In this document: positions 1 to 64,000 of the stretch, piece by piece | Layout of the letters: every line of letters starts with the position of its first letter | How positions within the stretch are numbered: the stretch's first letter is position 1 | Sequence record: MW394391.1 | Origin: Klebsiella phage vB_KpM_FBKp24 | DNA length: 64,000 nt | Direction: 5' to 3' (one strand) | The notes under the pieces: model-generated | What the model saw: the letters and a program-made list of their open reading frames with translations, nothing else | Databases searched by the model: none | What the model was told of the DNA's origin: nothing | Translations under genes and position numbers: made by a program

Positions 1-180
1 GTCACCCAGTTCCCAAATATCGAACATGGGTGTCAGAACAGAGCGTGGCTCATCCGGGCAAACACTGAATGTTGCGTTACGGAAAGCGGCTTCTTTATCT
101 TCAGCGGCAATTAATAACACCGTCGCTTCTTTAGACTCAGGAAGATCGTAAAACTTCTCACTTGCCAGAAAAAGTTTCAT
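1..180 (-). CDS. hypothetical protein, N-terminal part (gene runs off left edge)
   Basis: ATG at 180..178 on minus strand overlapping upstream stop (TAATG); open frame to window edge; MKLFLASEKFYDLPESKEATVLLIAAEDKEAAF... Confidence 0.4.
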   Translation of the reverse strand, partial: MKLFLASEKFYDLPESKEATVLLIAAEDKEAAFRNATFSVCPDEPRSVLTPMFDIWELGD

Positions 181-455
181 TATCGTTCCCCTATTGCGCC
201 TAGTTCAGTTTTAACCCAACTAAAACAATATTTCCCTTCGTACTGTGTATTCATGAGCGCCTTAGGAGTGGTTTTGGTAGGATCAAAAACACAGACGAAG
301 ATACGATTGAAACGTTCTTCTCCCTTGTAGATAAATAACCCCTCGCGATTAAAAACTGCGGATACGAACCCTGGTAAAGTTTTAAGAAATTCTAATGCCT
401 TTTCTTGGTCTTTTTTAAGGTTCCCTGTTGAAAATTCCACATTAATTACTTTCAT
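180..455 (-). CDS. hypothetical protein (91 aa)
   Basis: ORF track; tightly packed in minus-strand operon, 14-nt overlap with next gene. Confidence 0.45.
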   Translation of the reverse strand: MKVINVEFSTGNLKKDQEKALEFLKTLPGFVSAVFNREGLFIYKGEERFNRIFVCVFDPTKTTPKALMNTQYEGKYCFSWVKTELGAIGER

Positions 456-1161
456 TATTATTCCCCTGTGCAGTTAGACCAAAATAATGACATTTACCTT
501 GCGCAGCAACTCGGTATTTCTTTGCGTGCGCTGCACCAAGCGCAGTGTAAAACTTGAGATTGCTGATGTAGTCAATATTCCTTTCCGTAAACTCTTCACG
601 TGTCTGCCCGAACCGAATACCGATCTCTTGGTACAACCCGTTAAAGATATCTTCATCGAGATAAGACATTGCGTAAAGTTGATCGGCGTCCCGAATAATG
701 CCGAATAAATAACGCATACCGGTACCACCGGGATACTGCGGAAAAGGGTCGTCGAAGTTATAATGCGTGAATCCAACTAATAAAGTGATCATCGCTTTAT
801 TAGCCGTAGGAAACTCACACCAGAAACCTAATTGCTCAAGTTGCTGTAAAGCGTGCTCGATATTTTTCCAGTCATCTTTCTCTCCCAAATGACAGAAATC
901 GTGAACTAACCCTGCAATGACGGCTGATTCAAAATCCTTCTCAGAGAGTCCGTAATTTGATGGCTCAAGATTAGAAAGAAGATAACTTGTTAATACACCA
1001 ACGCCAATTAAATGGTGCGTAGAATGATAAGGGCGGTCGACGTTGTGTTTTTCCACCCACTGCATCATTTTACCGTATCGATTAAAGAATTGTCGTCCCC
1101 AGATAGGGTTAAACTCTTCTAACGAATACGCTTCCCAGAAGTTTGAAAATTCACTATTCAT
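442..1161 (-). CDS. HD-domain phosphohydrolase (possible (deoxy)nucleotidase)
   Basis: H..HH(47)...VHDFCH(87)...IIRDADQL pattern typical of HD superfamily metal-dependent phosphohydrolases. Confidence 0.5.
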   Translation of the reverse strand: MNSEFSNFWEAYSLEEFNPIWGRQFFNRYGKMMQWVEKHNVDRPYHSTHHLIGVGVLTSYLLSNLEPSNYGLSEKDFESAVIAGLVHDFCHLGEKDDWKNIEHALQQLEQLGFWCEFPTANKAMITLLVGFTHYNFDDPFPQYPGGTGMRYLFGIIRDADQLYAMSYLDEDIFNGLYQEIGIRFGQTREEFTERNIDYISNLKFYTALGAAHAKKYRVAAQGKCHYFGLTAQGNNNESN

Positions 1162-1867
1162 TGCTAACCTCGTAGTAAGCCATATTGACCGCCTTTAACG
1201 TTTTAACGATCATTTCAGAATCAAATATGGTTTGGTTCCAGTTACGGTGAGTGGCGACGTAGAATTCGTGTTCCTCGGGCGTAAACTCAATATAGAAGCT
1301 GTGGTCAGCATCAACAAGGGCGGAAATTTTATTAGTGGCAGCACAGTAGAGAACTTTAGTACCCGCTAACTCAGAAATACGTTTAAGTTTATCCGGGTTA
1401 ATTAAAGGGTGTGCTAAAAACGACTCTACTGTCCCCTTAAACGGGAGAATATTCATTTCGCCGTTAGAGGAGTCCGTCGGTCCCAGGTATTTCCTCACCG
1501 CAATCTGACAATATTCTTCGACCTGATTACAATATACTTCCATCAACTCTTTCGGAACTTCGAAGAGTTTTTTCTCCAGGCGGTCGATTAATCCATTTGT
1601 CATAATCTCGTCGTTGCGAATCAAGACCATCGGAAACCATTTCTGCAATAAACAGAAGAATCGAGGGTCCACTCCATGATTCGTTAAATAACTAACGAAC
1701 TCGGTGGTTCCAATACCTGCTATCCAACCAAAAGGTTTATTAGTACCGGGAGGGATAAAGTCTTCGTCTGACCAAAAAGCGCGAAGATAATGTTGATCGC
1801 GACTGAGAGCCTGAACAAAGAAAGTAAATTCTGGTTTAAGATTTAAGAAACGTTCGATGAGCTGCAT
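1154..1867 (-). CDS. hypothetical protein (237 aa)
   Basis: ORF track, overlaps neighbours by a few nt (operon). Confidence 0.5.
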   Translation of the reverse strand: MQLIERFLNLKPEFTFFVQALSRDQHYLRAFWSDEDFIPPGTNKPFGWIAGIGTTEFVSYLTNHGVDPRFFCLLQKWFPMVLIRNDEIMTNGLIDRLEKKLFEVPKELMEVYCNQVEEYCQIAVRKYLGPTDSSNGEMNILPFKGTVESFLAHPLINPDKLKRISELAGTKVLYCAATNKISALVDADHSFYIEFTPEEHEFYVATHRNWNQTIFDSEMIVKTLKAVNMAYYEVSNE

Positions 1868-2355
1868 TAGTTATTCTCCAGATGGATACGAATTTTAAAA
1901 TCAACAAACGGTGTAATCTCTTGTCCATTGAGTAAGAGGGGCGTGGTGTAGTCAGTTATTATTCTAAACGCCCGTAACTCAAAACCAATGATTATGGTGA
2001 AATCAACCACCACACCTTCTCTGAATACAGAGAATGTTTCTCTAGGAACATTCCCTAACCCAGTACTACGGAGAATCATCTCGTTAGTACTTACGAATGT
2101 TGTAGTGATAGGTGAGTCGCTTTCCGGGTCTTTCCATAAACGACTCACCGAAAGGACTTCGATACTGGTAATTCTCTTGTTGTCTGGAACAATATTTTTC
2201 AGTTTGTGGATGCGGTCGTCTGAGATCGTTAAATCGAAGAAAGGGACATCAGCATTTTCAAGTTTTGGGTCGTTCAATAACCTTTGAGTTTCCTTTACTT
2301 TAGCACTATCGCTGAGATTACTAGCCATGATTCTTCGAATATCGTCAAGTAACAT
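1867..2355 (-). CDS. hypothetical protein (162 aa)
   Basis: ORF track; ATGA-type overlap with downstream gene; AGGAG RBS upstream. Confidence 0.5.
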   Translation of the reverse strand: MLLDDIRRIMASNLSDSAKVKETQRLLNDPKLENADVPFFDLTISDDRIHKLKNIVPDNKRITSIEVLSVSRLWKDPESDSPITTTFVSTNEMILRSTGLGNVPRETFSVFREGVVVDFTIIIGFELRAFRIITDYTTPLLLNGQEITPFVDFKIRIHLENN

Positions 2356-2382
2356 TTTGTTCTCCTTTAATTTTCCTCTACA

Positions 2383-2406
2383 TCTAAGTGATATAGACTT
2401 GAAAAC
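2383..2406 (-). promoter_or_regulatory. candidate phage early-type promoter motif (coding strand TTTTCAAGTCTATATCACTTAG)
   Basis: one of 5 near-identical intergenic motifs (2383,2946,13764,22031,51208) ~25-110 nt upstream of minus-strand start codons. Confidence 0.4.
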
Positions 2407-2434
2407 GAATCGAAAAAAAAAACAATACAGTAAC

Positions 2435-2464
2435 CTCTCCCTCTGGCCTAGGCCAGAGGGAGAG
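2435..2464 (-). terminator. intrinsic terminator hairpin (14-bp perfect stem) followed by T10 run on minus strand
   Basis: ctctccctctggcc-ta-ggccagagggagag; minus strand then reads TTTTTTTTTT. Confidence 0.7.
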
Positions 2465-2469
2465 TACGG

Positions 2470-2877
2470 TTAAAGTTGTACGCCTAACGCTGCCGCAACG
2501 ACGACCGCAACGAAGATCGAAAGAATACCGGAAAGGATATACCAGACAAACCACAGGCGGGAGTTACCGTTGCGATTCTGGCGCTTGTAAATGTAGACCG
2601 GTGCGATCAACCACCACCAGGCAGACGGAACGAAAGCGCCTTCTTTTTTCAGTGACTCACGGTCGTAGACGAACCACACGGTAAACAACACCAGCGAGAT
2701 CAGCCAGCCGATGGACGGCAGCGCGACCTGAATCGCAGTGAAGATCGGTTGTGAGAAAATGATGAAGAGCATGAAGAACGGCGTCATCAATTGAGGCAGG
2801 GTGCCTTTCTTGAAGAAGATGTGGCCGTTGTTATCGCGGAATTGATTATCGTTCAAATTGATGGTATCGGTAGACAT
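2470..2877 (-). CDS. small integral membrane protein (about 4 TM helices)
   Basis: hydrophobic stretches FFMLFIIFSQPIFTAIQVALPSIGWLISLVLFTVWFV, WWWLIAPVYIY, LWFVWYILSGILSIFVAVVVAAALGV. Confidence 0.55.
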   Translation of the reverse strand: MSTDTINLNDNQFRDNNGHIFFKKGTLPQLMTPFFMLFIIFSQPIFTAIQVALPSIGWLISLVLFTVWFVYDRESLKKEGAFVPSAWWWLIAPVYIYKRQNRNGNSRLWFVWYILSGILSIFVAVVVAAALGVQL

Positions 2878-2945
2878 ATATTGACTCGCTTATGTAAGTG
2901 TGTTTAAAGGGTAAATTTTAAGTTTACTATCTCAATTGCATAATA

Positions 2946-2965
2946 GGGATATAGATGTCAAATTT
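2946..2965 (-). promoter_or_regulatory. candidate early-type promoter motif (coding strand TTTGACATCTATATCCC)
   Basis: second instance of the CTATATC-containing motif, ~70 nt upstream of ATG at 2877. Confidence 0.35.
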
Positions 2966-3506
2966 GTTTGATATCGAGTTCGGGGATAGGCATTTCACGA
3001 AAGATACATTCGTTCTCTACTACTGCCCCTAAACCACCTTCCGCATAAACAGCCTTTAACCCGCGTTTCTGATACCGGCGTTTACCGATGGGGGTTTCTG
3101 ACATGCTGTCATTAGTGAAGAGAAGAAATATTCTTTTCCCATCAAAGTCAGTGTAGAGAGAATAGTCCGTTTCGACCCCTTCCTCTTCACCATCCTCGGC
3201 AAAGCAGAAATCAACAACACCCATTGATATTAACCAGAAGAGGCGCTTGTACTCCCCCAGAAGTTTCGTGTCATCGAGGAGTATTTCCCCGGGTTGGTTG
3301 ATCCTCTCCACGATACTTGCATCGATCAGTTCTGCGTTAGGTTCTTCGGGATCGTACAGATCAGAAAGTATATCCCATGCCCCATCTCTTCCAACGCTGA
3401 CAAAAAGAAACTGATCATTGTCTTCATCGTACATCACCTTGAGACAGTCTTTCTCGATCAGACTTAAAGCGGTACGATACTTTTCTAATAAAGATTCGTT
3501 TTCCAT
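2958..3506 (-). CDS. hypothetical protein (182 aa)
   Basis: ORF track. Confidence 0.5.
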   Translation of the reverse strand: MENESLLEKYRTALSLIEKDCLKVMYDEDNDQFLFVSVGRDGAWDILSDLYDPEEPNAELIDASIVERINQPGEILLDDTKLLGEYKRLFWLISMGVVDFCFAEDGEEEGVETDYSLYTDFDGKRIFLLFTNDSMSETPIGKRRYQKRGLKAVYAEGGLGAVVENECIFREMPIPELDIKQI

Positions 3507-3938
3507 TTAATTCACCTCAATTTGCATAAAGTTTTGTCTTGCGTTTACGTAGATATCAAGTTGGACATCATCCCGAGTACAGTAGTCAAAGAAATCAAAC
3601 TTTGACCCGAAGAAACGATACAAACTGGCCCAACCTCCGTAATTGTCAATATGCTGAGAAAATTGTTCAAAGACGGCAAAAACTCTATCCGGGTCATCAT
3701 TGGATTCTGTATCCTCCGCGCTGTCTATACAGCAAGGATCAATATACATCTGATACGCTTGCTCCGCAAAAGAATGATGAAGAATATCCCCGGCGTGTTT
3801 AGAGTCCGCATTTTCAGACGTACAAACCACCGCCCAGAAAAGTGCCGTCATGACATTTTCTCTGTCCTCTGTACGTTCAATTCTCCGCAGCCCGATTGCC
3901 AGTCTTTCCGGAATTTCAACTATGAAGGTCTTCTCCAA
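3507..3938 (-). CDS. hypothetical protein (143 aa)
   Basis: ORF track. Confidence 0.5.
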   Translation of the reverse strand: MEKTFIVEIPERLAIGLRRIERTEDRENVMTALFWAVVCTSENADSKHAGDILHHSFAEQAYQMYIDPCCIDSAEDTESNDDPDRVFAVFEQFSQHIDNYGGWASLYRFFGSKFDFFDYCTRDDVQLDIYVNARQNFMQIEVN

Positions 3939-5055
3939 TTTCTTTTACCCTCAGTACAAAATAGAAATGACCTTCCGTTGCGAGATTATGCGGATTGCCC
4001 TCTATAGTACAACCGTTCCATATCTGGAGGTCGTAATTACTTTCTTTCTCGATGATTTCCACTGGCTTTCCGTAATCAGAGAAAAAGTTAAACAAATTCT
4101 CTTTTACGTAAATCAGGAGTTTATCGCCGTCAAGGTCAACCCCCGGTTTCTTCAATTTTAGCTTAAGGATAAAGTCATTTTTATCCAATTCAAGAACCGC
4201 GTTGGCAACAAAATCTTGACCCTGCGTTAGATCAATTGTTGATTTTCCTTTCAACTCCTTGACAGTGATATTTTTCAGCACTGTCTCAGAAATGTAATCG
4301 GAAATTTTACGAGAGAAGAAACCGATGCTGTCAATATACTCTTTTTCTAGCTGTGTTTTCATTTCCTCGCTGAATGACAGGAGTTGTTTATAAACATCCG
4401 CTGGCGTTCCTTTTACCGAGAATTTATTTACATACGCCCCGGCAGAACAAAGAACGATTTCATCGATTCTTTTTTCCCTGTCGCGGAAAATGTCCCACGG
4501 AGAATAAAGAATAGTAAAACTCCGGTCCTCGCTGAGTTTTTCACTAAGCCACATCATCCAACCGCGCAAAAGTGTTTTACGGTTATCAGTATGGGAACAA
4601 TAACCGTATTGCGATCTGCTACTCGATGAAAAACCGTACATCTTGGTTTTAGCTTCCGTCAGGCACCTGACCTCATCATCCCAGTCGTCAATTTCAACCG
4701 CCGGTGCAATACGGTAAATTCCCATAAAGTCACGATGAAGAAAAACAGAAACAGAGTTGAGCGAACTACTTACACGCGCGATAACTGTATTTTCTCCCCT
4801 GACCAACATACTTTCCTTTCTTGATAACTCCCCCTGAAGATTTTTAAGGGTCTCGTCACCAGGTAGTAAAGATTGGATGAGATCTTTCTCTACTTCTTTT
4901 TTGGTCTTCAGCCAATATTCATCCGGATTTTCAATTTCAGCGGCGGGCCGTGAGGGGCCCTTTTCCTTTTTACCATGGTTGAAACCTTTATAAACACAGA
5001 AGAGAAGGATAGCGGTAAAAATACAGAACATGGAAATACCAAATGTATCGATCAT
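3916..5055 (-). CDS. membrane-anchored hypothetical protein (379 aa, N-terminal TM helix)
   Basis: N-terminus ISMFCIFTAILLFCVY hydrophobic, remainder soluble. Confidence 0.5.
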   Translation of the reverse strand: MIDTFGISMFCIFTAILLFCVYKGFNHGKKEKGPSRPAAEIENPDEYWLKTKKEVEKDLIQSLLPGDETLKNLQGELSRKESMLVRGENTVIARVSSSLNSVSVFLHRDFMGIYRIAPAVEIDDWDDEVRCLTEAKTKMYGFSSSSRSQYGYCSHTDNRKTLLRGWMMWLSEKLSEDRSFTILYSPWDIFRDREKRIDEIVLCSAGAYVNKFSVKGTPADVYKQLLSFSEEMKTQLEKEYIDSIGFFSRKISDYISETVLKNITVKELKGKSTIDLTQGQDFVANAVLELDKNDFILKLKLKKPGVDLDGDKLLIYVKENLFNFFSDYGKPVEIIEKESNYDLQIWNGCTIEGNPHNLATEGHFYFVLRVKEIGEDLHS

Positions 5056-5255
5056 TTTTTATTTTCCTTTGAGAATTCAACAAATTCTCCGGCAAATTGA
5101 ACCAGTTCAGCGCCATTAGGTTGCGTATCGGTATTCAGCATACCTGCAGCCACCAAGACGTCGTAAAGCGCTTCTGCTAACAGTTTGCGTTGATGGAAAA
5201 CTTCGTTCGGATCGGTATCAGGAAGATAGACTTTAGACATGTTTAATTTCTCCAT
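5052..5255 (-). CDS. hypothetical protein (67 aa)
   Basis: ORF track, 4-nt overlap with upstream gene. Confidence 0.4.
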   Translation of the reverse strand: MEKLNMSKVYLPDTDPNEVFHQRKLLAEALYDVLVAAGMLNTDTQPNGAELVQFAGEFVEFSKENKK

Positions 5256-5260
5256 TAGAG

Positions 5261-5665
5261 TTAGTGTTTGTTATTTACCACTACGGACGCCTTCTCAGGG
5301 TTGGAATCGTGCGCCACGATAATCTCCCCGATATCTTCACGGAAGACGTATTTCAATGTTGTCGATAACGCGTCATTGTGAATGATATCGATTACACCAC
5401 TTTTCTCGTTCTGAGTTTGAATGGTTAAGTCAATACTTTCCCATTCAACGATATCCAACTCACGGTTAGACGACATAAACCAAATGTTATCACCTACGCC
5501 GTCCTTTGTATCCGTGAAAACGGCCAAGTAACGTTCATTAGGGATAAGGTGAGTAAAGCGATCACTGGCAATCCAGAAAGGGATGAGCACATTACCAAAT
5601 CTCAACACGAGATTGGCTTGCTCGCCTTTGTCATTAACGGGAACTTCATCATTCTCTAGAATCAT
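5261..5665 (-). CDS. hypothetical protein (134 aa)
   Basis: ORF track. Confidence 0.5.
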   Translation of the reverse strand: MILENDEVPVNDKGEQANLVLRFGNVLIPFWIASDRFTHLIPNERYLAVFTDTKDGVGDNIWFMSSNRELDIVEWESIDLTIQTQNEKSGVIDIIHNDALSTTLKYVFREDIGEIIVAHDSNPEKASVVVNNKH

Positions 5666-5666
5666 A

Positions 5667-6602
5667 CTACTCCCCTCCGAAAGATTGCTGAATAGCTGTA
5701 CGTATATCGATAATTGGGAGAGGAATAATTGTATCCCAATCCAGCGCCGGGCGGGCAGCGATAAATGCGTTGCGGCGTCTCTGTAGTTCTTCCTTTAACA
5801 GGTCATCATCTTTAAAATAATACCCTTTCTCCAGAAGATCAAAGATTTCTATTTCGCCTACGCCGAATTCATCGACTAATTTCCAGTAAACCTCAAAGCC
5901 ATCATCGGTCAACCAACCCGGTGCTGTTCCGCCATGTTCTTCCCAGCCCAGTTCCCCTAATTGATAAGCCGTCCAATAATAGACAGGGTCAGGGACAATT
6001 TTATTTTTATTATTGAATCGTTCCCTGTAAGTCTCGTAAGAGGAACACCCTGGTTTTTCCATCCATTTCCGTAACGCGATATGAGTCATGTACTTTAACA
6101 TGAAGTAACGGATACGCGCAGAGGCGTCGATGCGGGAAAGTGAATCTGGATTTACAACTTCCTGCGCTACCGGGACGTAGGGATCAGCATCTTCAATTTG
6201 AATAAAGAGATGCGATTTCTCCAAAAACAACACTGTCAATCGACCAAGGTTGGTAAGTTTACCTTCTTTAGTAAGAATCTTTTGCTCCACTGCACGGTCA
6301 ATGAAAAATTCGATACCGCCAGCGAAACCGAAAAAGTCCGCAAAAGGAGAAAGGCCGGATACGGCCTTTATTTGCGCTAACCAGAAAACTTGTGTGTCGT
6401 GCGGCGTACCGCAGCCACAAAATCCAAGGGTATCGTAAAGAAAGAATTGTTCGGCGTCAGAAAAAACAGTCTTTACTCCGTTTAGAAGGATTGAGGTATC
6501 GCCGCGCCAGCTCTCCAATATTTCCATTGTAGGTTCGTCCAATAAAGGTATAATCGGATTTTGTTCTCTCATGCTACCGTATTTTATTTCAATAGTTTCC
6601 AT
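5667..6602 (-). CDS. hypothetical protein (311 aa)
   Basis: ORF track. Confidence 0.5.
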   Translation of the reverse strand: METIEIKYGSMREQNPIIPLLDEPTMEILESWRGDTSILLNGVKTVFSDAEQFFLYDTLGFCGCGTPHDTQVFWLAQIKAVSGLSPFADFFGFAGGIEFFIDRAVEQKILTKEGKLTNLGRLTVLFLEKSHLFIQIEDADPYVPVAQEVVNPDSLSRIDASARIRYFMLKYMTHIALRKWMEKPGCSSYETYRERFNNKNKIVPDPVYYWTAYQLGELGWEEHGGTAPGWLTDDGFEVYWKLVDEFGVGEIEIFDLLEKGYYFKDDDLLKEELQRRRNAFIAARPALDWDTIIPLPIIDIRTAIQQSFGGE

Positions 6603-6612
6603 GTTAGTTTCC

Positions 6613-6960
6613 TCAATGTAAATACTGTTGATTTGGTGGGGTAAAGTAAATGGTTACGGGGGGATCGTTATTAAAGATAACGTCTAGGTCCGCACTCGTG
6701 TCTGTATTTGAAACAACTTTAACCCAAGTAAATGTATAAGTTTCGTGCTTATTTAACGCGTTGAGAATGGAGGCCATTTCTGACTTTCCAATATTATCAA
6801 GGCAATAAAGAGGGTTGTAGATAATGTTAGTTTCCGTTTCTTTCCGTGGGTACATTAAGAGATATACTTTGCCCACTTCCATTCCAGCTGGGCCCTCTTT
6901 TACAGATGAGAAACGATAAACAAGATCTCTTCCGTGTAAACTGAAAATACTCTGATTCAC
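6613..6960 (-). CDS. hypothetical protein (115 aa)
   Basis: ORF track. Confidence 0.5.
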   Translation of the reverse strand: MNQSIFSLHGRDLVYRFSSVKEGPAGMEVGKVYLLMYPRKETETNIIYNPLYCLDNIGKSEMASILNALNKHETYTFTWVKVVSNTDTSADLDVIFNNDPPVTIYFTPPNQQYLH

Positions 6961-7000
6961 GTGCTCACCTTCCGTTTCAGATTAAGCGAATAGAAAATAA

Positions 7001-7028
7001 AAAAGGAGAGGCGAAAGCCTCTCCTTTT
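7001..7028 (-). terminator. intrinsic terminator hairpin aaaaggagaggc-gaaa-gcctctcctttt (A-run/T-run flanked, usable on both strands)
   Basis: perfect 8-bp GC-rich stem flanked by A and T runs, between two minus-strand genes. Confidence 0.65.
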
Positions 7029-7042
7029 ATTCAGCGATAGGG

Positions 7043-7555
7043 TCAATGAACAATCTTAATGAGAACTTCATTAATCGAACACAGAACCGAATCATCTTTA
7101 CGGTTATTGGCGTAAAAATACGCGTATTCATTCCCTTCGTCGTCAGGAAGTACCGTGAAGGAAATGTCAGCCGCAACCTCCAGCCCAGTATAGAACCAGC
7201 CCGTAGAAAGTTTCCCTGGGACCAAATCTACTCTTAAAGCCATAGGTATTAAACTGTCGTAACCACCTATCGCTTTAACTACAGTCACGCAATTTAGTCC
7301 GGGGACCAGGGTCTGGTTATTTCGATGTCGTTCAGAAATATCCCCTAAAGTATGAGAATGAGACTGATGTTGGAATAACGTATAAGTGGCAACGTCACAC
7401 GAGAAAGCCCCTTTATAGAGTTCATCGTTTTTTAACTCAACACCAGGCGGGAGCGGATAGATCTTCATCATAACCACACCTCCTGTATTAGAGAGCGAAC
7501 TGGTCTTCAGTAGCGACCTTATTTCTTCAACGGTCATTTCCTTTATTTCGGGCAT
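7043..7555 (-). CDS. hypothetical protein (170 aa)
   Basis: ORF track. Confidence 0.5.
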   Translation of the reverse strand: MPEIKEMTVEEIRSLLKTSSLSNTGGVVMMKIYPLPPGVELKNDELYKGAFSCDVATYTLFQHQSHSHTLGDISERHRNNQTLVPGLNCVTVVKAIGGYDSLIPMALRVDLVPGKLSTGWFYTGLEVAADISFTVLPDDEGNEYAYFYANNRKDDSVLCSINEVLIKIVH

Positions 7556-7571
7556 TTGTTTCTCTCTGTTT

Positions 7572-8021
7572 TTAATTAGCAGGCGGCGGGTTGTTTTTCA
7601 GCCGATTTGCTTCCATTACCGGTAAATTAGCCTCAGTTGGGACGTAGATAACCTGATTCTTGGTTTGCTGTAAACTGTCTACCCAAAGGTAACGTAGATA
7701 CGCTTCGTTATTCTTCAGGCTGTCACCGATGATCTTGTTGGCCCGTGCTACGCCGCCAGCACGAATGACTTCTGCTTCGGCTAAGCTTTTAGCTGACTCT
7801 TTCTTAGCCTCCGCCTCCTGCACAGCTATTTGACGGTCTTGAGTGGCCTTCATCAGCGCGGCCTTACCTGCCATACCCTGCTGCCATACGTTGTAATACG
7901 GGCAGCCTGCCATGAGTAGTACAATAAAAGCCACAACTCCGATTGCTACCCATTTACCTACTTTCTTCAACAATGCTTTCAGTGTCTCATTGTCGGTGTC
8001 GGTGTTATTGTAATAGCGCAT
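7572..8021 (-). CDS. membrane protein with SPFH/band-7-like C-terminal segment
   Basis: N-terminal TM (WVAIGVVAFIVLLMAG) then coiled-coil and ...AEVIRAGGVARANKIIGDSL..AYLRYLWVDSL... resembling HflK/C, QmcA C-terminal region. Confidence 0.3.
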   Translation of the reverse strand: MRYYNNTDTDNETLKALLKKVGKWVAIGVVAFIVLLMAGCPYYNVWQQGMAGKAALMKATQDRQIAVQEAEAKKESAKSLAEAEVIRAGGVARANKIIGDSLKNNEAYLRYLWVDSLQQTKNQVIYVPTEANLPVMEANRLKNNPPPAN

Positions 8022-8272
8022 TATTTTTCCTGTTTAGTTAAGGTTAGTGGTTCACGCGCCATAACTTCATTGACGGTTACTCTTAGACCGGACTGCGCAA
8101 GGATTGCAACCACCTCTTCGGCGCGTTCCGTGGATACGTCAGGTTCGCCGGCTATTTGATTGAGCGTTGTCTCAATGCAGTATTTATTCAGTAATTCTGA
8201 AATAAGTTTACCGATGGAGCTTTTACCCGTTCGTGCCGGGCCGATTATATTGATCGTAATTTCGTTTTTCAT
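8021..8272 (-). CDS. small P-loop (Walker A) protein, 83 aa
   Basis: IIGPARTGKSSIGK Walker A motif; too short for a complete kinase. Confidence 0.4.
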   Translation of the reverse strand: MKNEITINIIGPARTGKSSIGKLISELLNKYCIETTLNQIAGEPDVSTERAEEVVAILAQSGLRVTVNEVMAREPLTLTKQEK

Positions 8273-8299
8273 TTTGTTTTCCTGTTAGGTTAAACTAAA

Positions 8300-8989
8300 T
8301 CATTTATTGGTTTTGGTGATATACCATTTCCAAAGACCGTAGAACGCGTTCATCAAGAACACCGCCCATTGCGCAACCTGCGCCCATGAACCCGGTTGAT
8401 TAAGCGCCGGGATCACCCACAGATAAATCGTGACGCAGTTGATAATGATCCAGAGAATCCATTGCTCTGGCTGCTGCTTGATCATCATCCACATGGCGAT
8501 GAGCGATGCGACTAAGCAGAATGCGTCTAAGGCAGGAAACGGATCCTGCGTCGTTTTCAGGTATTCGGTCAGGCCATACCAGAAGATAACCCCAACAACC
8601 AGATATGTTATCACGTCACGTAAAGTGATCGTTTTAACCGCTACGTCAGCTTTGGCTGGAGTTTTGCCCAGGTCTTTCGTCCAGTAATAAATACCGATAA
8701 ACTGCATGGGAAGGTAAATAGCGTTCAACGCCGCATTCGCGTAGAGTCCGGTATTGTACGAAACAATACCGTAGGTAATTACACCAACGGTTCCCCAGTA
8801 GTAATTGGAGACACGACCTTTCGCTACCAGAATAACGCAGATCACGTTAGTCAGCGCCGCCGTAAATTCAAGTGGGCTGGCGCTCCAGCTACCAGCGCCC
8901 ACTAAGATCAACGCAATGATCAGCCAAAGGTATTCGACTTTCTTCCAGTGCGCAAAGTCAGTGAACGTTTTCAATACAAGTGTATTCAT
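8300..8989 (-). CDS. pnuC: nicotinamide riboside transporter PnuC
   Basis: 229 aa polytopic membrane protein; C-terminal WILWIIINCVTIYLWV... and overall layout match recalled E. coli PnuC. Confidence 0.8.
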   Translation of the reverse strand: MNTLVLKTFTDFAHWKKVEYLWLIIALILVGAGSWSASPLEFTAALTNVICVILVAKGRVSNYYWGTVGVITYGIVSYNTGLYANAALNAIYLPMQFIGIYYWTKDLGKTPAKADVAVKTITLRDVITYLVVGVIFWYGLTEYLKTTQDPFPALDAFCLVASLIAMWMMIKQQPEQWILWIIINCVTIYLWVIPALNQPGSWAQVAQWAVFLMNAFYGLWKWYITKTNK

Positions 8990-9151
8990 TTTGTGCTCGC
9001 TCGTTGATAGTTGAGAAAAATGGAAATATAACCTGCGCTATGAATATTGAGGTTATCGCCGAACATAGCGCGATAAAGGGGATAACTGTCTCCCAGTATC
9101 CTCTTTATTTTACGTTGCGTACGACGTTGATGGGTCATGTATCTATTCTCC
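8990..9151 (-). promoter_or_regulatory. 160-nt pnuC leader / nadR-pnuC intergenic region with inverted repeat GCGCTATG...CATAGCGC
   Basis: longest non-coding gap in the left arm; 8-bp inverted repeat 9036-9072; AT-rich TTATATTTCC element on coding strand. Confidence 0.25.
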
Positions 9152-10366
9152 TCAATCAGAAGACTTATGGTGACAGCGATCTTCGACACTATCTACCATC
9201 GCCTGAATCAAAGTAGTAATCGATCCGTCAGAAGGCGCGGTTTGGAACTTACCGGGCTCATCTTTCCGTACTGCGTCCCACCCCAGGAACCCTTCGTTAA
9301 ATGCCAGTAATTGATCTACGGCCGCACGGGCTTGATCTAAACGGCCTTTGTACGAGTCGCCAGTAATAAATACCGTACGCCCCCGAGGAGTTTGGTTTTT
9401 AAACTCCAGGAGCATTTGTTGGAATAACCCGTCAGTTTTCTCTCGATCCGGATTTAAACGCAAGCCGTCATCGACCCACGGGACTTCAGGAGACAGTATC
9501 AGAACGAGGTCGTAGTGTTCTTCGGCTGCGATGGCGGAGACGATAGGGTTAGGTTTACCTTCGTACAGACGATGGTAATACTCCGTGACGAAAGCGTTAG
9601 TATCGACGAAACAAAGTCGATTAGAGGTTCGTAACGCTTCCTCCTCCAACTCTTTGTGACGATACGCAATCAACGGGTAGTCAGAACTACGCAGTGTTAA
9701 CTCAGAGCCCGCTAAGACGGTTTCACAGTACGTACGGCCGTACTCTTCTACCCAGCTGGTGTTGTAGAGTTTAGCGAGGTTCTTGACGAGATTTGATTTA
9801 CCCGCGCTCTCGACACCCATGACGACAACCCGCAGACAATAGTCCTTACGGACAATACTGGGGAGATATTCCCAGTTGGCGTAAAGGTTATCACGTACTT
9901 TAGTGGCCGAGATAGGAACACGAGTACGTTCACTGTCAACGATGACGTGCTCAACAAAACCGAGGTGAGTTTTGTATTTCTCATCGTAATCCAGTTCGCT
10001 ACTGAAGATTGCGATAGATTGAGCTTGGCTGTGTTTAGCAGCCAGTTTCCCGGCCTCGCTGAAAATCTTTGCCCCTAATAAAGCGGCGTATTCCTGCCAG
10101 CCGTTAGGATATTCCGGCACCGAAGCTTCGTCGATGAAATCGATCGTAACGTGTTCGGTATCGGCGTAGGTTTGTTGCAACCAGCGCAGACGGTTTTTGA
10201 AGTTCAACACCTGCTGATCGCGGGGAGATTGTTTGTCCAACCAACGTTGGTCGTGAGATAATACCACGAGGACGTGTTTCGATTGGACAGCAGCTTCTGT
10301 AATTAGGTTGATGTGCCCCAAAGTCAGGGGTGCAAACTTACCGATGACGACGCCTAAATCAAACAT
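9152..10366 (-). CDS. nadR: NadR-like bifunctional NMN adenylyltransferase / ribosylnicotinamide kinase (no HTH domain)
   Basis: GKFAPLTLGH (H/T)xGH nucleotidyltransferase motif at residue 9; RLRWLQQTY; WEYLP...VVVMGVESAGKSNLV Walker A of RNK domain; collinear with recalled E. coli NadR residues ~60-410. Confidence 0.85.
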   Translation of the reverse strand: MFDLGVVIGKFAPLTLGHINLITEAAVQSKHVLVVLSHDQRWLDKQSPRDQQVLNFKNRLRWLQQTYADTEHVTIDFIDEASVPEYPNGWQEYAALLGAKIFSEAGKLAAKHSQAQSIAIFSSELDYDEKYKTHLGFVEHVIVDSERTRVPISATKVRDNLYANWEYLPSIVRKDYCLRVVVMGVESAGKSNLVKNLAKLYNTSWVEEYGRTYCETVLAGSELTLRSSDYPLIAYRHKELEEEALRTSNRLCFVDTNAFVTEYYHRLYEGKPNPIVSAIAAEEHYDLVLILSPEVPWVDDGLRLNPDREKTDGLFQQMLLEFKNQTPRGRTVFITGDSYKGRLDQARAAVDQLLAFNEGFLGWDAVRKDEPGKFQTAPSDGSITTLIQAMVDSVEDRCHHKSSD

Positions 10367-10385
10367 TGACTTTCACCTCTTAAAC

Positions 10386-10697
10386 TCAAGCGAAATGATG
10401 ATACAAACGATGTAAGTGGTAACCTTTGTAGTTCATCGCGGTGAAGCCTTGTTCGTTCTTTACCACGACTTTGGCTGCGTAATCCTCCATCAAAAGGAAA
10501 TCGCGCCCTGACTTAGAAAGAATATCTCCATCATAAACCGGACCATCAACAATCAACTGATTCATGGTGCCGATGACATGCCCGACATCTTTGCGTTCGA
10601 GTAACATCGTCACGGTTTTCTCTAACTCGGCCGCGTACGCCAGATCGCTTTCTTCTTCGTTATCAAGATTGCAGATTTCGATAATGGTGTTCAACAT
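10386..10697 (-). CDS. hypothetical protein (103 aa)
   Basis: ORF track. Confidence 0.5.
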   Translation of the reverse strand: MLNTIIEICNLDNEEESDLAYAAELEKTVTMLLERKDVGHVIGTMNQLIVDGPVYDGDILSKSGRDFLLMEDYAAKVVVKNEQGFTAMNYKGYHLHRLYHHFA

Positions 10698-10709
10698 TTT
10701 CTTTTCCTC

Positions 10710-11105
10710 TTATTCTTCAGTCCAGGGATGAATTTCCCAGTTACGTACTTTATACTTACGATTCTCAAATTGTCGGCTACGAATGTAAACATCGACCTTG
10801 AGGCTGGTTGCGGTTGGCACTAAAAATATAACGAGATGCGCAGGTTCATTTTGATAAACTTCCGCAATTGAAACAAACGCAGAGAAAGGGAGCGATTGCT
10901 TTTCTGCACGCCGGAAGTTATCGTACAGTAGTCGCACTGCGCGGCGAGCGAACAGTTGATCATGGTACCAGCTATGCCGAATACTTTTCCTTCCTGTCTT
11001 TAATTTCAAAAAGAACAGGCGTTTTTCCGCCCAAGGTAAAAGATAACCTACTCCCGTGAGTGCACCTGACCAGAACACCCACGATAGCGTTTTAAATAAA
11101 CCCAT
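10710..11105 (-). CDS. hypothetical protein with N-terminal TM (131 aa)
   Basis: ORF track; WVFWSGALTGVGYLL hydrophobic N-terminus. Confidence 0.45.
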   Translation of the reverse strand: MGLFKTLSWVFWSGALTGVGYLLPWAEKRLFFLKLKTGRKSIRHSWYHDQLFARRAVRLLYDNFRRAEKQSLPFSAFVSIAEVYQNEPAHLVIFLVPTATSLKVDVYIRSRQFENRKYKVRNWEIHPWTEE

Positions 11106-11113
11106 AATTCTCC

Positions 11114-11347
11114 TTAATTAACGGGCGGTTTCTTGAAAGGATTATAGATATTCAGATACCAGATTAACCCCACGAAGATACCGATACAGATAAAAGGCCA
11201 TGCGATACCGATCGTCAGCACCTTCCACATTTTCATCCGTAAAACTACCCGACGATATTTTGGATTAACAATAGGTTTCCAAACGATCATCAGGAAAACC
11301 GCCAACCAAATAGCGCCGCCAGAAAAAGCGAGTATTGCGAGGTCCAT
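11114..11347 (-). CDS. small membrane protein (77 aa, 2 TM)
   Basis: LAILAFSGGAIWLAVFLMIVW and VLTIGIAWPFICIGIFVGLIWYL. Confidence 0.45.
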   Translation of the reverse strand: MDLAILAFSGGAIWLAVFLMIVWKPIVNPKYRRVVLRMKMWKVLTIGIAWPFICIGIFVGLIWYLNIYNPFKKPPVN

Positions 11348-11356
11348 TTTCTCCTC

Positions 11357-11917
11357 CTAAAATGTATTGTTATTTGACGTCCAGTTTTTGTCTTCTGGGA
11401 ATTCAACGCCAACAAAAACTTCACTGACTAATGCTGGGATTATTTTAATTAAATCTTTTTCAATATTTTCCCAATGGGCGCAGTGTATAGCATGAAGTTT
11501 TTTGTAAGCAAGGCCACCCGAATTTGTCTTGATAATATTCAGTTCTTCTACTAAATCCCTGATCGGACAAATGTCGAACCATCCCTTTTTCGCACAGCGG
11601 TCAAACTCAAGTATTTCTTTTCGCGCTATGGTCCTTCTAAAGATATCGTCGCCTGGATCTGGCCAAGAAATGGCGCGGGTAATGGGGTGAAGATCGCGGA
11701 AAGTATCGATTGTTTTAAGGAAGAGTTCCTGGGATTTGTTCTTCCTGTTATTGACCCCTTGAAATGCGTTAATCGGTTTTTCGTCGTATTGAAGTAATGC
11801 GACTTGGTTGACCGGTTCTGTTTGTTCAGTCACCGGGCGAGAATTTACCGGGGGCGCAAGAAACAACTCCTTATCTTTTCCCGTTGCGATAACCACACCA
11901 AAAATTTTAATTAGCAT
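11357..11917 (-). CDS. hypothetical protein (186 aa)
   Basis: ORF track. Confidence 0.5.
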   Translation of the reverse strand: MLIKIFGVVIATGKDKELFLAPPVNSRPVTEQTEPVNQVALLQYDEKPINAFQGVNNRKNKSQELFLKTIDTFRDLHPITRAISWPDPGDDIFRRTIARKEILEFDRCAKKGWFDICPIRDLVEELNIIKTNSGGLAYKKLHAIHCAHWENIEKDLIKIIPALVSEVFVGVEFPEDKNWTSNNNTF

Positions 11918-12307
11918 TTATAACCCCTTTACTGAGAATTGCTTTAAACCATGACGATAATGAACCCGACTCTTAAGTCTACCACCCAAATCAACACATC
12001 GACGAAAACGTGCGTTTAACAGCGCCCTTCCGCAACGCCTCCCGCCAAAAAACTGAAATCCGGAATCAATCCCGTCAATATACTGTTTACCGATTTTAAT
12101 CAGAAACAAATGGTTTTTAGTAATCGAACTTCGTTTCAGTAAAGACCTTTGCTGCTTTAAACATTTCTTCAATGCCATATTTCCCTCCTTATTCCAAGGA
12201 ATTATAGAGCTTCTTACAGATTGCAAAGAATACCCTGAGAATAGCGCCGGAGATATACCACGCGCCGCCGTAACAAACAATGACAAAAATAAGAATTTTC
12301 CATTCAA
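11918..12307 (-). CDS. questionable ORF (R/G/K-rich, TTG start); region may instead hold smaller genes
   Basis: low-complexity basic translation typical of an off-frame read. Confidence 0.2.
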   Translation of the reverse strand: MNGKFLFLSLFVTAARGISPALFSGYSLQSVRSSIIPWNKEGNMALKKCLKQQRSLLKRSSITKNHLFLIKIGKQYIDGIDSGFQFFGGRRCGRALLNARFRRCVDLGGRLKSRVHYRHGLKQFSVKGL

Positions 12308-12314
12308 CGGGCAT
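12189..12314 (-). CDS. candidate 41-aa single-TM peptide (MPVEWKILIFVIVCYGGAWYISGAILRVFFAICKKLYNSLE)
   Basis: ATG at 12314 preceded by GGAGGTG RBS (6-nt spacer); not in ORF track (short). Confidence 0.3.
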   Translation of the reverse strand: MPVEWKILIFVIVCYGGAWYISGAILRVFFAICKKLYNSLE

Positions 12315-12347
12315 ATTACACCTCCGGTATTTAAGAAATAAAATAAA

Positions 12348-12375
12348 GAGAGGGAGGGAATTTTCCCTCCCTCTC
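12348..12375 (-). terminator. terminator hairpin gagagggaggg-loop-ccctccctctc
   Basis: 11-bp stem directly after stop of 12379..13014, T/A-rich trailing sequence. Confidence 0.55.
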
Positions 12376-12378
12376 CGG

Positions 12379-13014
12379 TCAGTATAAGTTTTCTGAGTAC
12401 AACTCGTCGTTAATGATAACAACATCGGGGCGCGTTGCGTTAATCTGCCCAGCGTGTTTCGCGATGATAAAGGCGTCTTCGCGATTCCAATAACGATCCC
12501 ATTGGTCGATAAAGCCTTGTCCTTCACCGTGCGGGAATTTAATCTCCGGTTCACCTGCTAGTTTCCGCAGACGCTTTATTTCGTCACCGATAAGGTGTTG
12601 AAGATTACTACCGTGGCGAGCGGAAGGGATAACGAGTTTTTCAACAGGTTTCATTCCACGTCCTTCCTGTAGAACTTCCCGCGTATTTACCTCACCCCAG
12701 ACATTAGCGGCAGAGACAATCCGAACCTGAACAAAAACCCCGGGTGAAGGTTCATGGACGCAGATCGCAGGAAGAGCAGATCTTTGTTCTTCCGATAGTA
12801 CCTCATTACCAGAATAACCTTTCTCTTTACGGAAATGAGATTCCGCAGTCTGTACTGAGGCTAGAATATCCTTTGCGAACGCTCGCGCTTCTTCGATGGT
12901 ATAATCCCGACCGTTCAGAAGCCCGCCAACATTAATGACTTTGTCCTCTTCAGTATCGTAATCGCGTACCGTTACTGAAGAGTAATCTCCCCGATGAGAA
13001 AGGTGAATGGTCAT
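12379..13014 (-). CDS. hypothetical protein (211 aa)
   Basis: ORF track. Confidence 0.5.
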   Translation of the reverse strand: MTIHLSHRGDYSSVTVRDYDTEEDKVINVGGLLNGRDYTIEEARAFAKDILASVQTAESHFRKEKGYSGNEVLSEEQRSALPAICVHEPSPGVFVQVRIVSAANVWGEVNTREVLQEGRGMKPVEKLVIPSARHGSNLQHLIGDEIKRLRKLAGEPEIKFPHGEGQGFIDQWDRYWNREDAFIIAKHAGQINATRPDVVIINDELYSENLY

Positions 13015-13304
13015 TTTTTATTTACCTCGCGGGTCAGTTGCCGAAAACTGAGTCTTTGCCCCAGTTTGATCGTACGGATGGGGAGTTCGATCGAACCGCA
13101 GGCGTTAGCCACAATCGTTCCCGTTGGTGTCCCTACGACCGCGGTGAACTCATCGGGTTCTTTTTCGATTAAGTTAGATGCGGCCAAAAAGAGTGCGTCA
13201 TTGCTCGCCATCAGGCGCAATTCGGACTCATTAATGATATCGCCGATATACGGATATTTTGTGTCCCCAATCGGCTGAGTTTTACTGACCTTTTTAGCGA
13301 TCAT
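13011..13304 (-). CDS. hypothetical protein (97 aa)
   Basis: ORF track; ATGA overlaps on both sides. Confidence 0.5.
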   Translation of the reverse strand: MIAKKVSKTQPIGDTKYPYIGDIINESELRLMASNDALFLAASNLIEKEPDEFTAVVGTPTGTIVANACGSIELPIRTIKLGQRLSFRQLTREVNKK

Positions 13305-13735
13305 TCTTTACCTCCGTCAATGACAGAGAACGGATTGGCTTTTTTCATCGGGGTAACGTTGTCCGTCGAAGTTACTGGATCAACTTCTTCTTTCCCTGTG
13401 ATCACAGGGTACGGCAGCGCTAAATTCTGGTCGCTGGTATCCGGGTTGAGGACAACGCGTACTTTATCCCATGAAAAGGTGTCGCTGGCTAATTTACCGC
13501 CGAATCGACCCTCGAAAAACAACCCTTCATCAAAAGATTGTAGCTGGCAGGAATGCGGAGAAATGTTGAGTACTAAATACTCGTACCCCTCGACGTCGGG
13601 TGTGGGTTTAATAAAGCTCCGTAAAATGGGGTTAGTACTGATACATTTACCATTAAGGGCAATAAAAATTCGGTTCCCTTGATCACAGTGCCATTTATAA
13701 GCTGCGTCGAAAAGTGCTTTGTTCAGTGAGGACAT
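13301..13735 (-). CDS. SspB-like protein (ClpXP adaptor substrate-binding domain homolog) lacking C-terminal ClpX-binding tail
   Basis: AAGGAG RBS; LVLNISPHS...EGRFGG...SVIDGGKE aligns with recalled E. coli SspB IVLNIAPRA...NARFGG...SVIDGDK; protein ends right after SVIDGG, no ...LRVVK tail. Confidence 0.5.
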   Translation of the reverse strand: MSSLNKALFDAAYKWHCDQGNRIFIALNGKCISTNPILRSFIKPTPDVEGYEYLVLNISPHSCQLQSFDEGLFFEGRFGGKLASDTFSWDKVRVVLNPDTSDQNLALPYPVITGKEEVDPVTSTDNVTPMKKANPFSVIDGGKE

Positions 13736-13759
13736 TTGATTCTCCTTGGATTGGTTTCA

Positions 13760-14251
13760 TTAGGGTGATATAGTCTTCAAAATGCTTCGAGTTTCTTCCC
13801 AGAATTGGACTAACCATTCCCCACTCTTAGGCGTCACTACTTTGACGTTGTCTTCCCAAACCCTCGCGCCCTTCTCCATTCGCCAGTCCCCAAAAACGTA
13901 GTAGTGCGTAAAGGGTAATTCTGACGCAATAAGCGCGTTGTATTGGTGGCGGTAAGCGTTGAGTTTTGCGAGATTGGCAGATTTAATAATCGAGAGAAAA
14001 TCTGGGTGCTGAATAATCTCTAATTTCTTACCGAACGCTTTGGCTTCATTCCCCCACAATCCGCGAAGGTATTGATGTTTGAAGCCTGTTTTCGCGTAGT
14101 ACCAAAACCCCTCCATACTTTCAAAGTTTCCGTATTCGGGATGCTCAAATGGCGTGCGAGGAAAATGCGAAAGAAAGAAGCCCAGTCGGTTCTTTGACTT
14201 GGAATAAATGTTGATGTGGTCGATGCCATCATTGTTTGGGTCGAAAGTCAT
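13760..14251 (-). CDS. NADAR/YbiA-like (DUF1768) domain protein
   Basis: INIYSKS...FLSHFP...FESMEGFWYYAKTGF vs recalled YbiA INFYSTS...FSNFA...TSEHYFQAQKF; start moved to ATG 14251 (AAGGTGG RBS) from ORF-track 14275. Confidence 0.45.
   Translation of the reverse strand: MTFDPNNDGIDHINIYSKSKNRLGFFLSHFPRTPFEHPEYGNFESMEGFWYYAKTGFKHQYLRGLWGNEAKAFGKKLEIIQHPDFLSIIKSANLAKLNAYRHQYNALIASELPFTHYYVFGDWRMEKGARVWEDNVKVVTPKSGEWLVQFWEETRSILKTISP
13764..13783 (-). promoter_or_regulatory. candidate early-type promoter motif (coding strand TTTTGAAGACTATATCACCC) just upstream of sspB-like gene
   Basis: third instance of CTATATCAC motif, ~25 nt upstream of ATG 13735. Confidence 0.35.
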
Positions 14252-14507
14252 CAGGTGCCACCTTATTGTACGCATAAGTTTTACGGAGGATATACTTTCT
14301 CATCGGTCCCCAATAATTATTTTCGATGCGATAGATTAAGTGTAATTGTTTGATGTTATAATCGAACCACCTCTCCGCTGTATCAAGAAATAAAAGAATA
14401 GGAGACATTAATTTACGCGCTTTAATAATTTTTCTTTTACTTGTCCACGTGACTTTAACCAAGACCTGGCTCAATAATGCATTCAAATCACTGTTGTCTA
14501 TCGCCAT
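14229..14507 (-). CDS. hypothetical basic protein (92 aa)
   Basis: ORF track; 3' end overlaps NADAR start by ~22 nt. Confidence 0.35.
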   Translation of the reverse strand: MAIDNSDLNALLSQVLVKVTWTSKRKIIKARKLMSPILLFLDTAERWFDYNIKQLHLIYRIENNYWGPMRKYILRKTYAYNKVAPDDFRPKQ

Positions 14508-14508
14508 T

Positions 14509-14736
14509 TCAGAACCCCGGGGTTGATATCCAAAACCAAACTTCTTCGTAAATACGAAAAAACGTTGGCCACAAGAGTAGAGCTGTTCCCACTACGCATA
14601 CGAGATTGATTATTTTCTTCTTTAGGGGTAATGGCCGAAATAAATCAACAATAGAGAACACCACCATAAGGGCAAAAATTAACGCAACAAAAAGTAAAAT
14701 CCACTCTCCAAAAATATTTTGCGGGTAAAGGTTCAT
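14509..14736 (-). CDS. small membrane protein (75 aa, 2 TM)
   Basis: GEWILLFVALIFALMVVFSIV and LVCVVGTALLLWPTFF. Confidence 0.4.
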   Translation of the reverse strand: MNLYPQNIFGEWILLFVALIFALMVVFSIVDLFRPLPLKKKIINLVCVVGTALLLWPTFFRIYEEVWFWISTPGF

Positions 14737-14746
14737 TTCTCTTTCC

Positions 14747-15154
14747 TTATCGCCAGTAAATGATCAGGTACCCTATTAGCGCTAGCGCTGTAATAGTAGA
14801 GGCTATGAACCTTTCATTACGCAAAAAACCACCTTTTGTTTTTACCGCTGAAAAGGGCGGTTTCCCCTCGTTGAGCCGTGTCACGATTGTCTCTACTTCG
14901 TGATAGTAGTTTTCATACCGTTCAGAGATCCCCTTCTCATCGTAGAGTAAGTCATCCATTTTATACCTTAACGGTAGAAAGTTACGTGACAGAATATAAC
15001 CGTCATTATCTTTTATTATCGCCCACTTCGGTTCAATGGAAGAACTGGTACGCGGGAACAGTTTAATATCAGGGTTTCGTTTTGTTGCGACGACATAAAA
15101 CTTAGGTTCTTTACTCTCCGTTATCTTTATATCCCCGCCAATTATTTCCACCAT
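14747..15154 (-). CDS. hypothetical protein with C-terminal TM (135 aa)
   Basis: ORF track; C-terminal ITALALIGYLIIYW. Confidence 0.45.
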   Translation of the reverse strand: MVEIIGGDIKITESKEPKFYVVATKRNPDIKLFPRTSSSIEPKWAIIKDNDGYILSRNFLPLRYKMDDLLYDEKGISERYENYYHEVETIVTRLNEGKPPFSAVKTKGGFLRNERFIASTITALALIGYLIIYWR

Positions 15155-15570
15155 ACTGTTATCCCCTGATGAATGAGAAAACCGACAGAAAAAAGAAAAC
15201 CCGCCGATAACATTCCCGCCACGACTTGTAATACCGGGTTTTGATTGAAAACTGCTTTAGCTTGATTCCATCGGGTGTTACCAAAGCCTATTTCAAAGCC
15301 AGCAATTACACGCTCATTTAAACGATTTGCTTCTTTTTCTGCACCTTCTTTAAAATGGTAAGCGAATAACTCATGGCACCCAAGCGCATCGACCATCTTT
15401 CCGTTATTTCCCGGATAGCACAAGGGAAGTTCATTGGAGGAAATAGGCGTACCGTTAATGTTCACGACAATCCAACTTCCCCGCGCTTCTGGGTGCTCAA
15501 TCACCCGAAAGAATTTTCTTTCGATATAATAAAACTGAGGGCCCGAAGGCCCTCTTTTATTTTTTGCCAA
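15142..15570 (-). CDS. hypothetical protein with C-terminal TM (142 aa)
   Basis: ORF track; C-terminal VVAGMLSAGFLFSVGFLI. Confidence 0.45.
   Translation of the reverse strand: MAKNKRGPSGPQFYYIERKFFRVIEHPEARGSWIVVNINGTPISSNELPLCYPGNNGKMVDALGCHELFAYHFKEGAEKEANRLNERVIAGFEIGFGNTRWNQAKAVFNQNPVLQVVAGMLSAGFLFSVGFLIHQGITVWWK
15537..15554 (-). terminator. short hairpin gagggcc-cgaa-ggccctc with flanking T/A runs
   Basis: between dut stop and next gene start. Confidence 0.4.
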
Positions 15571-15588
15571 AGGACAATCCCCTTTAGA

Positions 15589-16176
15589 TTACTTGACGCC
15601 AGAGGAACCCCAGCCGCTATCGCCGCGTTCAGAAGACGCGCTGAAAGACTTGACCTCTTTCAGCGCCAGATGCCATACAGGGACGACAACGAGCTGGCTG
15701 ATACGATCGCCCGGGTTGACGGTGAACGGAACGTCAGAGCGGTTCCAGAGCGGTATACCGATGGTTCCGGTGTAGTCACTGTCAATGACCCCGGTCAGGT
15801 TTCCGAGAACGATGCCGTTTTTGTACCCTAACCCAGAGCGCGGATGAGTATTCAGCATGAAGTTCGGGTTATTCAGGTGAATGGCCACACCGGAGGAGAT
15901 CATCTTACATTCGCCCGGGTTCAGTACCACTGGTGCATCGATGGCTGCGCGCAGATCGACTGCCGCAGAACCGGGGGTGGCGTAATCCAGTTTACCCCAT
16001 TCGTTTTCGTAACGCGGGTCATGGTAGATGATTTCAGCGGCAACGAAATTGCGCGGATCGAGTTCCCCGAGACGGACACGCTGGACTGCGTCGACAATGT
16101 TTTCTAATTGGGAGTGATGTACAATCCCGCCCGCGTCGGTATGAAAGTAACGCAGGACTTCATTTGGTTCAGACAT
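15589..16176 (-). CDS. dut: dUTP diphosphatase (dUTPase)
   Basis: all five dUTPase motifs: GSAAVDLRA, RSGLG, GVIDSDYTG, GDRISQLV, RGDSGWGSSG; start set to ATG 16176 (ORF-track 16212 is TTG). Confidence 0.85.
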   Translation of the reverse strand: MSEPNEVLRYFHTDAGGIVHHSQLENIVDAVQRVRLGELDPRNFVAAEIIYHDPRYENEWGKLDYATPGSAAVDLRAAIDAPVVLNPGECKMISSGVAIHLNNPNFMLNTHPRSGLGYKNGIVLGNLTGVIDSDYTGTIGIPLWNRSDVPFTVNPGDRISQLVVVPVWHLALKEVKSFSASSERGDSGWGSSGVK

Positions 16177-16244
16177 GTTAAACTCTCTTAGATTGTTGCG
16201 GTGATTATTCAAACAAAGTCTCCCTACCGTTGAAAAATATAGCC

Positions 16245-16268
16245 GGGAGAGGGAATTACCCCTCTCCC
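16245..16268 (-). terminator. terminator hairpin gggagaggg-aatta-ccctctccc after tailspike gene A
   Basis: 9-bp GC stem; separates tailspike block from dut. Confidence 0.55.
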
Positions 16269-16275
16269 TAAACTA

Positions 16276-18345
16276 CTATACGGTTTCGTAGTCGGTAATC
16301 TGACGACTGGTGTAAATGAACTTATACGGGTTGGGTTTGCTGTATTGTGCCACCGCCCCGACGGGGGTGTTGTACAGCTGAATTTCCCCAGAGCCGTATG
16401 ACGCGAAGGTTAACTTAGTGCCATTATCACTGGAACAACTGTAGAAGAACGACACTCCGCGTCCGTAGACGTTATTACCCACGGTGTCTTTACCGATGGC
16501 GTAAAGCGCGCCGCGAACGGTGTCGGTTACCTGGTTGCCACTCACCACGGATTCAAAATGAGCGACGTAAGTGTCCAGGCCGTACTCCTCGATCGGATAC
16601 CCGTCAACATTACGGTATGTAGACTGGAAACGAATCCCTGTGACGCCGGTAGTGACAAGAGAACCACGTTTGGCGCCCGTACCGTTACCAAAGTGATTTT
16701 CTATCGTACAACCAACCTCGAGGAATGTCCCTTTGACGCCTAACGAAATAGTTTGCCGATCCGCGCTGTGATGAGTCCCGTAAGTAAACCCATTGGCAAA
16801 TTTACAGTTTTGCACGAAGACTTCCGCGCCGTGGTTATTTAAGCACGCGCTGCCACAGGTTCCGGTAACGTTAATCCCTTTTGCCCAGAGTGATGGTTTC
16901 GCGTTCAGAATAATACTTTCCGCGCCGACCCCTATGTCAGTGTCGTTTATCGCAATGTTCTCAAGGTAAACACAACTGTTCCCGGTGACGTTCAACCCGC
17001 TCCCGGTCGCCACCACTTTAAGGTCGCTATCAGGTTTACGACTGTTCGATGTCTGTACCAGTATCGCAGACGAGGTAACACAGTAAGACCCCGGCGTAGC
17101 GACAACGGTACTTGGGCCATCAACCAAGGTTAACCGTTTAGGGAGTCCTTTGTCATCTAATACCCCGTAGTCAAGAACTCCGGCGACTGACAAATCGCTA
17201 GACAAGTACTGATAAACGGTGGTGCTATCGGAATACAGTGACCAGTTAGTGATCGAGAGATTACCCGTCAAGATAGGTTTGGTTGTCCCTTCACCGATAA
17301 TTGTCAGCGTTCGGTCAGCAATCGTTTTTCGTACGAAAAGCGAGGTAGTGTCTTTAATGATAATTGTACTGGCAGCCGGGGATTTATCCAGTGCCCCGTT
17401 AAGTGTTTTCAGCGGAGCAGAAGAAGTCCCCTCGTTATTGTCTGCGCCTAAATTGCCGTCGACATAGTAGGTGACACCAAACGGATAAAACCATTCTGCC
17501 AGATCCAGATCGGTACTGAATCGCATTAAACCTTGGGATAACGCCCCAGTGTATTGGAACTTATCCTTGAGCGAATCAAATACCGCGGGAAGTTTCGGAA
17601 CGCTGTTTAAACAATTGTTCGCGTTATCATACGAGGTTTCGTAAGACGGTCCCGTTAGTTCCAGTAATTGGCCGCTTCGGAATCGCGCGACGGTTGTTTC
17701 TGCTGTTAGTGCCGCAGACGTCAACGATTGAGTGCTGTCATTCCCCAGAACGATCCCGGTGTGACTAGCGGTAGGCAGGAAAGAGCCCTGTTTGCCCACC
17801 ACAAAATTCTCACCATTGATGCGACTCTTACCTGAAAGAGTAAAAGTTTTTCCATCGGACTGGTAGAGTTGATACGATGATCTTACCCAGTCGCGTATGG
17901 TGGACTCTTGTCCGAAGTACACTTCTAAAGATCCTGTGTACATCAATGAGGTTGAAACGGTTTTGACCGTGTATACCCCAATCGTGGTGGTAAGCGCGGT
18001 GGGATTGAAAGATTCACGTAAGATATCCGTCATGTCTAACTGAAGACCGTAATAACTATTCAGTCGATTGACGATATCCTCTGTGGTGAGTATCCCGGCG
18101 GTAGACATGAACACAATGGGCTCTGGAATGACTTTCGACAACGGCACTCGATTGTATTCGAAGATAGCCGAATCGCGATAATCTCCGCTGTCCGTTGCCA
18201 CGGCAGTGATGCGCGTATTAAACTCTCCACCTGTGATGGCAGTGAGGTTGATGAACTCCAGATCAGAGTCTTTGAAAAACGCGTCGTATTGCGTATTGAG
18301 CTGGCGTATCAGGAGCGCTTTGCTCTTTAAGGAAAAGTCGGTCAT
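16276..18345 (-). CDS. tailspike/depolymerase-like protein A (689 aa; beta-helix; no conserved N-terminal anchor)
   Basis: G/S/T/N-rich repetitive beta-helix sequence; paralogous to B (RFRSGQLLELTGPSYETSYDNANN vs RFRNNRLVEILGLNGETSYDNTGA; C-termini PYKFIYTS/PYQFIYTA). Confidence 0.7.
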   Translation of the reverse strand: MTDFSLKSKALLIRQLNTQYDAFFKDSDLEFINLTAITGGEFNTRITAVATDSGDYRDSAIFEYNRVPLSKVIPEPIVFMSTAGILTTEDIVNRLNSYYGLQLDMTDILRESFNPTALTTTIGVYTVKTVSTSLMYTGSLEVYFGQESTIRDWVRSSYQLYQSDGKTFTLSGKSRINGENFVVGKQGSFLPTASHTGIVLGNDSTQSLTSAALTAETTVARFRSGQLLELTGPSYETSYDNANNCLNSVPKLPAVFDSLKDKFQYTGALSQGLMRFSTDLDLAEWFYPFGVTYYVDGNLGADNNEGTSSAPLKTLNGALDKSPAASTIIIKDTTSLFVRKTIADRTLTIIGEGTTKPILTGNLSITNWSLYSDSTTVYQYLSSDLSVAGVLDYGVLDDKGLPKRLTLVDGPSTVVATPGSYCVTSSAILVQTSNSRKPDSDLKVVATGSGLNVTGNSCVYLENIAINDTDIGVGAESIILNAKPSLWAKGINVTGTCGSACLNNHGAEVFVQNCKFANGFTYGTHHSADRQTISLGVKGTFLEVGCTIENHFGNGTGAKRGSLVTTGVTGIRFQSTYRNVDGYPIEEYGLDTYVAHFESVVSGNQVTDTVRGALYAIGKDTVGNNVYGRGVSFFYSCSSDNGTKLTFASYGSGEIQLYNTPVGAVAQYSKPNPYKFIYTSRQITDYETV

Positions 18346-18360
18346 TTTAAAATGCCCCTG

Positions 18361-20400
18361 TTAAGCGGTATAAATAAACTGGTACGGCGTCAATACTTGC
18401 GTGGCCGGTTTCGATCCAATATCCGTGTCGAACAATGCAATCTTCCCTACCGAATTCGGTGTAAAGGAAAACGCGCTGTTGTCAGTTTTACAACTCCAGT
18501 ATTGTGCTGCTGCGCTATTAAGAGAGTTTGTCCCTACGCAGTAGTGCGAAAGGTTACCGAGTGTGTTCGTTACAGAAGTAGACTGGCACGCGATGTTAAG
18601 AGAGAACGTCCCTTCCCCGGAGTCACTGACATGATTACCGTCACAGGCGGTGTACGTCGAATTAATACGGAGGATTGTCCCGTAAGAAGCCAAACGCGAT
18701 GCTGAGGACGTATGATTTCCATCAAAGCCGCAATAGCTGACAGTAGCACGATTCTCAATAACCCAGTACTTAACATTCATGGACGGGAGTACACGGTCGG
18801 TAGAATAACGGAAACCACCGGCGAAACCAAACTGAGCGATGCAATTCTGATGCGCGACGTTATAACCATAACTCCCGAAAGACGGGTCTTTAAATGTCCA
18901 CCCAAAGGTGCACTGCGACATGTAAAGATAGCCGTATGCGCGAGGGACGGTCATGTCCGCAATGAAACCGTTGTAGGAGAGATCGAAGTTACATTTCTCC
19001 ATAAACACATTGGCACTATCAGCGACCGAACCCGACAGAGTTTTAGCAATCAGGTAAACATTCGTATCCGGCTTACGATTATCCGAGAGATGGACATAAA
19101 CTCGACCGTTGGTATTGTCAACGTAGAAAGAGTGCGGAGTATTCGCGCAATCCACCGCGGATGTTTTTGCTAATAGTCTCCCGTACCCGGTAACCGAAGA
19201 AACTGTTTTATCTACCAACGTGGCAATGTCAGTCGCTGACGTATACCAGGTATTCGCATCGTAACCCGACCAGTTAGTGGTTTGGCGACTGGAGGTAAAG
19301 ACAGGATTACTGTCTCCGTAGCCTACGATATCCACTGTCCGGTTACGGATTGTTTGCGTCCAACCTGAATCGGCGTCGTAGTAGGCATCGCTATAACCCT
19401 TAACACGAATCACGCGGGCGGCGGGTAACGCATTGAGCGCACGTTTAAATGTTTTAAACGCCGTCGCTGCGGTTGTACCGTCGTTAGTATCTACGCCGGT
19501 TTTGATATCGACATAATAGACAGTGCCTGTCGCGGCGCGTTTGGTTGTAACATCAAAAGTGAGGTTGTAGCTCAAAACACCCGCATTCAGTGACGCAGTG
19601 ATTCCTAAAGTTTCCGGGATCGCAGAAAGTTGAGATGGCACTACTGGCATTTTGGGCAATAGCGCGCCGGTATTATCGTAAGACGTTTCCCCATTTAATC
19701 CCAGTATCTCCACTAAACGGTTATTCCGAAAACGCGCTAAGAGTTTATTCGTCGTGCTTTTATAACTGTTACTCGGAATGACTTTACCGGTCGGTGACAA
19801 ATACAACGCAGTGATGCCGTTTCGTTGTGCAAGGCTTCTGGAGACATCGACAACTGTCTGGCCGTTAATTGTCCAGTGACCGCCCATGTAATTGATAGTA
19901 CTGTAATCCGCCGCGACCATAAATTGCAACGCATTAAAGTAACTATATACCGCGTCTTGCGTACCCAGATAGATAGTTACGTCACCCGTATAAACCAGAT
20001 GGTTATCAGCAATGCTAAGTGTAATTTTCCGTACACCAGGGGCCACGTCATCCGGGCGATAAGGACCGTCAACAATGTCAGTGCTGGTCAACGCCAGTTC
20101 ATATTTTTGGTTGATGTAAGGAATAAGGTCAACGAGACGTGAAAGCGCGAGGTCTTCCAATTGGCAATACGGTCGCGCTAAAAGCTTCTTGAAGCTCAGG
20201 CGGTTATATTGTACAGCAACCCCTAAGGATTGCAAAGAAGAACCGTTGGAGAGCGTTATGGAAGTATTCAGTCCATTAATCACGGTTGTGTTAGTAGCGG
20301 GCGTCCCTAACGAGATTGTGGAGATCGTATAGTTCGTACCGTTCGCTTCATTAATCAGATCGATCGCGATCTGTTTTGGGGTCTGTTTCAGATCAACCAT
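18361..20400 (-). CDS. tailspike/depolymerase-like protein B (679 aa; paralog of A)
   Basis: see A; 15-nt gap to A implies co-transcription B->A. Confidence 0.7.
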   Translation of the reverse strand: MVDLKQTPKQIAIDLINEANGTNYTISTISLGTPATNTTVINGLNTSITLSNGSSLQSLGVAVQYNRLSFKKLLARPYCQLEDLALSRLVDLIPYINQKYELALTSTDIVDGPYRPDDVAPGVRKITLSIADNHLVYTGDVTIYLGTQDAVYSYFNALQFMVAADYSTINYMGGHWTINGQTVVDVSRSLAQRNGITALYLSPTGKVIPSNSYKSTTNKLLARFRNNRLVEILGLNGETSYDNTGALLPKMPVVPSQLSAIPETLGITASLNAGVLSYNLTFDVTTKRAATGTVYYVDIKTGVDTNDGTTAATAFKTFKRALNALPAARVIRVKGYSDAYYDADSGWTQTIRNRTVDIVGYGDSNPVFTSSRQTTNWSGYDANTWYTSATDIATLVDKTVSSVTGYGRLLAKTSAVDCANTPHSFYVDNTNGRVYVHLSDNRKPDTNVYLIAKTLSGSVADSANVFMEKCNFDLSYNGFIADMTVPRAYGYLYMSQCTFGWTFKDPSFGSYGYNVAHQNCIAQFGFAGGFRYSTDRVLPSMNVKYWVIENRATVSYCGFDGNHTSSASRLASYGTILRINSTYTACDGNHVSDSGEGTFSLNIACQSTSVTNTLGNLSHYCVGTNSLNSAAAQYWSCKTDNSAFSFTPNSVGKIALFDTDIGSKPATQVLTPYQFIYTA

Positions 20401-20437
20401 TTCAATTCTTCCCTCAATTTACGGGGCGTGAGAAGTG

Positions 20438-20455
20438 CATTCATAGAAAGGTTTT
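20438..20455 (-). promoter_or_regulatory. candidate late-type promoter motif (coding strand AAAACCTTTCTATGAATG)
   Basis: TTTCTATGA element ~40 nt upstream of ATG 20400, after terminator hairpin. Confidence 0.3.
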
Positions 20456-20492
20456 AGGGGTAAAAAGAAAAAATGGCGACAGGTGAAAATAA

Positions 20493-20520
20493 GGAGAAGA
20501 GAGCAAAAGCTCTCTTCTCC
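20493..20520 (-). terminator. terminator hairpin ggagaagagagc-aaaa-gctctcttctcc
   Basis: 12-bp perfect stem between acidic-protein gene and tailspike B. Confidence 0.6.
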
Positions 20521-20531
20521 TTTAATTTACA

Positions 20532-20933
20532 TTATTCGTCGTCTTCGAAGTCTTCCGGTCCAGATTGGTAGTCGTCGTCTTCGTCGTCTTCGTCAAAATC
20601 ATCGAGGTCTTCTTCATCGAGAAGATCCGGATCGGTCTCTTCGAGGTACCAGTCGTTATCGGCCAGTAACGCATTGAAAGAATCGCTACCCGCTTCGATT
20701 AACGCTTCGGTGACGGCCCCGGAATCGTTTTCGGTAACACTCACAACGGTGAGGTCTTCCCCGTCAACGCTTTTGTCGGCGACGTCCGGTTTGTACAACT
20801 CGAATCCTATCTGAGTGTTAACTGTTTCCAACGTCTCAGAAAGATCCAGCGGATCGACGGGTCGGCCATTTTTATCAGTGACTTCGAACGTTTCTTCTTC
20901 GGTATTGAATTTCAGGATTGTGCGGTGGGTCAT
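20532..20933 (-). CDS. highly acidic protein (133 aa; ~45 D/E vs ~7 K/R) - candidate DNA-mimic/anti-restriction-type protein
   Basis: C-terminal tail ETDPDLLDEEDLDDFDEDDEDDDYQSGPEDFEDDE. Confidence 0.5.
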   Translation of the reverse strand: MTHRTILKFNTEEETFEVTDKNGRPVDPLDLSETLETVNTQIGFELYKPDVADKSVDGEDLTVVSVTENDSGAVTEALIEAGSDSFNALLADNDWYLEETDPDLLDEEDLDDFDEDDEDDDYQSGPEDFEDDE

Positions 20934-21259
20934 TTCCAGTCCTCTTGTTTACGTTTAAGGAAAAGTGCATCGATTACCTTGAGATCAATGGCGATCACTT
21001 CGGTATCGGCATGGGGTTGTAAAAAGTAAAGCGATAGGGTTTCGGTGTCCGTCAATTTTCCAACGACATTAAAAAGAACACCATTAACCATTCCACTAAC
21101 GCCGGTTTTCAGGTTTAGGGCAACGATTAATTGTCGTCCTAATAGGTCACAATTATTTCCAGGGTATTCATTTTTTAACTTAAATAAAACACGGGAAATC
21201 TTTTCTTGCCATTTCGGGATGACAAGCTGTAAGAGTTCGGTTCGAGTGAGAGCTAACAT
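20930..21259 (-). CDS. hypothetical protein (109 aa)
   Basis: ORF track; ATGA overlap with acidic-protein gene. Confidence 0.5.
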   Translation of the reverse strand: MLALTRTELLQLVIPKWQEKISRVLFKLKNEYPGNNCDLLGRQLIVALNLKTGVSGMVNGVLFNVVGKLTDTETLSLYFLQPHADTEVIAIDLKVIDALFLKRKQEDWK

Positions 21260-21373
21260 ATTTTTACCTGGTGTGATTTTTCTTCATAATAACTTTGCGT
21301 TATTTTTGATGTTTTTAGGTCGGGAAAAAATGAAGGGTTATTGGTATGTGAACACCAAAAACTAACAAGGTAA

Positions 21374-21595
21374 ATGACAAAGATGAGTCTCGCAATTATT
21401 CCTACTACAGCACAAAAGATCGTGGAAATTACTCGTAGCAAAATCGACCCAAATGCAGTAACGCTAATTTTTGAAGACGGTAAAGACGAAACCTTTTTGG
21501 ACTGGTTTGTTCAGAAACACAAACCCGCAGTAGGTCGTTTCTTGGCGAAAGATGTGGAAGGATTTACGCACGTCATCGACAGTATTGAAGCTTAA
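21374..21595 (+). CDS. hypothetical protein (73 aa), only plus-strand gene within the 36-kb minus-strand block
   Basis: balanced composition, followed by bidirectional hairpin terminator; divergent from 20930..21259. Confidence 0.45.
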   Translation: MTKMSLAIIPTTAQKIVEITRSKIDPNAVTLIFEDGKDETFLDWFVQKHKPAVGRFLAKDVEGFTHVIDSIEA

Positions 21596-21607
21596 AACAA
21601 GATACAG

Positions 21608-21637
21608 ATTGGTGAGGGGTTAATTCCCCTCACCAAT
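21608..21637. terminator. bidirectional terminator hairpin attggtgagggg-ttaatt-cccctcaccaat
   Basis: 12-bp perfect stem between convergent genes. Confidence 0.65.
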
Positions 21638-21940
21638 CTACTCTATGTTTGTATTTAAAACGTCTTGCTCGGAATAGAACTTATCTTCTACTACGCTGTC
21701 AAACGCCATAGAACGCATCAGGAGCGATTCAACTGGTCTATGGTAATAAACCTTATTATCCCAGGGAGGAAGCAAATTAGAGAGCAATAAGGCGGCTTCC
21801 GTGACCAACGGTAAATTGTCATCGGGTACAAAAGAAAGTGCTTCGTCCAATGCTTCGAGCAAAACATGGCGGGGGGTAAACATTACGTAATCGTCCTTAT
21901 TAAAAAAGAATAAGGTGAGGACCGAAGTCCTCACGCTCAT
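21638..21940 (-). CDS. hypothetical protein (100 aa)
   Basis: ORF track. Confidence 0.5.
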   Translation of the reverse strand: MSVRTSVLTLFFFNKDDYVMFTPRHVLLEALDEALSFVPDDNLPLVTEAALLLSNLLPPWDNKVYYHRPVESLLMRSMAFDSVVEDKFYSEQDVLNTNIE

Positions 21941-22030
21941 TTGTCTTCACTGAATGTCTCGTCATTAACCGGCACTGTGAATAACAGTTAATTAAGAGTT
22001 TCCGAGGGTGTCTTATTTCCTCATCACACT

Positions 22031-22051
22031 AGTGATATAGATGTGAAAAAA
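22031..22051 (-). promoter_or_regulatory. candidate early-type promoter motif (coding strand TTTTTTCACATCTATATCACT)
   Basis: fourth instance of CTATATCAC motif, ~90 nt upstream of ATG 21940. Confidence 0.35.
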
Positions 22052-22059
22052 GGTGGGGA

Positions 22060-23856
22060 TTAAGAAAGGTATGCGTAAATCTGGCGATTTTTAGCGTCTA
22101 TACCAGTAAGGTTGACAGTGATCGTGGTACCATCGGTGGAAATACCCACTGTGAAACTGACTCCCGTAGGTGTGCTACTACTATCACCCCAACGATTAGT
22201 AGGATAGGTTTTAAGATTGCCGAGATCGGTGATTAATGTCGGGTTAGTCGTCTCCCACCCCATGAGTAACGGGACTCTTAGGTATTCTAAGTTGCCAGCT
22301 GAGCCATCTCTTGATTCGATATTGAGATTGTAGACATTAGGAATTTGATATTTAGTTAATGCAGTCCGGGTGAATGAAAATGAGGCAGTGCCCCCGGCGT
22401 TTAATGTAATGTTTACGGGGCTACCGATAGAAACGCGACCATTCCTAATTTGAAATACGCCTACTGTACAAGCATTTGAGATACCGTGGTTGCCGAAATA
22501 CGTTTTACTAGCGGCAATAGCGGTTTCTTTAACAAAACCAAGATAACCGCCACTGAAATAAGAACCAGTAACAACAGTTACCATCGACGAACCATTTCCG
22601 GTCGTAATGATATCGTATTCCGGAGTTGCTGTCCCTGTGCCATCGTCATTCACCCCTCTTGTAGTTCTGATTCCGGTGAGTACCAAGACGGAGTCGTCAG
22701 ATTGGAGAATATTACATTGTTCGGTTGTCCCCGCCGTACCTTTACTACCATTACGCTGAATTGAGCAGGTAGAACAAGTGATTGAGGATCCCCCCATCAC
22801 CGCCAAACCTGCTTTTCCGTTCCTATCAATCAGCTCACCGGTGTATGTGTTACCTACCGACTGGTAAAGATAGATACCTTCTCCATCGTTCCACTCGATT
22901 CTCACACCCACAAACGCATTATTATTTGCGCCAGTCAGTAAAGAGATTGCCCGACCGGTATTGGCGTTAAAAGTTGTGTCCATTAATCTGGAGTCAATTA
23001 AATTGTTAGCGCCGAGATTACACCCGTGAATGTTACACCCTCTAGCGTACAAGGTACCTACGTAGTTAGATTTACCTAAGCCTATAGCCCAACGATAAAT
23101 ACCACAACGCTCAAATCGACAACCGTTAAGTTGACCGCTACCCTGCATCAAATTGACCGATTTATCTCTCCCGTCAAAATTGATACCGACGAAATTATGT
23201 CGCCCGGTGAAAGCGAATAAGTAACTCGCCCCCGCGCCCAGTCTTATAACTGTCCCGGTATTATCGAAACTACTGTTTGATGGTGTGGTATAGGGTCGAT
23301 AGCAACTCCCGTAAATACAGAACCCCATAGGTATGGTCACGGTACCTGCATGAACATAAACCCCGACTACCGGCGGATATACTAGATACTTTTCCCCGGC
23401 GTCAATTGCGGCTTTCAATGCATAATCAACGTTGACTTCTACACCAACAGTACTCTTAATGAGCAGTTGATCTTCTTTCGTCATATACGAAAGAATGTTA
23501 GAGGATAAAAGATCAGTGACCTTCGCATTCCCTATCTCACTTATTGAATCCATTTCCTCGTTTAAATCGCGGAGATTGAGGTACTTATTTAATGCATAGA
23601 CACCATTATCAGTTACCACTTGCAAAACGTTCTGCGATGACAGCGTCACTGTGGTTATGGTACCTGTTAAACCCCCAAGATCGAAGAACTGATTGCTTTC
23701 TTCATGAAATAGTACGCTTTCCGTACCTGATGGAATAACTGCACCAACTTCGGCTTTGATAATGTTACTTTCGTCGACCCCGTATAACTGAGCGTTTACT
23801 TGATTCTGTACCTTTAACCCTGTTGATCCGGAAGGTTGTACTAAACGATCTAACAT
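22060..23856 (-). CDS. tailspike/depolymerase-like protein C (598 aa; beta-helix; N-terminus QPSGSTG-type shared with F)
   Basis: repetitive G/N/T-rich beta-helix sequence (NxxGxxIxG repeats); N-terminus MLDRLVQPSGSTGLKVQNQ similar to F MQTNFIQPGGSTSVQSSG. Confidence 0.65.
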   Translation of the reverse strand: MLDRLVQPSGSTGLKVQNQVNAQLYGVDESNIIKAEVGAVIPSGTESVLFHEESNQFFDLGGLTGTITTVTLSSQNVLQVVTDNGVYALNKYLNLRDLNEEMDSISEIGNAKVTDLLSSNILSYMTKEDQLLIKSTVGVEVNVDYALKAAIDAGEKYLVYPPVVGVYVHAGTVTIPMGFCIYGSCYRPYTTPSNSSFDNTGTVIRLGAGASYLFAFTGRHNFVGINFDGRDKSVNLMQGSGQLNGCRFERCGIYRWAIGLGKSNYVGTLYARGCNIHGCNLGANNLIDSRLMDTTFNANTGRAISLLTGANNNAFVGVRIEWNDGEGIYLYQSVGNTYTGELIDRNGKAGLAVMGGSSITCSTCSIQRNGSKGTAGTTEQCNILQSDDSVLVLTGIRTTRGVNDDGTGTATPEYDIITTGNGSSMVTVVTGSYFSGGYLGFVKETAIAASKTYFGNHGISNACTVGVFQIRNGRVSIGSPVNITLNAGGTASFSFTRTALTKYQIPNVYNLNIESRDGSAGNLEYLRVPLLMGWETTNPTLITDLGNLKTYPTNRWGDSSSTPTGVSFTVGISTDGTTITVNLTGIDAKNRQIYAYLS

Positions 23857-23869
23857 GTTATTTCCTCTT

Positions 23870-23891
23870 AAAAGGGGAATAAACCCCTTTT
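23870..23891 (-). terminator. hairpin aaaagggg-aataa-cccctttt between tailspikes D and C (attenuator/terminator)
   Basis: 8-bp stem, T-run after on both strands. Confidence 0.45.
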
Positions 23892-23901
23892 TATTAAAAG
23901 T

Positions 23902-26649
23902 TTAACTATTCCCACCAATCAGAAGATCCATGATGGACGTGAAGCACCACCAGTTCAGTTCTTCTTTATTCAGACCGTAGCGGGTTTCGCCTTCTTCCGA
24001 TTTATCAGCAATGAAGCAGCTATACTCTTTCCAGTCTAAGTCGTACTTTTCCATTATTTCAATGGCAGCTTGGACAGTAGGGCCAGAGTGAAGTTTACCC
24101 TCGTCTCCTTTTGGACACGCTTCTTCTTTCCATCTCCAAACGGAGGGTAGCTGCGCAATCTCAGCAAACGCATGTGTTTCTTTACTCGTGCGAACTCTGA
24201 GATCGTCTTTCAACGTAGCATCAGAAGTAGAGGAAACTCCGTTTGTGGCGTATACTGTAGTAAAACGGAAACTACTCGCACCCATGGCATGGGTATTATC
24301 CGCTTTTGGCTGCATCCCGCTGGAGTTAATAACAAAACCAATACTATTAGAAATGGCATTGAGATAGAGTCGACCTACCGAATCGGCGGTCATACTTGCC
24401 ATCACGGTGGTCTGATCACCAGAGGTGTAGAAATAAACACCTTTAGTGGTAGTATTAGTTGAGTTGATGCCAATGTTGATATCACTGGCTGTTGTTACAC
24501 TACCACCACTACTGATCGTACTTCCAGAAGAGATTTTACCCAGCGCAGAAATATCGCCCGCATTAGAGAACGTAATGTAGTCCGTCGGCGTAGTAGCGCC
24601 GGTGATGTCGTTAATGTACGAGAAAATAAGTACACCATTATCATCTACACGATTAGTCCATTCGCGAGAAAGTAGCGTTGTATTGCTGATAGTGGAGCGA
24701 GTACTGAAAGCTTTGAATGTGAAGTCATTCAGAATACACTGATTAAACTGGAACGAACGAATACGGGCAGTGGCAGTGCTGTAGTCGACGATAATATCGA
24801 CATTACGGTTATAACTACTTAACGCAGCGTACGCCGTATTGAAGTAACAGCGATCGAAACCGATATTCATCGTTCCTTGGGTGATTTGTACCAGTTTACC
24901 GTTCGTATCGCTATATGTACCTTGGGCGTTATTAGTGGCTAAACGGCAGGAAGAGAACAGTACGTTGAACGTATTTTCCAAATATGCTACCGGAACAGGC
25001 GTTACGGTCTCATTACCGTTCTGGCTAAACACAACGCCATAGAAGGCACAGTGCGCAGCATAAATCATGCTAAGACATTTTGCATTTCGGTTATGCGTCT
25101 CGACGTGTCCGCCAAACCAGTTAATCGCATGATGGGGGTAAGACTTACTCAGCCCAATAATTCTCACCATGGTGCAGTTATTGGCAGTTGCTGTTTCTAC
25201 TGCGCAGTTAATGAATGTTAATTGGTTTGAATCGTCTCCGGTTGCGCCATTGTTTCCGGCACCAGAGTAAACAGAAATTTCAATACCCGCAGAAGCCTGC
25301 GTAGTATCTTTCATATCTGTCGTACTTTGAATATTTAAACCGATAAAGATGCTGTCGAAGGTCAATTCGGATACAAGACCTTTCGCAAAACCGTATGTTC
25401 CAACGTTAGTCAATAAACAGCGTTGTGCAGGCAACCAAGTTGTTGCATCACCAAGAACAATTCCGCGGTTATAGTTCGAGTTAGCTCGAAAACCGATGTT
25501 CTCCATAATCACGCGACAACGAGTGACCTTTAACGCATCAATATTGTCGGCGGCAGTTTGAATAATTGAAGCTGACATACCGTCGCCAACAATACGTAAA
25601 CAAGTCTGGAAAGTTGTCCCAGTTCCCGTTCCTTGCATGGTCACAGTCAGGCCAGACTTAATGGGGTAAACACCACCGGGGAAATATAGTGTAATACCAA
25701 CAAAATATGAAGAAGATGTCACTGATTTAACTGGTCGGTATTTTACCGCATCATTAATAGCGGCTTGTATCGCGGGTGCCCAGTCCCAAGTCTCCGGATC
25801 ATCAGGATCGGTTTTATTGGTGATTAACCCTGCGTATTCCCAAATGTTTTTAACCTGGGCGCTAAAGAAATCATTAAGCGTTTGGATCTTGGTACTAAGT
25901 GGTGTCCCTCTTCCGAATGCTAGGGCTTTAGTTATATTTGGATCGATCATTTCCCCTTTTGTGAAACGATCGTTTAGTTCGAGCTGGATGTTTTTGCCCG
26001 TTAAGGTACCGATATTACTCGCGCCGTTCGGTCCGGTGTACGTAGCCAGAAACGCTTCGTTAACTTTCTCTACGTCGTCACTGCCGAAACAGATCGCTAC
26101 TACGGTTTGATTTTCTTTTACTGGAGTAGCGAGTTTAAAACTCAACGTATTGTCGGCAACTAATTCAAATCCAACGTCTTTGAATTGACGCAAACCATCA
26201 ACGTAAACTTCCTGGACTGAGATATTCCCAGTCAGCGGAACAGTAAAAGTTTGCTCTCCGCCGTTACTCAGTCCACCGTTATAAACCCACTGAACAATCG
26301 CTCCTTTATCTTTCAGAGCTTTGTTCAATAGAGCGTAGGTCCCGTAGGTAATTTGTTCGCCGTCGCTATTAAGCAGAGGGGTGACGCCCGACCCGGCATT
26401 CACCCACCCTTGTACGTGTTCTTTCGTAGCGTCGGTATAAACGAAAAAGGTATCGCCACTGACTGTGTTAGCGAGGCCGCTGGCAGTATCACTATAGGCG
26501 TTTTCAAACAGAATACTTTCACGCAATTTTTTGAGCGTGACTTTATAAGTATCATTCTCTTCTTTGACTTGTGCGATGGGAATAAACCCATTCTCAGAGG
26601 CTACCGACAATGCCGGTAATTCGGTAATTTTTAAACTAGACTTATCCAT
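23902..26649 (-). CDS. tailspike protein D (915 aa) with conserved N-terminal anchor domain and C-terminal intramolecular-chaperone (peptidase S74-like) domain
   Basis: N-terminus MDKSSLKITELPAL...LKKLRESILFENAY (anchor family); C-terminus ...STSDATLKDDLR... resembles SD.xLK autocleavage/chaperone motif of endosialidase and T5 L-shaped tail fibre. Confidence 0.7.
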   Translation of the reverse strand: MDKSSLKITELPALSVASENGFIPIAQVKEENDTYKVTLKKLRESILFENAYSDTASGLANTVSGDTFFVYTDATKEHVQGWVNAGSGVTPLLNSDGEQITYGTYALLNKALKDKGAIVQWVYNGGLSNGGEQTFTVPLTGNISVQEVYVDGLRQFKDVGFELVADNTLSFKLATPVKENQTVVAICFGSDDVEKVNEAFLATYTGPNGASNIGTLTGKNIQLELNDRFTKGEMIDPNITKALAFGRGTPLSTKIQTLNDFFSAQVKNIWEYAGLITNKTDPDDPETWDWAPAIQAAINDAVKYRPVKSVTSSSYFVGITLYFPGGVYPIKSGLTVTMQGTGTGTTFQTCLRIVGDGMSASIIQTAADNIDALKVTRCRVIMENIGFRANSNYNRGIVLGDATTWLPAQRCLLTNVGTYGFAKGLVSELTFDSIFIGLNIQSTTDMKDTTQASAGIEISVYSGAGNNGATGDDSNQLTFINCAVETATANNCTMVRIIGLSKSYPHHAINWFGGHVETHNRNAKCLSMIYAAHCAFYGVVFSQNGNETVTPVPVAYLENTFNVLFSSCRLATNNAQGTYSDTNGKLVQITQGTMNIGFDRCYFNTAYAALSSYNRNVDIIVDYSTATARIRSFQFNQCILNDFTFKAFSTRSTISNTTLLSREWTNRVDDNGVLIFSYINDITGATTPTDYITFSNAGDISALGKISSGSTISSGGSVTTASDINIGINSTNTTTKGVYFYTSGDQTTVMASMTADSVGRLYLNAISNSIGFVINSSGMQPKADNTHAMGASSFRFTTVYATNGVSSTSDATLKDDLRVRTSKETHAFAEIAQLPSVWRWKEEACPKGDEGKLHSGPTVQAAIEIMEKYDLDWKEYSCFIADKSEEGETRYGLNKEELNWWCFTSIMDLLIGGNS

Positions 26650-26692
26650 TTCGGTACCTGTATAGTCTGGGTAAATAAGAGGGTATCTAGAT

Positions 26693-26709
26693 CGTCATAA
26701 AAACACAAG
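26693..26709 (-). promoter_or_regulatory. candidate late-type promoter motif (coding strand CTTGTGTTTTTATGACG)
   Basis: TTTTTATGAC element after terminator hairpin 26708-26731, ~45 nt upstream of ATG 26649. Confidence 0.35.
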
Positions 26710-26731
26710 AGCAGGGCCAATTGGCCCTGCT
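26708..26731 (-). terminator. terminator hairpin gagcagggcc-aatt-ggccctgctc
   Basis: 10-bp perfect stem. Confidence 0.55.
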
Positions 26732-26756
26732 CGTTATAGACAAATTATAAAACAAT

Positions 26757-26951
26757 TCAACTACCAGAATTGTCCTCGTTAGTCCTGTCTTCTAAAAGAA
26801 AAGAATCATCCAAACCCTTTTCTGATAGGAACCCAAGAGCAGCTTCTTGATAGTTTTCTACTTCTTCGAAGGAAACAATAGCCTCTCCTAGTTCAATCCT
26901 TGAAAGAAAATAGACGTTATCCCGAGCTGTATCTTTGTAAATATAAATCAT
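26757..26951 (-). CDS. small acidic protein (64 aa) translationally coupled to tailspike E (TGATG overlap); possible tail-fibre assembly factor
   Basis: ATG 26951 overlaps stop of E; ORF-track version 26757..26990 starts further upstream. Confidence 0.35.
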   Translation of the reverse strand: MIYIYKDTARDNVYFLSRIELGEAIVSFEEVENYQEAALGFLSEKGLDDSFLLEDRTNEDNSGS

Positions 26952-28936
26952 CACAAATACCCTAAAGTCGGATGTTGATCGGAAAACCAAACTGCGGGCA
27001 GTTTAACTTGAATGGTACCAACAAACCCGGTAAAGTTAAGTCCGGCGTACCCATATTGAGATGTCCCAGTATCGCAAGACAACATGTAAGTACCCATGTA
27101 ATTATCCGCGGTGAGGGTAATACCTGTTTTTGTCAGTGAGTTTAAAATATCCTGCTGTGGACCTAGGGCATAGCCACTATAGTTTTCACTCATTGACACC
27201 ACGTTAGTCGTGGCATTATTAGTAAAAGACTGAGATGAGACTAAACGACATACGCCACGTACGTAAACATTGCCGGTAGTTGCGGAGCCAGCTTTGACCG
27301 AACAGGATACATGAAATTTCTGTTGGCTATTACTGTTATTAATCGGCGTACCCCAGAGAAGGTTAACTGAGTTAGTTGTACTTGTGGCAGTGATTGTCAC
27401 CGGGATCAAACCGTCAGAGTCTGCATCTGCTGCAGAACCGTAGACAATAGTTGAGCCGTTAGCAACTACGTACCACTGCCCAATTGCTCTGGCGGTAGGT
27501 AAGGCCGCACCCGCGGTACCGTTAAATAATAACCCAGCGCTATTCAAAATGTAACCGTCAGTAGTATCGTAGGACGGCAAAAAGCGATAGGTTTGTCCAC
27601 GTAACGGGTAACGTATTCTGATTTTGATCAGGTTAGTGGGATCGTACGCCTTATAACTCCCATAAGCACTATTAACGTGTGGGCCATAGCAGAAAATATT
27701 TACGTTGTCAAGGTCGATAGCGGTGCGTGTAGTGGTCGCATAACCGATCGTTCTGACGCCACGATAAGGGTCGTTAACAAACGCGTACATGTAGATGTTT
27801 CCGCCGATCATTTTAAAGTTATTTTCGCCCGCGCCGGTTGTGCGAGATGGGCAGTTGGCTAAATAACGGAAACCCTCGACGTGACATTCAACCAACGTAT
27901 CTTGACCGATGTTCACTGGCGAATAAAAGACAACATCGTTTGTATTGTAGTCGAAGCTACAACCAAAATATTTAAACATGTGAACAGTGTCGTTTCGGTA
28001 AACTCCGCCCAAATAGTTATCGCCGATGAGACAGTTAACAAAACGCATGTTCTCGCCGGAGTTAATGCAGTTTGTGCCGGCGTCAGTTACTACGCCGTAC
28101 GCATTTCGATAAAAGTCACAATTCTCCACAACATCCAAATACGTATCGGTAGAACCGATTCTAATTCCGCCGTAAAATTGTGCAACTTTCACACCTGTAA
28201 TTTTTACTTCCCTTACATGGACATAACCACCAGACGGGTAAGTGGTGTTCCCAAGAGAAATACCGTGGAAGGTCGTTTTGTCGTATCCAGGACCTAAAAT
28301 AAAAAGTGCATTAGTGTCCAACACTTCGGTGTAGCTGGCAGAACTCCCTGCATTATTAGTAAATGGATTGGCTGCAGATCGGGTAAGTCCTGTAAACTCG
28401 CCAGTTATCTCTACGCCGTTCCCGGTAGTAAAGGCGCTAAAATCCCATGTCTGGTTAGTGTCGACAACGATAGAAACAAACGGTGGGACCCGTACTGTCG
28501 CTGTCATTTTATAAACTGTTTCGCCGGTGGCGTTATCTAATGGCGGTACACGCAGACGATAAGTCCCGTTTGCGATATAACCTCTAGCGATAACAATTTT
28601 AACAATGTCAGTAGTTATCTTATTAATACACTGAGAGAGATTATTTAAAGAAGCAGAAAACCCGGCCATCCATACGTTAATAGGTTTTGTTGTATCGAGG
28701 AGCCAGTTAGCTCCTTTGGCCGTTTTAAATACGCTGTAGTCGTTATCTGCGACTGTAGAACTTGCTCTGTATGTCATTATTTCATTTACGTCAGGCCCGT
28801 CAACGACCGCTCGTTTTAATAGAACGCGCTGACCGTCAAACCAAGGTTCTAAAGACCGTAACTCAGTTACGGACCCTACGGTCAAAAGAGAATATTCGCC
28901 GTTACTCCCTCGTGGCTTATTGAAATCAGTAAGCAT
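26951..28936 (-). CDS. tailspike/depolymerase-like protein E (661 aa; no anchor; paralog of F)
   Basis: LRSLEPWFDGQRVLLKRAV motif shared with F/J/K/G; C-terminus GFVGTIQVKLPAVWF similar to F GLVGTIYVKAPVHWF. Confidence 0.65.
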   Translation of the reverse strand: MLTDFNKPRGSNGEYSLLTVGSVTELRSLEPWFDGQRVLLKRAVVDGPDVNEIMTYRASSTVADNDYSVFKTAKGANWLLDTTKPINVWMAGFSASLNNLSQCINKITTDIVKIVIARGYIANGTYRLRVPPLDNATGETVYKMTATVRVPPFVSIVVDTNQTWDFSAFTTGNGVEITGEFTGLTRSAANPFTNNAGSSASYTEVLDTNALFILGPGYDKTTFHGISLGNTTYPSGGYVHVREVKITGVKVAQFYGGIRIGSTDTYLDVVENCDFYRNAYGVVTDAGTNCINSGENMRFVNCLIGDNYLGGVYRNDTVHMFKYFGCSFDYNTNDVVFYSPVNIGQDTLVECHVEGFRYLANCPSRTTGAGENNFKMIGGNIYMYAFVNDPYRGVRTIGYATTTRTAIDLDNVNIFCYGPHVNSAYGSYKAYDPTNLIKIRIRYPLRGQTYRFLPSYDTTDGYILNSAGLLFNGTAGAALPTARAIGQWYVVANGSTIVYGSAADADSDGLIPVTITATSTTNSVNLLWGTPINNSNSQQKFHVSCSVKAGSATTGNVYVRGVCRLVSSQSFTNNATTNVVSMSENYSGYALGPQQDILNSLTKTGITLTADNYMGTYMLSCDTGTSQYGYAGLNFTGFVGTIQVKLPAVWFSDQHPTLGYL

Positions 28937-28960
28937 TGTAACACCTCAAAATTGAAAGAC

Positions 28961-28977
28961 GAAGTCATAGAAAAATC
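28961..28977 (-). promoter_or_regulatory. candidate late-type promoter motif (coding strand GATTTTTCTATGACTTC)
   Basis: TTTTTCTATGAC ~25 nt upstream of ATG 28936, adjacent to hairpin. Confidence 0.35.
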
Positions 28978-29003
28978 GGAGGAGACACTTGGTCTCCTCC
29001 GAT
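28975..29003 (-). terminator. terminator hairpin atcggaggagac-loop-gtctcctccgat
   Basis: 12-bp perfect stem between tailspikes F and E. Confidence 0.55.
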
Positions 29004-29010
29004 TAATTTA

Positions 29011-31278
29011 CTACTCGTTAATAAACCAATGTACGGGGGCTTTAACGTAAATAGTTCCTACTAACCCAGTGAAGTTAATAGAAACTCCTATTTGATCCGA
29101 ATATGCAGCCTTTCTTACCGACATTGGGAATGCAATATACCCTACGTCAGTTAAACCGGTTAATGTTTTCTTCTTATTAAAGTGAGAATCTACCCCAACA
29201 GACGTACCTTGTGTGTTGGCTAACTGTGAACGAGTCTCTGTGATTGTGGCCACGCTACCAGAAACAGTACCTGTATAAGTTGGCGTATCGTAGTACTTAA
29301 TGTAGTTATACAAGTAAAGTCCTGATACGTAGTCACTCCCTAATCTTACCGAAATTGCGGAGGCAAAAAGAGGGTTAAAGTTGTTTGCTGAATCAAATCT
29401 TTTTAAGCATTCAAGAGTAATAACATTACTTGCTAGAGTAGAAGTGATTTTAATCGTTGCGAGCCCATCTTCATCCAGCGTAGCGAGTTTGGTAATGGTT
29501 ACACCGGTTCCAGTAAAACTAAACTTATGTTGAGTTCGACTATCGGTTTGGTTGTTGAAATCAGTATCTGTTGCCACTGTATCCCATTTCCAGCGCCACC
29601 CCATCAAAGATTGTTGATAATCACTCAAAACAGGAGTAGTGGCGCGAAGGGAACCGGATGGTGCTAATGTATTGTATCCGCCCTTAACAACGCAAACAAA
29701 CTGGTCCCCGGTATTATCTCCGTAACCAGCAACGGTTCCCTGGCCTGTGAGGGAGTAATAAGGAGCCCAATAGTAATCCGATAAAGACCATGCGCACTCA
29801 TTGAAGGTTACCCCGAGGTCTTTCGTTGGGCAGGAAATCATTTGGCGTGCGTGGTTCGCTCTAAAAGTGTCAGAGTAATAAGGAGAGGTGTACTGGTTAG
29901 GGTAGAGGTAGACGCCATTGAACATGAAAATGTTTCGAATGTTCCATGTGTTACCTGGATAGATCTGAGTGAGCTGAGGTTGATTTACCAACATATTACC
30001 AAAGCCTTCGATCCATCCTCTTTCCATCGTGACACGGGTATTAGAGGAATAAAGTGAGCATCTAAAAACATCCCCTGCCGTGTAGTCCAAACTCGTGTCA
30101 ATGATACTAACTATCGCGCCCTTATCAAACCAGAAATGAGCGGTATCGTTATTCCCAATAACCCCGTTAATGAATACTATCTTTTCACCGGAGTTAACAA
30201 TAGTTTGGTTAGTTTCGAACCACACCCCGATTTGGTTATTTGCAATATTGAAATCAGAAAAAGTATTGCAATAAAAGTTAATGTAGTTGATACGCAGACC
30301 GTACTTAAATCCTTCCACCCTGAAATTCTTGACATTAAGATCCCTGACAGACATCGGGAGCGTTCCATAGGTGGCAATTCTAATACCCGCGGCGTTACTT
30401 GTTGACTTTCCTGGGCCTAAAATAAAGAAAGACCCGCCATTAGCGTTAAAGAAATTCGACCCCTGAGTATCGACGAAATTACTATCCGGCATCTGGCCAG
30501 CTGCAACACCGGTGATACCTTCATTCGTGATAACGATCGCGTCATCATTTGTTAGAGAAGTGACTAAATAAATATTCCCATAAGAGACTAAAGAAAAGAA
30601 CGAGGGGATTTTAACTTGTTTCTCTAGCACGTATTTATCGGAAAACTGAGGAAAGAAAATCTGAGTGCTAACACCGAAAGTATTCTTGTTAGCGGAAATT
30701 TTGGCGGTAGTAAAATCAACAATTTTTTGGATTGCGGCTCCTGTACCCGTACCGTCGCTTTTCACTCCGGCCAAACGAATATCTACCCCTTTAGAGACAT
30801 CAACTTTCCAACGGGCACCTTTGGGAGTCACCATAATTGAGAAGTCATTATCAGCGGAAGCAACGTCGCTAGAATCATAATTGGCAATAATATTGATTAG
30901 CGGACCGCCTTGTACAGCACGCTCTAAAATAATTTTTTGCCCTGCGTACCACGGCTCAAATTTTCGCAGATCGGCGATAGTCGCGACAGATACTGTTGTC
31001 AGTGTAGATGGAAACGCCAGAACAGTAAAAGAACCTGCGTTCGTAGTTACCGTGGCTGTGGTTCCGGTAACAGAAACGCCACTCACAACTCCGGTGATAG
31101 CGGTAGTATTAAAAATCTCTTTTGATTCTGGAAGAATAGCAAAAGAGTAATTTGTCAGGTCGTTACCGACTTCCAGTGAACTGATAGACGTTTGCGGGAT
31201 GTTCAATAACTGAGAAAGAACCTCGCCGCTTGATTGTACGGATGTACTTCCACCCGGCTGAATAAAATTAGTTTGCAT
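29011..31278 (-). CDS. tailspike/depolymerase-like protein F (755 aa; no KISEL anchor; QPGGST N-terminus)
   Basis: start set to ATG 31278 (M6 of ORF-track translation; track start 31293 is TTG), AGGA RBS 7 nt upstream. Confidence 0.65.
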   Translation of the reverse strand: MQTNFIQPGGSTSVQSSGEVLSQLLNIPQTSISSLEVGNDLTNYSFAILPESKEIFNTTAITGVVSGVSVTGTTATVTTNAGSFTVLAFPSTLTTVSVATIADLRKFEPWYAGQKIILERAVQGGPLINIIANYDSSDVASADNDFSIMVTPKGARWKVDVSKGVDIRLAGVKSDGTGTGAAIQKIVDFTTAKISANKNTFGVSTQIFFPQFSDKYVLEKQVKIPSFFSLVSYGNIYLVTSLTNDDAIVITNEGITGVAAGQMPDSNFVDTQGSNFFNANGGSFFILGPGKSTSNAAGIRIATYGTLPMSVRDLNVKNFRVEGFKYGLRINYINFYCNTFSDFNIANNQIGVWFETNQTIVNSGEKIVFINGVIGNNDTAHFWFDKGAIVSIIDTSLDYTAGDVFRCSLYSSNTRVTMERGWIEGFGNMLVNQPQLTQIYPGNTWNIRNIFMFNGVYLYPNQYTSPYYSDTFRANHARQMISCPTKDLGVTFNECAWSLSDYYWAPYYSLTGQGTVAGYGDNTGDQFVCVVKGGYNTLAPSGSLRATTPVLSDYQQSLMGWRWKWDTVATDTDFNNQTDSRTQHKFSFTGTGVTITKLATLDEDGLATIKITSTLASNVITLECLKRFDSANNFNPLFASAISVRLGSDYVSGLYLYNYIKYYDTPTYTGTVSGSVATITETRSQLANTQGTSVGVDSHFNKKKTLTGLTDVGYIAFPMSVRKAAYSDQIGVSINFTGLVGTIYVKAPVHWFINE

Positions 31279-31303
31279 TTTAGGTCCTATCAAAACGTGA
31301 AAA

Positions 31304-31329
31304 GCGAAGGAGGAGAAACTCTCCTTCGC
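31304..31329 (-). terminator. terminator hairpin gcgaaggaggag-aaact-ctccttcgc
   Basis: 9-12 bp stem followed by T-rich sequence on minus strand. Confidence 0.5.
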
Positions 31330-31345
31330 TTATTTTCTTACATTA

Positions 31346-31639
31346 TCAGGATTGACCGTTAATACCAAAACTAGCAGATAGTTCTTTCTCTGCTTGTTCT
31401 AATATTTCTTCCCCTGATTGGCTTTCAGTAACGATTTTGAAAGTTACTGCCCCTTGAGAAAACCCTTCTATATCCACCGTAAAGAAAATCTCGGCGATAT
31501 CTCCTATATATTTTCCCCCGTAATTAATACTTGTAGCCGTATACGTGGCTTCTAGGGATTTTAAAGAAGGTGTAGATGAAGATCCAATTTCATCAATTTT
31601 CTCTTTCGTATAAAATTCTTTGACTACAGTAAAGCTCAT
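31346..31639 (-). CDS. hypothetical protein (97 aa) immediately downstream of tailspike G
   Basis: AAGAGGA RBS; possible fibre accessory protein. Confidence 0.45.
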   Translation of the reverse strand: MSFTVVKEFYTKEKIDEIGSSSTPSLKSLEATYTATSINYGGKYIGDIAEIFFTVDIEGFSQGAVTFKIVTESQSGEEILEQAEKELSASFGINGQS

Positions 31640-31650
31640 CTTCAGTCCTC

Positions 31651-34302
31651 TTATATTTGGGTTATTTCTATCTCGATACCGTAGATATTACCTGCCACTG
31701 GGGTATCGGTGTTTTGAGAAGTACCTCGGTAAAGTGCAGGTGGGATAATAATATCAAAACATTGACCGTTATTAGCTGAGAAATATCCTGCCTGCAGACC
31801 GCTGAATGTTTGCGCGAATATTGTGTTTGTAGTAAAGCTTGACAGCGCCGATAACGTGGTAGTGTAAACGCTATTATTGACCGTAGTTTCAGCTTTGAGC
31901 TTCTCTAGTTCCACTACGGAAGCAACGTAACTTTGTCCCTGAGTACTGACAATATAAGAACGACTGTTAACGTGGTTAGCGCCATTAACTCTTAATTCGA
32001 CTTTAAACGTACTATTGACGGGCAAATTCGAAAATCTTATAATGCCATTGGAGGTTTCGGACGTTGACCCTGACGTTAACTTAGTGCGATAGCATATTCT
32101 AGCGCCCTTCAACTGAATAGGCGCTCTGGCACCGTAGGGAGAGACGCCATAGGTAGATCTTCCATACGTGTAAGTCGAACCGTCACTAGTAGGGTATGCT
32201 AAATTATCCCAAACGTTGTAACTATTAGTTCCGCCTGCAGATGGAACAATAACAGAACCATCGGTATAACCATATTGGTTGTCGTCATTTTCCCAACGAA
32301 CGTCGACTAATGCGTTTGTACTCTCGGTTACGAAAGTCCTTACTAAATCGCCGAAATTACCTTGTTTCACTCCGTCAAATCGAGTATGGACCGTACTCTC
32401 TACAAAACCAGAATATGCTCTGACATAAAAGATTATTTGCGGATCATTAGTATATGTCGTCCCTACCCATCCACCAACGTCAAATGTCGAGGAATACATA
32501 AACGCACGATCGGCACTATTACCACCGCCCAAGACAACTGCGCGACTTGACTTACCGACGGCAGAGCCAAAGTTAAAATAGTATCTCTTAACTGTTGTAC
32601 CGTAGAAACTTTGCCAGGCTGATTTTGAATAAAAGAGAATACCCTGCAAACAATGACGTATGTTTAAGTTATCTGCATAGAAGTTTTCTGTCCAAGAAAT
32701 CTCGTTGCAGACAACGACAGCGGCAGATAAAATGTAACCATGTGCGTGGAAATTAACTAGTTCGTTACCCCAGCCATCGGCGAATCTCGCAAAATGTAAG
32801 GGGTTAACTTTGTCCTCACAAAATGCGTAGATCCCCGAAATCTTACCGGGGTTCCAGCAAGGGGCACCTGCGTTCGTGTTAAAGAATTTTATCCCGTACG
32901 TTTCCCCGCTTGTGGCATATTTGTGATTTATTTTTACCGTGTCCATCCCTGTTCCATCACCACCTCGAATATGTAACGGGTAGTTAGTAACATCGATAGA
33001 AACGCTGCCGTAAAAGGTATACATTGTATTATTTGGCGGGATAATAATAAGAGGTATACCACCATCTCTTGAACATTTAACCGCGTTCTTTAACGGAGTT
33101 GTAATGTCACTACCTTCAGTAACTCCGTACTCTGAAAGATTAATTTCCCTTTTCTCCCTGATTCTCTCCCAGTAATACCCATTCCCAGCCGCGACTGTGC
33201 CTCCGTCATCGGTCCCTGTCCCTATATGCCCAATGAATTGACCCCCGCCCGAAGTACTCCCAGTGTAATACCCCTTCAGGTTTACTTTCTCGCCTTCAAA
33301 ATTAGGTCTTCTGTTTCTGAGATCATCGAAGGAGTTTACGCCGTAGAACCCCTGAACTACTTGCTCCAGGCTTACGCCGTAAGAAGTATTCACTTTGGTA
33401 GCGCCAGTTGTTTGGCCTAGCGTTAAGAGAACCTCAGCCGGCGTCCCTGATACCTGTGCGGTAATAATCGAGCGAGAACCACCGAGTAAGACTTCAACAA
33501 CGTCGTTCGCTTTCAGCGCTTTCGAAAGATTAATTTTCAGCCCGGTGCTGTCTACTTCGTAGTGTTTATTCAGAACTTGTTTTGAGCCGTTGATGTAAAT
33601 GGCAGGAACCGTACTGAACGTCCACGACGGGGTAAGCGATGTTTCCCCGCCCACTGCTGCGCCGTCGTTATATAACCACGTTACGTTGACGTAGTCAGTA
33701 ATCCCGGGTTCCACAGGCGTCACAGGAGTACCTGGGTATGGTCTGACGTAGAAGACAACGAAAGCACCGGCGGTTAATGCGCCTTTTAATTTTACTTTGT
33801 TCGATAACCGATCGAACGTATAGTTCAACCCTTTGAACTGATGTCCGCCATTCAAGAACATCTCTGAGACATCAAAACAGTCGAACGGTAACGCGATCTC
33901 TGTCTCGCCGCCGTTAGCAGAACCGTTGTTATACAGGTAGCTAACGTATGACGTATAGGAGCCGAATTTACCATCAGCCATCATTTTCCCGGTGCCGTAG
34001 ATAACCGGTGTATTGTCTTTATAAAGGGCTGTGGCAGAAGCACCGTTGACGTTAGTAAACGCAGCGACGTAGAATTGGCTCTCGTCGGTATAGACGTAGA
34101 AGATTTCATCTTTGACGGTGGCCGCAATACCTTCTGCGAGGGTTTCGTAAGCGTTTTCAAAGAGAAGGTTAGCGCGAAGATTATTTAGGGTGGTGCGGTA
34201 TGTTTCCTTTTCAGCGCCCGCTACTGCCACTGGCAATAGAGCAGATTCTGGAACAATACCCTTACTCGAAAGTTCGGAAATTTTTCTTGTGTTATTGGCC
34301 AT
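31651..34302 (-). CDS. tailspike protein G (883 aa) with conserved N-terminal anchor domain
   Basis: start set to ATG 34302 (MANNTRKISELSS... aligns with MSNETQKISEL of K and MSNDTQKISEL of L); ORF-track start 34347 lies inside the TATGAC promoter-like motif. Confidence 0.7.
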   Translation of the reverse strand: MANNTRKISELSSKGIVPESALLPVAVAGAEKETYRTTLNNLRANLLFENAYETLAEGIAATVKDEIFYVYTDESQFYVAAFTNVNGASATALYKDNTPVIYGTGKMMADGKFGSYTSYVSYLYNNGSANGGETEIALPFDCFDVSEMFLNGGHQFKGLNYTFDRLSNKVKLKGALTAGAFVVFYVRPYPGTPVTPVEPGITDYVNVTWLYNDGAAVGGETSLTPSWTFSTVPAIYINGSKQVLNKHYEVDSTGLKINLSKALKANDVVEVLLGGSRSIITAQVSGTPAEVLLTLGQTTGATKVNTSYGVSLEQVVQGFYGVNSFDDLRNRRPNFEGEKVNLKGYYTGSTSGGGQFIGHIGTGTDDGGTVAAGNGYYWERIREKREINLSEYGVTEGSDITTPLKNAVKCSRDGGIPLIIIPPNNTMYTFYGSVSIDVTNYPLHIRGGDGTGMDTVKINHKYATSGETYGIKFFNTNAGAPCWNPGKISGIYAFCEDKVNPLHFARFADGWGNELVNFHAHGYILSAAVVVCNEISWTENFYADNLNIRHCLQGILFYSKSAWQSFYGTTVKRYYFNFGSAVGKSSRAVVLGGGNSADRAFMYSSTFDVGGWVGTTYTNDPQIIFYVRAYSGFVESTVHTRFDGVKQGNFGDLVRTFVTESTNALVDVRWENDDNQYGYTDGSVIVPSAGGTNSYNVWDNLAYPTSDGSTYTYGRSTYGVSPYGARAPIQLKGARICYRTKLTSGSTSETSNGIIRFSNLPVNSTFKVELRVNGANHVNSRSYIVSTQGQSYVASVVELEKLKAETTVNNSVYTTTLSALSSFTTNTIFAQTFSGLQAGYFSANNGQCFDIIIPPALYRGTSQNTDTPVAGNIYGIEIEITQI

Positions 34303-34340
34303 TGCAAGAAACCTCATTGTCGGCAATAGGGCTGTAAAAA

Positions 34341-34358
34341 TAGTCATAGGAAAACAAA
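34341..34358 (-). promoter_or_regulatory. candidate late-type promoter motif (coding strand TTTGTTTTCCTATGACTA)
   Basis: follows hairpin 34359-34386; ~40 nt upstream of ATG 34302. Confidence 0.4.
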
Positions 34359-34386
34359 TAGAGAGGGGCCGAAAAGCCCCTCTCTA
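34359..34386 (-). terminator. terminator hairpin tagagaggggc-cgaaaa-gcccctctcta
   Basis: 11-bp stem, member of GAGAGGGG..CCCCTCTC family. Confidence 0.55.
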
Positions 34387-34469
34387 TGATTATTGTTACA
34401 CACGTTATCACAAAGTTGAATTGTAATCAAAGCTTACAATTACCACAAATGTTTTCGCTTCCCTGTAAA

Positions 34470-36698
34470 TTAAATTAAGCTTTTCGCAATAACAGTAGGC
34501 GGCACATTAGCAATAGCTGCTGCAGTTACTGTCGCGGATGCGACGATATCGAGAATACCCGCGCCTGTTGTCGCATCAAACCTGACTACACGGTAAGTTC
34601 CGGTCGCGCCTGCGATGGAAATAAAAGCACCTTCGTAGAGTCCGTTTGGGTTTTGGAAAGTTACTGACCGACTACCACTGGTGGTGGTTACTGTACCGGA
34701 TATTGTATCTAACGTTCCCGAAAGTACAACTCTGTATTCGTTCCAGCGAGTCGCACTAGGCACCGTCGTTCGCACGATACTTCCCTGAATGTGGGTACCG
34801 CTGATAAGACCGGGGGCGCCAGTTAAGTCAGTTACCGTCTTATCTGGTCCGCGATAACCACCGTTATTGGTGCCAAAATAAATACCGCCATCCCCTACGT
34901 TGTTAGCGAAGAAGCTGTCAGGGTGAATAATATTCACGTTCACAAAACGCCCGTCGGTAGAAGTCCCAGTACGGTATTGATAAGGAGCAACGTTGTTAAC
35001 CATGTAGACAATTAAATCTGACATGTTAGCGCGAATCCAGAAGAAAGACCCTGCCGTAAAGCCAGAAAGTACGGATTTATTCCAATTACTTCCTCTATTG
35101 TTTGTCCAGCGCCAACGACCGGCTTTACTTGGAGTATAAGTGATTGTACTAGGGGTGTTATTCACCATTACAGCCCCGGACGAACCTTCGTCAAAATCAT
35201 TATTATCAAGAACAAAGATATTATCTACTTGTTGGAGATTGATCCAGTAACGCGCGTTGGTCGAACCTAATCGTTGATTTTTAAAGGTATTAGAACGAAC
35301 ATAAAGATTACTAATCCTTTGCCCTTCTCCACTAGTTACTTGGTTAATACCGCCGTAACAATTATCTGAAATATTATTTTCAAAATAAATATTATCATAG
35401 GTACAAGTACCTGTGTTCCAAGAACGAATGCGTAATGGACAGGTTTCAATATTACCTTCATTAGTGGAATAAATATTGAAAAACTGATTACCCTGAATAA
35501 CTATGTTTTTGATGTAAGCGCCGTTAGGGGAATTGTCGTCATTTGTCAAATAAACACCTGACTGTATCGAAGTATCGACCAAGTTATTTTTAATAATCAC
35601 ATTTTGCACGTACGTATACAACTTAAACGCGGCCTGTGTGTTTGAAACTTTGTTATCGCTGATCAGAGCATTGTTTACTGGATAATTAGGGTCGAAACTT
35701 CCGCATGAGATTGCGTCATCCCCCACTCGTTCCACTTTATTATTCTGTGCAGTGATGTCGGTTGTGCGATAAAAATGAATTCCATCAGTACCGGCCTTCA
35801 CCGTGTTACCGCCAATATGATCGTGAACGTAACAGTTACGTACAGTGACATTTTTAGAATAATCGAATTGAATACCGTAACCGATAGCATTGGCTTCGTC
35901 AACAAACTCAATCACACCATCGCCAGAGTTAGAAATATACAACGACTTAGGGCCAATTGTCCCAGTGTAACTATTGTAGTTAGGGCGGGTTATTTTAAAA
36001 TGACCAAAGTAGTGTCGGTACTTTGTTACGCTGACTGATTCCGAACCAATCCTAATTCCTTGTCCTAGATGGTTAATTCTGAACTCGGTCAGACTCATAC
36101 CGGCCCCTCTGAAAATGACTCCCTGAGTAGGGACTATGACTGGGGCGTCAAGACGATAGATACCTGGTTTTTGCTGGTAAATGACCTTACCGGAATTGAA
36201 AGCAGCAGTAACAGCGGAGCTACTATCAGTATTCCCGCTAGGGTCCGCACCATATTGTTCCAACGTCGCATATCCCAAAACATCCTCAAGATACCCTTTA
36301 TCTTGCAAAGGAATAATTTTAGTCCCGCCGACCTCACTAACGAGCGCAGCCGATGTTATCTTCCTACTTGTCGGTAATCTTACCTGATTATTGTCATATC
36401 CTAATACTGGGTTAGCAACGCCCGACACATTCTGATATTGCAACACCCACAGTTTTGCAACTGTTTCATAGACGAAGAAGACATCGCCCGACACAGTAGC
36501 ATCTAGTCCAGCGTCTACAGATAAGAAAGCGTTATCAAAGCCCAGAGTTTGGCGAAGATCGTTGATCTTAGTTGCTTTGGTAAATGCGACGCCTGCATCG
36601 GTCTTTGCGTTAATAGGGACGACGTCATTTTCTTTAATGACGCCTGCATCACCTAGTTCAGAAATTTTGATTCCAATGGAATCTGGCAATTTAGGCAT
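34470..36698 (-). CDS. tailspike protein H (742 aa) with N-terminal anchor domain and beta-helix
   Basis: MPKLPDSIGIKISELGDAG...INDLRQTLGFDNAF anchor; many N/G-rich beta-helix rungs. Confidence 0.7.
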   Translation of the reverse strand: MPKLPDSIGIKISELGDAGVIKENDVVPINAKTDAGVAFTKATKINDLRQTLGFDNAFLSVDAGLDATVSGDVFFVYETVAKLWVLQYQNVSGVANPVLGYDNNQVRLPTSRKITSAALVSEVGGTKIIPLQDKGYLEDVLGYATLEQYGADPSGNTDSSSAVTAAFNSGKVIYQQKPGIYRLDAPVIVPTQGVIFRGAGMSLTEFRINHLGQGIRIGSESVSVTKYRHYFGHFKITRPNYNSYTGTIGPKSLYISNSGDGVIEFVDEANAIGYGIQFDYSKNVTVRNCYVHDHIGGNTVKAGTDGIHFYRTTDITAQNNKVERVGDDAISCGSFDPNYPVNNALISDNKVSNTQAAFKLYTYVQNVIIKNNLVDTSIQSGVYLTNDDNSPNGAYIKNIVIQGNQFFNIYSTNEGNIETCPLRIRSWNTGTCTYDNIYFENNISDNCYGGINQVTSGEGQRISNLYVRSNTFKNQRLGSTNARYWINLQQVDNIFVLDNNDFDEGSSGAVMVNNTPSTITYTPSKAGRWRWTNNRGSNWNKSVLSGFTAGSFFWIRANMSDLIVYMVNNVAPYQYRTGTSTDGRFVNVNIIHPDSFFANNVGDGGIYFGTNNGGYRGPDKTVTDLTGAPGLISGTHIQGSIVRTTVPSATRWNEYRVVLSGTLDTISGTVTTTSGSRSVTFQNPNGLYEGAFISIAGATGTYRVVRFDATTGAGILDIVASATVTAAAIANVPPTVIAKSLI

Positions 36699-36728
36699 TT
36701 TTCCACCCTCAGGGTTAAAAGAAAGTTA

Positions 36729-36743
36729 ATCATACGAAACAAA
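36729..36743 (-). promoter_or_regulatory. candidate late-type promoter motif (coding strand TTTGTTTCGTATGAT)
   Basis: after hairpin 36746-36769, ~30 nt upstream of ATG 36698; near-identical to motifs at 39154 and 43832. Confidence 0.4.
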
Positions 36744-36745
36744 AC

Positions 36746-36769
36746 TGAGAGGGGCGTAAACCCCTCTCA
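36746..36769 (-). terminator. hairpin tgagagggg-cgtaaa-cccctctca in the divergent region
   Basis: 9-bp stem, same family. Confidence 0.45.
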
Positions 36770-36871
36770 ACGTATGTTTAATAATGTTTCACTTGCAATG
36801 ACAGAACAGCGGTTGATAAATCGTGGGAGTATAACCAATCTTAATCACGGTCACGATAGTCAATGCTATGA

Positions 36872-36886
36872 TACGATTGACTATTA
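36872..36886 (+). promoter_or_regulatory. candidate late-type promoter motif (GCTATGATACG) upstream of tailspike I
   Basis: TATGAT ~25 nt upstream of ATG 36908 in 210-nt divergent intergenic region. Confidence 0.25.
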
Positions 36887-36907
36887 GAGACAATATAAGG
36901 TAAAATT

Positions 36908-39121
36908 ATGGCCAGTGAGATCTATGTAAAGCTCAGTGAAATGGATCGCCCATCAAAACCGGTAAACGATTCCGATCTGGTTTTTATTGCACAAAATGAA
37001 TCAGGGGTTGTTGAGTCTAAAGCGGCGGCCATCTCTGATCTGCGCGCGCTTCTTAATTTTGAAAATGCTTACACTACCACCACACTAGGTTTAGCCGATA
37101 CTGAAGCTAACCAAATCTTCTACGTTTTTGTCGATGCAACAAAAACGACAGTAAAATCTTATATTAATCGTAACGGCATCGCGGAGGCTATCCTTAACGC
37201 GGACGGCACTTTAAAAATCAATTACACTCTCGTCGGAATCGACGCTATTCAGAAAGAAATTAATTCCGTTTATTCCACGGGTGGGTCCAATAGCGTCGGT
37301 CATGTAAGAACAGAGATTGAGTCAAATTCAGCTAGTGTGGCAAAAACGCTGAACGGGCTCCCGGTTAACATTTGGGAATTTTCTAATTTAGTGACTAAAA
37401 AAGACAACCCGAATGATCCCTCTACTTGGGACTGGTCGCCAGCTGTAAGCGCAGCTATTGATAAGTGTATTTATCAAAAGCAAATTAATATCTCCAACGC
37501 ACAAAGATATTGTTCAGGTTGGCTCTTCTTCCCACCGGGAAAATATAGATTAGACAGTAAAATTGTCAAAGATTTAAGTTCTATTACGTACGAGACAGGT
37601 AAACCCCGTTTTAGGATTATGGGCCAAGGGGCTTACATTTCTTCTAATGTTAATAAGGATTATTTGTTAACGTTTACTGGTGGTAGATTGGAAATGGACG
37701 GAATAACGTTCATTAAAGAACCGGGTATTTTTGCTTACTACATTAAACTCGGAAGTGAAGTGACTGCTAACTCAATGGCCGTTGGCGGGAGATTCTCTAA
37801 TCTTAACTTCATGTCGCCCACTAAAGCGATAACCTTCGGTCAGTGTTACGATGCAGTATTTGATTGCATCTACATGACTGGGTTTGTTGCAGTTGACGAT
37901 AGCGATACAAATAACCCTGCGACGGGGATTCATATCTTACCTCAAGCCACGGACAACTCCAACAACATCGTGTTCATCAGACCACACATTGAAACGTCGT
38001 ACACTAAAAACTACATAGCTATTAAAGTAGATCCAACTTCTACCTCCAGTACACACCACAACATTAAATTTGAAGGCGGTCATATTGAGACGCACTTCTA
38101 CGGAGCGAAGTGGTTTAGTTTAGGCGGCGGTACTCAGTTTAATTTCGACACTGTAGTTTTTACAGACAACGGGTCAGGTGGTACGGATACTGCGGGCACT
38201 TACGAATTAGGGTACATCAACCAAGGGATTGTTAAATTTACCGGTTGTACTTTCCAAACACTAAGAAAATCTAGTGTTGCGTATGACAGTTCGATTCACA
38301 CTTCAATGATAAGGTTCGGATCTAGCACTAACACTGGTCGAATTTTCGACAGTTGCTATTTCTCATCGGCATTTTCCGAAGTCTCTGGTAACGGCACGAT
38401 CGCTCCGATTTTTGATGTCAGTGCAAGTACCCAGGGTAAAAGAGCGTACCAACTTATTAACTGCGCAATTAATAATTTTACCAGAAGAATATCAAGTGGT
38501 TTAATTCTTAATGATCTTAAAGTTGCGACAAGGAAATATATTGTCGATGTTGATAGTGACAACAATAGCGCCCTATCTATTTACTACACTAACACCGATG
38601 GATCTTTCAATCCAACTACTCCGATCCTTTCGGTGGCGCAAGATGGAACAATAAGTGGCTACCTCATTAAAACTACGGCTTCAATTTCAAGCGGAAATAT
38701 TCTCCAAATTGGGAATAACAATACTACTGCTGGCGATCGAAGACTGGATTTCTACCCGTACGGCAACACTACTTTAGGAGGTAGAATTTTACTTGGTAAC
38801 ACCGGACCGATGACTTTTACTAGTTATTTATCCGGTATGAACTTTGTTGCTAACGGAGGCGCTAGTCAGTTTAATTTCATGGGGTCAGTAGTACCGAATA
38901 GCAACGCGAACTATGACTTTGGTTCCGCAGCGCTTTCGTGGAAGAACGCTTACTTTACCGGGACTATAACTGTCAACGGTAATCCCGTAGGAGTTAAAGT
39001 AGCGGTACCTTCCTCGGCTACTTCGGCGGGTAGCGTTGGTCAATGGGCGGCTGATACAAATTATCTTTACGTTTGCATCGCCACAAATACTTGGGTGCGG
39101 TCAGCATTGACTACCTGGTAA
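36908..39121 (+). CDS. tailspike protein I (737 aa) with anchor-type N-terminus
   Basis: ...AAISDLRALLNFENAYTTT...IFYVFVDATKTTVKSYINRNG matches anchor family; beta-helix repeats. Confidence 0.7.
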   Translation: MASEIYVKLSEMDRPSKPVNDSDLVFIAQNESGVVESKAAAISDLRALLNFENAYTTTTLGLADTEANQIFYVFVDATKTTVKSYINRNGIAEAILNADGTLKINYTLVGIDAIQKEINSVYSTGGSNSVGHVRTEIESNSASVAKTLNGLPVNIWEFSNLVTKKDNPNDPSTWDWSPAVSAAIDKCIYQKQINISNAQRYCSGWLFFPPGKYRLDSKIVKDLSSITYETGKPRFRIMGQGAYISSNVNKDYLLTFTGGRLEMDGITFIKEPGIFAYYIKLGSEVTANSMAVGGRFSNLNFMSPTKAITFGQCYDAVFDCIYMTGFVAVDDSDTNNPATGIHILPQATDNSNNIVFIRPHIETSYTKNYIAIKVDPTSTSSTHHNIKFEGGHIETHFYGAKWFSLGGGTQFNFDTVVFTDNGSGGTDTAGTYELGYINQGIVKFTGCTFQTLRKSSVAYDSSIHTSMIRFGSSTNTGRIFDSCYFSSAFSEVSGNGTIAPIFDVSASTQGKRAYQLINCAINNFTRRISSGLILNDLKVATRKYIVDVDSDNNSALSIYYTNTDGSFNPTTPILSVAQDGTISGYLIKTTASISSGNILQIGNNNTTAGDRRLDFYPYGNTTLGGRILLGNTGPMTFTSYLSGMNFVANGGASQFNFMGSVVPNSNANYDFGSAALSWKNAYFTGTITVNGNPVGVKVAVPSSATSAGSVGQWAADTNYLYVCIATNTWVRSALTTW

Positions 39122-39126
39122 CTCAT

Positions 39127-39153
39127 AGAGGAGGGCGAAATCGCCCTCCTCTA
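39127..39153 (+). terminator. terminator hairpin tagaggagggcg-aaat-cgccctcctcta + T run
   Basis: 12-bp stem followed by TATTTTGTTT. Confidence 0.6.
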
Positions 39154-39170
39154 TTTTGTTTCGTATGACC
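39154..39170 (+). promoter_or_regulatory. candidate late-type promoter motif TTTTGTTTCGTATGACC
   Basis: ~30 nt upstream of ATG 39199; identical core to 43832 (TTGTTTCGTATGACC). Confidence 0.4.
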
Positions 39171-39198
39171 ATTTTCAAATAATAACCGGAGCCAGATA

Positions 39199-41454
39199 AT
39201 GTCCGATATTTTTTCTCAAAAGATCTCTGAGTTACAGTCCAGTACAGGGCCGAGTGAAAACGCCTATTTCCCTCTTTCTGAAGCCAATAACGACTTCTCA
39301 GAGAAGGTGAGTATCACTACCTTAAGGGAAACTATTGGTTTTGAGAATGCTTTCCCTACCGTCGCTATTGCGTTACTGGCGACTAAAGAAAGCGACGTCT
39401 TCTTCGTTTATGAGGACGATAAAAAAGAAAACGTTTTGGGTTATGTCAATCAGGGTAACGGGAGTTATTCTGCCTTGATGACTGACAGTAACACTCAGCT
39501 GCGCTATGCTACAAGTAGCTTTGTTGTTAATAGTTTATTCTTTTTGCGGGGCGCGGAGAGTTTCGAAGAACTTAGAACAATTAAGCCATGGTACGAAGGA
39601 CAACGCATTAAACTTAAGAGTTACTACGTTAACGGTTTAACGGGTGGCGGTGAGTTTGTTGCGCGATTAACAGGCGGTGTAGATGACGGCGGTTTTATCG
39701 CGGCGGGAGAAGGGTATTATTGGGAACGTGCTGGCGATGAAATCTCACTTAACAATTACGGGGTCTATTATCAGGATATAAATGCAAACGGGAAAATTAA
39801 TTTCTCTAACGCCGTTCAATCTGCAATTAATAGGGCCAAAAATAAAAAGCTTCCGCTTATTACTAATTTCCCATCTGAAAACCATTACGTTAAAGGTGGG
39901 ATTTACCTCGAATCAGGTATTGATATTACAGGAATAAAATCGATCGAGGGGGCGTTACCCATTATCATCGATTCTTCCATTTTTACGGGTCTGAACGCTA
40001 TCGGTTACCCCGGTATAACATGGGTCCTGTTAAATATTAATGGCTCTTTAGGTACGGACGGTATGATATTCGGTACCAGTGTAGGTAATCAGACCCTTGA
40101 TACAATAGCGATAAGGGATCTTAATCCCAGATCAAAACCTTTAGGCGGGCAATTACACACTTTTTCTGGTACCACAATTAACGGTGCGCTTTGTGCTACC
40201 GGTTTTGATGGCCCTGGTGTTTATCTCTCAAACTGTTACGATTCTAATATTCAAGATATTCGGGCCATCGAATCAGGGAATATTTCTTGGTGGTCCATTT
40301 CGATAGATTCATATCCCAAAGACAGTACTTCTTCGCTGGACACCTCCAATCATTTAGTGATTGGGAGTATTGAACCTCACGATTGCCATGAACGAATTTT
40401 GAATGTCAACGCCTCCGCTTCCTCGGTCGACCATATACATGAAGAAGCGAGCTATGTAACGGACACAACTACTTGGGGTTCGGCTACGGTTTCTAGTAAC
40501 GGTTTTGGGTGGACGAACACGCTTCTGGCTGGTTGGTGTTCTCGCTTTGGTGTGGTAAGGGTTCTACCGAAGAGCACTAATACAGGAAAGCATGTAACGA
40601 CGGTAGTCTCAGATCAAATTTCTATCGATACTTTTCAGACAGAAGGGAACCTCGGCCTCCATTTCACTTATACAAACCCCGTGAAAGGTTCTTCGTACGG
40701 AACAATTGAAGTAGGTACCGATCTTTATATTACGACCAATGTTCCGGGTTCGATAGGTCATTGTTTAGTAAAAGGCGCTAATTCCGTCGTCACTCAGCTC
40801 AGTAAGAAACTTAATGTTAGATCAATGATGATCACGGGGTCTTCTTCATCACTTGTTGACTCTGGTGGCGTATACGGGAACTTAGAGGCTATTGTCGCAA
40901 CTATCGATAGCGGCGTAGTCAGTAAAGGTTCTATAACCACCTTAACGTCTACAGGAAGTACTTCCCTCTCTAACATCGGTATTGTTACTCTCACTTTAAA
41001 CGGGACACGGACAACGGTCAAAGATTGTTACATCAGTGGTGTTTCTAGTTTTTCTGGGGATGGAGTTGTATCAGGGACTACACTTGTTGGAGCAAGCAGT
41101 TTTTCTGGATCGTTTACTTGTTTCGGTATCAAAACAAACGCGAATTTATCTATCAGTAACACCTCTGCGCAGACATATAACTTCTCTTTACGTGATTCGT
41201 TTATTAATGGGCAACTTTCAATAACGAACTACGTTAAAGTGAACATCGACTTCGTCAGGGTCATTAATCTTTACATTTCCATTACTAGCGGATTCTTACT
41301 TCTTTCAAATATCCAAATGACCGGGTCATTAACGGGGAATGTAATAAGTTCAACCAACGTCCCGGCTTTGGGTTCTTCGACGACTGACCCTACTAATGGA
41401 AATAGTTACATTTTCCAATCTGGGGGTTGGAAAATGATAAATATAACTGCATAG
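39199..41454 (+). CDS. tailspike protein J (751 aa) with N-terminal anchor domain
   Basis: MSDIFSQKISELQSS...LRETIGFENAF; LRTIKPWYEGQRIKLKSYYVNGLTGGGEF beta-helix entry motif. Confidence 0.7.
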   Translation: MSDIFSQKISELQSSTGPSENAYFPLSEANNDFSEKVSITTLRETIGFENAFPTVAIALLATKESDVFFVYEDDKKENVLGYVNQGNGSYSALMTDSNTQLRYATSSFVVNSLFFLRGAESFEELRTIKPWYEGQRIKLKSYYVNGLTGGGEFVARLTGGVDDGGFIAAGEGYYWERAGDEISLNNYGVYYQDINANGKINFSNAVQSAINRAKNKKLPLITNFPSENHYVKGGIYLESGIDITGIKSIEGALPIIIDSSIFTGLNAIGYPGITWVLLNINGSLGTDGMIFGTSVGNQTLDTIAIRDLNPRSKPLGGQLHTFSGTTINGALCATGFDGPGVYLSNCYDSNIQDIRAIESGNISWWSISIDSYPKDSTSSLDTSNHLVIGSIEPHDCHERILNVNASASSVDHIHEEASYVTDTTTWGSATVSSNGFGWTNTLLAGWCSRFGVVRVLPKSTNTGKHVTTVVSDQISIDTFQTEGNLGLHFTYTNPVKGSSYGTIEVGTDLYITTNVPGSIGHCLVKGANSVVTQLSKKLNVRSMMITGSSSSLVDSGGVYGNLEAIVATIDSGVVSKGSITTLTSTGSTSLSNIGIVTLTLNGTRTTVKDCYISGVSSFSGDGVVSGTTLVGASSFSGSFTCFGIKTNANLSISNTSAQTYNFSLRDSFINGQLSITNYVKVNIDFVRVINLYISITSGFLLLSNIQMTGSLTGNVISSTNVPALGSSTTDPTNGNSYIFQSGGWKMINITA

Positions 41455-41460
41455 TTAAAA

Positions 41461-41490
41461 ACTCAGTCCTAAAAAGGACTGAGTTTTTTA
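41461..41490 (+). terminator. terminator hairpin actcagtcct-aaaa-aggactgagt + TTTTTT
   Basis: 10-bp stem + T6. Confidence 0.65.
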
Positions 41491-41497
41491 TATGACC
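41484..41497 (+). promoter_or_regulatory. candidate late-type promoter motif TTTTTTATATGACC
   Basis: ~22 nt upstream of ATG 41520. Confidence 0.35.
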
Positions 41498-41519
41498 ACC
41501 TCCATTCAGGATTAAAGAC

Positions 41520-43559
41520 ATGTCTAATGAAACACAGAAAATTAGCGAGTTGAACCCTGCTACTACGCTGACTGAACACACTCTGTTCCCCGTGGTCTCT
41601 GAACAGACGGAGACCAGTAACACAGATATCTCGACACTGCGTTCAGTCTTGTTGTTCGACAAAGCTTTCAACTCAATCGCAGAAGGTACAGATGGAACGG
41701 AGAAAGGAGAGTCTTATTTTGTTTACACGGATGCAACCAAAACCGCGGTACAGGGTTACGTCAACCAAGGTGGGGGTTCTTACACGCCACTTGTAGATAT
41801 CAATGGCGTCGCAGTCCGGTATATCTCCGGGCAGACGCTACGAGGGTTAGATTATTTTACTAACGGCGTAGATTCCTTCGCTAAGTTACGGACACTATCG
41901 CCTCTATACGCTGGGCAACGCGTAAAGTTGAAAAGTTGGGTAGCGGGTGGAAAAACAGGTGGTGGGGAATTTATCGCCGGAATCGGATCGGCGACGGATG
42001 ACAACGGCACGATTGCCGCCGGGAATGGATTCTACTGGCAACGGATTATTTCCGATCGGTTGTCTTTTGAGGATTTCGGTGCGGTCGGGGATGGTGTACT
42101 GGACGATACCAGTAACATTCAAAAAGCGGTCAACTACTGTGCTAAGAACGGCATTGCACTAACGTGTTTAGGGAAAGTCTACGCAGTCAGTACCGTAAAT
42201 TTCCCAACCGATTTAGTGATCGATATGTGTAACGCGGTACTTTTGTCGTTACCCTCTGTTACGACGGGTTATACCTTAACAATCAGCGGTTATTTGTCTC
42301 CTGCGGCTAATCCAGGAAAATTTGATAATATTCGTGTTCAGCGTACCTTAATTAATACTCATCAGCCCGACACTAACAGCGTCGTAGACGGCGTGTCATT
42401 TGGAGTTGATGCGCACAATATTTCCTTCTATAATCTCAAGGTCTCTGGGTTTAGGGACGGAGTTTGTTTTAACGGGAAAAGTGCTTATCTCATTCGTTTA
42501 TACAGCCCGATCATTGGGCAGTGTTGGCGCCGAGGGATGGCCTTTTATGCGAATACTGATTCCAATGAAAACGTGACCATTTACGGCGGCGTGATTGCGG
42601 ATTGTTGTAATTTCACTTTCGACGGTACTGGGGTCTACTTATCAGGGAGTGCCTCAAGTATTGATGTCAGGTTCTTTGGGACCAGTTTTGATTATTGCGA
42701 CATCTCAGTTGATCTTTATCAATCTAACGTCGAGCTTCACGGTTGTCACTTGGAAAACAATAATAACAACCCCCATATTCGACTTTCGTACACCTCAACC
42801 AAAAACCAACCCTATCTGATCATGAAAGGGGGAACAATGGGAGGCGGACCGAACGCGAACTCGTGGAGCGGTATTCCGATAGAAAATAGTACGGGTCGTC
42901 CTTACCTCGTCTTCATTACCAACACTGGCGGTGCCCACGTTGACATTGATGGAACTGACACCAGTAAATACATGACAGGAGTCAGGAGAACTACCGAGAT
43001 CGTAGGTGTAGAGGGCGATAACTACCAGTTGATCGGGACCTTAAGGGTGAGGAACAAAATGACCTCTGGGAACATGGATAACGCCAGTCGCCCCATGCGA
43101 CCTTGTAGTGCCCTTAACGTGATTCTGATCAACCAATATCAAACTGCCGCATGGACACCGAGTTACACTAACGCTGACCTCACTTATACGATTGATACTA
43201 CGAATTACTCTAACCCTAATTCACCGCACTCACGAAAAATTACACAAGGAAGCGTACGTAATGTCTCTTACTGGCAGGACGTGACACTGCGCGGCGGAGA
43301 TATTTTCCACGCGGAGGCCGAAATCAAAATCACATCATTGACGGCTGGTTACGTCGCGCTTAGAGTGGATTTTTACGACTCTGCCGGGAACGTAATACAA
43401 TCGTCAATCAAATCCGTATCTGCGGTGACGGCTGATTGGAATAACGTGTGGGTCTGGTTACGCGCACCAAACGGTACAGTCAAGGCAAAAGTTCAAGAGT
43501 ACTTAAACGGTTTTGTCGGAACGGCGTATTTCACCAATGAACACGTTTGGATTTCTTAA
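41520..43559 (+). CDS. tailspike protein K (679 aa) with N-terminal anchor domain
   Basis: MSNETQKISELNPATT...LRSVLLFDKAFNS; KLRTLSPLYAGQRVKLKSWVAGGKTGGGEF. Confidence 0.7.
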   Translation: MSNETQKISELNPATTLTEHTLFPVVSEQTETSNTDISTLRSVLLFDKAFNSIAEGTDGTEKGESYFVYTDATKTAVQGYVNQGGGSYTPLVDINGVAVRYISGQTLRGLDYFTNGVDSFAKLRTLSPLYAGQRVKLKSWVAGGKTGGGEFIAGIGSATDDNGTIAAGNGFYWQRIISDRLSFEDFGAVGDGVLDDTSNIQKAVNYCAKNGIALTCLGKVYAVSTVNFPTDLVIDMCNAVLLSLPSVTTGYTLTISGYLSPAANPGKFDNIRVQRTLINTHQPDTNSVVDGVSFGVDAHNISFYNLKVSGFRDGVCFNGKSAYLIRLYSPIIGQCWRRGMAFYANTDSNENVTIYGGVIADCCNFTFDGTGVYLSGSASSIDVRFFGTSFDYCDISVDLYQSNVELHGCHLENNNNNPHIRLSYTSTKNQPYLIMKGGTMGGGPNANSWSGIPIENSTGRPYLVFITNTGGAHVDIDGTDTSKYMTGVRRTTEIVGVEGDNYQLIGTLRVRNKMTSGNMDNASRPMRPCSALNVILINQYQTAAWTPSYTNADLTYTIDTTNYSNPNSPHSRKITQGSVRNVSYWQDVTLRGGDIFHAEAEIKITSLTAGYVALRVDFYDSAGNVIQSSIKSVSAVTADWNNVWVWLRAPNGTVKAKVQEYLNGFVGTAYFTNEHVWIS

Positions 43560-43573
43560 GAAGGAACTCACTA

Positions 43574-43794
43574 TGTTTCAAGTAGGCGACACCGTTCGCA
43601 TCCTTTCTTGTCAAACTCGAGAAGACTTAGTCGGGAAAGAAACGACCATCAGTGCACTGGACGCTAAACTGGAAGATTTGGCTTGGGCAGATATCTACGG
43701 AATGGATCAATATATTTCGGTGGTCATCGATACCGATGCACGATTTATTGCGGCTCAACTGGAACTCGTAGCCAGTGACATTGAAGGCTCTTAA
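43574..43794 (+). CDS. small protein (74 aa) between tailspikes K and L
   Basis: AAGGA RBS before ATG 43574 (MFQVGDTVRIL...); ORF-track version starts at 43513. Confidence 0.45.
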
Positions 43795-43802
43795 GCTATA
43801 GG

Positions 43803-43830
43803 CAATGAGGGGACCTAGGTCCCCTCATTG
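43803..43830 (+). terminator. terminator hairpin caatgaggggacc-ta-ggtcccctcattg
   Basis: 13-bp perfect stem. Confidence 0.6.
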
Positions 43831-43831
43831 C

Positions 43832-43847
43832 CTTGTTTCGTATGACC
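43832..43847 (+). promoter_or_regulatory. candidate late-type promoter motif CTTGTTTCGTATGACC
   Basis: ~27 nt upstream of ATG 43874. Confidence 0.4.
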
Positions 43848-43873
43848 GGTTAGCTTTCTTCAGGAAAACAAAT

Positions 43874-45868
43874 ATGTCTAATGATACTCAAAAAATTTCG
43901 GAATTAGGGAGTGCGACTAGCATCCCTGAGAACTCAATGGTCCCTATAGTGACGGCTCCTACCGAAACGAATCAGATCACTCTTTCTTCGTTGCGCTCAG
44001 TATTAAATTTCGAAAGTGCTTTTGATACTATCGAATTAGGATTGGCCGGAACAAAAAAGAACGAACCCTTCTTCGTTTACACTGATGATACGCGGTCGTT
44101 TGTTAACGGGTATATCAACCAAGGAGGTGACACTTTTGCATCGCTTCTCGATAAGGACGGTAAGCAAATCAATAATGTTGTTTACAGTAAAATCATTGGG
44201 AGCGTTTATCGTGGATTTGTTACCGGGCTCTGTCAGAACGCTGGGTTTGCAAACGATAACATTGTCGTCTTAAAGAAAGGGTTAGTGCTCTCGGGAATCA
44301 TGGTAGTCATCGACACTACTTCGCTCCGTTTTTATTTCAGCAACAATTCGACACTCACTGTTGACCATTGGACGCAGAGCGGCGATGACCTTGTGGCGAC
44401 GGATTCCTCAGGGAATAACGTTATACTAGTAGACGGTTGGTCACAGTTATTAACGGGCGGTACTCTCCCTGTTGACGTAAGAAGCGAGACTATTGATTTC
44501 TGGGAAAGAATTAAAACCAACGGGCAATTTGATCTGACAGCTAGGCCAAACGACCCGAAAGGAATTGCAGGTATCGTTTTTGGCGGTAAGAATAACAAAG
44601 GTGCGTTGGTTATTGACCAGCGAGGTCGTCTCCAAACCTATGCGATTAAAAATGGTGTCATGTCGGCGGCCAGAATGGCCATCCCTGTAACGGAACCTTA
44701 CGGTTATGGCACCGGGTCACGGTTAGGAAGTATCACTCGCTTCCCGGTCAGTGGCGCGGAAGACGATAGTCTCTCTTCTTCTATTATTTTTCTACCTCAA
44801 GCAGATGGATCGGCGAAAGCATATTTGGCGGGGCCAGGACTATATACAAACTTTGCTGCGCCTTTTCCTGATGCCGTAAAACGCGTAGCTAAAGAGATTG
44901 TTACAGCCGACCTTTTACCAAGTGCTTTATTGAATTCTTCTACAAACCCAACCGATTGGCTCAGCACAGAGTCTTGGGTTAAATTAGTGACGGTCAATGA
45001 CAATATTCAGGGTTCAGTATTCAGCGGTATTTATTCCGGTGGGGCGGGTTTATCAGAAGCTGTATGTGCTTACTTGATTGAGTTCCAATCGAAACCGTCG
45101 AACGTGACCACGGTCAACGCAAACACACTGCGCTACTACCTTAGAATTACGTCGCTCCGTTCTCGGGGAGATCTGCGTTACAACTCAGGAACGGTACGTT
45201 TTGGGGTGGTGCGAGATGCTACGGCTAATACTTCGACACTTTATGCGCGCTTAGCGGTTCGTTCTGAGAACTCTTCCCTTATCCCTTTGCGCGCTGATCC
45301 GCCTGGTTCCGATGGCGTCGCGAAAGTAACCATCAATACTGTATTAAACAGCTATGTTACGGTTGAGCCAGCCGGGATCGTATATCTTCCCGTTACGGAG
45401 TCGCTGACTACCAACGTCGCTGTTCAGCTCAATAATGGGACGTATGCTCAGACACGCGGAGCGGTGATTCGATTGACGAATAATCTTTCAGCCAACACCC
45501 GAGGATCCTTCGTTACCTCGGGGGAATTCGCCGCAAACGATACTTTATCTGCTATCAACCGGGGCTACGCCGGGCTAGGAGCAGTGACGGCTGCCCGAGT
45601 ATCAACAGGGAAATATACGATCACAGGAGCCTCTACAGGAACTTCCTCGGTTTCTTGGAAAATTACGTCACCATTTGGATCGTTTGGCTCCGGTATTCAG
45701 AATTTGGTGGCGGTAATCGAATCAGATGTTTCTAATGTCATTACCGTAGGCGTGAGAAAAATTCTTTATACCGCGGATACTACTACAGGCGCGGTCACGA
45801 CATCATTAGGGGATTATGTTGACATCCCAGTTGACACTTGGATCGATATTCATACTACGCTCAACTGA
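43874..45868 (+). CDS. tailspike protein L (664 aa) with N-terminal anchor domain
   Basis: start set to ATG 43874 (MSNDTQKISELGSAT...), AGGAAAACAAAT upstream; ORF-track start 43805 lies inside the terminator hairpin. Confidence 0.7.
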   Translation: MSNDTQKISELGSATSIPENSMVPIVTAPTETNQITLSSLRSVLNFESAFDTIELGLAGTKKNEPFFVYTDDTRSFVNGYINQGGDTFASLLDKDGKQINNVVYSKIIGSVYRGFVTGLCQNAGFANDNIVVLKKGLVLSGIMVVIDTTSLRFYFSNNSTLTVDHWTQSGDDLVATDSSGNNVILVDGWSQLLTGGTLPVDVRSETIDFWERIKTNGQFDLTARPNDPKGIAGIVFGGKNNKGALVIDQRGRLQTYAIKNGVMSAARMAIPVTEPYGYGTGSRLGSITRFPVSGAEDDSLSSSIIFLPQADGSAKAYLAGPGLYTNFAAPFPDAVKRVAKEIVTADLLPSALLNSSTNPTDWLSTESWVKLVTVNDNIQGSVFSGIYSGGAGLSEAVCAYLIEFQSKPSNVTTVNANTLRYYLRITSLRSRGDLRYNSGTVRFGVVRDATANTSTLYARLAVRSENSSLIPLRADPPGSDGVAKVTINTVLNSYVTVEPAGIVYLPVTESLTTNVAVQLNNGTYAQTRGAVIRLTNNLSANTRGSFVTSGEFAANDTLSAINRGYAGLGAVTAARVSTGKYTITGASTGTSSVSWKITSPFGSFGSGIQNLVAVIESDVSNVITVGVRKILYTADTTTGAVTTSLGDYVDIPVDTWIDIHTTLN

Positions 45869-45879
45869 TTGAGGTTTAA

Positions 45880-47541
45880 ATGAACTATTATTACATTGAT
45901 TCTTCCGCTACAGTTAACGGCGTTGGGACAAAAGGTAACCCCTTTAATTCGATTCAGTCAGCCATTGACGCCAACTTAACTCATCCTCTAACACTATACC
46001 TTAAAGCAGGTCAAACCTACGAACTAGCGTATTATAATCGTACCACTGCCAGTTTCTTTAACAATAAAACAGGCGTCCAGTCCGTCATTACTCGATACGG
46101 TACTGGTGCCAAGCCAATTCTCACCAGTAATAACGATACAATTATCATTGATGCGTACGCGTGCCAGATAAAATTTGAGAATATTCGCATTTCCCCAAAA
46201 CCAGGGTCAGAAAGAACCGCCATCTATCTTAACCTGATCCCGATAGGCGATAGTGCCAATAACAACATTTGTAACTTAACGCTAAACAAGGTTGATTTTA
46301 TTGGCACCCCTGAATCAATAGGGGGGATGAACGGGATTAACCGCGTGTTCTGTTTAAACAGTTTGGTCGATTATGCCGGTCTCAGTAATATTGCGCATAA
46401 ACTCTTAATCAGTAACTGTACATTTGACAACGTTAACGCTGGCGTTCAGTTGAGAGGTAACCCTGATCTCTCAGACAAAACGACCTATCACGGTGACCAG
46501 AAGAAAAGTTATGGTTTTAGAGTGATTAATTGCTCGTTTACGAATATCATTAACTCGGCGGTGTTCATCGGGTGGGCGGCAAGTAAAAATCAATCGAGAG
46601 ATGTCATTGGTGATGATATGGCGACAGGTGTAGACGGTTTGTACTATTCCAGTTACCGTTACAACGTCTACAATACATCAACGGGTGCGTCTCAAGCAGA
46701 CGTCCCAGTCTGGTTCTCTGGAACGCGTTATCTGACATTACAGAATTTCGAAATTCATGGCGCCGGCCCGGCTTACCCCGACCGTCAAACCATTGACTTT
46801 GATTATCATTGTCACTATTGCGTGGCGCGTTACGGGTACACCTCAAACAACGCACGTGGTTCAATGATTATCCAAGGACCTTTCAGTAACAGCTGGTACA
46901 GTTCTAAAGGATACACACCATTGTCCAATGATGCGTATACTTTGTACTATACGCTTGGTTTTGGGTCGATTGGCAACGTCATTGAATACGTTATTTCTTT
47001 CAACGACGGGGTAGGGAGAACGACCAGTACTGCTGATAAATATTGGCAGAAAACTTCTGCGTTCCGATACGTTTATGATAACGTAGTGCGTAACTGTGTC
47101 TTTATTGATACCGTGACCACGGCGAACGATAACGTGATTGCCATTAACCCACAGACAGACGACAGTTTAACTGCGCTGAGCCTGACTTTGGACAGTAACA
47201 TTTTCTACTATGCTAACAAGACCGCCACGGAATTAGTCACTCCTGCTTCGATGACTAACTTCCCGACCATGATGTCTAAATTCAAATTGAAAAATAATAT
47301 TTTCTTTTCTGAAAAATGGGCAGGTGCAACGCCGACTTCAACGGGACTGATCGAAGAAGGGAATCTCTTTACTAACCCTGCTTTTTTACAAGGGTTGTCG
47401 AACAGTTCTTTTGCGGGCTTGAAAGAAGCGTTGTTGGCTATCAAATTGAAAATGACTAGTCCTTGTATTGGGAGTGGCTCATCAAACAATAACCCAGACT
47501 TTATCGGTAAAGTTGGGAACAACATCGGATCAATTCAATAA
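45880..47541 (+). CDS. beta-helix (pectate-lyase-like) depolymerase-type protein M (553 aa) without anchor domain
   Basis: N-terminus MNYYYIDSSATVNGVGTKGNPFNSIQSAID; NCTFDNVNAGVQLRGN, INCSFTNIINSAVFIG parallel beta-helix rungs; 11-nt gap after L. Confidence 0.65.
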   Translation: MNYYYIDSSATVNGVGTKGNPFNSIQSAIDANLTHPLTLYLKAGQTYELAYYNRTTASFFNNKTGVQSVITRYGTGAKPILTSNNDTIIIDAYACQIKFENIRISPKPGSERTAIYLNLIPIGDSANNNICNLTLNKVDFIGTPESIGGMNGINRVFCLNSLVDYAGLSNIAHKLLISNCTFDNVNAGVQLRGNPDLSDKTTYHGDQKKSYGFRVINCSFTNIINSAVFIGWAASKNQSRDVIGDDMATGVDGLYYSSYRYNVYNTSTGASQADVPVWFSGTRYLTLQNFEIHGAGPAYPDRQTIDFDYHCHYCVARYGYTSNNARGSMIIQGPFSNSWYSSKGYTPLSNDAYTLYYTLGFGSIGNVIEYVISFNDGVGRTTSTADKYWQKTSAFRYVYDNVVRNCVFIDTVTTANDNVIAINPQTDDSLTALSLTLDSNIFYYANKTATELVTPASMTNFPTMMSKFKLKNNIFFSEKWAGATPTSTGLIEEGNLFTNPAFLQGLSNSSFAGLKEALLAIKLKMTSPCIGSGSSNNNPDFIGKVGNNIGSIQ

Positions 47542-47553
47542 CGCACCAAACAC

Positions 47554-47581
47554 AGACAGAGGGGCATGAGCCCCTCTGTCT
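47554..47581. terminator. bidirectional terminator hairpin agacagaggggc-atga-gcccctctgtct between convergent genes
   Basis: 12-bp perfect stem. Confidence 0.65.
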
Positions 47582-47592
47582 GTTTATATCTT

Positions 47593-48159
47593 TTATTCGT
47601 CGGCTTGTTCAACCAGAATGAATTTGCTGTCTTCGGTATTAATCGCTTTACCGCTCTCAGTAAGCAGTGAACCGCGAGGAATTTTGCTACCGCCACTACA
47701 GGTAACATCCAGATTACCAGACCAAACATGGCTGTTATAAGTTGTACCGGCTTTAGTCTGAATCGTCACCACCGCCGTTTCACCGGTCGGAATGAACGGT
47801 AAATAATCTGACGCATTAGCGATATCTTCAACGTCGATGTACAGGCTGTATTTTGCCTTGATCAGCGGTAAAAGATCCGCAATCGTCGACGCGGTCTCTG
47901 GTAGCACAAGAGTCGGGCCGACGGATGACATCAGTTTGTTCAGTTCGATGCGAGTGTAGGTAAAGGTCTTGCTACCCGTCACCGGGGAACGGCCTGTAAC
48001 GAGTACAGAGATACGATCTTCGGTACCCGGTACAGTTGAACCGGTGATGTTACCGAAGCTCAGATAACTCGCGTTAAGCGGCGTGGTGAGGTTATTCTGC
48101 TGACTGATCAGATCAGCGAGAATCTCAAATTTGGGACGACCGAATAAATCGACGTACAT
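47593..48159 (-). CDS. hypothetical (possibly structural) protein, 188 aa
   Basis: start set to ATG 48159 (GGAG RBS); ORF-track start 48204 is GTG. Confidence 0.45.
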   Translation of the reverse strand: MYVDLFGRPKFEILADLISQQNNLTTPLNASYLSFGNITGSTVPGTEDRISVLVTGRSPVTGSKTFTYTRIELNKLMSSVGPTLVLPETASTIADLLPLIKAKYSLYIDVEDIANASDYLPFIPTGETAVVTIQTKAGTTYNSHVWSGNLDVTCSGGSKIPRGSLLTESGKAINTEDSKFILVEQADE

Positions 48160-48209
48160 GGGGTATACTCCATCTGATAATTGTAAGCTTACACAATAAT
48201 GCACGCTGC

Positions 48210-48617
48210 CTACCAGACAGGTTCCCCACGATCAATGAAACGAATCCTCTCTTTCTTACAGAGTTTCGCTAGAATATCCTTGAGTAAGTGGCGGTGACAA
48301 AAACAATCGTGTCCGCAATAACAAGCCAAACAAATACGCCCTTGGTTGATCAACCATATCCAGGGTTCAGGATCTCTCTTAAATCGTTCGCGAGTTAATT
48401 TATAGTATATCTCGACGTATTCCGCTTGATTCACAATTCCTTGTTTATACGGCCAGAGGAGTTCGGGTGTTGGGGCAAATATTTTCTCACCTGACTTTAG
48501 CGTGGTGTCAACAAATAAAATATCTAATCCTTCCCATTTCCGCCAATCAGGGATTCTCCCAGTCCAAACCTCTAGCTGTTTAAAATCATGAAACATTTTT
48601 CCTCCAAATTGAAGCAA
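48210..48617 (-). CDS. hypothetical Cys/His-rich protein (135 aa; CLACYCGHDCFCHRH motif)
   Basis: possible metal-binding cluster CxCxxHxCxCHxH. Confidence 0.45.
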   Translation of the reverse strand: MLQFGGKMFHDFKQLEVWTGRIPDWRKWEGLDILFVDTTLKSGEKIFAPTPELLWPYKQGIVNQAEYVEIYYKLTRERFKRDPEPWIWLINQGRICLACYCGHDCFCHRHLLKDILAKLCKKERIRFIDRGEPVW

Positions 48618-48659
48618 AAAAAAAACAGTTTACGGATCCTTTTCCCTAGACCCGAAGGT

Positions 48660-49184
48660 CTAGGAATTGTTGATATCAAGCCACAAAAGAAAACGTTTGA
48701 TTTTTTTATCAGCGTTATGATCAAGCGGGTAATCGTCCTTGTAGGTATCGCTGAGTCTAACCTCGAAGAAATCAGGGTCTCTACCTAGCGGATAAAGGAA
48801 ATGTAAAACATACCGCTGTTTGCCATAAGCATCAAGAAACGTCCAGAGCGCAAATCGTTGGAAAGGGTATTCAGTCACCGTCAATTGTAATTTATCAAGT
48901 AGGCGATAGAGTTCCTTAATCCCAATATCTAAGGCTTCGATGGAGATTACTTGAATGGGGACTTCTAATTGAGACGAAAACTTAAACCCTCTGGTTCGAT
49001 ATTCTTTAATCGGCATGTTTAAATAATCTTTGAGTAATTTCCTGGCGTGTCTCTTATACCAGATATCAGGATGCCACTGACTTGGATCACTCATGAGTTT
49101 ACCGAATTCAAGGTGTTCTATTTCATAAGCCGCGAGTTTTTCTACTGCGATAAAAAACTCTTTCTTGCTGACACTGAGTCGCAT
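48660..49184 (-). CDS. hypothetical protein (174 aa)
   Basis: ORF track. Confidence 0.5.
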   Translation of the reverse strand: MRLSVSKKEFFIAVEKLAAYEIEHLEFGKLMSDPSQWHPDIWYKRHARKLLKDYLNMPIKEYRTRGFKFSSQLEVPIQVISIEALDIGIKELYRLLDKLQLTVTEYPFQRFALWTFLDAYGKQRYVLHFLYPLGRDPDFFEVRLSDTYKDDYPLDHNADKKIKRFLLWLDINNS

Positions 49185-49238
49185 TGACGCTCTCCTTAAA
49201 ATAAAAAAGGAGAGGAGCCAATGCCCCTCTCACTGTAT

Positions 49239-49799
49239 TTACGCCCGCAGGCTCTTAGCCCATTCATCATTGATACCGGCAGCCTGCGCCGTTTTACGGT
49301 TGACGTATTCGGTCATATCCGGATCGTGACGAGTCACGAGGAAATGAAGCGCACGAATACCACCCAACCAGAAGTCAGTGTCCAGGAATTTATATTCACA
49401 CGCCGGGTGAATAACAACGAATTCCCAGCACTCGTGCTCGTCGCCTTCAGCGGTGGTGATATTACGGTATTGAACTTGACCGCTGACGTCGTTCAAATAA
49501 CGCTCTACGGCTACTTGCGATAAGGCATGGCCAGTGGGCACTTCAAAACCCAGGCCGAGGAACAGCGAATGCGTCAGGCTCATTTTGGCGATACGGTCGA
49601 CGTACTCTTCATGCAGCTCCAGGATCTTTTCTTTCGGCAGAGGCGCTTCGCCGTCTTTCATAGTTTCCGGATAGGTAGCGTCCACCGGAACGAAGTCCTC
49701 ATTCTTGAAATCATTCAGGAGCTCTTGACTTACTTCTGCACCAATACTTTTTGCCGCGGCGACTGCTTCGTTTACAATGGTGTTTTCCATGCTACTCAA
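49239..49799 (-). CDS. hypothetical acidic protein (186 aa)
   Basis: ORF track. Confidence 0.5.
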   Translation of the reverse strand: MSSMENTIVNEAVAAAKSIGAEVSQELLNDFKNEDFVPVDATYPETMKDGEAPLPKEKILELHEEYVDRIAKMSLTHSLFLGLGFEVPTGHALSQVAVERYLNDVSGQVQYRNITTAEGDEHECWEFVVIHPACEYKFLDTDFWLGGIRALHFLVTRHDPDMTEYVNRKTAQAAGINDEWAKSLRA

Positions 49800-49820
49800 T
49801 ACCTAATTTTGATAAAAGAA

Positions 49821-49844
49821 AAAAGCGGGGAAATCCCCGCTTTT
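49821..49844 (-). terminator. hairpin aaaagcgggg-aaat-ccccgctttt
   Basis: 10-bp stem with A/T flanks. Confidence 0.55.
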
Positions 49845-49882
49845 GTTTTACGGTTACTTAAGAATACTGCGTCGATTATTTA

Positions 49883-50344
49883 TTAATCGAACAGCTCTTT
49901 AGTTTTGCTGTAAATTTCGCGACGGACCAGCTCGTGGTCGGCGTGCTCTTTACGACGATACGCGATAGTGACGGACGGATCTTTCATAGTGCCATCGGCC
50001 TTTTTGCCGGTCGGCGGCGTGTAGTTGGCAGCAATGCCAGTTTCGCCGGTGCGGATGATACCCCAGACGCGTTTGTTATCGCGGTGCTCTTTCAGATGTT
50101 CGATCGCTTTCGGGCCGATGTTGTGCAGCACGGCGGTCGCGTACAGACTTTCGTAACGCTGGACAGCTTCGATGCTGTCTTTGATTTCAGCCGGCGCATT
50201 TTCCATGAAGGTGTCAACACCTTCTTTTTGGGAGATAGTGCCGTGTTCGGTGATAAACAGGTTATCGCCAATTTTACCGGAGAGGTCGATAACCTCTTTG
50301 GAGATTTCAGCAACGACTTCTTTCTTTTCTTTTACTTCAGACAT
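49883..50344 (-). CDS. hypothetical protein (153 aa)
   Basis: ORF track; GAGGA RBS. Confidence 0.5.
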   Translation of the reverse strand: MSEVKEKKEVVAEISKEVIDLSGKIGDNLFITEHGTISQKEGVDTFMENAPAEIKDSIEAVQRYESLYATAVLHNIGPKAIEHLKEHRDNKRVWGIIRTGETGIAANYTPPTGKKADGTMKDPSVTIAYRRKEHADHELVRREIYSKTKELFD

Positions 50345-50504
50345 GTGTACATCCTCAATTGAGTGTTTTTTCGATGAGATAAAATAACTGCAGTTTTTAC
50401 TACTTCACTGTCGACTGACGATCAACCCAGAGCGACGGAATGATTTAACTTTACAGACAGAAGAGTTTGATTCGTATCAGAGTGACTACTTAGCTTAAGA
50501 TACA

Positions 50505-51155
50505 TTAATCAAACTCCGGGTATTTTGTTAGTATATTCTCAACAACACGGAGATCTTTATAGAGATCGACCGGAGCAGGTAGTTGTTCATTGGAGTCGAG
50601 AATATCTTCGTAATTAGCCGAGATAGTATACTGAAGAAAAATCTCTTTCAAATGTTTCTTCACCATTTCGCTACCTATCCGTAAGGTACTTACGGAGTAG
50701 AATAACTTCATCACATCCAAGTAAATAAATTTAAACTGTCGGGGTGAGTTGTCAAAGATTGCTGAGTCTGCGACATCGATTAATAACTCTTTAGCGTCAG
50801 ACGCCTTTTTCAGTATTGTTTCACGTAAGAGTTTTTCATCCACCTCTTCCGGTATTTGCGTTTCAACCATTTCGCGAAGAATAGAAAAAACCGGTGCGAG
50901 TTTAAAGATTAACGAAAGATCCTTTTTGTCTTTATCATACGCTATCAGCGGGACAGTGACCCTTTCGTCGGTCATGAGATTATATTCAGTGTATTGAAAA
51001 TAATCTCCTAGGGGGTCTTGTATTTCCAAAATAGCGGTATGTAGCAGTTCGGAGAAAATCACATTCTGGTTCTTAACACTGGTTTCTATCAGCGCCTCGA
51101 TGACGGCAATTTTTTCTAGCAGGGTTTCGCGGTCAATGATTTTTTCACCAAACAT
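50505..51155 (-). CDS. hypothetical protein (216 aa)
   Basis: ORF track; AAGGAG RBS. Confidence 0.5.
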   Translation of the reverse strand: MFGEKIIDRETLLEKIAVIEALIETSVKNQNVIFSELLHTAILEIQDPLGDYFQYTEYNLMTDERVTVPLIAYDKDKKDLSLIFKLAPVFSILREMVETQIPEEVDEKLLRETILKKASDAKELLIDVADSAIFDNSPRQFKFIYLDVMKLFYSVSTLRIGSEMVKKHLKEIFLQYTISANYEDILDSNEQLPAPVDLYKDLRVVENILTKYPEFD

Positions 51156-51207
51156 ATTTTATCTCCTTTAGATTAAGAGGGAAAGTTTTTCTTTCCCTTG
51201 TACACTA

Positions 51208-51227
51208 AAGTGATATATATCTTAAAT
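51208..51227 (-). promoter_or_regulatory. candidate early-type promoter motif (coding strand ATTTAAGATATATATCACTT)
   Basis: fifth instance of TATATCAC motif, ~55 nt upstream of ATG 51155. Confidence 0.3.
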
Positions 51228-51958
51228 TAGTTTGAAACGGCTCCGAGACACTCAAAGAGATAACCCGACATGAATTCTGCCGATGACGGATTGGTGTATT
51301 GACCGCCGACATTATCCGAACGACGAATGGCAGAATAAATGTCAGCGAAGGCGGTAGCTTTTGCATCGTCAAATACGACCTTCAGAAGCCCTCTACGGGT
51401 CGCAGCATAAAAGTCAGCCGCTTCTACTGCCTCAGCGACAAAATCGCTGACAAAGCTTTCTTGGTCGTTATATTGGTCAACTACCAGCGGATGTGCATTT
51501 TTCAACAGGACGTAAAACTCCCTGCCGATGGAACTCATTATTTCCGTGCGCTGATCGACTTGAGTTTGAAATGACTTATACAGTTCGTTACTGTACGAGG
51601 TCACCCAGTTGGTACCGATCTGCCGAGCCTCTTCACGGAACTTGGTTTCTGGGCTGAGGTAATACCCGATCCCTTCGGTCAACGTCAAGTAGCTCAACGC
51701 ATTGGGTTGATTAAAGTCAACGTTCAAGTGAAGAACGTTACCTTCTACTCTATAAGTCTGAACGTCAGGGTCGCTGACAATCGAAATGTCTTCCAGTTGG
51801 TATTTCTCACTGATTGCGTGCATTGCATAAACAAACACTTGACCAGGAGTAAAAATCCCTTCGATCGTTTCTTTCACAGTTTGTGCTAATGCGATATTGA
51901 ATTGATTCGCATTTGAGTTAATGCCTTTCAGACCGTTTAACAGGCTGGATGCTTGCAT
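51227..51958 (-). CDS. hypothetical protein (243 aa)
   Basis: ORF track. Confidence 0.5.
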   Translation of the reverse strand: MQASSLLNGLKGINSNANQFNIALAQTVKETIEGIFTPGQVFVYAMHAISEKYQLEDISIVSDPDVQTYRVEGNVLHLNVDFNQPNALSYLTLTEGIGYYLSPETKFREEARQIGTNWVTSYSNELYKSFQTQVDQRTEIMSSIGREFYVLLKNAHPLVVDQYNDQESFVSDFVAEAVEAADFYAATRRGLLKVVFDDAKATAFADIYSAIRRSDNVGGQYTNPSSAEFMSGYLFECLGAVSN

Positions 51959-52052
51959 CGTGGTATTCCTCTGCGGGCGGAGTGAGTATCTTTACATATT
52001 AGAAAACGCACTGTAAAGTTTAAAAGATTACGTACTGCTAGTTATAGAGCAT

Positions 52053-52078
52053 AGAGAGAGGGGTAAAACCCCTCTCTC
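52053..52078 (-). terminator. hairpin agagagagggg-taaaa-cccctctctc
   Basis: 10-11 bp stem, GAGAGGGG family. Confidence 0.5.
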
Positions 52079-52084
52079 CTTTGG

Positions 52085-52246
52085 TTAGTGTCGTTGCTTT
52101 TCGTCGGTGACTGTCGGGAGGTTTACTCCTTTATACTTGCATTCTTTAAAGACATTACGCAAGAATCGCTGACGTGTCTCTTCACGTTGTTTTTCAACGC
52201 GTTCATCGCCAGGGTATCTGGCAATATAGCATGGACGTTTAACCAT
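52085..52246 (-). CDS. candidate small basic protein (53 aa; MVKRPCYIARYPGDERVEKQREETRQRFLRNVFKECKYKGVNLPTVTDEKQRH)
   Basis: AAAGGTGA RBS 4 nt before ATG 52246; below ORF-track size cutoff. Confidence 0.3.
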   Translation of the reverse strand: MVKRPCYIARYPGDERVEKQREETRQRFLRNVFKECKYKGVNLPTVTDEKQRH

Positions 52247-52284
52247 AGTTTCACCTTTAGTTTTCGTGGGCTTTACCGGCCCGG

Positions 52285-52974
52285 TTAGACTGTGGGGTTA
52301 CTTTTGTTCGCTATCCACTGACTTGTAAGTGTTTTGAGTGCATTGCCGTTGTCGACATACGTACTCAAATTACTGTTGTCAGTGTATACTACATTACGGT
52401 CCTCGCTATTGGTAGTAGCGGAGACAATGACTAAATTTCCCTTGACCAATGGATTGGCCGTCAAAATAGTACGAAGCGTGTAACCCACGATTTCGATAAG
52501 ATCAGACAACTGCTTGTAACGGTACTGTCCATCATTGGTCGTGTCCTCTTCGTAATCTTTACGGAAGGATTCGAATAAATAGTAACCTACCCATAACGGT
52601 GCCACCGCATAGATACTCGGATTGAAAACGTTATCAATCCGTGGCAGGAGACTATACTGATACAGCGTCGTCACGCCATAACCCAGATTTGCCAGTGTGT
52701 TAAGAACATAGTTATCTGGGAGGGCGTTGATCTTGGCTTCAATACCCGAAGCGCTATTCGGGAGTGCAACCTTTAAATGCGCAATAAGTTTTGCACGAAT
52801 ATCGGTTTCACGTAAATTGATTGGCCAAGATAAAAGTGGGACCTGTTTAAACGGTTTGTTGACACCTGCGAAATCCCCAACGACAGGGGTGACTACCCAA
52901 GGCGTTAAAAGATTGACCGATTGGACAATCGCAGGTAAAGTACTGTCATCGTAAATTCCAACGGATGTCGGCAT
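52285..52974 (-). CDS. hypothetical (likely virion/tail) protein (229 aa)
   Basis: preceded by hairpin and TATG-containing late-type motif. Confidence 0.5.
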   Translation of the reverse strand: MPTSVGIYDDSTLPAIVQSVNLLTPWVVTPVVGDFAGVNKPFKQVPLLSWPINLRETDIRAKLIAHLKVALPNSASGIEAKINALPDNYVLNTLANLGYGVTTLYQYSLLPRIDNVFNPSIYAVAPLWVGYYLFESFRKDYEEDTTNDGQYRYKQLSDLIEIVGYTLRTILTANPLVKGNLVIVSATTNSEDRNVVYTDNSNLSTYVDNGNALKTLTSQWIANKSNPTV

Positions 52975-53023
52975 TACATTCCCCTCTTCGTAATAAATAT
53001 AACTTATATTAAATCGGATTTAA

Positions 53024-53043
53024 CCGTTACATAGAGTAACAAG
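53024..53043 (-). promoter_or_regulatory. candidate late-type promoter motif (coding strand CTTGTTACTCTATGTAACGG)
   Basis: TTGTTnC..TATG.AAC similar to tailspike-gene motifs, ~50 nt upstream of ATG 52974. Confidence 0.3.
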
Positions 53044-53050
53044 ATAAAAT

Positions 53051-53078
53051 AAAAAGAGGAGCAAATGCTCCTCTTTTT
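53051..53078 (-). terminator. terminator hairpin aaaaagaggagc-aaat-gctcctcttttt
   Basis: 12-bp stem with A/T runs both sides. Confidence 0.6.
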
Positions 53079-53079
53079 A

Positions 53080-53826
53080 TTACCATTTAGAGACAAGACC
53101 CGTTTTACCAGAAATAAACGGAGTACGATCCATCTGACGAATAGCATCAACCGTGGCTTTGAAACTCGACTCCACGGAGACCAAACTTTGGTCATTGGCC
53201 ATACTGCGAATAATCGCTGGTTGTACCGGGACAATCAGTGCCGACTCGCAAGACGGTGACATGTATTTGTTTGCGCAAGACAAACCGGGTTCGTTTACGA
53301 GATCCCAGGTAATAATGTTATCGACGTATTTACGAACCTTACCGCCAACCACTCTGTCGGTCGCCATACTGCGAATACTGAACGCCAGATTCTCGTCTGG
53401 GTTAGACATGATTTTCTCAAAATCTTCACGTCTGGCTCCCGTAGAACAAATCTCACCCATGATGGCGCAAATGCGCTGACCGTTAGGCAGAACGAAATTC
53501 GGCACAACCCAAACCTTGCGGATATGAAATGCCCAGTTACGTTCATCAATGGTGTGGATACGTTGAATGAATTTACGATAGTCGGCGTAATCGTATTCTT
53601 TGGGGTGACCCCATTCGCCGCGTAAATACCCTTCTCTCACGCGTTTCTGGAAAAGACCATTCTCCGCTAATATACGCTCAACACGTTGCTGGTCATATAC
53701 CGCACCAATACTGTTGTCGAACTCTAACGCCCCTAAAATAACTTCAAGGTAGTTGTTGTCCAGACGTTTAATATTCCCTACTCGGTTTACACCTTTCAGT
53801 GCTGTTACCTCAAATGACATCCCCAT
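53080..53826 (-). CDS. prohead maturation protease, T4 gp21-like (peptidase U9 family)
   Basis: ILGALEFDNSIGAVYDQQRVE...REGYLRGEWGHP resembles recalled T4 gp21 ITGIFSRADVKNANGRVYPKE...EKGELLGELDHP. Confidence 0.5.
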   Translation of the reverse strand: MGMSFEVTALKGVNRVGNIKRLDNNYLEVILGALEFDNSIGAVYDQQRVERILAENGLFQKRVREGYLRGEWGHPKEYDYADYRKFIQRIHTIDERNWAFHIRKVWVVPNFVLPNGQRICAIMGEICSTGARREDFEKIMSNPDENLAFSIRSMATDRVVGGKVRKYVDNIITWDLVNEPGLSCANKYMSPSCESALIVPVQPAIIRSMANDQSLVSVESSFKATVDAIRQMDRTPFISGKTGLVSKW

Positions 53827-53829
53827 GGC

Positions 53830-54558
53830 TTACCACCGCACAATATTAGAATGATTCATGAACTCATACGATAGCAGACCCGCCTTACGTTCTTTGGCCT
53901 GATTGAATTCGCTTTCCGATAGCGGGAACATTTCAACCTGACTTTGATCGAAAGGTTCTTCTTTATACTTTTCCAGGGCAGGGATAATCATTCGATAAAA
54001 CCCTCTTTTCAGATCGAAGAAGGGTGAGAATTTTACCGATGGGCTGTCAACCTGAATCAGTATTCGGGTTTCAATGGCTTTACTGTAGTCGTCTTTGATG
54101 ACTCTGAGTTCATCGATGAAACACTTTCCGACAACACGGGAGGGGTATCGTTGATCTTCAGTGTCGACGTTGACAAGCCATCTTTCTTCTGACCACTCTG
54201 CCATAGGGCAGATGACTTTCGTCGGACGGAGCGAACCTTCAACGGACAACGCATAAATCGTATACCCTCCTAACCATTCGTCCTTGCCCGCGCAATGTGC
54301 TTTACTGTCCATGAAATCCCGCAACGCCACGCCATAACCCCGTAAGCAATCAATGATTGTAATCCCGGTACAAACCCGTTTGACGGATTCATCTTCTCCG
54401 TTCATGGTTCGTTGGATCTCCCGAGGAATAAAAACCGGGATATTGGGATTAGGAGAGATATGGTAAAGTGTGCGGTGATGAGTATCGACTTCGAGCTCAT
54501 TAACGGCGTGCTCTTGTTGTTTACTGATGAAACTTTGAAGTCTCTCGTATGGGCTCAT
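53830..54558 (-). CDS. hypothetical protein (242 aa)
   Basis: ORF track. Confidence 0.5.
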   Translation of the reverse strand: MSPYERLQSFISKQQEHAVNELEVDTHHRTLYHISPNPNIPVFIPREIQRTMNGEDESVKRVCTGITIIDCLRGYGVALRDFMDSKAHCAGKDEWLGGYTIYALSVEGSLRPTKVICPMAEWSEERWLVNVDTEDQRYPSRVVGKCFIDELRVIKDDYSKAIETRILIQVDSPSVKFSPFFDLKRGFYRMIIPALEKYKEEPFDQSQVEMFPLSESEFNQAKERKAGLLSYEFMNHSNIVRW

Positions 54559-54559
54559 G

Positions 54560-55285
54560 TTACGCCCTCAGTAAACGTTCGATCGGTTGGGTTACTTCGT
54601 TCGGGTTAACAATAGCCGAATCCAGACCATCTCCGGTATAACTCCCCGAAATTTTCGCAGTGGTATCGGAAGACCCATCCACAACGTTACGTAAAGGTAT
54701 CCAGGTGAACGGCGTAGTACGCAGCTCACTGTAGCTGTGGATATGCTCACGTAAAGGAACTTTACGGTTACTTTCAATACGGGCTAACTGGGCGATGATC
54801 ATTTCACCGATAGTCGGTGTCGCAACCAACTTTGTTCCCGTATACTCTTCGGTTTCCGCAAAGAAGCTACCTAACGTAATGTAGTTGTAAAAGAACGGAA
54901 TCCTTCCTCGTGCTAAGATCTCTTCGAACAGGTAATAAAGAAGACCGTTGTCTTTTACCAAATCGATGCTTTTAACCACCGTGCTACCGGGACGGAAATA
55001 AAAGTCATAATAGCTTCGTCCAGCATATTCGAGTTGACGAATTTCCGTCGGTGTAATTTCCATCATACTCGGGGTGGTAGCAACCGCAAAATCACCCGCT
55101 TCGCTACAGATAGCAAAGAAGCCGATGATCATAATGCGTTTGCCCATACTGATTAACTGCTTCGCGCGAAAGGACTCTTGGATCACAATCCGGCAGCCGG
55201 TCGTGGTGACCAGACTGCCGTTTGGGAGTTCACGTAAAGTCGCTTGCAGCGCATCGGCATTGTGTTTCCACTGCGCGATATTCAC
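54560..55285 (-). CDS. hypothetical protein (241 aa)
   Basis: ORF track. Confidence 0.5.
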   Translation of the reverse strand: MNIAQWKHNADALQATLRELPNGSLVTTTGCRIVIQESFRAKQLISMGKRIMIIGFFAICSEAGDFAVATTPSMMEITPTEIRQLEYAGRSYYDFYFRPGSTVVKSIDLVKDNGLLYYLFEEILARGRIPFFYNYITLGSFFAETEEYTGTKLVATPTIGEMIIAQLARIESNRKVPLREHIHSYSELRTTPFTWIPLRNVVDGSSDTTAKISGSYTGDGLDSAIVNPNEVTQPIERLLRA

Positions 55286-55296
55286 TGTTCGACTCC

Positions 55297-56829
55297 TTAG
55301 TACACGGTGGCGTCATCCTGTTCGATAATACCCACTTTCTCTGCCTGTTTAAAAGTCAGGACATCGAAGTTAGCCACAAGCCATTTTGCCAGATAACGGA
55401 TGGCCGCAGTATAGGCAGCAGTCGTGCCGTCCTGATCGGAATCCTGCATTTCACTTTCTACGATATCGATAATGTCTTCGGCATCGATGAACGTGAAGAT
55501 GTGCTGGCAGACTTTCTGTTTGACCAATTCGAACAGATTGGGATCGTTGTCGATGTTCCAATTCGCGTAGAACTTACCGGACTTCAGATCTTCCATCACT
55601 TTGTTCAGTGCCGCTTCTTTACTGAACCCGCTTGGCAGTTGATCTTCATTGAGATTGTTCAGCGCTTGCGCCAGTTCCGGTACGAAACAGTTCGAAAGAC
55701 GTTTCAGGAACGTGTCATGGGAATAACGTTGACGCTGAATCTCAAGCGCCTGCCAACGTTTCAGGTTTTGCTGGTCGTTGGCAATAAACTGACCCAGTAA
55801 ACGTTGACCACCGCGCGGGTCTAACACGCCACCGATCACGCTTTCTGGCGTCAGTCCCTGAGAAAGTCCCTGGCGATATACCGGACCGAATACCACAATT
55901 TCCGCGTCTTCTGCAGAGGTAGCTACTTGGCTTTTTCCGGTGAAACGAATGATCATCTGACCGCGGCGGTTACAACCACTTAGCCAGCCCAGACCATTTT
56001 TGATCAGATAGCCGTATTGCAGCTTCATCGCATTGATCGCCGCCTCGTACTCGGGTAAAGTCATACCCGTACCCGGGAGCGGGTCTTGTGACATACTGTC
56101 AACCAGGAAATAGACCACGATGCCCAGATCGGTCAGAGAAGCATCACTGAATTTCCCTTCGCAACGTTGACCGTCTTTTTGTTGGACGAGTTCTGAAACG
56201 AAGCGAGTCACTGGGCAGATTGGGGTAATCGCACAGTTGCGGAAGAGGACGTTGTAAATGGAGACAATCGTATCGGCGCCATATTTTGCGATCGCGTCGG
56301 CCAATGCGTCGTCCAGTTCACTCACGCCAGTTTTCATCCCGTCAATTAAATCTACGTCCGTTTTTTCCGGGGCGTTTTTAATACGGGTAAAAAGAGGTGC
56401 GTTGGGTTTGAACTGGGCAAACGTATCAACTACGTAAGGGTCGTAAATGATCGGTGCAGGATCGTATTGCGTAATAGTGAACTCTTTTGGTTCTACGCCT
56501 TTCATCCTGTCCAGAATTTTACCCGTTACATCAGTGATCAGTGGTACTACCGTGTTGCGGACATACCCGATCTGACGCAGCAATGCGCCGCCAACAACTT
56601 CAACCGCGCCAGCGACTGCACCTTCATGCGGTTCAACCATCCCGATGGTACGTTGGGAGTTATCAAACAACACCTGGTCATACGCTTCCAGTGAAGGTTT
56701 GTGACTCTGGAAGAACGGGAGCGATTCAGCAACCGGGCTGAATAACAGAGACCCGGTGCGCGGGAAAAGGAATAACCCTTCGTTACTGACTACCGTCTTC
56801 GCGAGGGCAATAGACTTTTTGTTTAACAT
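55297..56829 (-). CDS. hypothetical protein (510 aa) in RNAP operon
   Basis: ORF track; TGATG coupling to upstream 63-aa gene. Confidence 0.5.
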   Translation of the reverse strand: MLNKKSIALAKTVVSNEGLFLFPRTGSLLFSPVAESLPFFQSHKPSLEAYDQVLFDNSQRTIGMVEPHEGAVAGAVEVVGGALLRQIGYVRNTVVPLITDVTGKILDRMKGVEPKEFTITQYDPAPIIYDPYVVDTFAQFKPNAPLFTRIKNAPEKTDVDLIDGMKTGVSELDDALADAIAKYGADTIVSIYNVLFRNCAITPICPVTRFVSELVQQKDGQRCEGKFSDASLTDLGIVVYFLVDSMSQDPLPGTGMTLPEYEAAINAMKLQYGYLIKNGLGWLSGCNRRGQMIIRFTGKSQVATSAEDAEIVVFGPVYRQGLSQGLTPESVIGGVLDPRGGQRLLGQFIANDQQNLKRWQALEIQRQRYSHDTFLKRLSNCFVPELAQALNNLNEDQLPSGFSKEAALNKVMEDLKSGKFYANWNIDNDPNLFELVKQKVCQHIFTFIDAEDIIDIVESEMQDSDQDGTTAAYTAAIRYLAKWLVANFDVLTFKQAEKVGIIEQDDATVY

Positions 56830-57020
56830 CAGACAATCCCCTCTTGTACACGGCGGGCGGCGATAGCAGCGCCAATAGCGGCGGCCAGATCTTCTTCGAT
56901 GTTCGCACCGTCTGGAATTCTGAGATCTTCGCTGCGCGCATTCAGCATGACGCGGCGGCCCACCTCAAGAATATTCGCAACGCTGGTTTGCGCAATTTCT
57001 TGCAAGCCTTCATTATTCAT
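56829..57020 (-). CDS. small protein (63 aa) between RNAP beta-like gene and 510-aa gene
   Basis: ORF track; AAGAAG before ATG. Confidence 0.4.
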   Translation of the reverse strand: MNNEGLQEIAQTSVANILEVGRRVMLNARSEDLRIPDGANIEEDLAAAIGAAIAARRVQEGIV

Positions 57021-57064
57021 CTTCTTAACCTTATTTTACAAAGCGCTTTGGAAAGTAACGGGTG

Positions 57065-57091
57065 ACGAGGGGAGTACGTTTCTCCCCTCGT
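57065..57091 (-). terminator. hairpin acgaggggag-tacgttt-ctcccctcgt after beta-like gene (no T tract on minus strand; weak terminator/processing site)
   Basis: 10-bp stem; trailing minus-strand sequence CACCCGTTAC not U-rich. Confidence 0.3.
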
Positions 57092-57100
57092 TGTACACAA

Positions 57101-60100
57101 CTATTCGCTATCGTACGCTTTCAGCATTTCCTGCTGAATGTTTTCAATAAGAATGTTGCCCATCCCCAGAAGTAAAGCGGAGTTTACAATACGTGCGTTA
57201 ATTGCACGGTAGGAAAATTGTAAATCAATATCCCACGGTTGACCGCCTGGTAAGACTGGTGTTGTCGTCCGACAGATTCCTTTATAGACACCACTCACTA
57301 CGGACTTCTTCTGGTTACCAACAACTAACTTATCGCCATCGCCCATACCGCGCTGATGGGTAATGTAGATACGAATCGCCATCATATCAATCTCTAATGG
57401 CATCCCGTCAATACGGCTTGGGGTAAAGACCTGACCCGTTAAGGCGGTTTCGGTCCCCAATAACTTAGCATTCTTTGCCCGAATGCTGTCATACTTGTCA
57501 GCGATCTTACGCACCGAATCCGACATATCTTCTTTTTCACCGAAATAGAAGACCTCGATCTTTTCAACCTTACCAACGTGTTTTGCACGTGGTGCCGGGT
57601 TACCTAAACGTTTCAACGTTTCCATTGTCGATTCGTCAAAGTAGTCGAAGGTTGCGGAAACTTCGTCCTCTATAAAAGCCAGCGTGTCTTCATTATCGAC
57701 GTGCTGTCCTTCACTGACCAAGTTACGGATGGCCTGATTGAAGTTCACCATCAGCACACGAGTGTGCGTTACCAAGGTAGTCATCTTTTGCGATAAGCGT
57801 TCCGAAATCAAACTGGCATCTTCGAACGTGTTATTGTTCTCGACCAGCGCAATGTTCGTTGTTACGCCATTCTTAAAAGCGACCTGAGTAGGTTCACGCC
57901 AATCTCGCGCAAAGAATCCAGGGTGGTAAGCTACGACATGGTCTTTATCTACCTTTGCCCCAACCTCAAGATCGCATACAACTTCATGCGGCTCAGTGTG
58001 GCCGGTGACGATACCAAATTTACGCCCTAACTCAATCTGGTCTTCGCCAAGTTCAGGGTCGTCGTACTTGATCACAACATGCCCTTTGGTTTTTTCGGTG
58101 ATTGTCCCCGGACCTTTCGCCACAGAAGAGAAAAGGTCATCGGTACGCTGCGCCATCATTAACTCGTACCCTGTCCGGATATAACCCAAATCGTCTCCGA
58201 CGGAATAGCGTTTATGGCTGCTCTGTATACCGATAAAGTTTACGCGCTTAGGGTCGTCGTATGTTGAAAAAGGCGAGACCAGTGCACTTGTAGATAGTAC
58301 GTTACTGAACCCTTTCTCTTTGCTGAGATCAGTCTCAGTCCGTGCCGTCCCGCGCAGACTTGTCAGGTTAGGGTTAGCCGATAAGTAACAGTTAATCCCA
58401 ACGTCGCCGTTATCCACCGAGGATTCAGAACGTATTCCGATGTCACTAGGATGGAAGGCACGTGTACGACGAGTCATGGATCGTTTTCCGCGACCACCCG
58501 TACCAGAGTAAGTCAAGTTCTCTTTCTCTTTAAGGTTCTGTATCGGGTTGGAATCCTCTACCAAGGAAACAGAAGGGTCTTTCTGAATCGCTGAAAGGAT
58601 TTCAAACGGCGGGAAATCCAACTGCGCCCTTGAACTCAAATTACTCGAGCTTTGTCTTCTCACGGCCTCAGCGAACGTTCTGTAGACCGCACCCGCCATC
58701 CTTTCATAGCCTTTGAAGAGTGAGCCCTGTGAACTCAGGTCACTTGGGTATTCATCGGTTGCAAGATAGAAGGCGGCTTTTTTCAGTAGCGGAATAAACT
58801 CGGTCGGTTCATTCATCGCCTCCAGGTTTTCTTCAGCGATAGGGTCAATGAACAGCGCTTTCAGGTTACTGAACTCGTACAGATATCTTCCTGATAGCTG
58901 CATGTCAGACAGTAAAGCGTTATAGTTGTCTTGGTTGTCGAGTTCCGCGACCGAATAGTTTTTCAGTGCGTTTTTCCACAATTGGAGAGAGCTATAAATC
59001 AAAACATCCGGATGAGTAATACGAGGGATCCGCCAAATCTCATCGGCAAAAACGATTTCAAATGTATTTTGATCCGGTTGAACTCGAGCGCCCTTCGTTC
59101 TACGTTGGGGTTTAATCTCCATCTTATCAACGAACTGAGTGAAACCCTCAAGATACATTAAGACGATGGCCAACGGGAACTCTTGTCCTAATATTGAAAT
59201 TGTGACAAGTTCATTAGGGCGGTTTACAGGGTCTGCACCAAAGAGTTTTGAGATATGACCCAATCTCTCTGGACCGACCTGAAGATAACCCTCTCTGTCC
59301 ATGGTAACGGTAGACCTGCCTCGTTTACCTACCGGGATATTTCCTTGCCCATTCCAATCCGGAAAATTCTTCCCAATGTTCGGATAGTCAAAGAAAAAGT
59401 TCATTCCCGCTGCGTCAAACGAAATGACTTCCTTCGCTATTGCCGAATAGGTACGGGGAACGGGTTGTGAATCCGTGAATGAATTTCCGTAAACGATCTC
59501 GGCCATCAATGGTGGATTAGAAAGCGCCGCAACGTTCATAGCGTCTTTTAACCATTCACCGTAATCGTGGCGACGTTTATCGCTACGGTCTACGAAGAGC
59601 TTTCCGTAGTAAGTTGAGAGCGCGACTGTGGATGGAGAAATTTTGCGGATCGGTTTATCGAAACGCAGTTTACGCATAAAGTATTTGATACCGCCAACTT
59701 TATACTTACCATTTTTATCCACTACCGGAAGCTGGAAACGCACTGTCGAAGGTGCACCTTTTACCGGGGAGATCTTCACGGTGTAATCGTAAAGGTCATT
59801 CAGCGCATCGACCTGACGTTCGACTTTGAAGTCAGTGATGGCGTATCCGGCCTTCTGGAATCCGAGCACCAGATTGATCACATCTTTCTGCATGACTTCT
59901 TCGACATACTTTCGATCGTAATCGATCAACGTACTCTTGAGCATACTTTTATCTTTGACGTGAGCAATATCAACCACTTCTTTCGGTTTAAAGTCCCAGA
60001 CAATTTCCTTCGGAATTTGCCGATACTCATCTAACGATATTTCCTCGTTAAAAGGAGAAGGGATCGTCTTGTAACTTTCCGCCAATCTGAGATGGCGTTT

Positions 60101-61579
60101 ATATTCACCTTGGGTTATTAAGCCTTTGGAAAGAAGCGTCTCAGCCTGGATCCGTATCCCAGAAATTAGCGGGTCTTCTACCTTATCTTCCAGAGGTGGC
60201 TCTATAACCGTCTCAGCGTCAACGTCAGGGGCTGAAACTAAACGCAAGGCCCTAGGGGCTTCAGTTGTCTCGATCTCTTCTGTCAGACTTTTAAATGCGT
60301 CTACGATCTGAGTACGGATTCCTGGTTGCCCCGCGTTAATTTTATCCCGAATTTCTTTTACCGTAACGGTTTTCTTCGGAATACCAGTCGGTGTTTCGTC
60401 TTCCGCGACAACCGTCTCAATTACAACGTCGTCTTCAACCGTCTCGCTAACTTCCAGAATCTCGCTTTCACCCGTGTTCTCATCCGGGATGGTTTCTTCG
60501 ATTGTGGCCTGTTCCTGAACACCCGTCAGTAATTTCAACGCCGTGAGATGCTGGAGCATTAACCGAGAGACCTGGGCGTATGCATCACCCTTCGGGTTTT
60601 CGTTGGATTTTGTCCAACGACTTAGACGCCCGAGGTTAAGTACTGTAAATTTCCCCATCCGTAAAAAGACAAAGTTGATCTTGTCGTAGTGGTCAGAGGG
60701 AATAATATTTAACAGGGATTCTTCCCGCTTCTCGGAAAGCCATTGCCAAAGATCTTGAATGAAAAGTGAGTCGTCATTCTGGAAATAACCCAAACGAATA
60801 CGATTCATCTCTTCCAACGCTAACCCGGAATGCTCTATAAAGCTGGAGTCCGTTTCAAACCCTAACGCTGATTCGTCGAAAGATTCTCTCGCTACATCAC
60901 CTGGGAACTCGGATGAAATCCCTGGGAAATGCAGATCGAAAACGTCGCTGTATGTTTGTACCAGTGATTTATTACGGTGTTGATTCTGATACGCGTTTAA
61001 CAGCGGTACCCCGCCATCTTCTACGGAGATATTCAGCTGCATCTTAGTAGGCATCTCATCAGGCACATTGACGAGAATGAATTGATGGCGGTCAGAATGT
61101 TCTGCGTAGTATTTCGCCTGAGTATAAAGCGTAGAGAGCAAATTCTGGAAACGCCAGAATCTCGCCATCGGCAACGGAAGATAACGCCATTGCATCGGGA
61201 TCAACGAGTAGTTTGCAAGGATCGCAGTATTCCTGTCATCCAGAGCGCGATTGATATCAGTTACTCGACGAAAACCACGGCGCTTTTGTATCCAAGTCCG
61301 TTTAAGGTTGGAAACATTAAACGCACCTTTACGGCGAGGGGAACCAATAAAGCTGGTCATCTCCGTAATGTTGTCCGCATAAGGGCGGGTACGTTCCCGT
61401 TGGAACGCGAAGAATGTTTCATCTGGACCGAGGTCAATCGCGTTAGTCGGGAGGTAATGAAGAATACTATTTTTTGGTAACGCGAAGTTTTCAATGTTAA
61501 AAGCACGGGGGTTCGATAATGTCGTACGATTACGAATTCCGTACGACATGTAAAATTGTTGGTACTGAATGTTGCTCAT
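57101..61579 (-). CDS. multisubunit RNA polymerase beta-like subunit (1492 aa)
   Basis: [23 protein letters not shown] vs bacterial beta [37 protein letters not shown] vs [29 protein letters not shown] vs [37 protein letters not shown] vs [26 protein letters not shown]; protein ends ~40 aa after this motif. Confidence 0.8.
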   Translation of the reverse strand: [1492 protein letters not shown]

Positions 61580-61595
61580 TACAGTGAAACTCCTG

Positions 61596-63227
61596 TTATG
61601 CGTCGCCAGTGATATTACGTAAAACTAACTGTACGTTGTCAACGTCAGCGCTCTTAGAGAGTGTGCCACGTGAAGATAGATACCACTCTTTGCGACTCTT
61701 TAATCTATTAAATTCCGCCAGGGAATCAGAAGCGTAAATGGCTGTGAAGGTACAACGGTCACCGTCGAAGTCGGCCCCTAAGGGATTGAGGTAACTCACT
61801 CCTATCCCCATCGAGTTAACGTATTCTACTGACTTAGTTTGGTCAGGGAATTCAAAGCAAATATAGTCTTCGCCCAATCTTCGCCAGTCGTGACCAAGTT
61901 CAGGTTTCACGCTAGAAACAATGGTCGGTTTACAGTAAATATTTGCTATGAAGGTTGAACCTTGCCCTGTGACAGGGTAACGAGTTACAACACCCGCCAG
62001 TTTTCCCCATTCCCGATATCCCGATAAGTAATAAAGGGAGGTCATGTTGATAGGGCTCACGAATCGCTTATCGAAACCCGCCGGGAGTTCATTAATGTCG
62101 GAGAAGAATCGGAAACCTTCCTCGCCCCAATAAAGAAGACCGAGATAAAAGCCATCTACCATGATCGGCTTACTGCGGAACGCAGGGGTTTTGTACCGGG
62201 TTATTTGTGCGTCAAGACCGTCACGGGTCGTCCAGCGTTCAATCGCCTCCGGTGAGGGTTGAACATATTCTGCTCGCAGCGTTTTTGGGTTAGTCAGTCG
62301 GATTTCATCTTCGCTATTACCAGAGAAGACTTCACCTAACCAGCCCGACCGTAAGAAGTAACGTGTTTTCGGCAACACCGCTTTGATCGTCTGGTAAAGA
62401 CCTAACTGAACATGGTTGACCCCAGGCGTATTCGTTTCACCGATTCGACCCCCGGTAATTTTCATCGGTGAAATGACGTTCGCCGTACCGTTGAGTATTT
62501 TACGAGAAGCCCATTTGGCTGCAGCGAAACCCTTTTTACCTTTAATCATGTTAAAGATACTTTCAAAGATTTCGTTGAACTGACGCTGGAGCTGTAAACG
62601 ACTGTTGTTGATTACGGGGTCTTCGGAAGGTTCTCTTCCCGTGTCAAGACTACTTGAAATAGAAATGATTGAGCGATAATATTTATTAATTTCATCTTCA
62701 CTGGTTCTACCGGTGGGCTCAACCATTAAATCCCGTAGCCCGGCTGGCATGACAAGTACTTTATCGACGAGGGCGTTTTCTTTGTTTTTGTTAATCAGTT
62801 TAACTCGGAGATTACGAATTTCCGAATCCCCTTCCTCGATCTTCAGTTCAGGGAAGTGACGAACAAAGAAAGCGAAACCCGTATCGCCCTCCATTTCGTT
62901 GCTGGGTTCGAAATCAAAGGTTTCTGTGTTAAAGACCGCGTAACGTCTACCCTCTAAAATATCCAGGTATAAGCGTTTTAAAGAACCTAGGCGCTTATAA
63001 ATGAGGGGGTGGAAAATTCGCGTGTTAAGATTAATGTAACTGAATCGACCGTCTCGTTCGGGAGAACCGAGGGGACCAAAAGTTTCAATAGAAAATAACC
63101 CATCCTTATGGAAGTTCCGCGTGCCCGTTTCAAATATTTCTGTTGTAACAGTCGGGCGCATACTCCGAATCAATTGCGGGGTTAGTTCCATGAGGAAGAT
63201 ATTGAAAGGAATATCATTGGTACGCAT
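61596..63227 (-). CDS. multisubunit RNA polymerase beta-prime N-terminal-like subunit (543 aa) with catalytic DFDGD motif
   Basis: VVTRYPVTGQGSTFIANIY...YLNPLGADFDGDRCTF vs bacterial LLNRAPTLHRLGIQAF...YNADFDGDQMAVH; AGGAG RBS; 16-nt gap to beta-like gene. Confidence 0.8.
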   Translation of the reverse strand: MRTNDIPFNIFLMELTPQLIRSMRPTVTTEIFETGTRNFHKDGLFSIETFGPLGSPERDGRFSYINLNTRIFHPLIYKRLGSLKRLYLDILEGRRYAVFNTETFDFEPSNEMEGDTGFAFFVRHFPELKIEEGDSEIRNLRVKLINKNKENALVDKVLVMPAGLRDLMVEPTGRTSEDEINKYYRSIISISSSLDTGREPSEDPVINNSRLQLQRQFNEIFESIFNMIKGKKGFAAAKWASRKILNGTANVISPMKITGGRIGETNTPGVNHVQLGLYQTIKAVLPKTRYFLRSGWLGEVFSGNSEDEIRLTNPKTLRAEYVQPSPEAIERWTTRDGLDAQITRYKTPAFRSKPIMVDGFYLGLLYWGEEGFRFFSDINELPAGFDKRFVSPINMTSLYYLSGYREWGKLAGVVTRYPVTGQGSTFIANIYCKPTIVSSVKPELGHDWRRLGEDYICFEFPDQTKSVEYVNSMGIGVSYLNPLGADFDGDRCTFTAIYASDSLAEFNRLKSRKEWYLSSRGTLSKSADVDNVQLVLRNITGDA

Positions 63228-63273
63228 TGTTTAAATCCTGTTAACAGATGATTAACCTTTTTAAGGGAACAAA

Positions 63274-64000
63274 ATGGCCAAAAGAGAAAAAATAGATCTT
63301 GATCGTTTTGACGATTTTGATCTCGAAGATAACTGGGGTATGGACAGAGAACCTACTCCGGCGCGCGACGGTAGCGGGAAGCGCGAAGCGGTTAAAAAAG
63401 CAGGGAAGACCGTATTACGGGAAATGGGGAAAACTACCTTCACCACGCAGATGGCGAAAACCATTCTGAAAGAGGCGATGCCGCGTTCCTTTACGACAAC
63501 CCTGGATAATATCGACCGCGGTCTCATCGACACCCGTGCACTCTATGCTGAGGTCCGGCGTGATGCCTCCCCGATGGTCAGGGAGATGAAGGCATTAGGT
63601 AGAACGGTCAACCGTTTAGTGCCTACACCATACCAAAAGAAAATTGACGCGTACCTCAGTCGTCAGAGTGCCACTGATAACTCTGGGAAACAACTCGCAG
63701 CACTGAATATCGAAGATGCGGCGGTTCTACAATCCCTGGCACAAGTTTTCAACCAGGAAGAAAGTAAAACTAAACAAGAGAGTACGGACGAGCTCACTGA
63801 GAAATTAACGGATCAGAAATACAAAGTGAAGCTGGGTACCGCTATTGCGAGTATTCAGAATTTACTGGCGAAGCAAACTGCTTATCAATTTGGTGCACAA
63901 CGTGCATTTCAAAAGAAAAGTATGGAGCTTCAAATAAGACAGCTGATGGTCTCACGGGCTCATTTGGATGTCGCTCAAAAATCCGCGATTGAAACGTCGA
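63274..64000 (+). CDS. hypothetical protein, 5' part (>=242 aa, continues past window end)
   Basis: ATG 63274 after AAGGGA; open frame to end: MAKREKIDLDRFDDFDLEDNWGMDREP...; divergent from RNAP genes. Confidence 0.5.
   Translation, partial: MAKREKIDLDRFDDFDLEDNWGMDREPTPARDGSGKREAVKKAGKTVLREMGKTTFTTQMAKTILKEAMPRSFTTTLDNIDRGLIDTRALYAEVRRDASPMVREMKALGRTVNRLVPTPYQKKIDAYLSRQSATDNSGKQLAALNIEDAAVLQSLAQVFNQEESKTKQESTDELTEKLTDQKYKVKLGTAIASIQNLLAKQTAYQFGAQRAFQKKSMELQIRQLMVSRAHLDVAQKSAIETS

Follow-up and report, generated by a model that had tools for sequence, protein, structure and literature searches.

Five copies of an AT-rich motif lie on the minus strand of the window, the whole 64-kb stretch of DNA that was analysed. 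All five have the same orientation as the surrounding minus-strand genes and are located at gene boundaries, and a GC-rich hairpin is found next to the first of them. Scores are given for a PWM of the motif and for a leave-out version of it.

2378..2416, minus strand: site 1 motif, PWM 37.9 bits, leave-out 34.1 bits
2435..2464, minus strand: GC-rich hairpin CTCTCCCTCTGGCC-TA-GGCCAGAGGGAGAG, fold -31.6 kcal/mol, z = -5.3
2936..2974, minus strand: site 2 motif, PWM 28.7 bits, leave-out 17.8 bits
13755..13793, minus strand: site 3 motif, PWM 42.4 bits, leave-out 39.9 bits
22022..22060, minus strand: site 4 motif, PWM 32.8 bits, leave-out 24.8 bits
51200..51238, minus strand: site 5 motif, PWM 39.3 bits, leave-out 35.6 bits

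At site 1 the core TATATCAC occupies 2395-2388 and the predicted +1 is the G at 2381, which leaves a leader of 26 nt to the ATG at 2355 of a 162-aa orphan ORF (1867-2355). On the minus strand the hairpin at 2435-2464 is followed by a run of ten T (2422-2413), and site 1 comes just downstream. This hairpin, which was missed by a consensus terminator scanner because the T run begins 13 nt past the stem, appears to close a one-gene unit that begins at site 2. The latter site has the variant core TATATCCC at 2953-2946 and a predicted +1 at the G at 2939; it overlaps the final codons of the upstream ORF (2958-3506) and is followed by a leader of 62 nt to the ATG at 2877 of a 135-aa ORF (2470-2877). 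Site 2 may be weak, given its variant core and the lowest score of the five.

The other three sites all carry the core TATATCAC. At site 3 it is found at 13772-13765, with the predicted +1 at the G at 13758; the motif overlaps the 3' end (last codons) of the ORF at 13760-14275, and 23 nt of leader lead up to the ATG at 13735, where a series of small ORFs begins that extends to nadR and pnuC. Site 4 (core at 22039-22032, predicted +1 at the G at 22025) starts where a tail-spike-like ORF (22060-23856) has its stop codon. Site 5 (core at 51217-51210, predicted +1 at the G at 51203) overlaps the stop of the ORF at 51227-51958 and has a leader of 48 nt to the ATG at 51155 of a 216-aa orphan ORF (50505-51155). 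Start codons had been placed 25-110 nt downstream of the motif, and the next ATG indeed lies 32, 68, 29, 91 and 54 nt from the 3' end of the core at sites 1 to 5, a range of 29-91 nt; at site 4 the real start codon is more likely the one at 21883, 148 nt from the core, rather than the ATG at 91 nt. The first genes downstream of the window sites matched no Pfam family, and the PHROG families that they matched were at most function-unknown ones.

The relatives of the phage were identified with the first 20 kb of the window, which are 94.5% identical to Centimanus (vB_KpM_Centimanus, 299,730 bp) at 92% coverage and about 80% identical over about 40% to the KpLz-2_45 group, Klebsiella jumbo phages of roughly 300 kb. 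KpLz-2_45 belongs to the genus Siatvirus, which was transferred by ICTV into Chimalliviridae. Judging from these identities, the source of the window is a Klebsiella jumbo phage of roughly 300 kb that is about 94% identical to Centimanus and has Siatvirus among its relatives. These relatives encode chimallin, PhuZ and two multisubunit RNA polymerases; the annotation of Centimanus comprises chimallin (nuclear shell protein), PhuZ tubulin and seven genes labelled RNA polymerase beta subunit. The presence of these genes in Centimanus, together with orthologues of PHIKZ178 and PHIKZ180 beside an S80 head protease in the window, indicates that the phage is phiKZ-like. The two orthologues are as follows.

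57101..61579, minus strand: gene for a 1492-aa multisubunit RNA polymerase subunit, orthologue of phiKZ gp178 (phrog_3148, E = 0)
61596..63227, minus strand: gene for a 543-aa RNA polymerase subunit, orthologue of phiKZ gp180 (phrog_2986)

The 1492-aa subunit is about 33% identical to phiKZ-like phages over 86% of its length, and it is left without a structural assignment because a PDB sequence search with it gave no match. For the 543-aa protein, BLASTP against PHIKZ180 gave 35% identity over 491 aa (E = 2e-101), and the match to Pfam RNA_pol_Rpb1_1 was weak (25.7 bits, below the curated cut-off). The gene for the S80 head protease lies beside the RNA polymerase genes in the order of phiKZ gp178-gp180-gp181, and PHIKZ178 and PHIKZ180 are both annotated as "structural head protein". 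The orthology to gp178 and gp180, the synteny and the head-protein annotation in phiKZ indicate that the RNA polymerase genes named in the original prediction are virion RNA polymerase genes, and the gp178 orthologue is presumed to be part of the enzyme that reads the motif.

The original prediction described five near-identical copies of an 18-mer. All five minus-strand sites are present, with coordinates off by only 1-3 nt. A search of the 64-kb window for the 18-mer with at most 3 mismatches, using 100 shuffles as control, returned three matches (0, 1 and 2 mismatches), all on the minus strand, at 2388-2405, 13765-13782 and 22032-22049. The expectation was 0.20, and none of the 100 shuffles gave three. 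Near-identity therefore holds for these three copies, but not for the sites at 2946 and 51208, which diverge. The 9-mer core with one mismatch was not enriched in the 64-kb window (9 observed versus 10.9 expected), which makes the short core on its own weak evidence. Over-representation of k-mers in the whole genome, counted without gene context, was uninformative, being swamped by repeats in coding sequences, and was replaced by an analysis of intergenic location and strand, followed by the PWM. Of the exact copies of TATATCAC in Centimanus, 18/25 are intergenic, in a genome that is 6.5% intergenic, and 23/25 are on the minus strand; their alignment showed that conservation extends well past the 18-mer.

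The PWM, which has 39 columns and was iterated, was built from the complete Centimanus genome. There it detected 27 sites with scores of 28.6-47.2 bits, every one of them on the minus (coding) strand, and no score fell between 5 and 28 bits. In the window it retrieved exactly the five sites predicted originally, all on the minus strand (28.7-42.4 bits); apart from these, no score on either strand of the 64 kb reached 5 bits, and the best score among 50 Markov-1 random sequences of 64 kb was 12.4 bits. Since Centimanus holds orthologues of all five window sites, a leave-out PWM was trained without the part of Centimanus that is homologous to the window, using the remaining 22 sites of that genome. 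It recovered the same five sites at 17.8-39.9 bits, and the rest of the window scored below 0 bits. With 94% identity to Centimanus, the window is not a wholly independent test of the PWM, a concern that is lessened by the leave-out result and by the KpLz-2_45 genome with its 80% identity.

A sixth exact copy of TATATCAC, at 8316 inside pnuC, was rejected as a chance match because the extended motif is absent from it. A scan of IMG/VR with TTTNANNNNTATATCACNNNANTGAA gave seven matches on one contig of 302,439 bp and a single match in each of 38 other stretches. We estimate that the single matches are near the chance level for a 17-base pattern in such a collection, so that in IMG/VR the exact TTTNANNNNTATATCACNNNANTGAA variant looks confined to this phage group.

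The anatomy of the motif was determined from 58 sites, pooled from the window, Centimanus and KpLz-2_45 and numbered from the conserved G as +1.

Position -32: T, 52/58
Position -31: C, 48/58
Position -30: C or G, 47/58
Position -29: A, 57/58
Positions -28 to -24: five loosely T-rich bases between A-29 and the TTT element
Position -23: T, 45/58
Position -22: T, 56/58
Position -21: T, 56/58
Position -19: A, 53/58
Position -17: G or A, 58/58
Position -15: C or A, 58/58
Positions -14 to -10: TATAT, 58/58
Position -9: C, 46/58
Position -8: A, 47/58
Position -7: C, 58/58
Position -3: A, 45/58
Position -1: T, 58/58
Position +1: G, 58/58
Position +2: A, 41/58
Position +3: A, 45/58

The layout is T-32 C-31 n A-29, N5, TTT, nAnG, nn, TATATCAC (-14 to -7), N5, T-1 G+1 AA. 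In both the PWM and the 58-site table the motif is thus tripartite, with a length of about 38 nt in place of the 18-mer first described. TATAT, C-7, T-1 and G+1 are invariant across the 58 sites, and the core of every site is TATATCAC or a variant of it.

Without exception, the 58 sites lie on the coding strand. The genome-wide comparison with gene orientation that had been proposed as a check was made in Centimanus and KpLz-2_45, where the 27 and 26 sites, respectively, are all on the coding strand and at gene boundaries; the 26 sites of KpLz-2_45, scored at >=20 bits, are all on the minus strand and include orthologues of all five window sites. In Centimanus the motif lies ahead of the chimallin gene, which is followed by an RNA polymerase subunit gene in the order of phiKZ gp54-gp55, ahead of genes 00140/00139, a pair whose two members carry the annotation RNA polymerase beta subunit, and ahead of some two dozen groups of small genes annotated as hypothetical. 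Not one of the 27 sites in Centimanus is directly ahead of a gene annotated as structural, a virion RNA polymerase gene or a protease gene, and in the window no motif was found upstream of the virion RNA polymerase or protease genes. The upstream flank is strongly structured at 22/58 sites, and for several motif-headed units the upstream boundary is a hairpin that ends the preceding unit.

Comparison of the orthologous sites revealed that the motif is conserved to a different degree from its surroundings. The site 1 motif is 100% identical in KpLz-2_45, where the flanks and coding sequence are about 80% identical, and in a three-way alignment it is identical in all genomes while the downstream coding sequence diverges. 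The hairpin upstream of site 1 has an orthologue at the same place in KpLz-2_45, with a different but self-complementary stem. The orthologues of site 2 have the core TATATCCC in Centimanus and TATATCAC in KpLz-2_45, and sites 3 and 5 are conserved in both genomes. The KpLz group has TATATTAC as its site 4 core. Motif and leader persist at this site in Centimanus and KpLz-2_45, although the tail-spike gene just upstream differs and the flanks on that side are therefore unrelated.

A motif of this kind is expected in phages of this type. According to a review, any jumbo phage with genes for these polymerases can be shown to carry a conserved motif ahead of its presumed early operons (PMC7598289). 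Such motifs are AT-rich, of about 10 nt and centred near -10, and they proved to be early promoters wherever transcripts were profiled (PMC7598289). The early consensus is TATATTAC in phiKZ, …TTTRARR_BTATATTACDWHDGTG in 201phi2-1, BSHAWWWWWTTTYARRYAKATATTATYWWADTG in OBP and TBYAWWWWWTTTCARRYAKATATTATYWAAGTGWA in N1M2 (PMC7058600 Table 2). The early promoters of phiKZ, with TATATTAC and an upstream T-rich element, amount to 28-32 sites, with starts determined by primer extension, dRNA-seq and ONT-cappable-seq. A literature search found no promoter study or transcriptome of the Siatvirus/Centimanus group.

The resemblance of the core to the phiKZ early promoter, noted originally, extends to the architecture of the consensus. 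The 8-nt core is the same but for one base, TATATTAC occurs at some sites of this phage group, and the phiKZ genome has its own TATATCAC variant at 4166. Both motifs have a TTT-n-A element six bases upstream of the core and a TG after it, with the G at the seventh base. Several phiKZ sites have a TTCAAA-type box at about -32, and the flanks of phiKZ sites are alike, e.g., attcaaacatatttaaacagTATATTACaaaggTGaat. Likewise, in both cases the motif lies ahead of the chimallin gene and is found strand-specifically before small early gene blocks. The differences are that -9 is mostly C here (46/58) and T in phiKZ, that G-17, C/A-15 and the T-32 C-31 n A-29 box are conserved more strongly here, and that the starts were mapped in phiKZ, whereas here they are predicted. 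The differences in base preference and conservation, namely C at -9 and the more conserved -17, -15 and -32 to -29, are at the level of the lineage.

The transfer of the PWM of the Klebsiella phage was assessed on the first 50 kb of phiKZ, where it matched in register seven sites of the TATATTAC type, all on the phiKZ coding strand, with 8.6-23.1 bits. The best match (23.1 bits versus a null maximum of 12.8) is 63 nt upstream of PHIKZ054, the chimallin gene, for which an early-type promoter has been reported at the primary start site along with a middle promoter. Four of the seven matches fall within the random range (null maximum 12.8), which indicates that the two promoter families are related and not interchangeable.

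The motifs of N1M2, OBP and 201phi2-1, which are bioinformatic predictions as well, share the tripartite order of TBYA, five W, TTT, six bases, an 8-nt AT core, five bases, TG and W-A, and every spacing agrees with that of the present phage. N1M2, a phage of Klebsiella aerogenes, has 31 sites per genome, close to the number here; it differs, as does the Pseudomonas phage OBP, in having the core KATATTAT in place of TATATCAC. In the Bacillus phage AR9, a multisubunit virion RNA polymerase is injected and reads the early promoters, which were mapped as AAATATATATTAT-(6N)-G+1 and are chloramphenicol-insensitive (PMC5312081), so that, as here, an AT-rich core ends six bases before the initiating G. 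AR9 lies outside Chimalliviridae, its DNA contains uracil, and its promoters differ from those described here in the upstream boxes and in a longer core made up of A and T only. According to a statement in PMC5312081, transcription in phiKZ and phiR1-37 also starts 6 nt past the consensus. This rule of a G six bases after the consensus in AR9, phiKZ and phiR1-37 corresponds to the invariant T-1 G+1 of the present motif.

The motif itself, its statistics, orientation and conservation, and its homology to known early promoters make it very probable that the five sites serve a jumbo phage of the Chimalliviridae as early promoters and are read by the virion RNA polymerase. Homology thus favours the phiKZ-type early promoter put forward in the original prediction, and it is from homology that we infer recognition by this polymerase, the exact start sites and the early timing. 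In the mechanism that we propose, a multisubunit virion RNA polymerase, with the gp178 and gp180 orthologues among its subunits, would enter with the DNA on infection and would recognise the promoter of about 38 nt without host sigma factors. The parts recognised would be the T-C-n-A box at about -32 to -29, TTT-n-A-n-G at -23 to -17 and the near-invariant TATATCAC at -14 to -7. Transcription would begin at the invariant G, six bases past the core (T-1 G+1 A A), which in the window predicts minus-strand starts at 2381, 2939, 13758, 22025 and 51203. Each of the window promoters would head a unit of small orphan genes, and elsewhere in the genome the same motif would head the chimallin gene and the genes of probably non-virion RNA polymerase subunits.

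The sequence cannot tell which of the two phage polymerases binds, and some phiKZ genes, e.g., PHIKZ054, carry both early and middle promoters, so that the motif might instead be a middle-class promoter read by the newly made non-virion RNA polymerase and not by the injected virion enzyme. The middle and late promoters of phiKZ are, however, weak or minimal, being marked by TATG at the start and, around -22 to -24, by an element that is AT-rich or reads TACT, whereas the motif described here is long and highly conserved and agrees with the early class in sequence and spacing. The minimal TATG without conserved upstream sequence that typifies phiKZ late promoters was not found: here about 38 nt are conserved upstream, and the start region in most sites is (T)A-n-T-G, not TATG. 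Moreover, the motif heads the chimallin gene and the probably non-virion RNA polymerase genes, and the first transcripts for the non-virion enzyme cannot come from that enzyme itself. The weak or minimal nature of the phiKZ middle and late motifs and the position of the present motif before probably non-virion RNA polymerase genes render reading by the non-virion polymerase unlikely.

Operators and RNA signals can also be strand-specific intergenic repeats, and read-through transcription is possible at the several sites that overlap the 3' ends of upstream ORFs; the motif could on these grounds be a binding site of a phage or host regulator, or a signal for processing or translation control at the RNA level, and not a promoter itself. 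We regard this as quite improbable, given that the motif is not palindromic and is homologous in register to promoters with mapped starts in AR9, phiKZ and phiR1-37, and that many sites come directly after a hairpin and T run (22/58 structured flanks), where transcription from upstream would have ended. A promoter of the sigma-70 or an alternative sigma type, used by the Klebsiella RNA polymerase, might be suspected from the AT-richness, the presence of TATAT and a TTGACA hexamer in site 2. The boxes are nevertheless wrongly spaced, the T-C-n-A box lying 14 nt and the TT-n-A-n-G element only 2 nt from TATATC, which lacks the final T of a -10 element. A sigma-70 scanner gave no minus-strand match that overlaps any of the five sites, as anticipated originally from the spacing, and sigma-70-like matches were not enriched in positions 1-20000 of the window (29 observed versus 32.6 ± 6.0 expected). 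Transcription in phiKZ-like phages is, in addition, independent of the host RNA polymerase. The sigma-70 reading was rejected on the absence of scanner matches at the sites and the wrong box spacing, and a host sigma promoter has next to no probability.

Taking the five sites as early promoters read by the virion RNA polymerase, the transcripts that they would produce were explored through their leaders, which contain the following features at sites 4 and 5.

21884..22025, minus strand: structured leader of site 4, 142 nt, near-invariant across 7 phages
21934-21915, minus strand: terminator-like hairpin in the site 4 leader, GTGAGGAC-TTCG-GTCCTCAC then CTTATTCTTTTTT, from the terminator scan
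21638..21883, minus strand: 81-aa orphan ORF after site 4, equal in length to CENTIMANUS_00364
21641-21604, minus strand: strong terminator-like hairpin after the 81-aa ORF, from the terminator scan
51179..51197, minus strand: 5'-proximal stem-loop GGGAAAG-AAAAA-CTTTCCC, 6 nt after the predicted +1 of site 5

The stems of the hairpin in the site 4 leader differ in a compensatory way between two sequence clades; with only two clades, this covariation is too thin for a firm structure. An Rfam scan of the whole window, site 4 leader included, matched no family, which means that the leader is not a described RNA, and the 81-aa ORF had no Pfam or PHROG match. Site 4, its leader, the 81-aa ORF and the hairpin at 21641-21604 thus make up a self-contained promoter-leader-gene-terminator unit. 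The leader resembles the prematurely terminated 5'-UTR RNAs of phiKZ (PMC10914365). It is conceivable, if rather doubtful, that site 4 mainly yields a structured RNA of about 110-120 nt (22025 to about 21905), acting as an early sRNA or a conditional attenuator, and that about a third of the early transcripts have a conserved 5' stem-loop with a protective or regulatory role. Such an RNA from site 4 may be made by the virion RNA polymerase in the first minutes after infection and end at the terminator-like hairpin before the 81-aa gene.

The first 45 nt of the site 5 leader have an MFE of -11.5 kcal/mol (z = -3.3), and at the position of its stem-loop a different stem, AGGTAGAG/CTACCT, is found in Centimanus and KpLz-2_45. 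About a third of the predicted early transcripts have a stable stem-loop 0-13 nt past +1. The mean fold z-score of the predicted early transcript 5' ends is -1.07, with 33% below -1.5. The 5' stems vary between genomes yet stay complementary.

By its sequence and spacing, the motif is most readily seen as this phage's version of the well-known phiKZ-type early promoter, an expected feature and no new kind of element. It leaves current understanding unchanged, as reviews already expect such a motif in every jumbo phage that encodes these polymerases. What the analysis adds is an early-promoter map for a group of Klebsiella jumbo phages, one member of which has already been used in a therapeutic cocktail, with five sites in the window, about 27 per genome and predicted starts that are precise to the base. 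The map aids annotation by flagging orphan genes whose expression probably comes first, while the host is being taken over. How virion RNA polymerases recognise promoters without a sigma factor is still poorly understood, and because the architecture is kept from Pseudomonas to Klebsiella phages, with one core base as the main difference, this phage group is useful for studying that recognition.

A leader of near-invariant sequence in an alignment of seven related phages lies downstream of site 4, one of the five predicted early promoters of the window, and this sequence was kept where the gene upstream of it was exchanged among the seven.

21884-22025, minus strand: leader of promoter site 4 (142 nt)

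The leader is predicted to fold into three helices, ending in a terminator-like hairpin (21934-21915, minus strand) whose stem carries compensatory changes. No match to the leader was found in Rfam. It may represent a small RNA made early in infection, or else act as an attenuator. The mechanical ORF call at 21638-21940 (minus strand) starts at an ATG at 21940, within the leader hairpin. The true start is likely the ATG at 21883 instead. This codon is preceded by AAGGA on the minus strand and gives a protein of 81 amino acids, equal in length to CENTIMANUS_00364.

Structure at the 5' end was also predicted for other early transcripts. Among the 58 predicted early transcripts from the window, Centimanus and KpLz-2_45, approximately one-third contain a stable stem-loop (z < -1.5) located 0 to 13 nt past the predicted +1, which is absent from the short leaders of 23 to 32 nt. 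The stem sequences vary among genomes while complementarity is kept, as in the leader of chimallin and in that of promoter site 5.

51179-51197, minus strand: 5' stem-loop of the site-5 leader

Promoter-plus-leader cassettes containing …aaatgcagtttttttgatgtaTATATTGCtacagTGAAATAGGAAAGG… form a paralogous sub-family that is repeated around the genome. Their cores, the 8-nt AT-rich centers of the motif, are the variants TATATTGC or TATATAGC, and their leaders contain a conserved hairpin of the AGGAAAGG/CCTTTCC type. No member was found within the window.

Centimanus 172304, 193961, 216840, minus strand: members of the cassette sub-family
KpLz-2_45 238927, 259883, 262814, 281702, minus strand: members of the cassette sub-family

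Separately, Centimanus carries among its tRNA genes an annotated "tRNA-Stop(tta)" (121400-121483, outside the window), which may be a suppressor-type tRNA.

The early-promoter motif was not found inside the array of receptor-binding genes.

22060-47541, two divergent blocks (minus strand up to 36698, plus strand from 36908): large array of tail fiber, tail spike and depolymerase-like genes

Similarity of this array to relatives is patchy, with megablast covering 16 to 34% of positions 20001 to 45000, which suggests that the receptor-binding genes are swapped as modules.

An exact TATATCAC was observed at 8316-8323 (minus strand), toward the 3' end of the pnuC ORF. Given that it lacks any flanking motif element and scores below 5 bits with the Centimanus-derived matrix, it is a coincidental match that should be left out of any promoter count. 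The pnuC and nadR homologues of the window (8300-10366), which are NAD salvage genes, sit downstream of the predicted early promoter site 3. Further genes of this type, encoding a nicotinamide phosphoribosyltransferase and a ribose-phosphate pyrophosphokinase, are located at 227059-229676 in Centimanus. Carriage of these NAD salvage genes could relate to countering host defenses that deplete NAD.

Follow-up and report, generated by a model that had tools for sequence, protein, structure and literature searches.

A pair of genes in Klebsiella phage vB_KpM_FBKp24 very probably forms a NARP3-type NAD+ reconstitution module of a Klebsiella jumbo phage, a reading to which we assign a probability of about 0.82. 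The pair, a nadR-like gene and a pnuC gene (Table 1), resides in the 64,000-nucleotide stretch of sequence record MW394391.1 that was analysed here (the window). NARP3 was named in August 2026 for a pathway in which nicotinamide riboside (NR) is imported, NAD+ is made, and the Sir2-HerA and DSR1 defences are defeated (PMC13464706). In that work, the Bas30_86 and Bas30_87 proteins of Escherichia phage TrudiRoth were found to bind and import NR, to convert NR to NMN and then to NAD+ in vitro, and to restore NAD+/NADH pools. They also protected phages T7 and lambda against Sir2-HerA and DSR1, with a 10^3- to 10^4-fold rescue, in assays that employed expression from plasmids and heterologous phages only, with Sir2-HerA and DSR1 as the defences overcome (PMC13464706).

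An earlier note, made from the letters of the window alone, had proposed that the two gene products convert external NR to NMN to NAD+, and that they might counter NAD+-depleting defences. Both proposals are borne out by homology, given what has been demonstrated experimentally for Bas30_86 and Bas30_87, and the interpretation, though right, has lost its novelty. The concept had been published between 2022 and 2024; the proposal that a nadR-pnuC operon gives phages an NAD+ pathway dates from 2024. The module thus carries little weight as a discovery, since its pathway, structure, mechanism and anti-defence role have already been published as NARP3 (PMC13464706). What the window adds is that NARP3 would also be present in Klebsiella jumbo phages of ~300 kb, the one closest to the window being annotated as nucleus-forming; jumbo phages go unmentioned in the main text of the NARP3 paper (PMC13464706).

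Table 1. Coordinates of the nadR-pnuC region within the window.
Feature	Position	Strand	Description
pnuC	8300..8989	(-)	229-aa predicted nicotinamide riboside transporter; Bas30_87 homolog
Small ORF in nadR-pnuC spacer	8986..9138	(-)	50 aa, basic, pI 10.7
nadR-like gene	9152..10366	(-)	404 aa; NMN adenylyltransferase and ribosylnicotinamide kinase; without HTH; Bas30_86 homolog
Clade-specific C-terminal tail of NadR	9152..9298	(-)	~48 aa, acidic, pI 4.8; from alignments
Ribosylnicotinamide kinase (P-loop) domain	9299..9841	(-)	~aa 176-356; Walker A GVESAGKS (184-191), CFVDT, WVDDGLR
NMNAT domain	9872..10366	(-)	~aa 1-165; GKFAPLTLGH (T15xGH18) and ISATKVR (152-158)
Shine-Dalgarno-like AAGAGGTG	10374..10381	(-)	6 nt 5' of nadR ATG; read from the sequence

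Evidence for this assignment comes first from the match to the characterized pair. Residues 2-358 of window NadR align with Bas30_86 (E 3.6e-141), to which the enzyme is 62.6% identical, and the Bas30_86 crystal structure (PDB 9X6F and 9X6H; PMC13464706) settles, at this level of identity, the fold predicted for the window enzyme. Window PnuC and Bas30_87 are 47.8% identical. All 13 of the Bas30_86 residues whose mutation abolishes NAD+ regeneration are conserved (K10, F11, S37, E80, P84, G89, F110, S112, D115, V139, I141, E230 and D275), among which E230 and D275, essential by mutagenesis, correspond to E241 and D286 of the window kinase domain. Likewise, the NR-binding residues N45, Q94 and N180 of Bas30_87, each essential by mutagenesis, are present as N48, Q96 and N184 in window PnuC. 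The check for inactive catalytic residues proposed in the earlier note therefore found that the window proteins have kept all positions at which mutation inactivated Bas30_86 or Bas30_87. K163 and D164 of Bas30_86 are conserved, whereas R167 is replaced by leucine (L178) and K168 by arginine (R179); R167 and K168 were assigned to the pocket by docking rather than by individual mutagenesis (PMC13464706).

The domain make-up of the nadR-like gene product agrees with the earlier description of a NadR homolog that retains both catalytic domains but lacks the HTH. Pfam places CTP_transf_like at residues 7-159 and AAA_28 at residues 179-324 (E 3.4e-30), and the protein also matches phrog_3462 (E 3.7e-124). 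The (H/T)xGH and kinase Walker A motifs that had been reported are found at T15-L-G-H18 and G184-VESAGKS191, together with I152-SATKVR and W297-VDDGLR. The NCBIfam model for trifunctional NadR, NF005988, gives 255.8 bits (cut-off 201), but this match spans only profile positions 65-407 of 411, and the HTH part is missing. Alignment with Bas30_86 reveals that the protein begins directly at the GKFAPLTLGH motif region. Moreover, an HTH could not be encoded 5' of nadR, because only 19 nt separate the stop of the upstream gene from the earliest start codon available to the ORF. The score against TIGR01526, an equivalog-domain model for NMNAT/RNK proteins, is 266 bits and falls under the curated cut-off of 341.15, and we therefore assign window NadR by its sequence to a phage lineage that has diverged within the family rather than to the canonical bacterial NadR proteins.

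The relationship to bacterial NadR (E. coli/Salmonella, PDB 8X7F; H. influenzae, PDB 1LW7) is nevertheless clear in the shared NMNAT and RNK folds and motifs, and the logic of NR uptake and trapping is that of bacterial NadR together with PnuC (N. mucosa, PDB 4QTN). Unlike the trifunctional bacterial protein, the phage enzyme is without the N-terminal HTH repressor domain, and it carries threonine in place of the first histidine of HxGH. Whereas nadR and pnuC lie together in the phage genome, they are unlinked in E. coli.

The second protein is of the NR-type PnuC, as the earlier note had recognized. It exhibits about 7-8 hydrophobic segments, and it matches Pfam PF04973 (E 2.5e-43), phrog_1880 (E 1.9e-56) and the N. 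mucosa NR transporter of PDB 4QTN (E 3.2e-29). Its score of 121.8 bits exceeds the cut-off of 42.45 for the NR-specific equivalog model TIGR01528. The transporter does not belong to the enterobacterial PnuC subfamily described by NF011926, for which it scores 60.5 bits, far under the cut-off of 335, which shows that window pnuC was not copied recently from the host gene.

By homology to Bas30_86 and Bas30_87, we infer NR transport, two enzymatic steps and a counter-defence effect for the window proteins. The trimeric membrane transporter PnuC would admit external NR to the infected cell, where NadR, which has no HTH, would use ATP and its P-loop kinase domain to phosphorylate NR to NMN, thereby trapping it inside. 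The NMNAT domain of the same NadR protein would then adenylate NMN to yield NAD+. In this manner an external precursor would let the phage replenish the NAD+ pool free of host regulation, since its enzyme lacks the part of bacterial NadR that binds DNA, senses NAD and acts as a repressor. Replication would be sustained while abortive-infection systems of the NADase type, such as Sir2-HerA and DSR, deplete NAD+.

The end result resembles that of NARP1 and NARP2 (Osterman et al., 10.1101/2024.02.11.579819), in that a phage rebuilds the NAD+ drained by NADase defences. However, NARP1 (Adps and Namat) starts from ADPR and nicotinamide, NARP2 (Nampt and NMNAT) starts from nicotinamide and PRPP, and neither employs a transporter or an external precursor. 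The earlier statement that the NR route is distinct from these two kinds of phage NAD+ pathway stands. Within the window, NCBIfam matches for NMNAT-Nudix are negligible, tblastn searches with the Prs-like, nicotinamide-phosphoribosyltransferase-like (Nampt-like) and KptA proteins of the closest relative yield no match, and no NAD genes other than nadR and pnuC were found.

That relative is the 300-kb Klebsiella phage vB_KpM_Centimanus, with which the window is collinear at 93-99% nucleotide identity; for Siatvirus phages the identity is ~83%. These matches confirm that the DNA is of phage origin. The module thus resides in a jumbo phage genome of ~300 kb, and the nucleus-forming annotation of the closest relative reflects nuclear shell and PhuZ proteins. 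Orthologs of nadR and pnuC occupy the same genomic position in the relatives at 83-94% nucleotide identity, and the names nadR and pnuC are in use for them in GenBank/RefSeq entries for Centimanus (OZ240615), KpLz-2_45 (NC_061418), LPKP23 and MJ359, as well as for Klebsiella phage Miami. The window phage is identical to none of these five, and what lies between nadR and pnuC differs. Centimanus carries adjacent Prs-like and Nampt-like genes about 36 kb ahead of the region that is collinear with the beginning of the window. Neighbouring genes of these two kinds are the hallmark of NARP1, a pathway to NAD+ that bypasses NMN, and we consider the Centimanus pair a candidate NARP1.

The same Centimanus pair bears on an alternative in which the NR pathway is only partly used, with the NMNAT domain completing a Nampt-fed nicotinamide route, or with the PnuC-family protein carrying some other substrate. 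The PnuT and PnuX relatives of PnuC carry thiamine and riboflavin. In addition to the Prs-like and Nampt-like genes, the low NF011926 score of the transporter and the observation that phages can have NadR together with NadV or NadM (PMC9503650) would fit partial use. Nonetheless we regard it as quite improbable, given that the kinase still has a Walker A motif as well as the E230/D275 equivalents and is under strong purifying selection, that the transporter passes TIGR01528 and retains 3/3 of the Bas30_87 NR-binding residues, that transporter and NR kinase are linked across hundreds of phages, and that a pair of the Centimanus type marks NARP1 rather than a route through NMN.

A more serious competitor, although still one that we hold only as a tentative possibility, is that the module serves mainly as a general metabolic booster (auxiliary metabolic genes) for a 300-kb phage, meeting its heavy biosynthetic demand and supplying its NAD+-consuming enzymes, with the same biochemistry but another selective benefit. 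An NAD+-consuming RNA 2'-phosphotransferase (kptA) is encoded by Centimanus on the same strand, ~8 kb further downstream, and NAD+ synthesis genes are reported to be enriched in medium and jumbo phages generally (PMC9503650, PMC11662467). However, the same module is found in 110-kb T5-like phages, where it is the source of the 10^3- to 10^4-fold rescue from Sir2-HerA and DSR1, and a metabolic role and defence evasion are not mutually exclusive.

Several features are shared with NARP3 of TrudiRoth, including a co-oriented nadR-then-pnuC pair, a virulent enterobacterial phage as the carrier, and an HTH-less NMNAT-RNK enzyme. The co-oriented order is common to the window phage, TrudiRoth, IrmaTschudi and Miami. 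Differences are also evident. TrudiRoth is a 114-kb T5-like siphovirus, whereas the window module resides in a ~300-kb jumbo myovirus; window NadR carries an 11-aa loop insertion and the C-terminal tail, both of which distinguish it from Bas30_86; and its leucine at the position of Bas30_86 R167 is a further departure. Of the local differences, the jumbo-phage setting, the NadR tail and the variable slot between the genes are minor. The points against the NARP3 reading are this substitution, the 162-nt separation of the genes, and the candidate NARP1 pair in the closest relative, on account of which the share of the module in defence escape could be partial or redundant. On a reading that we hold to be unlikely, and if the nucleus-forming annotation is correct, phage DNA would be shielded and NAD+-depleting immunity may be a main threat, in which case NARP3 stacked with a candidate NARP1 would represent an adaptive combination.

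Selection on the two genes also speaks to whether they are decaying host-derived passengers that are functionless for the phage, which we judge to be scarcely credible. Apart from a variable tail and spacer, nothing was found in its favour. Six related phages carry both ORFs in intact form, no catalytic or binding residue has been lost, and comparison with three relatives gives dN/dS values of 0.03-0.09 for pnuC and the core of nadR; both genes are under strong purifying selection. Pseudogene decay was rejected on the basis of these ratios and the intact motifs. Recent capture from a Klebsiella host was rejected as well: window NadR scores 193 bits against E. coli NadR and 474 bits against Bas30_86, the phage copy, and both proteins resemble their counterparts in T5-like phages and in Miami much more closely than they do the NadR and PnuC of enterobacteria.

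The arrangement of the genes is operon-like, and in two respects departs from the earlier note, which had PnuC immediately followed by NadR. The outer limits of the two ORFs are exactly 8300 and 10366, as stated there, but they are on the (-) strand, such that nadR is transcribed first and then pnuC, and they are set apart by a 162-nt spacer (8990..9151) that holds a conserved ORF of 50 codons. T5-like NARP3 operons exhibit only a 1-nt gap between the genes. The small ORF is preceded by GGAG immediately 3' of the nadR stop, and its own stop overlaps the pnuC start (ATGA). A homolog of 47 aa is present but unannotated at the equivalent site in KpLz-2_45 and KpSz_1, and the dN/dS of the small ORF is ~0.16. 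The slot is otherwise variable, with a 157-aa ORF in some relatives and ORFs of 133 aa and 156 aa in MJ359. Neither the 50-aa ORF nor the 157-aa and 133-aa slot ORFs (Centimanus, LPKP23, MJ359) have sequence matches in Pfam, PHROG or PDB. This position, occupied by a translationally coupled basic protein of 47-50 aa or by unrelated ORFs of 133-157 aa, might hold regulators or further counter-defence genes. An 83-aa P-loop ORF after pnuC was considered as a third component and rejected, since it is present in Centimanus only and gives sub-threshold matches to AAA_18 and the cytidylate-kinase N-terminal region.

An Rfam scan of positions 7500..11200 at E<=1 returned no RNA element, including the NAD+-II 'pnuC motif' riboswitch candidate, and the window carries no tRNAs. 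Sigma-70-like sites occur at the shuffled expectation (6 versus 5.2). Terminator-like hairpins exceed it (9 versus 3.7), but none is located on the coding strand between or just after nadR and pnuC. These signals thus do not delimit a transcription unit. The phage lineage encodes its own multi-subunit RNA polymerase.

The NARP3 operon has been described as largely confined to phages of Enterobacteriaceae, mostly of Salmonella and Escherichia, with 124 operons identified by BLAST (PMC13464706). In a collection of 50,697 phage records, we found NadR in 770 and PnuC in 797, distributed over many host genera. Within each host genus the NadR and PnuC counts nearly coincide, at 174/173 for Salmonella, 45/45 for Klebsiella, 38/37 for Escherichia, 24/24 for Bacillus and 14/14 for Erwinia. 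With ~770-800 records bearing homologs, the pathway may be more common than the published number of operons. The host of the window lineage is the clinically relevant K. pneumoniae, and this lineage could serve for a native-phage deletion test of NARP3.

In alignments, neither Bas30_86 (351 aa) nor the NadR of phage Miami (369 aa) has the C-terminal tail of window NadR. Among the jumbo-phage relatives the identity of the tail is 30-43%, versus 92-97% for the NadR core, yet its frame stays open in 6/6 related phages, with a dN/dS of ~0.3. This fast-evolving acidic segment might dock NadR to PnuC or another partner, or might regulate NadR in replacement of the lost HTH. That the NARP3 operon of the jumbo-phage lineage has gained extra working parts, in the form of the tail and the polymorphic slot between the genes, is an idea we consider unlikely. 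The tail terminates in a semi-conserved (W)xMV(E/D)S(I/V)(E/D) motif.

The two genes that bound positions 8300..10366 encode a NadR homolog and a PnuC transporter, as an earlier note had proposed, and both ORFs match their Pfam, NCBIfam and PHROG families far beyond chance. In the NadR-like protein, a CTP_transf_like domain (residues 7-159) is followed by an AAA_28 domain (residues 179-324, E 3.4e-30), and PHROG 3462, labelled "nicotinamide-nucleotide adenylyltransferase", is matched with an E value of 3.7e-124. Both catalytic motifs that had been named are present (T15-L-G-H18, and the Walker A motif GVESAGKS at residues 184-191), as are the motifs ISATKVR (152-158) and WVDDGLR (297-303). The protein scores 255.8 bits against NF005988, the NCBIfam model for trifunctional NadR (cut-off 201), with only profile positions 65-407 matched. 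This late start of the match bears out the proposed absence of the N-terminal DNA-binding HTH, which furthermore could not be encoded because the first start codon of the ORF lies only 19 nt past the stop of the upstream gene.

The second protein matches PF04973 (NMN_transporter, E 2.5e-43), the NR-transporter equivalog TIGR01528 (121.8 bits, cut-off 42.45), PHROG 1880 (E 1.9e-56) and the PnuC of Neisseria mucosa (PDB 4QTN, E 3.2e-29), and contains approximately seven to eight hydrophobic segments. The proposal that pnuC is directly followed by nadR did not hold. Because the pair is encoded on the minus strand, nadR is transcribed ahead of pnuC, and a 162-nt gap keeps the two apart. An Rfam scan found no family around the module, and no convincing candidate for a sigma-70 promoter or a terminator was found there.

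Features of the nadR-pnuC module and its neighbours
Feature	Position	Strand	Remarks
nadR-like gene	9152..10366	-	404 aa
NadR C-terminal tail	9152..9298	-	lineage-specific, ~48 aa, acidic
small ORF	8986..9138	-	50 codons, basic protein (MTHQRRTQRKIKRILGD...), unannotated-looking, between nadR and pnuC
pnuC	8300..8989	-	229 aa
Walker A ORF	8021..8272	-	83 aa, GPARTGKS, directly downstream of pnuC
phrog_11227 protein (label 'protease')	7572..8021	-	149 aa, E 2e-60, N-terminal membrane segment
HD/PDEase-like phosphohydrolase	442..1161	-	phrog_16069, E 3e-22; weak PF00233 match

A cassette of this type in the E. coli phage TrudiRoth, consisting of the HTH-less NadR-like enzyme Bas30_86 and the PnuC protein Bas30_87, defines the NAD+ salvage module NARP3 (Yan et al., Sci Adv, 12 Aug 2026, PMC13464706). 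In that study, Bas30_86 converted NR to NMN and then to NAD+ in vitro, and Bas30_87 was found to form trimers and to bind NR via N45, Q94 and N180 (Kd ~0.66 µM). The pair replenished NAD+ and NADH depleted by Sir2-HerA, rescued phages T7 and lambda by 10^3-10^4-fold, also counteracted DSR1, and was effective in K. pneumoniae; rescue was NR-dependent, with an EC50 of ~4-6 µM (PMC13464706). Two crystal structures were reported (9X6H and 9X6F; PMC13464706), the latter of which matches residues 2-358 of the window NadR with an E value of 3.6e-141. Protein alignments with the TrudiRoth pair give 62.6% identity for NadR and 47.8% for PnuC.

Inactive catalytic residues, named beforehand as the observation that would count against this pathway, were sought by alignment and none was found. 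Mutations at 13 residues of Bas30_86 impair NAD+ regeneration (K10, F11, S37, E80, P84, G89, F110, S112, D115, V139, I141, E230 and D275; PMC13464706), and all 13 are identical in the window NadR. Likewise, all three NR-binding residues of Bas30_87 are kept in the window PnuC, as N48, Q96 and N184. Differences are confined to two other pocket residues of Bas30_86, R167 and K168, which were predicted by docking and not individually mutated; they are replaced by Leu and Arg.

The best-supported explanation, to which we assign a probability of about 0.8, is that the window nadR-pnuC pair works by the NARP3 mechanism. This reading joins the domain and residue integrity observed here to catalysis and a defence phenotype carried over by homology. 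PnuC would let NR in, the kinase domain of NadR would trap it by conversion to NMN, and the NMNAT domain would then produce NAD+. The NAD+ pool could thus be topped up during infection by a protein that does not share the NAD-responsive repressor role of its bacterial NadR counterparts. The main competing explanation accepts the same chemistry but differs on selective benefit, in that the module would meet the overall NAD+ demand of a very large phage. It draws on the presence of the NAD+-consuming enzyme KptA in the relative Centimanus, and on the enrichment of NAD+ genes in medium and jumbo phages (PMC9503650, PMC11662467).

Less probable than general provisioning is partial use of the pathway, wherein the NMNAT domain of NadR serves a nicotinamide route, as might be expected from the Prs-like and Nampt-like genes that lie side by side in Centimanus. 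However, this pair has the Pfam signature of NARP1, whose NAD+ synthesis bypasses NMN (preprint 10.1101/2024.02.11.579819). The two genes overlap at Centimanus positions 227059-229676 (genome segment L013:45059-47676), where they are annotated as 'ribose-phosphate pyrophosphokinase' and 'nicotinamide phosphoribosyl transferase'. Because these labels are the annotation signature of NARP1, the lineage may stack two NAD+ reconstitution pathways, NARP3 and a candidate NARP1. Homologs of the Prs-like protein occur in 1,576 phage records, Felixounaviruses among them; neither gene is present within the window.

The interpretation of the two genes as an NR-uptake-to-NAD+ route was sound from sequence alone, yet this phage pathway is already known. 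NadR was catalogued in medium and jumbo phages in 2022 (PMC9503650), and a preprint of February 2024 explicitly put forward the NadR and PnuC operon as one more way for phages to reconstitute NAD+ (10.1101/2024.02.11.579819). Jumbo-phage pnuC/nadR clusters were described in December 2024 (PMC11662467), and the demonstration of the pathway, along with the name NARP3, followed in August 2026 (PMC13464706). Local differences in this lineage include a C-terminal tail on NadR and a variable slot between nadR and pnuC.

NadR proteins of the lineage are 399-404 aa long, compared with 351 aa for Bas30_86, and alignment attributes the extra length to 11 aa inserted in a loop of the NMNAT domain and to the tail, which is missing from Bas30_86 and from the NadR of Klebsiella phage Miami. 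The tail evolves much faster than the core, with 30-43% identity among relatives (92-97% for the cores of the same proteins) and a dN/dS of ~0.3. It is nevertheless in frame in all six phages; a stretch of 45 random codons would be open by chance with a probability of 0.115. At its C-terminal end is a semi-conserved MV(E/D)S(I/V)(E/D) motif.

The small ORF in the slot has a GGAG right behind the nadR stop, and its own stop and the pnuC start overlap (ATGA). A 47-codon homolog, unannotated, occupies the same position in KpLz-2_45 and KpSz_1, and dN/dS for the ORF is ~0.16. In Centimanus (segment L001:20994-21467) and LPKP23 (L008:1230-1700) the slot is filled instead by an unrelated ORF of 156-157 aa, to which MJ359 adds a 133-aa ORF (L006:2224-3108). 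None of these slot ORFs has a match in Pfam, PHROG or PDB. Synonymous divergence differs sharply between the two flanks, which hints that the slot is a recombination junction: in the comparison with KpLz-2_45, nadR has a dS of 1.67 and pnuC one of 0.36, whereas the pattern is reversed against Centimanus (0.25 and 0.57).

Nei-Gojobori comparisons with three relatives yield dN/dS values of 0.03-0.09 for both the NadR core and pnuC, indicating that the genes are kept by selection. The window NadR is 65% identical to that of Miami and 63% to the T5-like NadR, and scores 474 bits against Bas30_86 versus 193 bits against E. coli NadR; the window PnuC reaches 60.5 bits against the enterobacterial subfamily model NF011926 (cut-off 335). 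Since the proteins are much nearer other phage copies than enterobacterial ones, nadR-pnuC is, judging from these comparisons, a module in circulation among phages, and on the same grounds a recent acquisition from the host is rejected.

A tblastn search of 50,697 phage records recovered homologs of NadR in 770 and of PnuC in 797. Broken down by host genus, the two counts (NadR/PnuC) are almost equal and thus consistent with joint carriage: Salmonella 174/173, Klebsiella 45/45, Escherichia 38/37, Bacillus 24/24, Lactobacillus 18/18, Prevotella 15/15 and Erwinia 14/14. These numbers suggest a distribution wider than would be gathered from the NARP3 study, which counted 124 operons (PMC13464706).

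Matches to the 2.7-kb module region come from eleven ~300-kb Klebsiella/"Serratia" jumbo phages, led by vB_KpM_Centimanus (94% nucleotide identity) and followed by Siatvirus KpLz-2_45 and its relatives (~83%), and the orthologs are already labelled nadR and pnuC in the relatives' GenBank/RefSeq records. The entire window aligns collinearly with Centimanus (93-99% identity) apart from a block at ~22070..47550 with almost no megablast match. The Centimanus counterpart of this block carries tail spike, tail fibre and EPS depolymerase genes, which suggests a swapped host-range cassette. Going solely by the Centimanus annotations, which include a nuclear shell protein (chimallin) and the tubulin PhuZ (segment L012:19321-21222 and 29476-30444) as well as split RNA polymerase beta subunits, the lineage would seem to consist of nucleus-forming jumbo phages.

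Centimanus kptA, encoding an RNA 2'-phosphotransferase (L001:12320-12889), would fall just ahead of the window start. The phosphohydrolase gene lies two genes upstream of kptA in Centimanus, and its product may therefore be a neighbour involved in RNA repair or in processing of ADP-ribose derivatives. The 83-aa Walker A ORF, found only in the window phage and Centimanus and absent in KpLz-2_45, LPKP23 and MJ359, has AAA_18 and cytidylate-kinase matches that are all sub-threshold; a complete kinase would be longer. The phrog_11227 protein comes after the module in all relatives, and two genes upstream of nadR, phage Miami encodes a membrane protein with an SPFH domain.

Follow-up and report, generated by a model that had tools for sequence, protein, structure and literature searches.

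The protein encoded at 13301-13735 in the Klebsiella phage vB_KpM_FBKp24 window (the window being the whole 64,000-nucleotide stretch of DNA that was analysed) is, by family-level sequence comparison, a divergent member of the SspB family, far above chance at that level. It has the full SspB layout of a folded domain, a variable linker and a conserved terminal peptide. The terminal peptide is conserved and lies at the position of the ClpX-docking (XB) motif, from which we infer that the FBKp24 variant would bind ClpX. An earlier note on this DNA had described a protein that ends right after SVIDGG and in which the ClpX-tethering tail is missing. A nearly invariant 11-residue terminal peptide is present after the linker, so the protein is not a tail-less SspB core.

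The gene and the three parts of its product are as follows.

13301-13735, minus strand: SspB-family CDS of 144 aa, with an ATG start and its stop codon at 13301-13303
13742-13747, minus strand: Shine-Dalgarno sequence AAGGAG, 6 nt upstream of the ATG, read from the sequence
13400-13735, minus strand: predicted SspB-type substrate-binding domain, residues 1-112, from AF2, Foldseek and hhalign
13337-13399, minus strand: disordered variable linker, residues 113-133, from pLDDT below 50 and from comparison of homologues
13304-13336, minus strand: conserved C-terminal peptide NPFSVIDGGKE, residues 134-144, an XB-like core F-S-V-I with a GGKE extension

The 144-aa reading frame described earlier is thus confirmed on the minus strand together with its start codon and ribosome-binding site, and the motifs that had been quoted from it (LVLNISP, GRFGG and SVIDGG) are all found in the FBKp24 protein. 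An antisense ORF of 120 aa at 13320-13682 is without support and was taken as spurious. The 144-aa protein has a counterpart of 97-98% identity, a hypothetical protein, in Klebsiella phage vB_KpM_Centimanus (299.7 kb), and the DNA over the gene region shows 97% identity to the same phage. FBKp24 is related to the ~300-kb Klebsiella phages KpLz-2_45, MJ359 and LPKP23, and the Serratia Moabitevirus group comprises its more distant relatives; the carrier of the gene is a ~300-kb Klebsiella jumbo phage.

Searched alone, the FBKp24 sequence gave no match in Pfam even at E≤10 and a chance match only in phmmer against the PDB, and in PHROG it found just PHROG 8945, 'SspB-like', at E=0.0095. These single-sequence searches are weak, and family profiles were therefore needed. 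When a profile of 12 homologues was run against the PDB, the top 9 matches were all SspB, the best being 8et3_Y at E=3.7e-5, followed by 1ox8, 1ox9, 1yfn, 1ou8 and others. Five of the 12 family members match PF04386 individually, and hhalign, given 17 phage-family sequences against 18 bacterial SspBs, aligned the two groups over 106 columns at 99.7% and E=9.1e-27. The likeness to the SspB family that had been proposed from the sequence is borne out by these profile comparisons and by the structural matches given below. A match to an SspB profile is obtained at the family level, and it is the single sequence that fails to match Pfam.

In the predicted model the protein has the SspB fold. The AF2 model has a pLDDT of ~85-94 over residues 1-112, where an N-terminal helix at residues 4-19 is followed by a beta sandwich. 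With this model as the query against the PDB, Foldseek returned SspB for all of the top 13 matches (probability 1.0, target TM 0.62-0.73), and the Caulobacter and Agrobacterium SspB orthologues rank after them. We also examined the most conserved columns of the domain, which were taken from 143 diverse SspB-family representatives within an alignment of 163 sequences. The FBKp24 protein is identical at 13 of these 19 columns (L8, A11, Y13, W15, L56, N57, I58, S59, P60, F74, R77, F78 and G80), and the remaining ones differ by Q/N, L/V, S/A, G/A, S/P and one more substitution. A cryo-EM preprint on the delivery complex of SspB describes strong conservation in SspB as confined to the dimer interface and the ssrA groove (bioRxiv 10.1101/2022.11.06.515074), and the assignment of the conserved columns to groove and dimer interface rests on that statement, not on coordinates. 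The retained family positions, taken together with this description, argue for a working peptide-binding dimer.

Beyond the domain, the pLDDT is below 50 across residues 115-144. Among the homologues the linker measures 15-41 residues, and its pairwise identity, 0.18 when all are compared, falls to 0.08 between clades. No other segment of the FBKp24 protein is as well conserved as its last 11 residues (NPFSVIxGGKE), and N134, P135, F136, S137, V138, I139, G141, G142, K143 and E144 are invariant or nearly so among the homologues. When the Klebsiella-type and Moabite-type clades are compared, the domain has an identity of 0.28, the linker 0.08 and the tail 0.91. The peptide given as representing the tail of the FBKp24 protein is KKANPFSVIDGGKE.

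In two independent MAFFT alignments the tail of the phage protein falls on the XB motif that ends bacterial SspB, where it is aligned with SHLKVVK, HLTVIK and the E. coli RPALRVVK. In the second alignment, P135, V138, I139 and D140 of FBKp24 fall on P159, V163, V164 and K165 of E. coli SspB. The pairing of SVIDGG with E. coli SVIDGDK, on which the absence of a tail had been argued, matches the peptide to an internal island of the E. coli protein, whereas both multiple alignments put it on the terminal motif. The canonical XB consensus is about [RK]P.L[KRST]V[VI]K, and we built a position matrix from 76 canonical XB tails. The best 8-mer of the FBKp24 protein under this matrix is the tail itself (ANPFSVID), at a score of just -0.2 bits, which is not significant, as 2051 of 5000 shuffled versions of the protein score as high. 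Canonical tails score 8.7-24.5 bits, the Moabite-type tail 6.0 and the tail of the bacterial homologue P0101 9.4. Compared with the consensus, the FBKp24 tail has F in place of L, S in place of K/R and D in place of the terminal K, and the basic residue directly before the proline is absent. With so weak a matrix score, it is the position of the tail, its conservation, the intermediate forms and the orthology that argue for homology to XB.

The orthology is given by a shared phage locus, in which two DUF7941 genes, a dUTPase gene, small genes, the SspB-like gene and T4_Y16D follow in that order. The positional orthologue P0016, in a syntenic contig, ends in PRPSLKVVH, and P0022, the positional orthologue in a syntenic contig of 144 kb, ends in KANPFTVVK. 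The tail of another homologue, P0090 (KPKLTVVKGGKE), is a canonical XB followed by GGKE. The bacterial P0101 has the tail RPKFTLITGGKNEENE and the end RPKFTLITGGK; in its bacterial contig, rplM, rpsI and a GST gene resembling sspA immediately precede its gene, and together they form an rplM-rpsI-sspA-sspB operon. A bona fide bacterial SspB therefore has the GGK tail as its sole conserved C-terminal peptide. Canonical XB ends are found in other phages: KKPTLTVVK in RAY gp39, KKPTLRVVK in pf16, GKPTLMVVK in Xoo-sp14 and KKPTLSVVK in NCTB, and the SspB of phage FLC4-3B has a canonical end as well.

An exhaustive profile search for the family yielded 554 matches at E≤1e-3, and the tails of 161 members were classed as follows.

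80 of 161 members: canonical XB-like end
31 of 161 members: phi-x-phi-phi-x-GG[KRL]
20 of 161 members: XB-like core with another short extension
17 of 161 members: alpha-proteobacterial type or other
9 of 161 members: phi-x-phi-phi at the C-terminus
4 of 161 members: nothing recognisable

Across these 161 members the GGK-type motif always lies no more than 5 residues from the C-terminus and is never internal, and a second GGK-type copy was seen in none of them. The members with GGK tails are mostly in phage-like contigs, and their cluster records hold no informative protein name.

At the end of the FBKp24 tail the codons read GGA GGT AAA GAA TGA. In the DNA, GGAGGTAAAGAATGA, the GGKE codons double as the Shine-Dalgarno sequence and the ATGA overlap of the next gene.

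13310-13315, minus strand: GGAGGT, the codons of G141-G142, which also reads as a Shine-Dalgarno sequence for the 97-aa gene
13011-13304, minus strand: 97-aa downstream gene (phrog_36327), whose ATG overlaps the stop of the SspB-like gene (GAATGA)

We considered whether GGKE is solely a by-product of this overlap of Shine-Dalgarno sequence and ATG, and rejected it. In the homologues the GG codons vary synonymously (GGC GGA, GGC GGG, GGC GGC and GGT GGT), and GGK is kept even where what comes next is a terminator, a gene on the opposite strand or an independent ribosome-binding site. The synonymous variation and the persistence of GGK without a coupled gene indicate that selection acts on the protein.

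The SspB-like gene is part of a minus-strand block in which the order is dUTPase, four small genes, YbiA-like, SspB-like, the 97-aa gene and T4_Y16D-like.

16245-16268, minus strand: terminator-like hairpin at the start of the block, upstream of the dUTPase gene
13760-14275, minus strand: 171-aa gene, the conserved upstream neighbour, a homologue of Moabite gp214 with 53% identity
12379-13014, minus strand: 211-aa T4_Y16D-like gene (phrog_839), the conserved downstream neighbour
12347-12376, minus strand: strong intrinsic-terminator-like hairpin of 13 pairs, which closes the gene block

Moabite gp214 is annotated as an N-glycosidase, YbiA-like. The homologues of the 211-aa gene in L006 and L012 carry PF26092, and BLAST links the gene to Moabite gp217. 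The 97-aa gene has homologues in MJ359 and L012 and none among the compared neighbouring genes in Moabite or L006; it is thus not conserved there and was rejected as an obligate partner of the SspB-like gene. PHROG and Pfam scans of 10 neighbours returned function-unknown families, plus a small 'protease'/lipoprotein-like PHROG ~5 kb away. No tmRNA or tRNA, a possible source of a phage-specific tag, was found within the 64-kb window, and within the first 50 kb of MJ359 no Clp or Lon genes are annotated.

The linker of E. coli SspB holds the internal MSVIDGDK, and the family HMM aligns the phage tail there too. We surveyed this island in 80 genomes, all of them Enterobacteriaceae, which gave 72 distinct C-terminal halves of SspB. 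Throughout these the island, ETVMS[VIL]I[DE]GDKPD, is essentially invariant, while its flanks vary in sequence and in length, and the true XB, RGGRP[AS]LRVVK, follows ~28 residues after it. Under the XB matrix the island scores -10 to -24 bits, far below the phage tail. The other diverse SspB representatives that we looked at do not have it, and it is therefore lineage-specific. The likeness of the tail to the island is real, but the island is internal and belongs to one lineage. Work from 2003, by Wah et al. and by Dougan et al., is said to have found the island insufficient to tether E. coli SspB without the last residues of the protein.

We propose that the product of the gene is a divergent but complete adaptor of the SspB type, which would dock on host ClpX via its tail and deliver whatever is bound in its groove; in our judgement this reading has about an even chance of being right. 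The low matrix score, the departures from the consensus, the likeness of the tail to the internal island and the missing Pfam match of the single sequence speak against it. The domain would dimerise through its N-terminal helix and bind a short unstructured peptide. The natural first choice for this peptide is the host ssrA tag AANDENY, with which tmRNA marks proteins for degradation; a degron resembling that of RseA, or one specified by the phage, is possible as well. The F-S-V-I tail would dock on host ClpX, and the bound proteins, tethered to ClpXP, would be degraded. [quoted passage not shown] The phage protein would also vie for this docking site with host SspB, with RssB and with substrates that depend on the N-domain, and through this competition ClpXP capacity would be redirected during infection.

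The evidence on the tail (the alignments, the syntenic orthologues and the tail classes) is also consistent with a protein that acts as a blocker, whose tail would occupy the zinc-binding domain in the ClpX N-domain and whose selected function would be competition, not delivery. Such a protein would protect N-domain-dependent substrates, namely phage proteins of the lambda O or MuA type, or stabilise host regulators such as sigma-S. Inhibition of this sort has been observed, as RssB-mediated sigma-S turnover is inhibited through competition from SspB or from its tail peptide (PMC7226468), and the degradation of lambda O and of FtsZ is inhibited by the XB peptide (PMC3983244). A blocker needs no substrate-binding domain, yet the groove positions are conserved across the phage family. 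The data do not separate delivery from N-domain blocking, and we regard blocking as the selected function as unlikely. The earlier note had arrived at another kind of inhibitor, a tail-less core acting as a decoy. This is unsupported, given that the tail is the most conserved segment, stands at the XB position and is replaced by RPSLKVVH or NPFTVVK in the syntenic orthologues. If the protein does act like a decoy, the cause would have to lie in the divergence of its tail and not in its absence: the domain would bind ssrA-like tags, the diverged tail would fail on ClpX and the tagged proteins would be sequestered. [quoted passage not shown] However, a tail without function would not be the most conserved segment, at 0.91 as against 0.28 for the domain, and would not hold GGK through synonymous codon changes. 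The canonical XB-like ends of the syntenic orthologues also speak against a functional decoy, as does the bacterial SspB in the sspAB operon that has the GGK type of tail alone, and we consider it improbable.

The tail could also be a separate motif, phi-x-V-I-x-GGK, directed at another site on ClpX, a host factor or a phage protein, and akin to the conserved island MSVIDGDKPD in the SspB of Enterobacteriaceae. That 31 members, most of them from phage-like contigs, retain GGK past the XB core would fit such a motif, and so would the invariance of the island between varying flanks in the 72 Enterobacteriaceae C-terminal halves and the HMM alignment of the phage tail to it. On the other hand, the GGK-type motif appears no more than once per member and is never more than 5 residues away from the C-terminus, which suggests that it replaces XB. 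The restriction of the island to one lineage among the SspB representatives examined weighs against such a motif, no candidate partner was found and the immediate downstream gene is not conserved. We give a separate motif a small probability. A narrower form of the idea, that phi-x-V-I-x-GGK is a distinct docking peptide mimicking the MSVIDGDKPD island in the variable linker of the Enterobacteriaceae proteins, appears quite improbable to us. If true, it would mean that SspB interacts with ClpX or another factor through a further site that has so far escaped notice, and that these jumbo phages use that site to take over or jam adaptor-mediated proteolysis.

Returning to the reading as a complete adaptor, we note that SspB homologues recur in phages, among them jumbo and T4-like phages of Erwinia, Serratia, Klebsiella, Ralstonia, Xanthomonas and Pseudomonas. 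GenBank already labels homologues or orthologues of the FBKp24 gene in MJ359, Moabite and Kodama as SspB-like, and Xoo-sp14 also carries an SspB annotation. By its sequence, the FBKp24 gene opens no new category and is an ordinary divergent phage SspB homologue; to the already annotated group it adds a well-defined tail variant, F-S-V-I-x-GGKE. The tails of its syntenic orthologues, RPSLKVVH and NPFTVVK, provide natural controls, with which a simple binding or degradation experiment would be informative. A 2017 paper described gp18 of Pseudomonas phage pf16 as a phage SspB and speculated that it competes at RseA; a phage tmRNA is absent nearby (PMC5587285). [quoted passage not shown] We found in the literature no functional study of any phage-encoded SspB homologue.

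Several phage proteins modulate host AAA+ proteases, namely Gp53 of the Bacillus phage SPO1, which acts on ClpC, and T4 PinA and T7 Gp4.5, which act on Lon. These share with the role proposed here the concept of a phage product that redirects or inhibits a host ATP-dependent protease. Their folds are unrelated, and none of them is known to be an SspB homologue or to act on ClpXP.

The closest comparison is with the SspB of E. coli and H. influenzae (PF04386; PDB 1OX8, 1OX9, 1OU8, 1OU9 and 8ET3), in which the fold and the three-part layout are alike and whose L8, A11, Y13, W15, LNISP and F..RF.G positions are kept in the FBKp24 protein. The solved SspB structures have just 16-18% identity to the FBKp24 protein, whose linker has ~21 residues compared with ~45 in E. 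coli SspB. The tails differ as well, NPFSVIDGGKE standing against RGGRPALRVVK in E. coli, with F for L, S for R/K, D for the terminal K and GGKE added. Unlike its E. coli and H. influenzae counterparts, the FBKp24 gene is phage-encoded and lies outside any sspA-sspB operon. Caulobacter SspB-alpha (PDB 2QAS and 2QAZ) is a distant orthologue of the same fold (Foldseek E ~1e-2), and it shows that divergent tails, for example ends of the VVSL..FRKK type, are tolerated in the family. In structure, the predicted model of the FBKp24 protein is nearer to the SspB of gamma-proteobacteria than to that of the alpha type, and the tail of the protein, too, differs in type from the alpha one. Among phages, pf16 gp18, RAY gp039, Xoo-sp14, Moabite, Kodama and MJ359 represent SspB-family genes of large lytic phages that were annotated by homology. 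Canonical XB ends (KKPTL[TRS]VVK-like) are found in pf16, RAY, Xoo-sp14, NCTB and FLC4-3B, whereas the FBKp24 gene and its Moabite-type relatives have the F-S-V-I-x-GGKE variant.

The final codons of the SspB-like gene, GGA GGT AAA GAA TGA (window 13301-13315, minus strand), encode GGKE followed by the stop, and the same codons also serve the 97-aa gene that lies downstream, supplying a GGAGGT Shine-Dalgarno sequence and, in ATGA, an overlap of its start codon with the stop. Comparable overlaps are found at the ends of the homologues in Moabite, Totoro, the contig of P0090, and MJ359. When the tails of the SspB-family proteins P0021-P0166 were compared and the genomic contexts of those with the GGK ending (phi-x-phi-phi-x-GG[KRL]) were inspected, P0090, P0031, P0094, P0077, and P0100 were found on phage-like contigs, while P0101 was the sole clearly chromosomal case. 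The GGK extension may be enriched among phage-borne SspBs.

The block that contains the SspB-like gene is bracketed by two strong terminator-like hairpins, whose stems are alike (GGGAGGG/CCCTCCC), and includes a conserved upstream neighbour. Genes for putative NAD salvage, assigned by synteny with Centimanus, lie a few kb downstream (window about 8300-10366; 9370-11732 in the compared locus L003).

Window 8300..8989, minus strand: putative PnuC-like gene, 229-aa ORF
Window 9152..10366, minus strand: putative NadR-like gene, 404-aa ORF
Window 12347-12376, minus strand: hairpin, one flank of the block
Window 13760-14275, minus strand: conserved upstream neighbour, 53% identity to Moabite gp214
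Window 16245-16268, minus strand: hairpin, other flank of the block

The product of the upstream neighbour matches phrog_652 and has no match in Pfam; its Moabite relative, gp214, is annotated as an N-glycosidase (YbiA-like by HHpred in the Moabite record). The 157-aa gene that stands between the NadR-like and PnuC-like genes in Centimanus appears to be absent from the window.

Because the annotation of MJ359, a relative of the window phage, includes a PhuZ-like tubulin, the group to which the window phage belongs may form a phage nucleus.

MJ359 (L100) 44273-45241: PhuZ-like tubulin, as annotated in that phage

If a nucleus does form, a cytoplasmic SspB-like protein would be kept apart from the phage DNA. 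RAY gp039, the SspB-like protein of Erwinia phage RAY, is reported to be cytoplasmic and separated from phage DNA in this way (PMC10299810).

The SspB linker of Enterobacteriaceae, supposedly unconserved, nonetheless holds an island, ETVMS[VIL]I[DE]GDKPD (residues about 125-139 in E. coli SspB), that is essentially invariant across 72 distinct variants (loci L018-L097); in the same variants the sequence on both sides of it differs in length and residues. To our knowledge, no function has been assigned to this island. It resembles FSVIDGGK in the tail of the SspB-like protein of the window.

Follow-up and report, generated by a model that had tools for sequence, protein, structure and literature searches.

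Transcription from the late promoters of phage phiKZ starts at the G of their consensus, TATG, which is the only conserved element; in vitro, none of its four bases can be dispensed with (PMC4666361, PMC7598289). No conservation was found downstream of TATG (PMC4666361), and Yakunina et al. reported that a downstream determinant, not found in the sequence, is essential for the phiKZ promoter P119L, which reads tattgcTATGtagac and lies 50 nt before its ATG. According to a review, bioinformatics fails to predict the late promoters of such phages (PMC7598289). The intrinsic terminators of phiKZ and 201phi2-1 consist of a CCYCCCC...GGGRRGG hairpin followed by YTTATKYYGT (PMC10914365). The late promoters of the AR9 non-virion RNA polymerase (nvRNAP) have UUGU on the template strand, at -11 to -8, and AU/C where transcription starts. 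For Centimanus or Siatvirus-type phages, we found no promoter study in the literature.

The window analysed here is a stretch of 64,000 nucleotides from Klebsiella phage vB_KpM_FBKp24 (MW394391.1), a nucleus-forming Klebsiella jumbo phage of ∼300 kb. Its backbone is 98% identical to that of Klebsiella phage vB_KpM_Centimanus (299.7 kb; here Centimanus), the nearest relative, and ∼77% identical to Siatvirus KpLz-2_45 and its relatives, and its tailspike set is mostly unlike that of Centimanus. Across the tailspike cluster (16276-47541) the two phages share fragments only, with a coverage of 4% at 36000-44000. Their J-type genes, unequal in length, have an identical promoter, leader and N-terminus, and the stretch from promoter to N-terminus is nearly identical in LPKP23. 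The pattern of the spikes in the two phages fits an exchange of receptor-binding modules downstream of an N-terminal anchor.

An earlier note on this DNA had proposed that a recurrent element upstream of the tailspike genes contains the TATG core of a phiKZ-type late promoter. Polymerase homologues, strand bias, virion-gene targets and a TATG that stays fixed while its flanks diverge all support this proposal, and from the sequences we think it probable that TATGA(C/T/A) is the core of a phiKZ-type nvRNAP late promoter.

Sites upstream of the tailspike genes

All upstream regions of the tailspike cluster were extracted. The sites are listed below together with two from outside the cluster; where two intervals are given, the hairpin comes first and the hexamer second.

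39125-39163, plus strand: predicted terminator of tailspike I, a 13-bp GC-rich hairpin (39125-39154) and a T-rich tail, TTTGTTTCG (39155-39163)
39164-39169, plus strand: TATGAC before tailspike J; predicted start G 39167, leader of 32 nt up to the ATG at 39199
41457-41488 and 41491-41496, plus strand: hairpin (-19.4 kcal/mol) and TATGAC before K; predicted start G 41494, leader of 26 nt
43800-43833 and 43841-43846, plus strand: hairpin (-30.3 kcal/mol), tail TGTTTCG and TATGAC before L; predicted start G 43844, leader of 30 nt
36744-36771 and 36729-36734, minus strand: hairpin, tail AGTTTTGTTTCG and TATGAT before H; predicted start G 36731, leader of 33 nt
36867-36872, plus strand: TATGAT before I, no adjacent hairpin; predicted start G 36870, leader of 38 nt
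34358-34387 and 34343-34348, minus strand: hairpin, tail TTGTTTTCC and TATGAC before G; predicted start G 34345, leader of 43 nt
28974-29004 and 28964-28969, minus strand: hairpin, tail TTTC and TATGAC before E; predicted start G 28966, leader of 30 nt
26709-26732 and 26694-26699, minus strand: hairpin, tail TTGTGTTTT and TATGAC before D; predicted start G 26696, leader of 47 nt
20440-20445, minus strand: TATGAA before B, a weaker candidate ∼50 nt from a hairpin; predicted start G 20442, leader of 42 nt
53048-53081 and 53028-53033, minus strand: hairpin and TATGTA before gene 52285..52974; predicted start G 53030, leader of 56 nt
51993-51998, minus strand: TATGTA before gene 51227..51958, an additional candidate; predicted start G 51995, leader of 37 nt

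The TATG core is carried by 11 of 11 window sites, and the predicted leaders, from the G of TATG to the start codon, measure 26-56 nt. Before tailspike J, a protein of 751 aa, 29 bases separate TATGAC from the ATG. The hairpin at this site reads ATAGAGGAGGGC-GAAA-GCCCTCCTCTAT (-25.7 kcal/mol, z -6.5); its last three stem bases together with the tail read TATTTTGT, and the tail resembles the YTTATKYYGT of phiKZ (PMC10914365). On folding, the 8 hairpins gave -19 to -30 kcal/mol with z-scores of -5.4 to -8.5, and the hexamer begins 2-14 nt past the hairpin (D, E, G, H, J, K, L and gene 52285..52974).

Copies of the motif directly after a hairpin had been described before B, D, E and G to L. The description holds for D, E, G, H, J, K and L, where the distance is 2-12 nt, but B and I deviate. 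Site B lies ∼50 nt from its hairpin and has little else in common with the consensus; its LPKP23 and MJ359 orthologues have TATGAC at this position. For I, which has no adjacent hairpin, the stretch originally assigned (36872-36886, TACGATTGACTATTA) is not the motif and adjoins the 3' side of TATGAT 36867-36872. Orthologues of I in KpLz-2_45, LPKP23 (TATGTA) and MJ359 (TATGAT) keep TATG at the same distance. The relative of the motif reported before 52285..52974 was confirmed as TATGTA on the minus strand, 14 nt past the hairpin and 56 nt ahead of the ATG. KpLz-2_45 (TATGAT) and Centimanus (TATGTA) also have TATG here, with different flanks. The additional candidate before 51227..51958 is conserved as ctacTATGtaaa in KpLz-2_45, again with diverged flanks. 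Upstream of the same gene, TATGCT at 52050-52053 (minus strand) abuts a hairpin without a T-tail (gagagaggggttttacccctctctcTATGct) and is also kept in KpLz-2_45; this TATG may be a terminator tail or else a second promoter. Thus, two sites before 51227..51958 and one before 52285..52974 are kept in relatives.

Two gene starts are corrected by these assignments. For G, the ORF finder chose an ATG (34347) that is part of TATGAC, but the gene really begins 45 nt further on, at 34302, as had been suggested; the upstream ATG is out of frame in KpLz-2_45. The start of L had also been mis-called, the real one being 43874 and not 43805.

Terminator tail and TATG core

The 15-16-mer that the earlier note treated as one motif is real but comprises two elements. 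T-rich DNA resembling TTTTGTTTCG forms the tail that follows the upstream terminator hairpin, and TATGA(C/T/A), most often TATGAC, is a separate conserved core. T-rich TTTTGTTTCG tails follow hairpins without TATGAC at Centimanus positions 170023 (ttttgtttcgaatt) and 247614 (tttttgtttcgatt), and many terminators in the window outside the spike cluster lack TATG. Since such tails are present without TATGAC, the TTTGTTTCG half of the original consensus is terminator tail and not promoter. Hairpin tails in the window read TATTTTGT, TTTGTTTT or TTGTGTTTT, and the 8 hairpins with T-rich tails agree with phiKZ-type intrinsic terminators, as which we predict them to act. The preference for T at -7 and -6, seen in 19 of 25 sites, is mostly owed to these tails. 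Among the 11 window sites, pairwise identity is at background in the hairpin zone (0.28 from -40 to -14) and in the leader (0.29), and the 0.41 of the T-rich tract from -13 to -4 is explained by the terminator tails; no further conserved upstream promoter element was found among them.

We also asked whether the hairpin is an indispensable component of the promoter and decided against this, because the head and sheath sites described below have no hairpin and neither does the H-type site of MJ359. The latter gene keeps the tail and TATGAG (cttttgtttcgTATGAG), and TATGAG is also the form in the H orthologues. In the window, hairpin 36744-36771 separates H and I, two divergent genes that need no terminator between them. 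CGTATG occurs on both strands around this hairpin (TATGAT toward H, TATGTT toward I), making 36729-36776 an extended palindrome.

In the arrangement that we propose, each unit would run in the order hairpin, T-tail, TATGAC, leader and gene, with the T-rich stretch ahead of TATGAC belonging, as its tail, to the intrinsic terminator of the preceding gene; most of the spike genes would therefore be separate units. Terminator and promoter would touch because the intergenic spacers are only 65-107 nt. The nvRNAP would start transcription at the G of TATG, giving leaders of 26-56 nt that include a ribosome-binding site, and the homologue of its gp123 subunit would bind TATG on the non-template strand, as in phiKZ. 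Judging by gene function, expression from these sites would be late. A weaker suggestion is that the terminator T-tail, being easy to melt, also serves as the upstream half of the transcription bubble, so that each receptor-binding gene would carry a fused, portable insulator cassette.

The closeness of the two elements could also mean that TATG(AC) is itself the downstream tail of a phiKZ-type terminator, acting in termination or 3'-end formation and not in initiation. The conserved hairpin of phiKZ terminators is indeed followed by YTTATKYYGT (PMC10914365). Convergent gene ends have no need of a promoter, yet in Centimanus TATG lies 0-4 nt past the hairpin there in 9 of 50 cases against ∼3 expected, and this excess, together with the TTAT(G/T) in the phiKZ tail, means that some hairpin-abutting TATGs may be terminator tail. 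These convergent-end TATGs could also be antisense promoters. TATGAC at Centimanus 109141 likewise follows a hairpin and has no downstream gene in that direction. The distribution of TATGAC is nonetheless the opposite of that of TATG, the hexamer being found ≤18 nt past a hairpin at ∼10 of 71 tandem junctions but at 1 of 50 convergent ones in Centimanus. Within the spike cluster a complete T-tail already stands between hairpin and TATGAC, many terminators have no TATG, MJ359 retains the tail and TATGAG after loss of the hairpin, and conserved TATGAC precedes the major head, tail sheath, PhuZ and other genes without a hairpin nearby. A role in termination is therefore improbable in our view, and we continue to treat TATG as a promoter core. 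Examples of bidirectional hairpins followed by TATG at convergent ends in Centimanus are 41036-41069, 103653-103682, 204775-204807 and 109141-109182.

Spikes C (22060..23856) and F (29011..31278) have no TATG, either here or in four relatives, and are probably co-transcribed with the upstream spike, the hairpin having some other role. Hairpins precede both genes (23857-23901 and 31279-31345); those of the relatives run directly into the ribosome-binding site without a T-tail, and the F hairpin of the window is followed by CTTTTCACGTTTTGA. Spikes A and M begin 11-15 nt after the preceding gene and for this reason are probably co-transcribed with it, in the case of A with B. Small ORFs of 64-97 aa (26757..26951, 31346..31639 and 43573..43794) lie directly after tailspikes E, G and K, before the terminator; their counterparts are annotated in KpLz-2_45, LPKP23 and MJ359, and they may encode spike-associated accessory or assembly proteins.

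The C and F hairpins, without a T-tail inside probable polycistronic units, lend some credit to the idea that the motif acts as RNA, either as a site of processing, such as RNase E-type cleavage behind the hairpin, or as a 5'-UTR element in read-through transcripts. The motif would be well placed for this, being single-stranded, AU-rich and located between a stable hairpin and the ribosome-binding site. Such a role would leave unexplained both the exact invariance of TATG and its match to the experimental start motif of phiKZ. Moreover, the divergent regions before H, I and the tail sheath gene contain sites with no co-oriented gene upstream, and an Rfam search of the window matched no family. 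We regard an RNA function as decidedly improbable and retain the promoter reading.

Enrichment, orientation and conservation

With up to 3 mismatches (≤3), the full 15-mer gave 6 matches in the window against 3.2 expected and is not enriched, which is why we replaced the long consensus with the 6-nt core plus its context. Nor is the bare hexamer TATGAC in excess over the window as a whole, with 23 copies on the two strands together. Its density is, however, ∼5-fold higher in intergenic than in coding DNA, and the gene-oriented upstream regions contain 5 copies against 0.8 expected, with 0 in antisense. For TATGA[CT] preceded by a T-rich tract, we counted 7 copies in the 3.4 kb of intergenic DNA compared with a single one in the 60.5 kb of coding DNA, far from the equal frequency in coding sequence that would speak against a promoter.

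We then turned to the whole Centimanus genome, called its genes, took 228 upstream regions in gene orientation and ordered every 6-mer in them by comparison with an order-2 Markov expectation. This composition-corrected, orientation-aware test replaced a raw intergenic-versus-coding ranking that was dominated by A/T runs, terminator stems and Shine-Dalgarno words. The top 6-mer is TATGAC: 19 of the regions contain it, with 20 copies in all where 5.0 were expected (z 6.7; 6.7-7.2 by simulation). It is the only strongly enriched TATGNN, the next being TATGTA (z 2.4). Of the 22 intergenic copies, 20 point toward the downstream gene, and at 13 of 20 sites the predicted leader is 21-50 nt long. The targets include the major head, tail sheath (two copies), internal head, virion structural, tail protein, tail fibre and tailspike genes. 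By a count from the annotation, virion genes make up ∼9 of the 19 targets compared with roughly 8-10% of all annotated genes; one TATGAC precedes a non-virion gene, PhuZ.

The hexamers TATGAC and TATGAT agree with TATAAT in 4-5 of 6 positions, so the -10 element of a host sigma-70 promoter has to be weighed. Sigma-70-like sites were no more frequent than chance predicts (32 where 33.5 were expected, and 33 where 34.8 were), TATGAC does not end in the critical T, and a -35 element would have to lie inside the variable hairpins. Infection by phiKZ withstands rifampicin, an inhibitor of host RNAP (PMC4666361), and phiKZ genes are transcribed by two phage polymerases without the host RNAP (PMC10612078); related phages shield their DNA in a pseudo-nucleus (PMC7598289). 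A sigma-70 promoter is thus scarcely credible here, and the phage promoter remains our reading.

In Serratia phage 2050HW (150 of 276 kb) the signal is weak (TATGAC z 2.1, TATGTA z 2.5), which indicates that the strong TATGAC bias is lineage-specific and not general to enterobacterial chimalliviruses. It is conceivable, if rather doubtful, that the late consensus of Klebsiella chimalliviruses is the full six bases TATGAC, with A+2 and C+3 being the visible form of the downstream determinant of P119L. In that case, these phages would lend themselves to studying how nvRNAP gains its specificity from a motif of four bases.

A second upstream motif, CTATATCAC or ATATATCAC, occurs at 2388-2396, 13765-13773, 22032-22040 and 51210-51218, all on the minus strand and co-oriented with the downstream genes, and is conserved in KpLz-2_45. 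TATCAC, TATATC and TCACTC are among the top 6-mers in the Centimanus upstream regions (20 against 5.3 expected). The motif resembles the AT-rich promoters that form the early (virion RNAP) class in phiKZ-like phages, and it probably corresponds to the first motif class of the earlier note.

Conservation separates the core from its surroundings. Upstream of the major head gene, Centimanus keeps two tandem TATGs ∼30 nt apart, which are also present in a KpYy-type phage (91% protein identity), an uncultured contig (73%) and Serratia phage 2050HW (68%); one of them is kept in a 47% relative. The DNA between and around these TATGs has diverged, and +2/+3 vary among AC, AA, TA, TG and CA. TATGACG upstream of the tail sheath gene is kept down to 45% protein identity. 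Scans of viral contigs with single proteins covered only 3-4 loci each. The D-, E-, G-, H-, I-, J-, K- and L-type spikes of KpLz-2_45, LPKP23 and MJ359 have TATG at the same distance; the G and E sites are conserved in these three relatives, the D site in Centimanus as well, and the L orthologue of KpLz-2_45 retains cttgtttcgTATGAC. At orthologous sites TATG is invariant, while -4, +2 and +3 change (AC, AA, AG, AT, TA, TG, CA); the four core bases appear to be required and their neighbours tolerated.

Tailspikes D and G to L have a common N-terminal domain and are paralogous, so the window sites are not fully independent. The motif could then be functionless, copied with the N-terminal anchor domain during duplication or recombination of the spikes and persisting by linkage, as the shared domain of D, G, H, I, J, K and L and the near-invariant stretch from promoter to N-terminus of J in Centimanus and LPKP23 might suggest. 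Against this, the paralogues resemble one another no more than background in leader and hairpin (identity 0.28-0.29) although TATG is fixed, E and B carry the motif despite unrelated N-termini, and the motif is found genome-wide before unrelated virion genes and is conserved over large evolutionary distances. We consider a functionless copy very improbable indeed, and a functional late promoter remains our preferred reading of the sites.

Polymerase repertoire and comparison with known systems

The annotation of Centimanus includes the nuclear shell protein (chimallin) and the PhuZ tubulin, and the window itself carries two large virion-RNAP beta-type genes (57101..61579 and 61596..63227). By comparison with solved structures and with phiKZ itself, we found Centimanus homologues for 5 of 5 phiKZ nvRNAP subunits:

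gp55 homologue: 3e-47
gp74 homologue: 9e-68
gp71-73 homologue: 3e-81
gp68 homologue: 5e-31
gp123 homologue: 5e-68, 27-28% identity, beside the major head gene

The gp123 homologue was located through synteny with phiKZ, its position relative to the helicase and major head genes being the same in both phages. For CENTIMANUS_00088 and CENTIMANUS_00144, no relative of a solved structure was found. Since the nvRNAP genes lie outside the window, the nvRNAP of the window phage is deduced from the 98%-identical Centimanus.

In phiKZ, TATG is held by 14 named side chains of gp123 (PMC12809450). Six of the 14 are identical in the Centimanus homologue (S144, F151, K158, H331, S334 and Q466), 3 are changed conservatively (H185Y, N186Q and Y406W) and 5 differ, in an alignment at 27% identity. 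The pocket is compatible with the same recognition of TATG. As the sites match those of phiKZ in core, geometry, gene class and polymerase repertoire, we propose that they are nvRNAP late promoters.

The proposed promoter is thus of the known phiKZ type, in a phage group lacking an earlier description, and the modest difference is the preference for A+2 and C+3. A phiKZ-type late promoter is to be expected in such a phage, though it is unusually easy to see here. This statistical visibility, which is at odds with the published view that such promoters escape bioinformatics, offers a usable map of transcription units for therapeutic Klebsiella jumbo phages. The map implies that nearly every capsule-specific tailspike would be independently terminated and promoted, which matters for the engineering and swapping of depolymerases. 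The preference for A+2 and C+3 gives a handle on what, beyond TATG, specifies nvRNAP promoters.

The AR9 polymerase belongs to the same jumbo-phage family of non-virion RNAPs, and its promoters are also short. AR9 recognition differs, however, in being uracil-dependent and in reading the template strand via a sigma-like subunit, and no AACA-N6-TA pattern accompanies the sites described here.

The predicted terminators share with those of phiKZ and 201phi2-1 their GC-rich stems of the GAGGGG/CCCCTC type, 10-15 bp long, and TATTTTGT or TTTGTTT tails, but the tail is longer here, often ending in ...TTTCG right before TATGAC.

With the late promoters of phiKZ, the sites share a four-base core, the lack of any conserved upstream element of the -10/-35 type and a position before virion genes, at 26-56 nt from the start codon compared with 50 nt for P119L. 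The type of polymerase is probably shared too, as Centimanus has homologues of the five subunits; in its TATG pocket, about two-thirds of the residues are unchanged or changed conservatively. The differences are that most sites here abut a terminator, that the start G is predicted and that the preferred form extends to +2A and +3C, making it visible by statistics alone.
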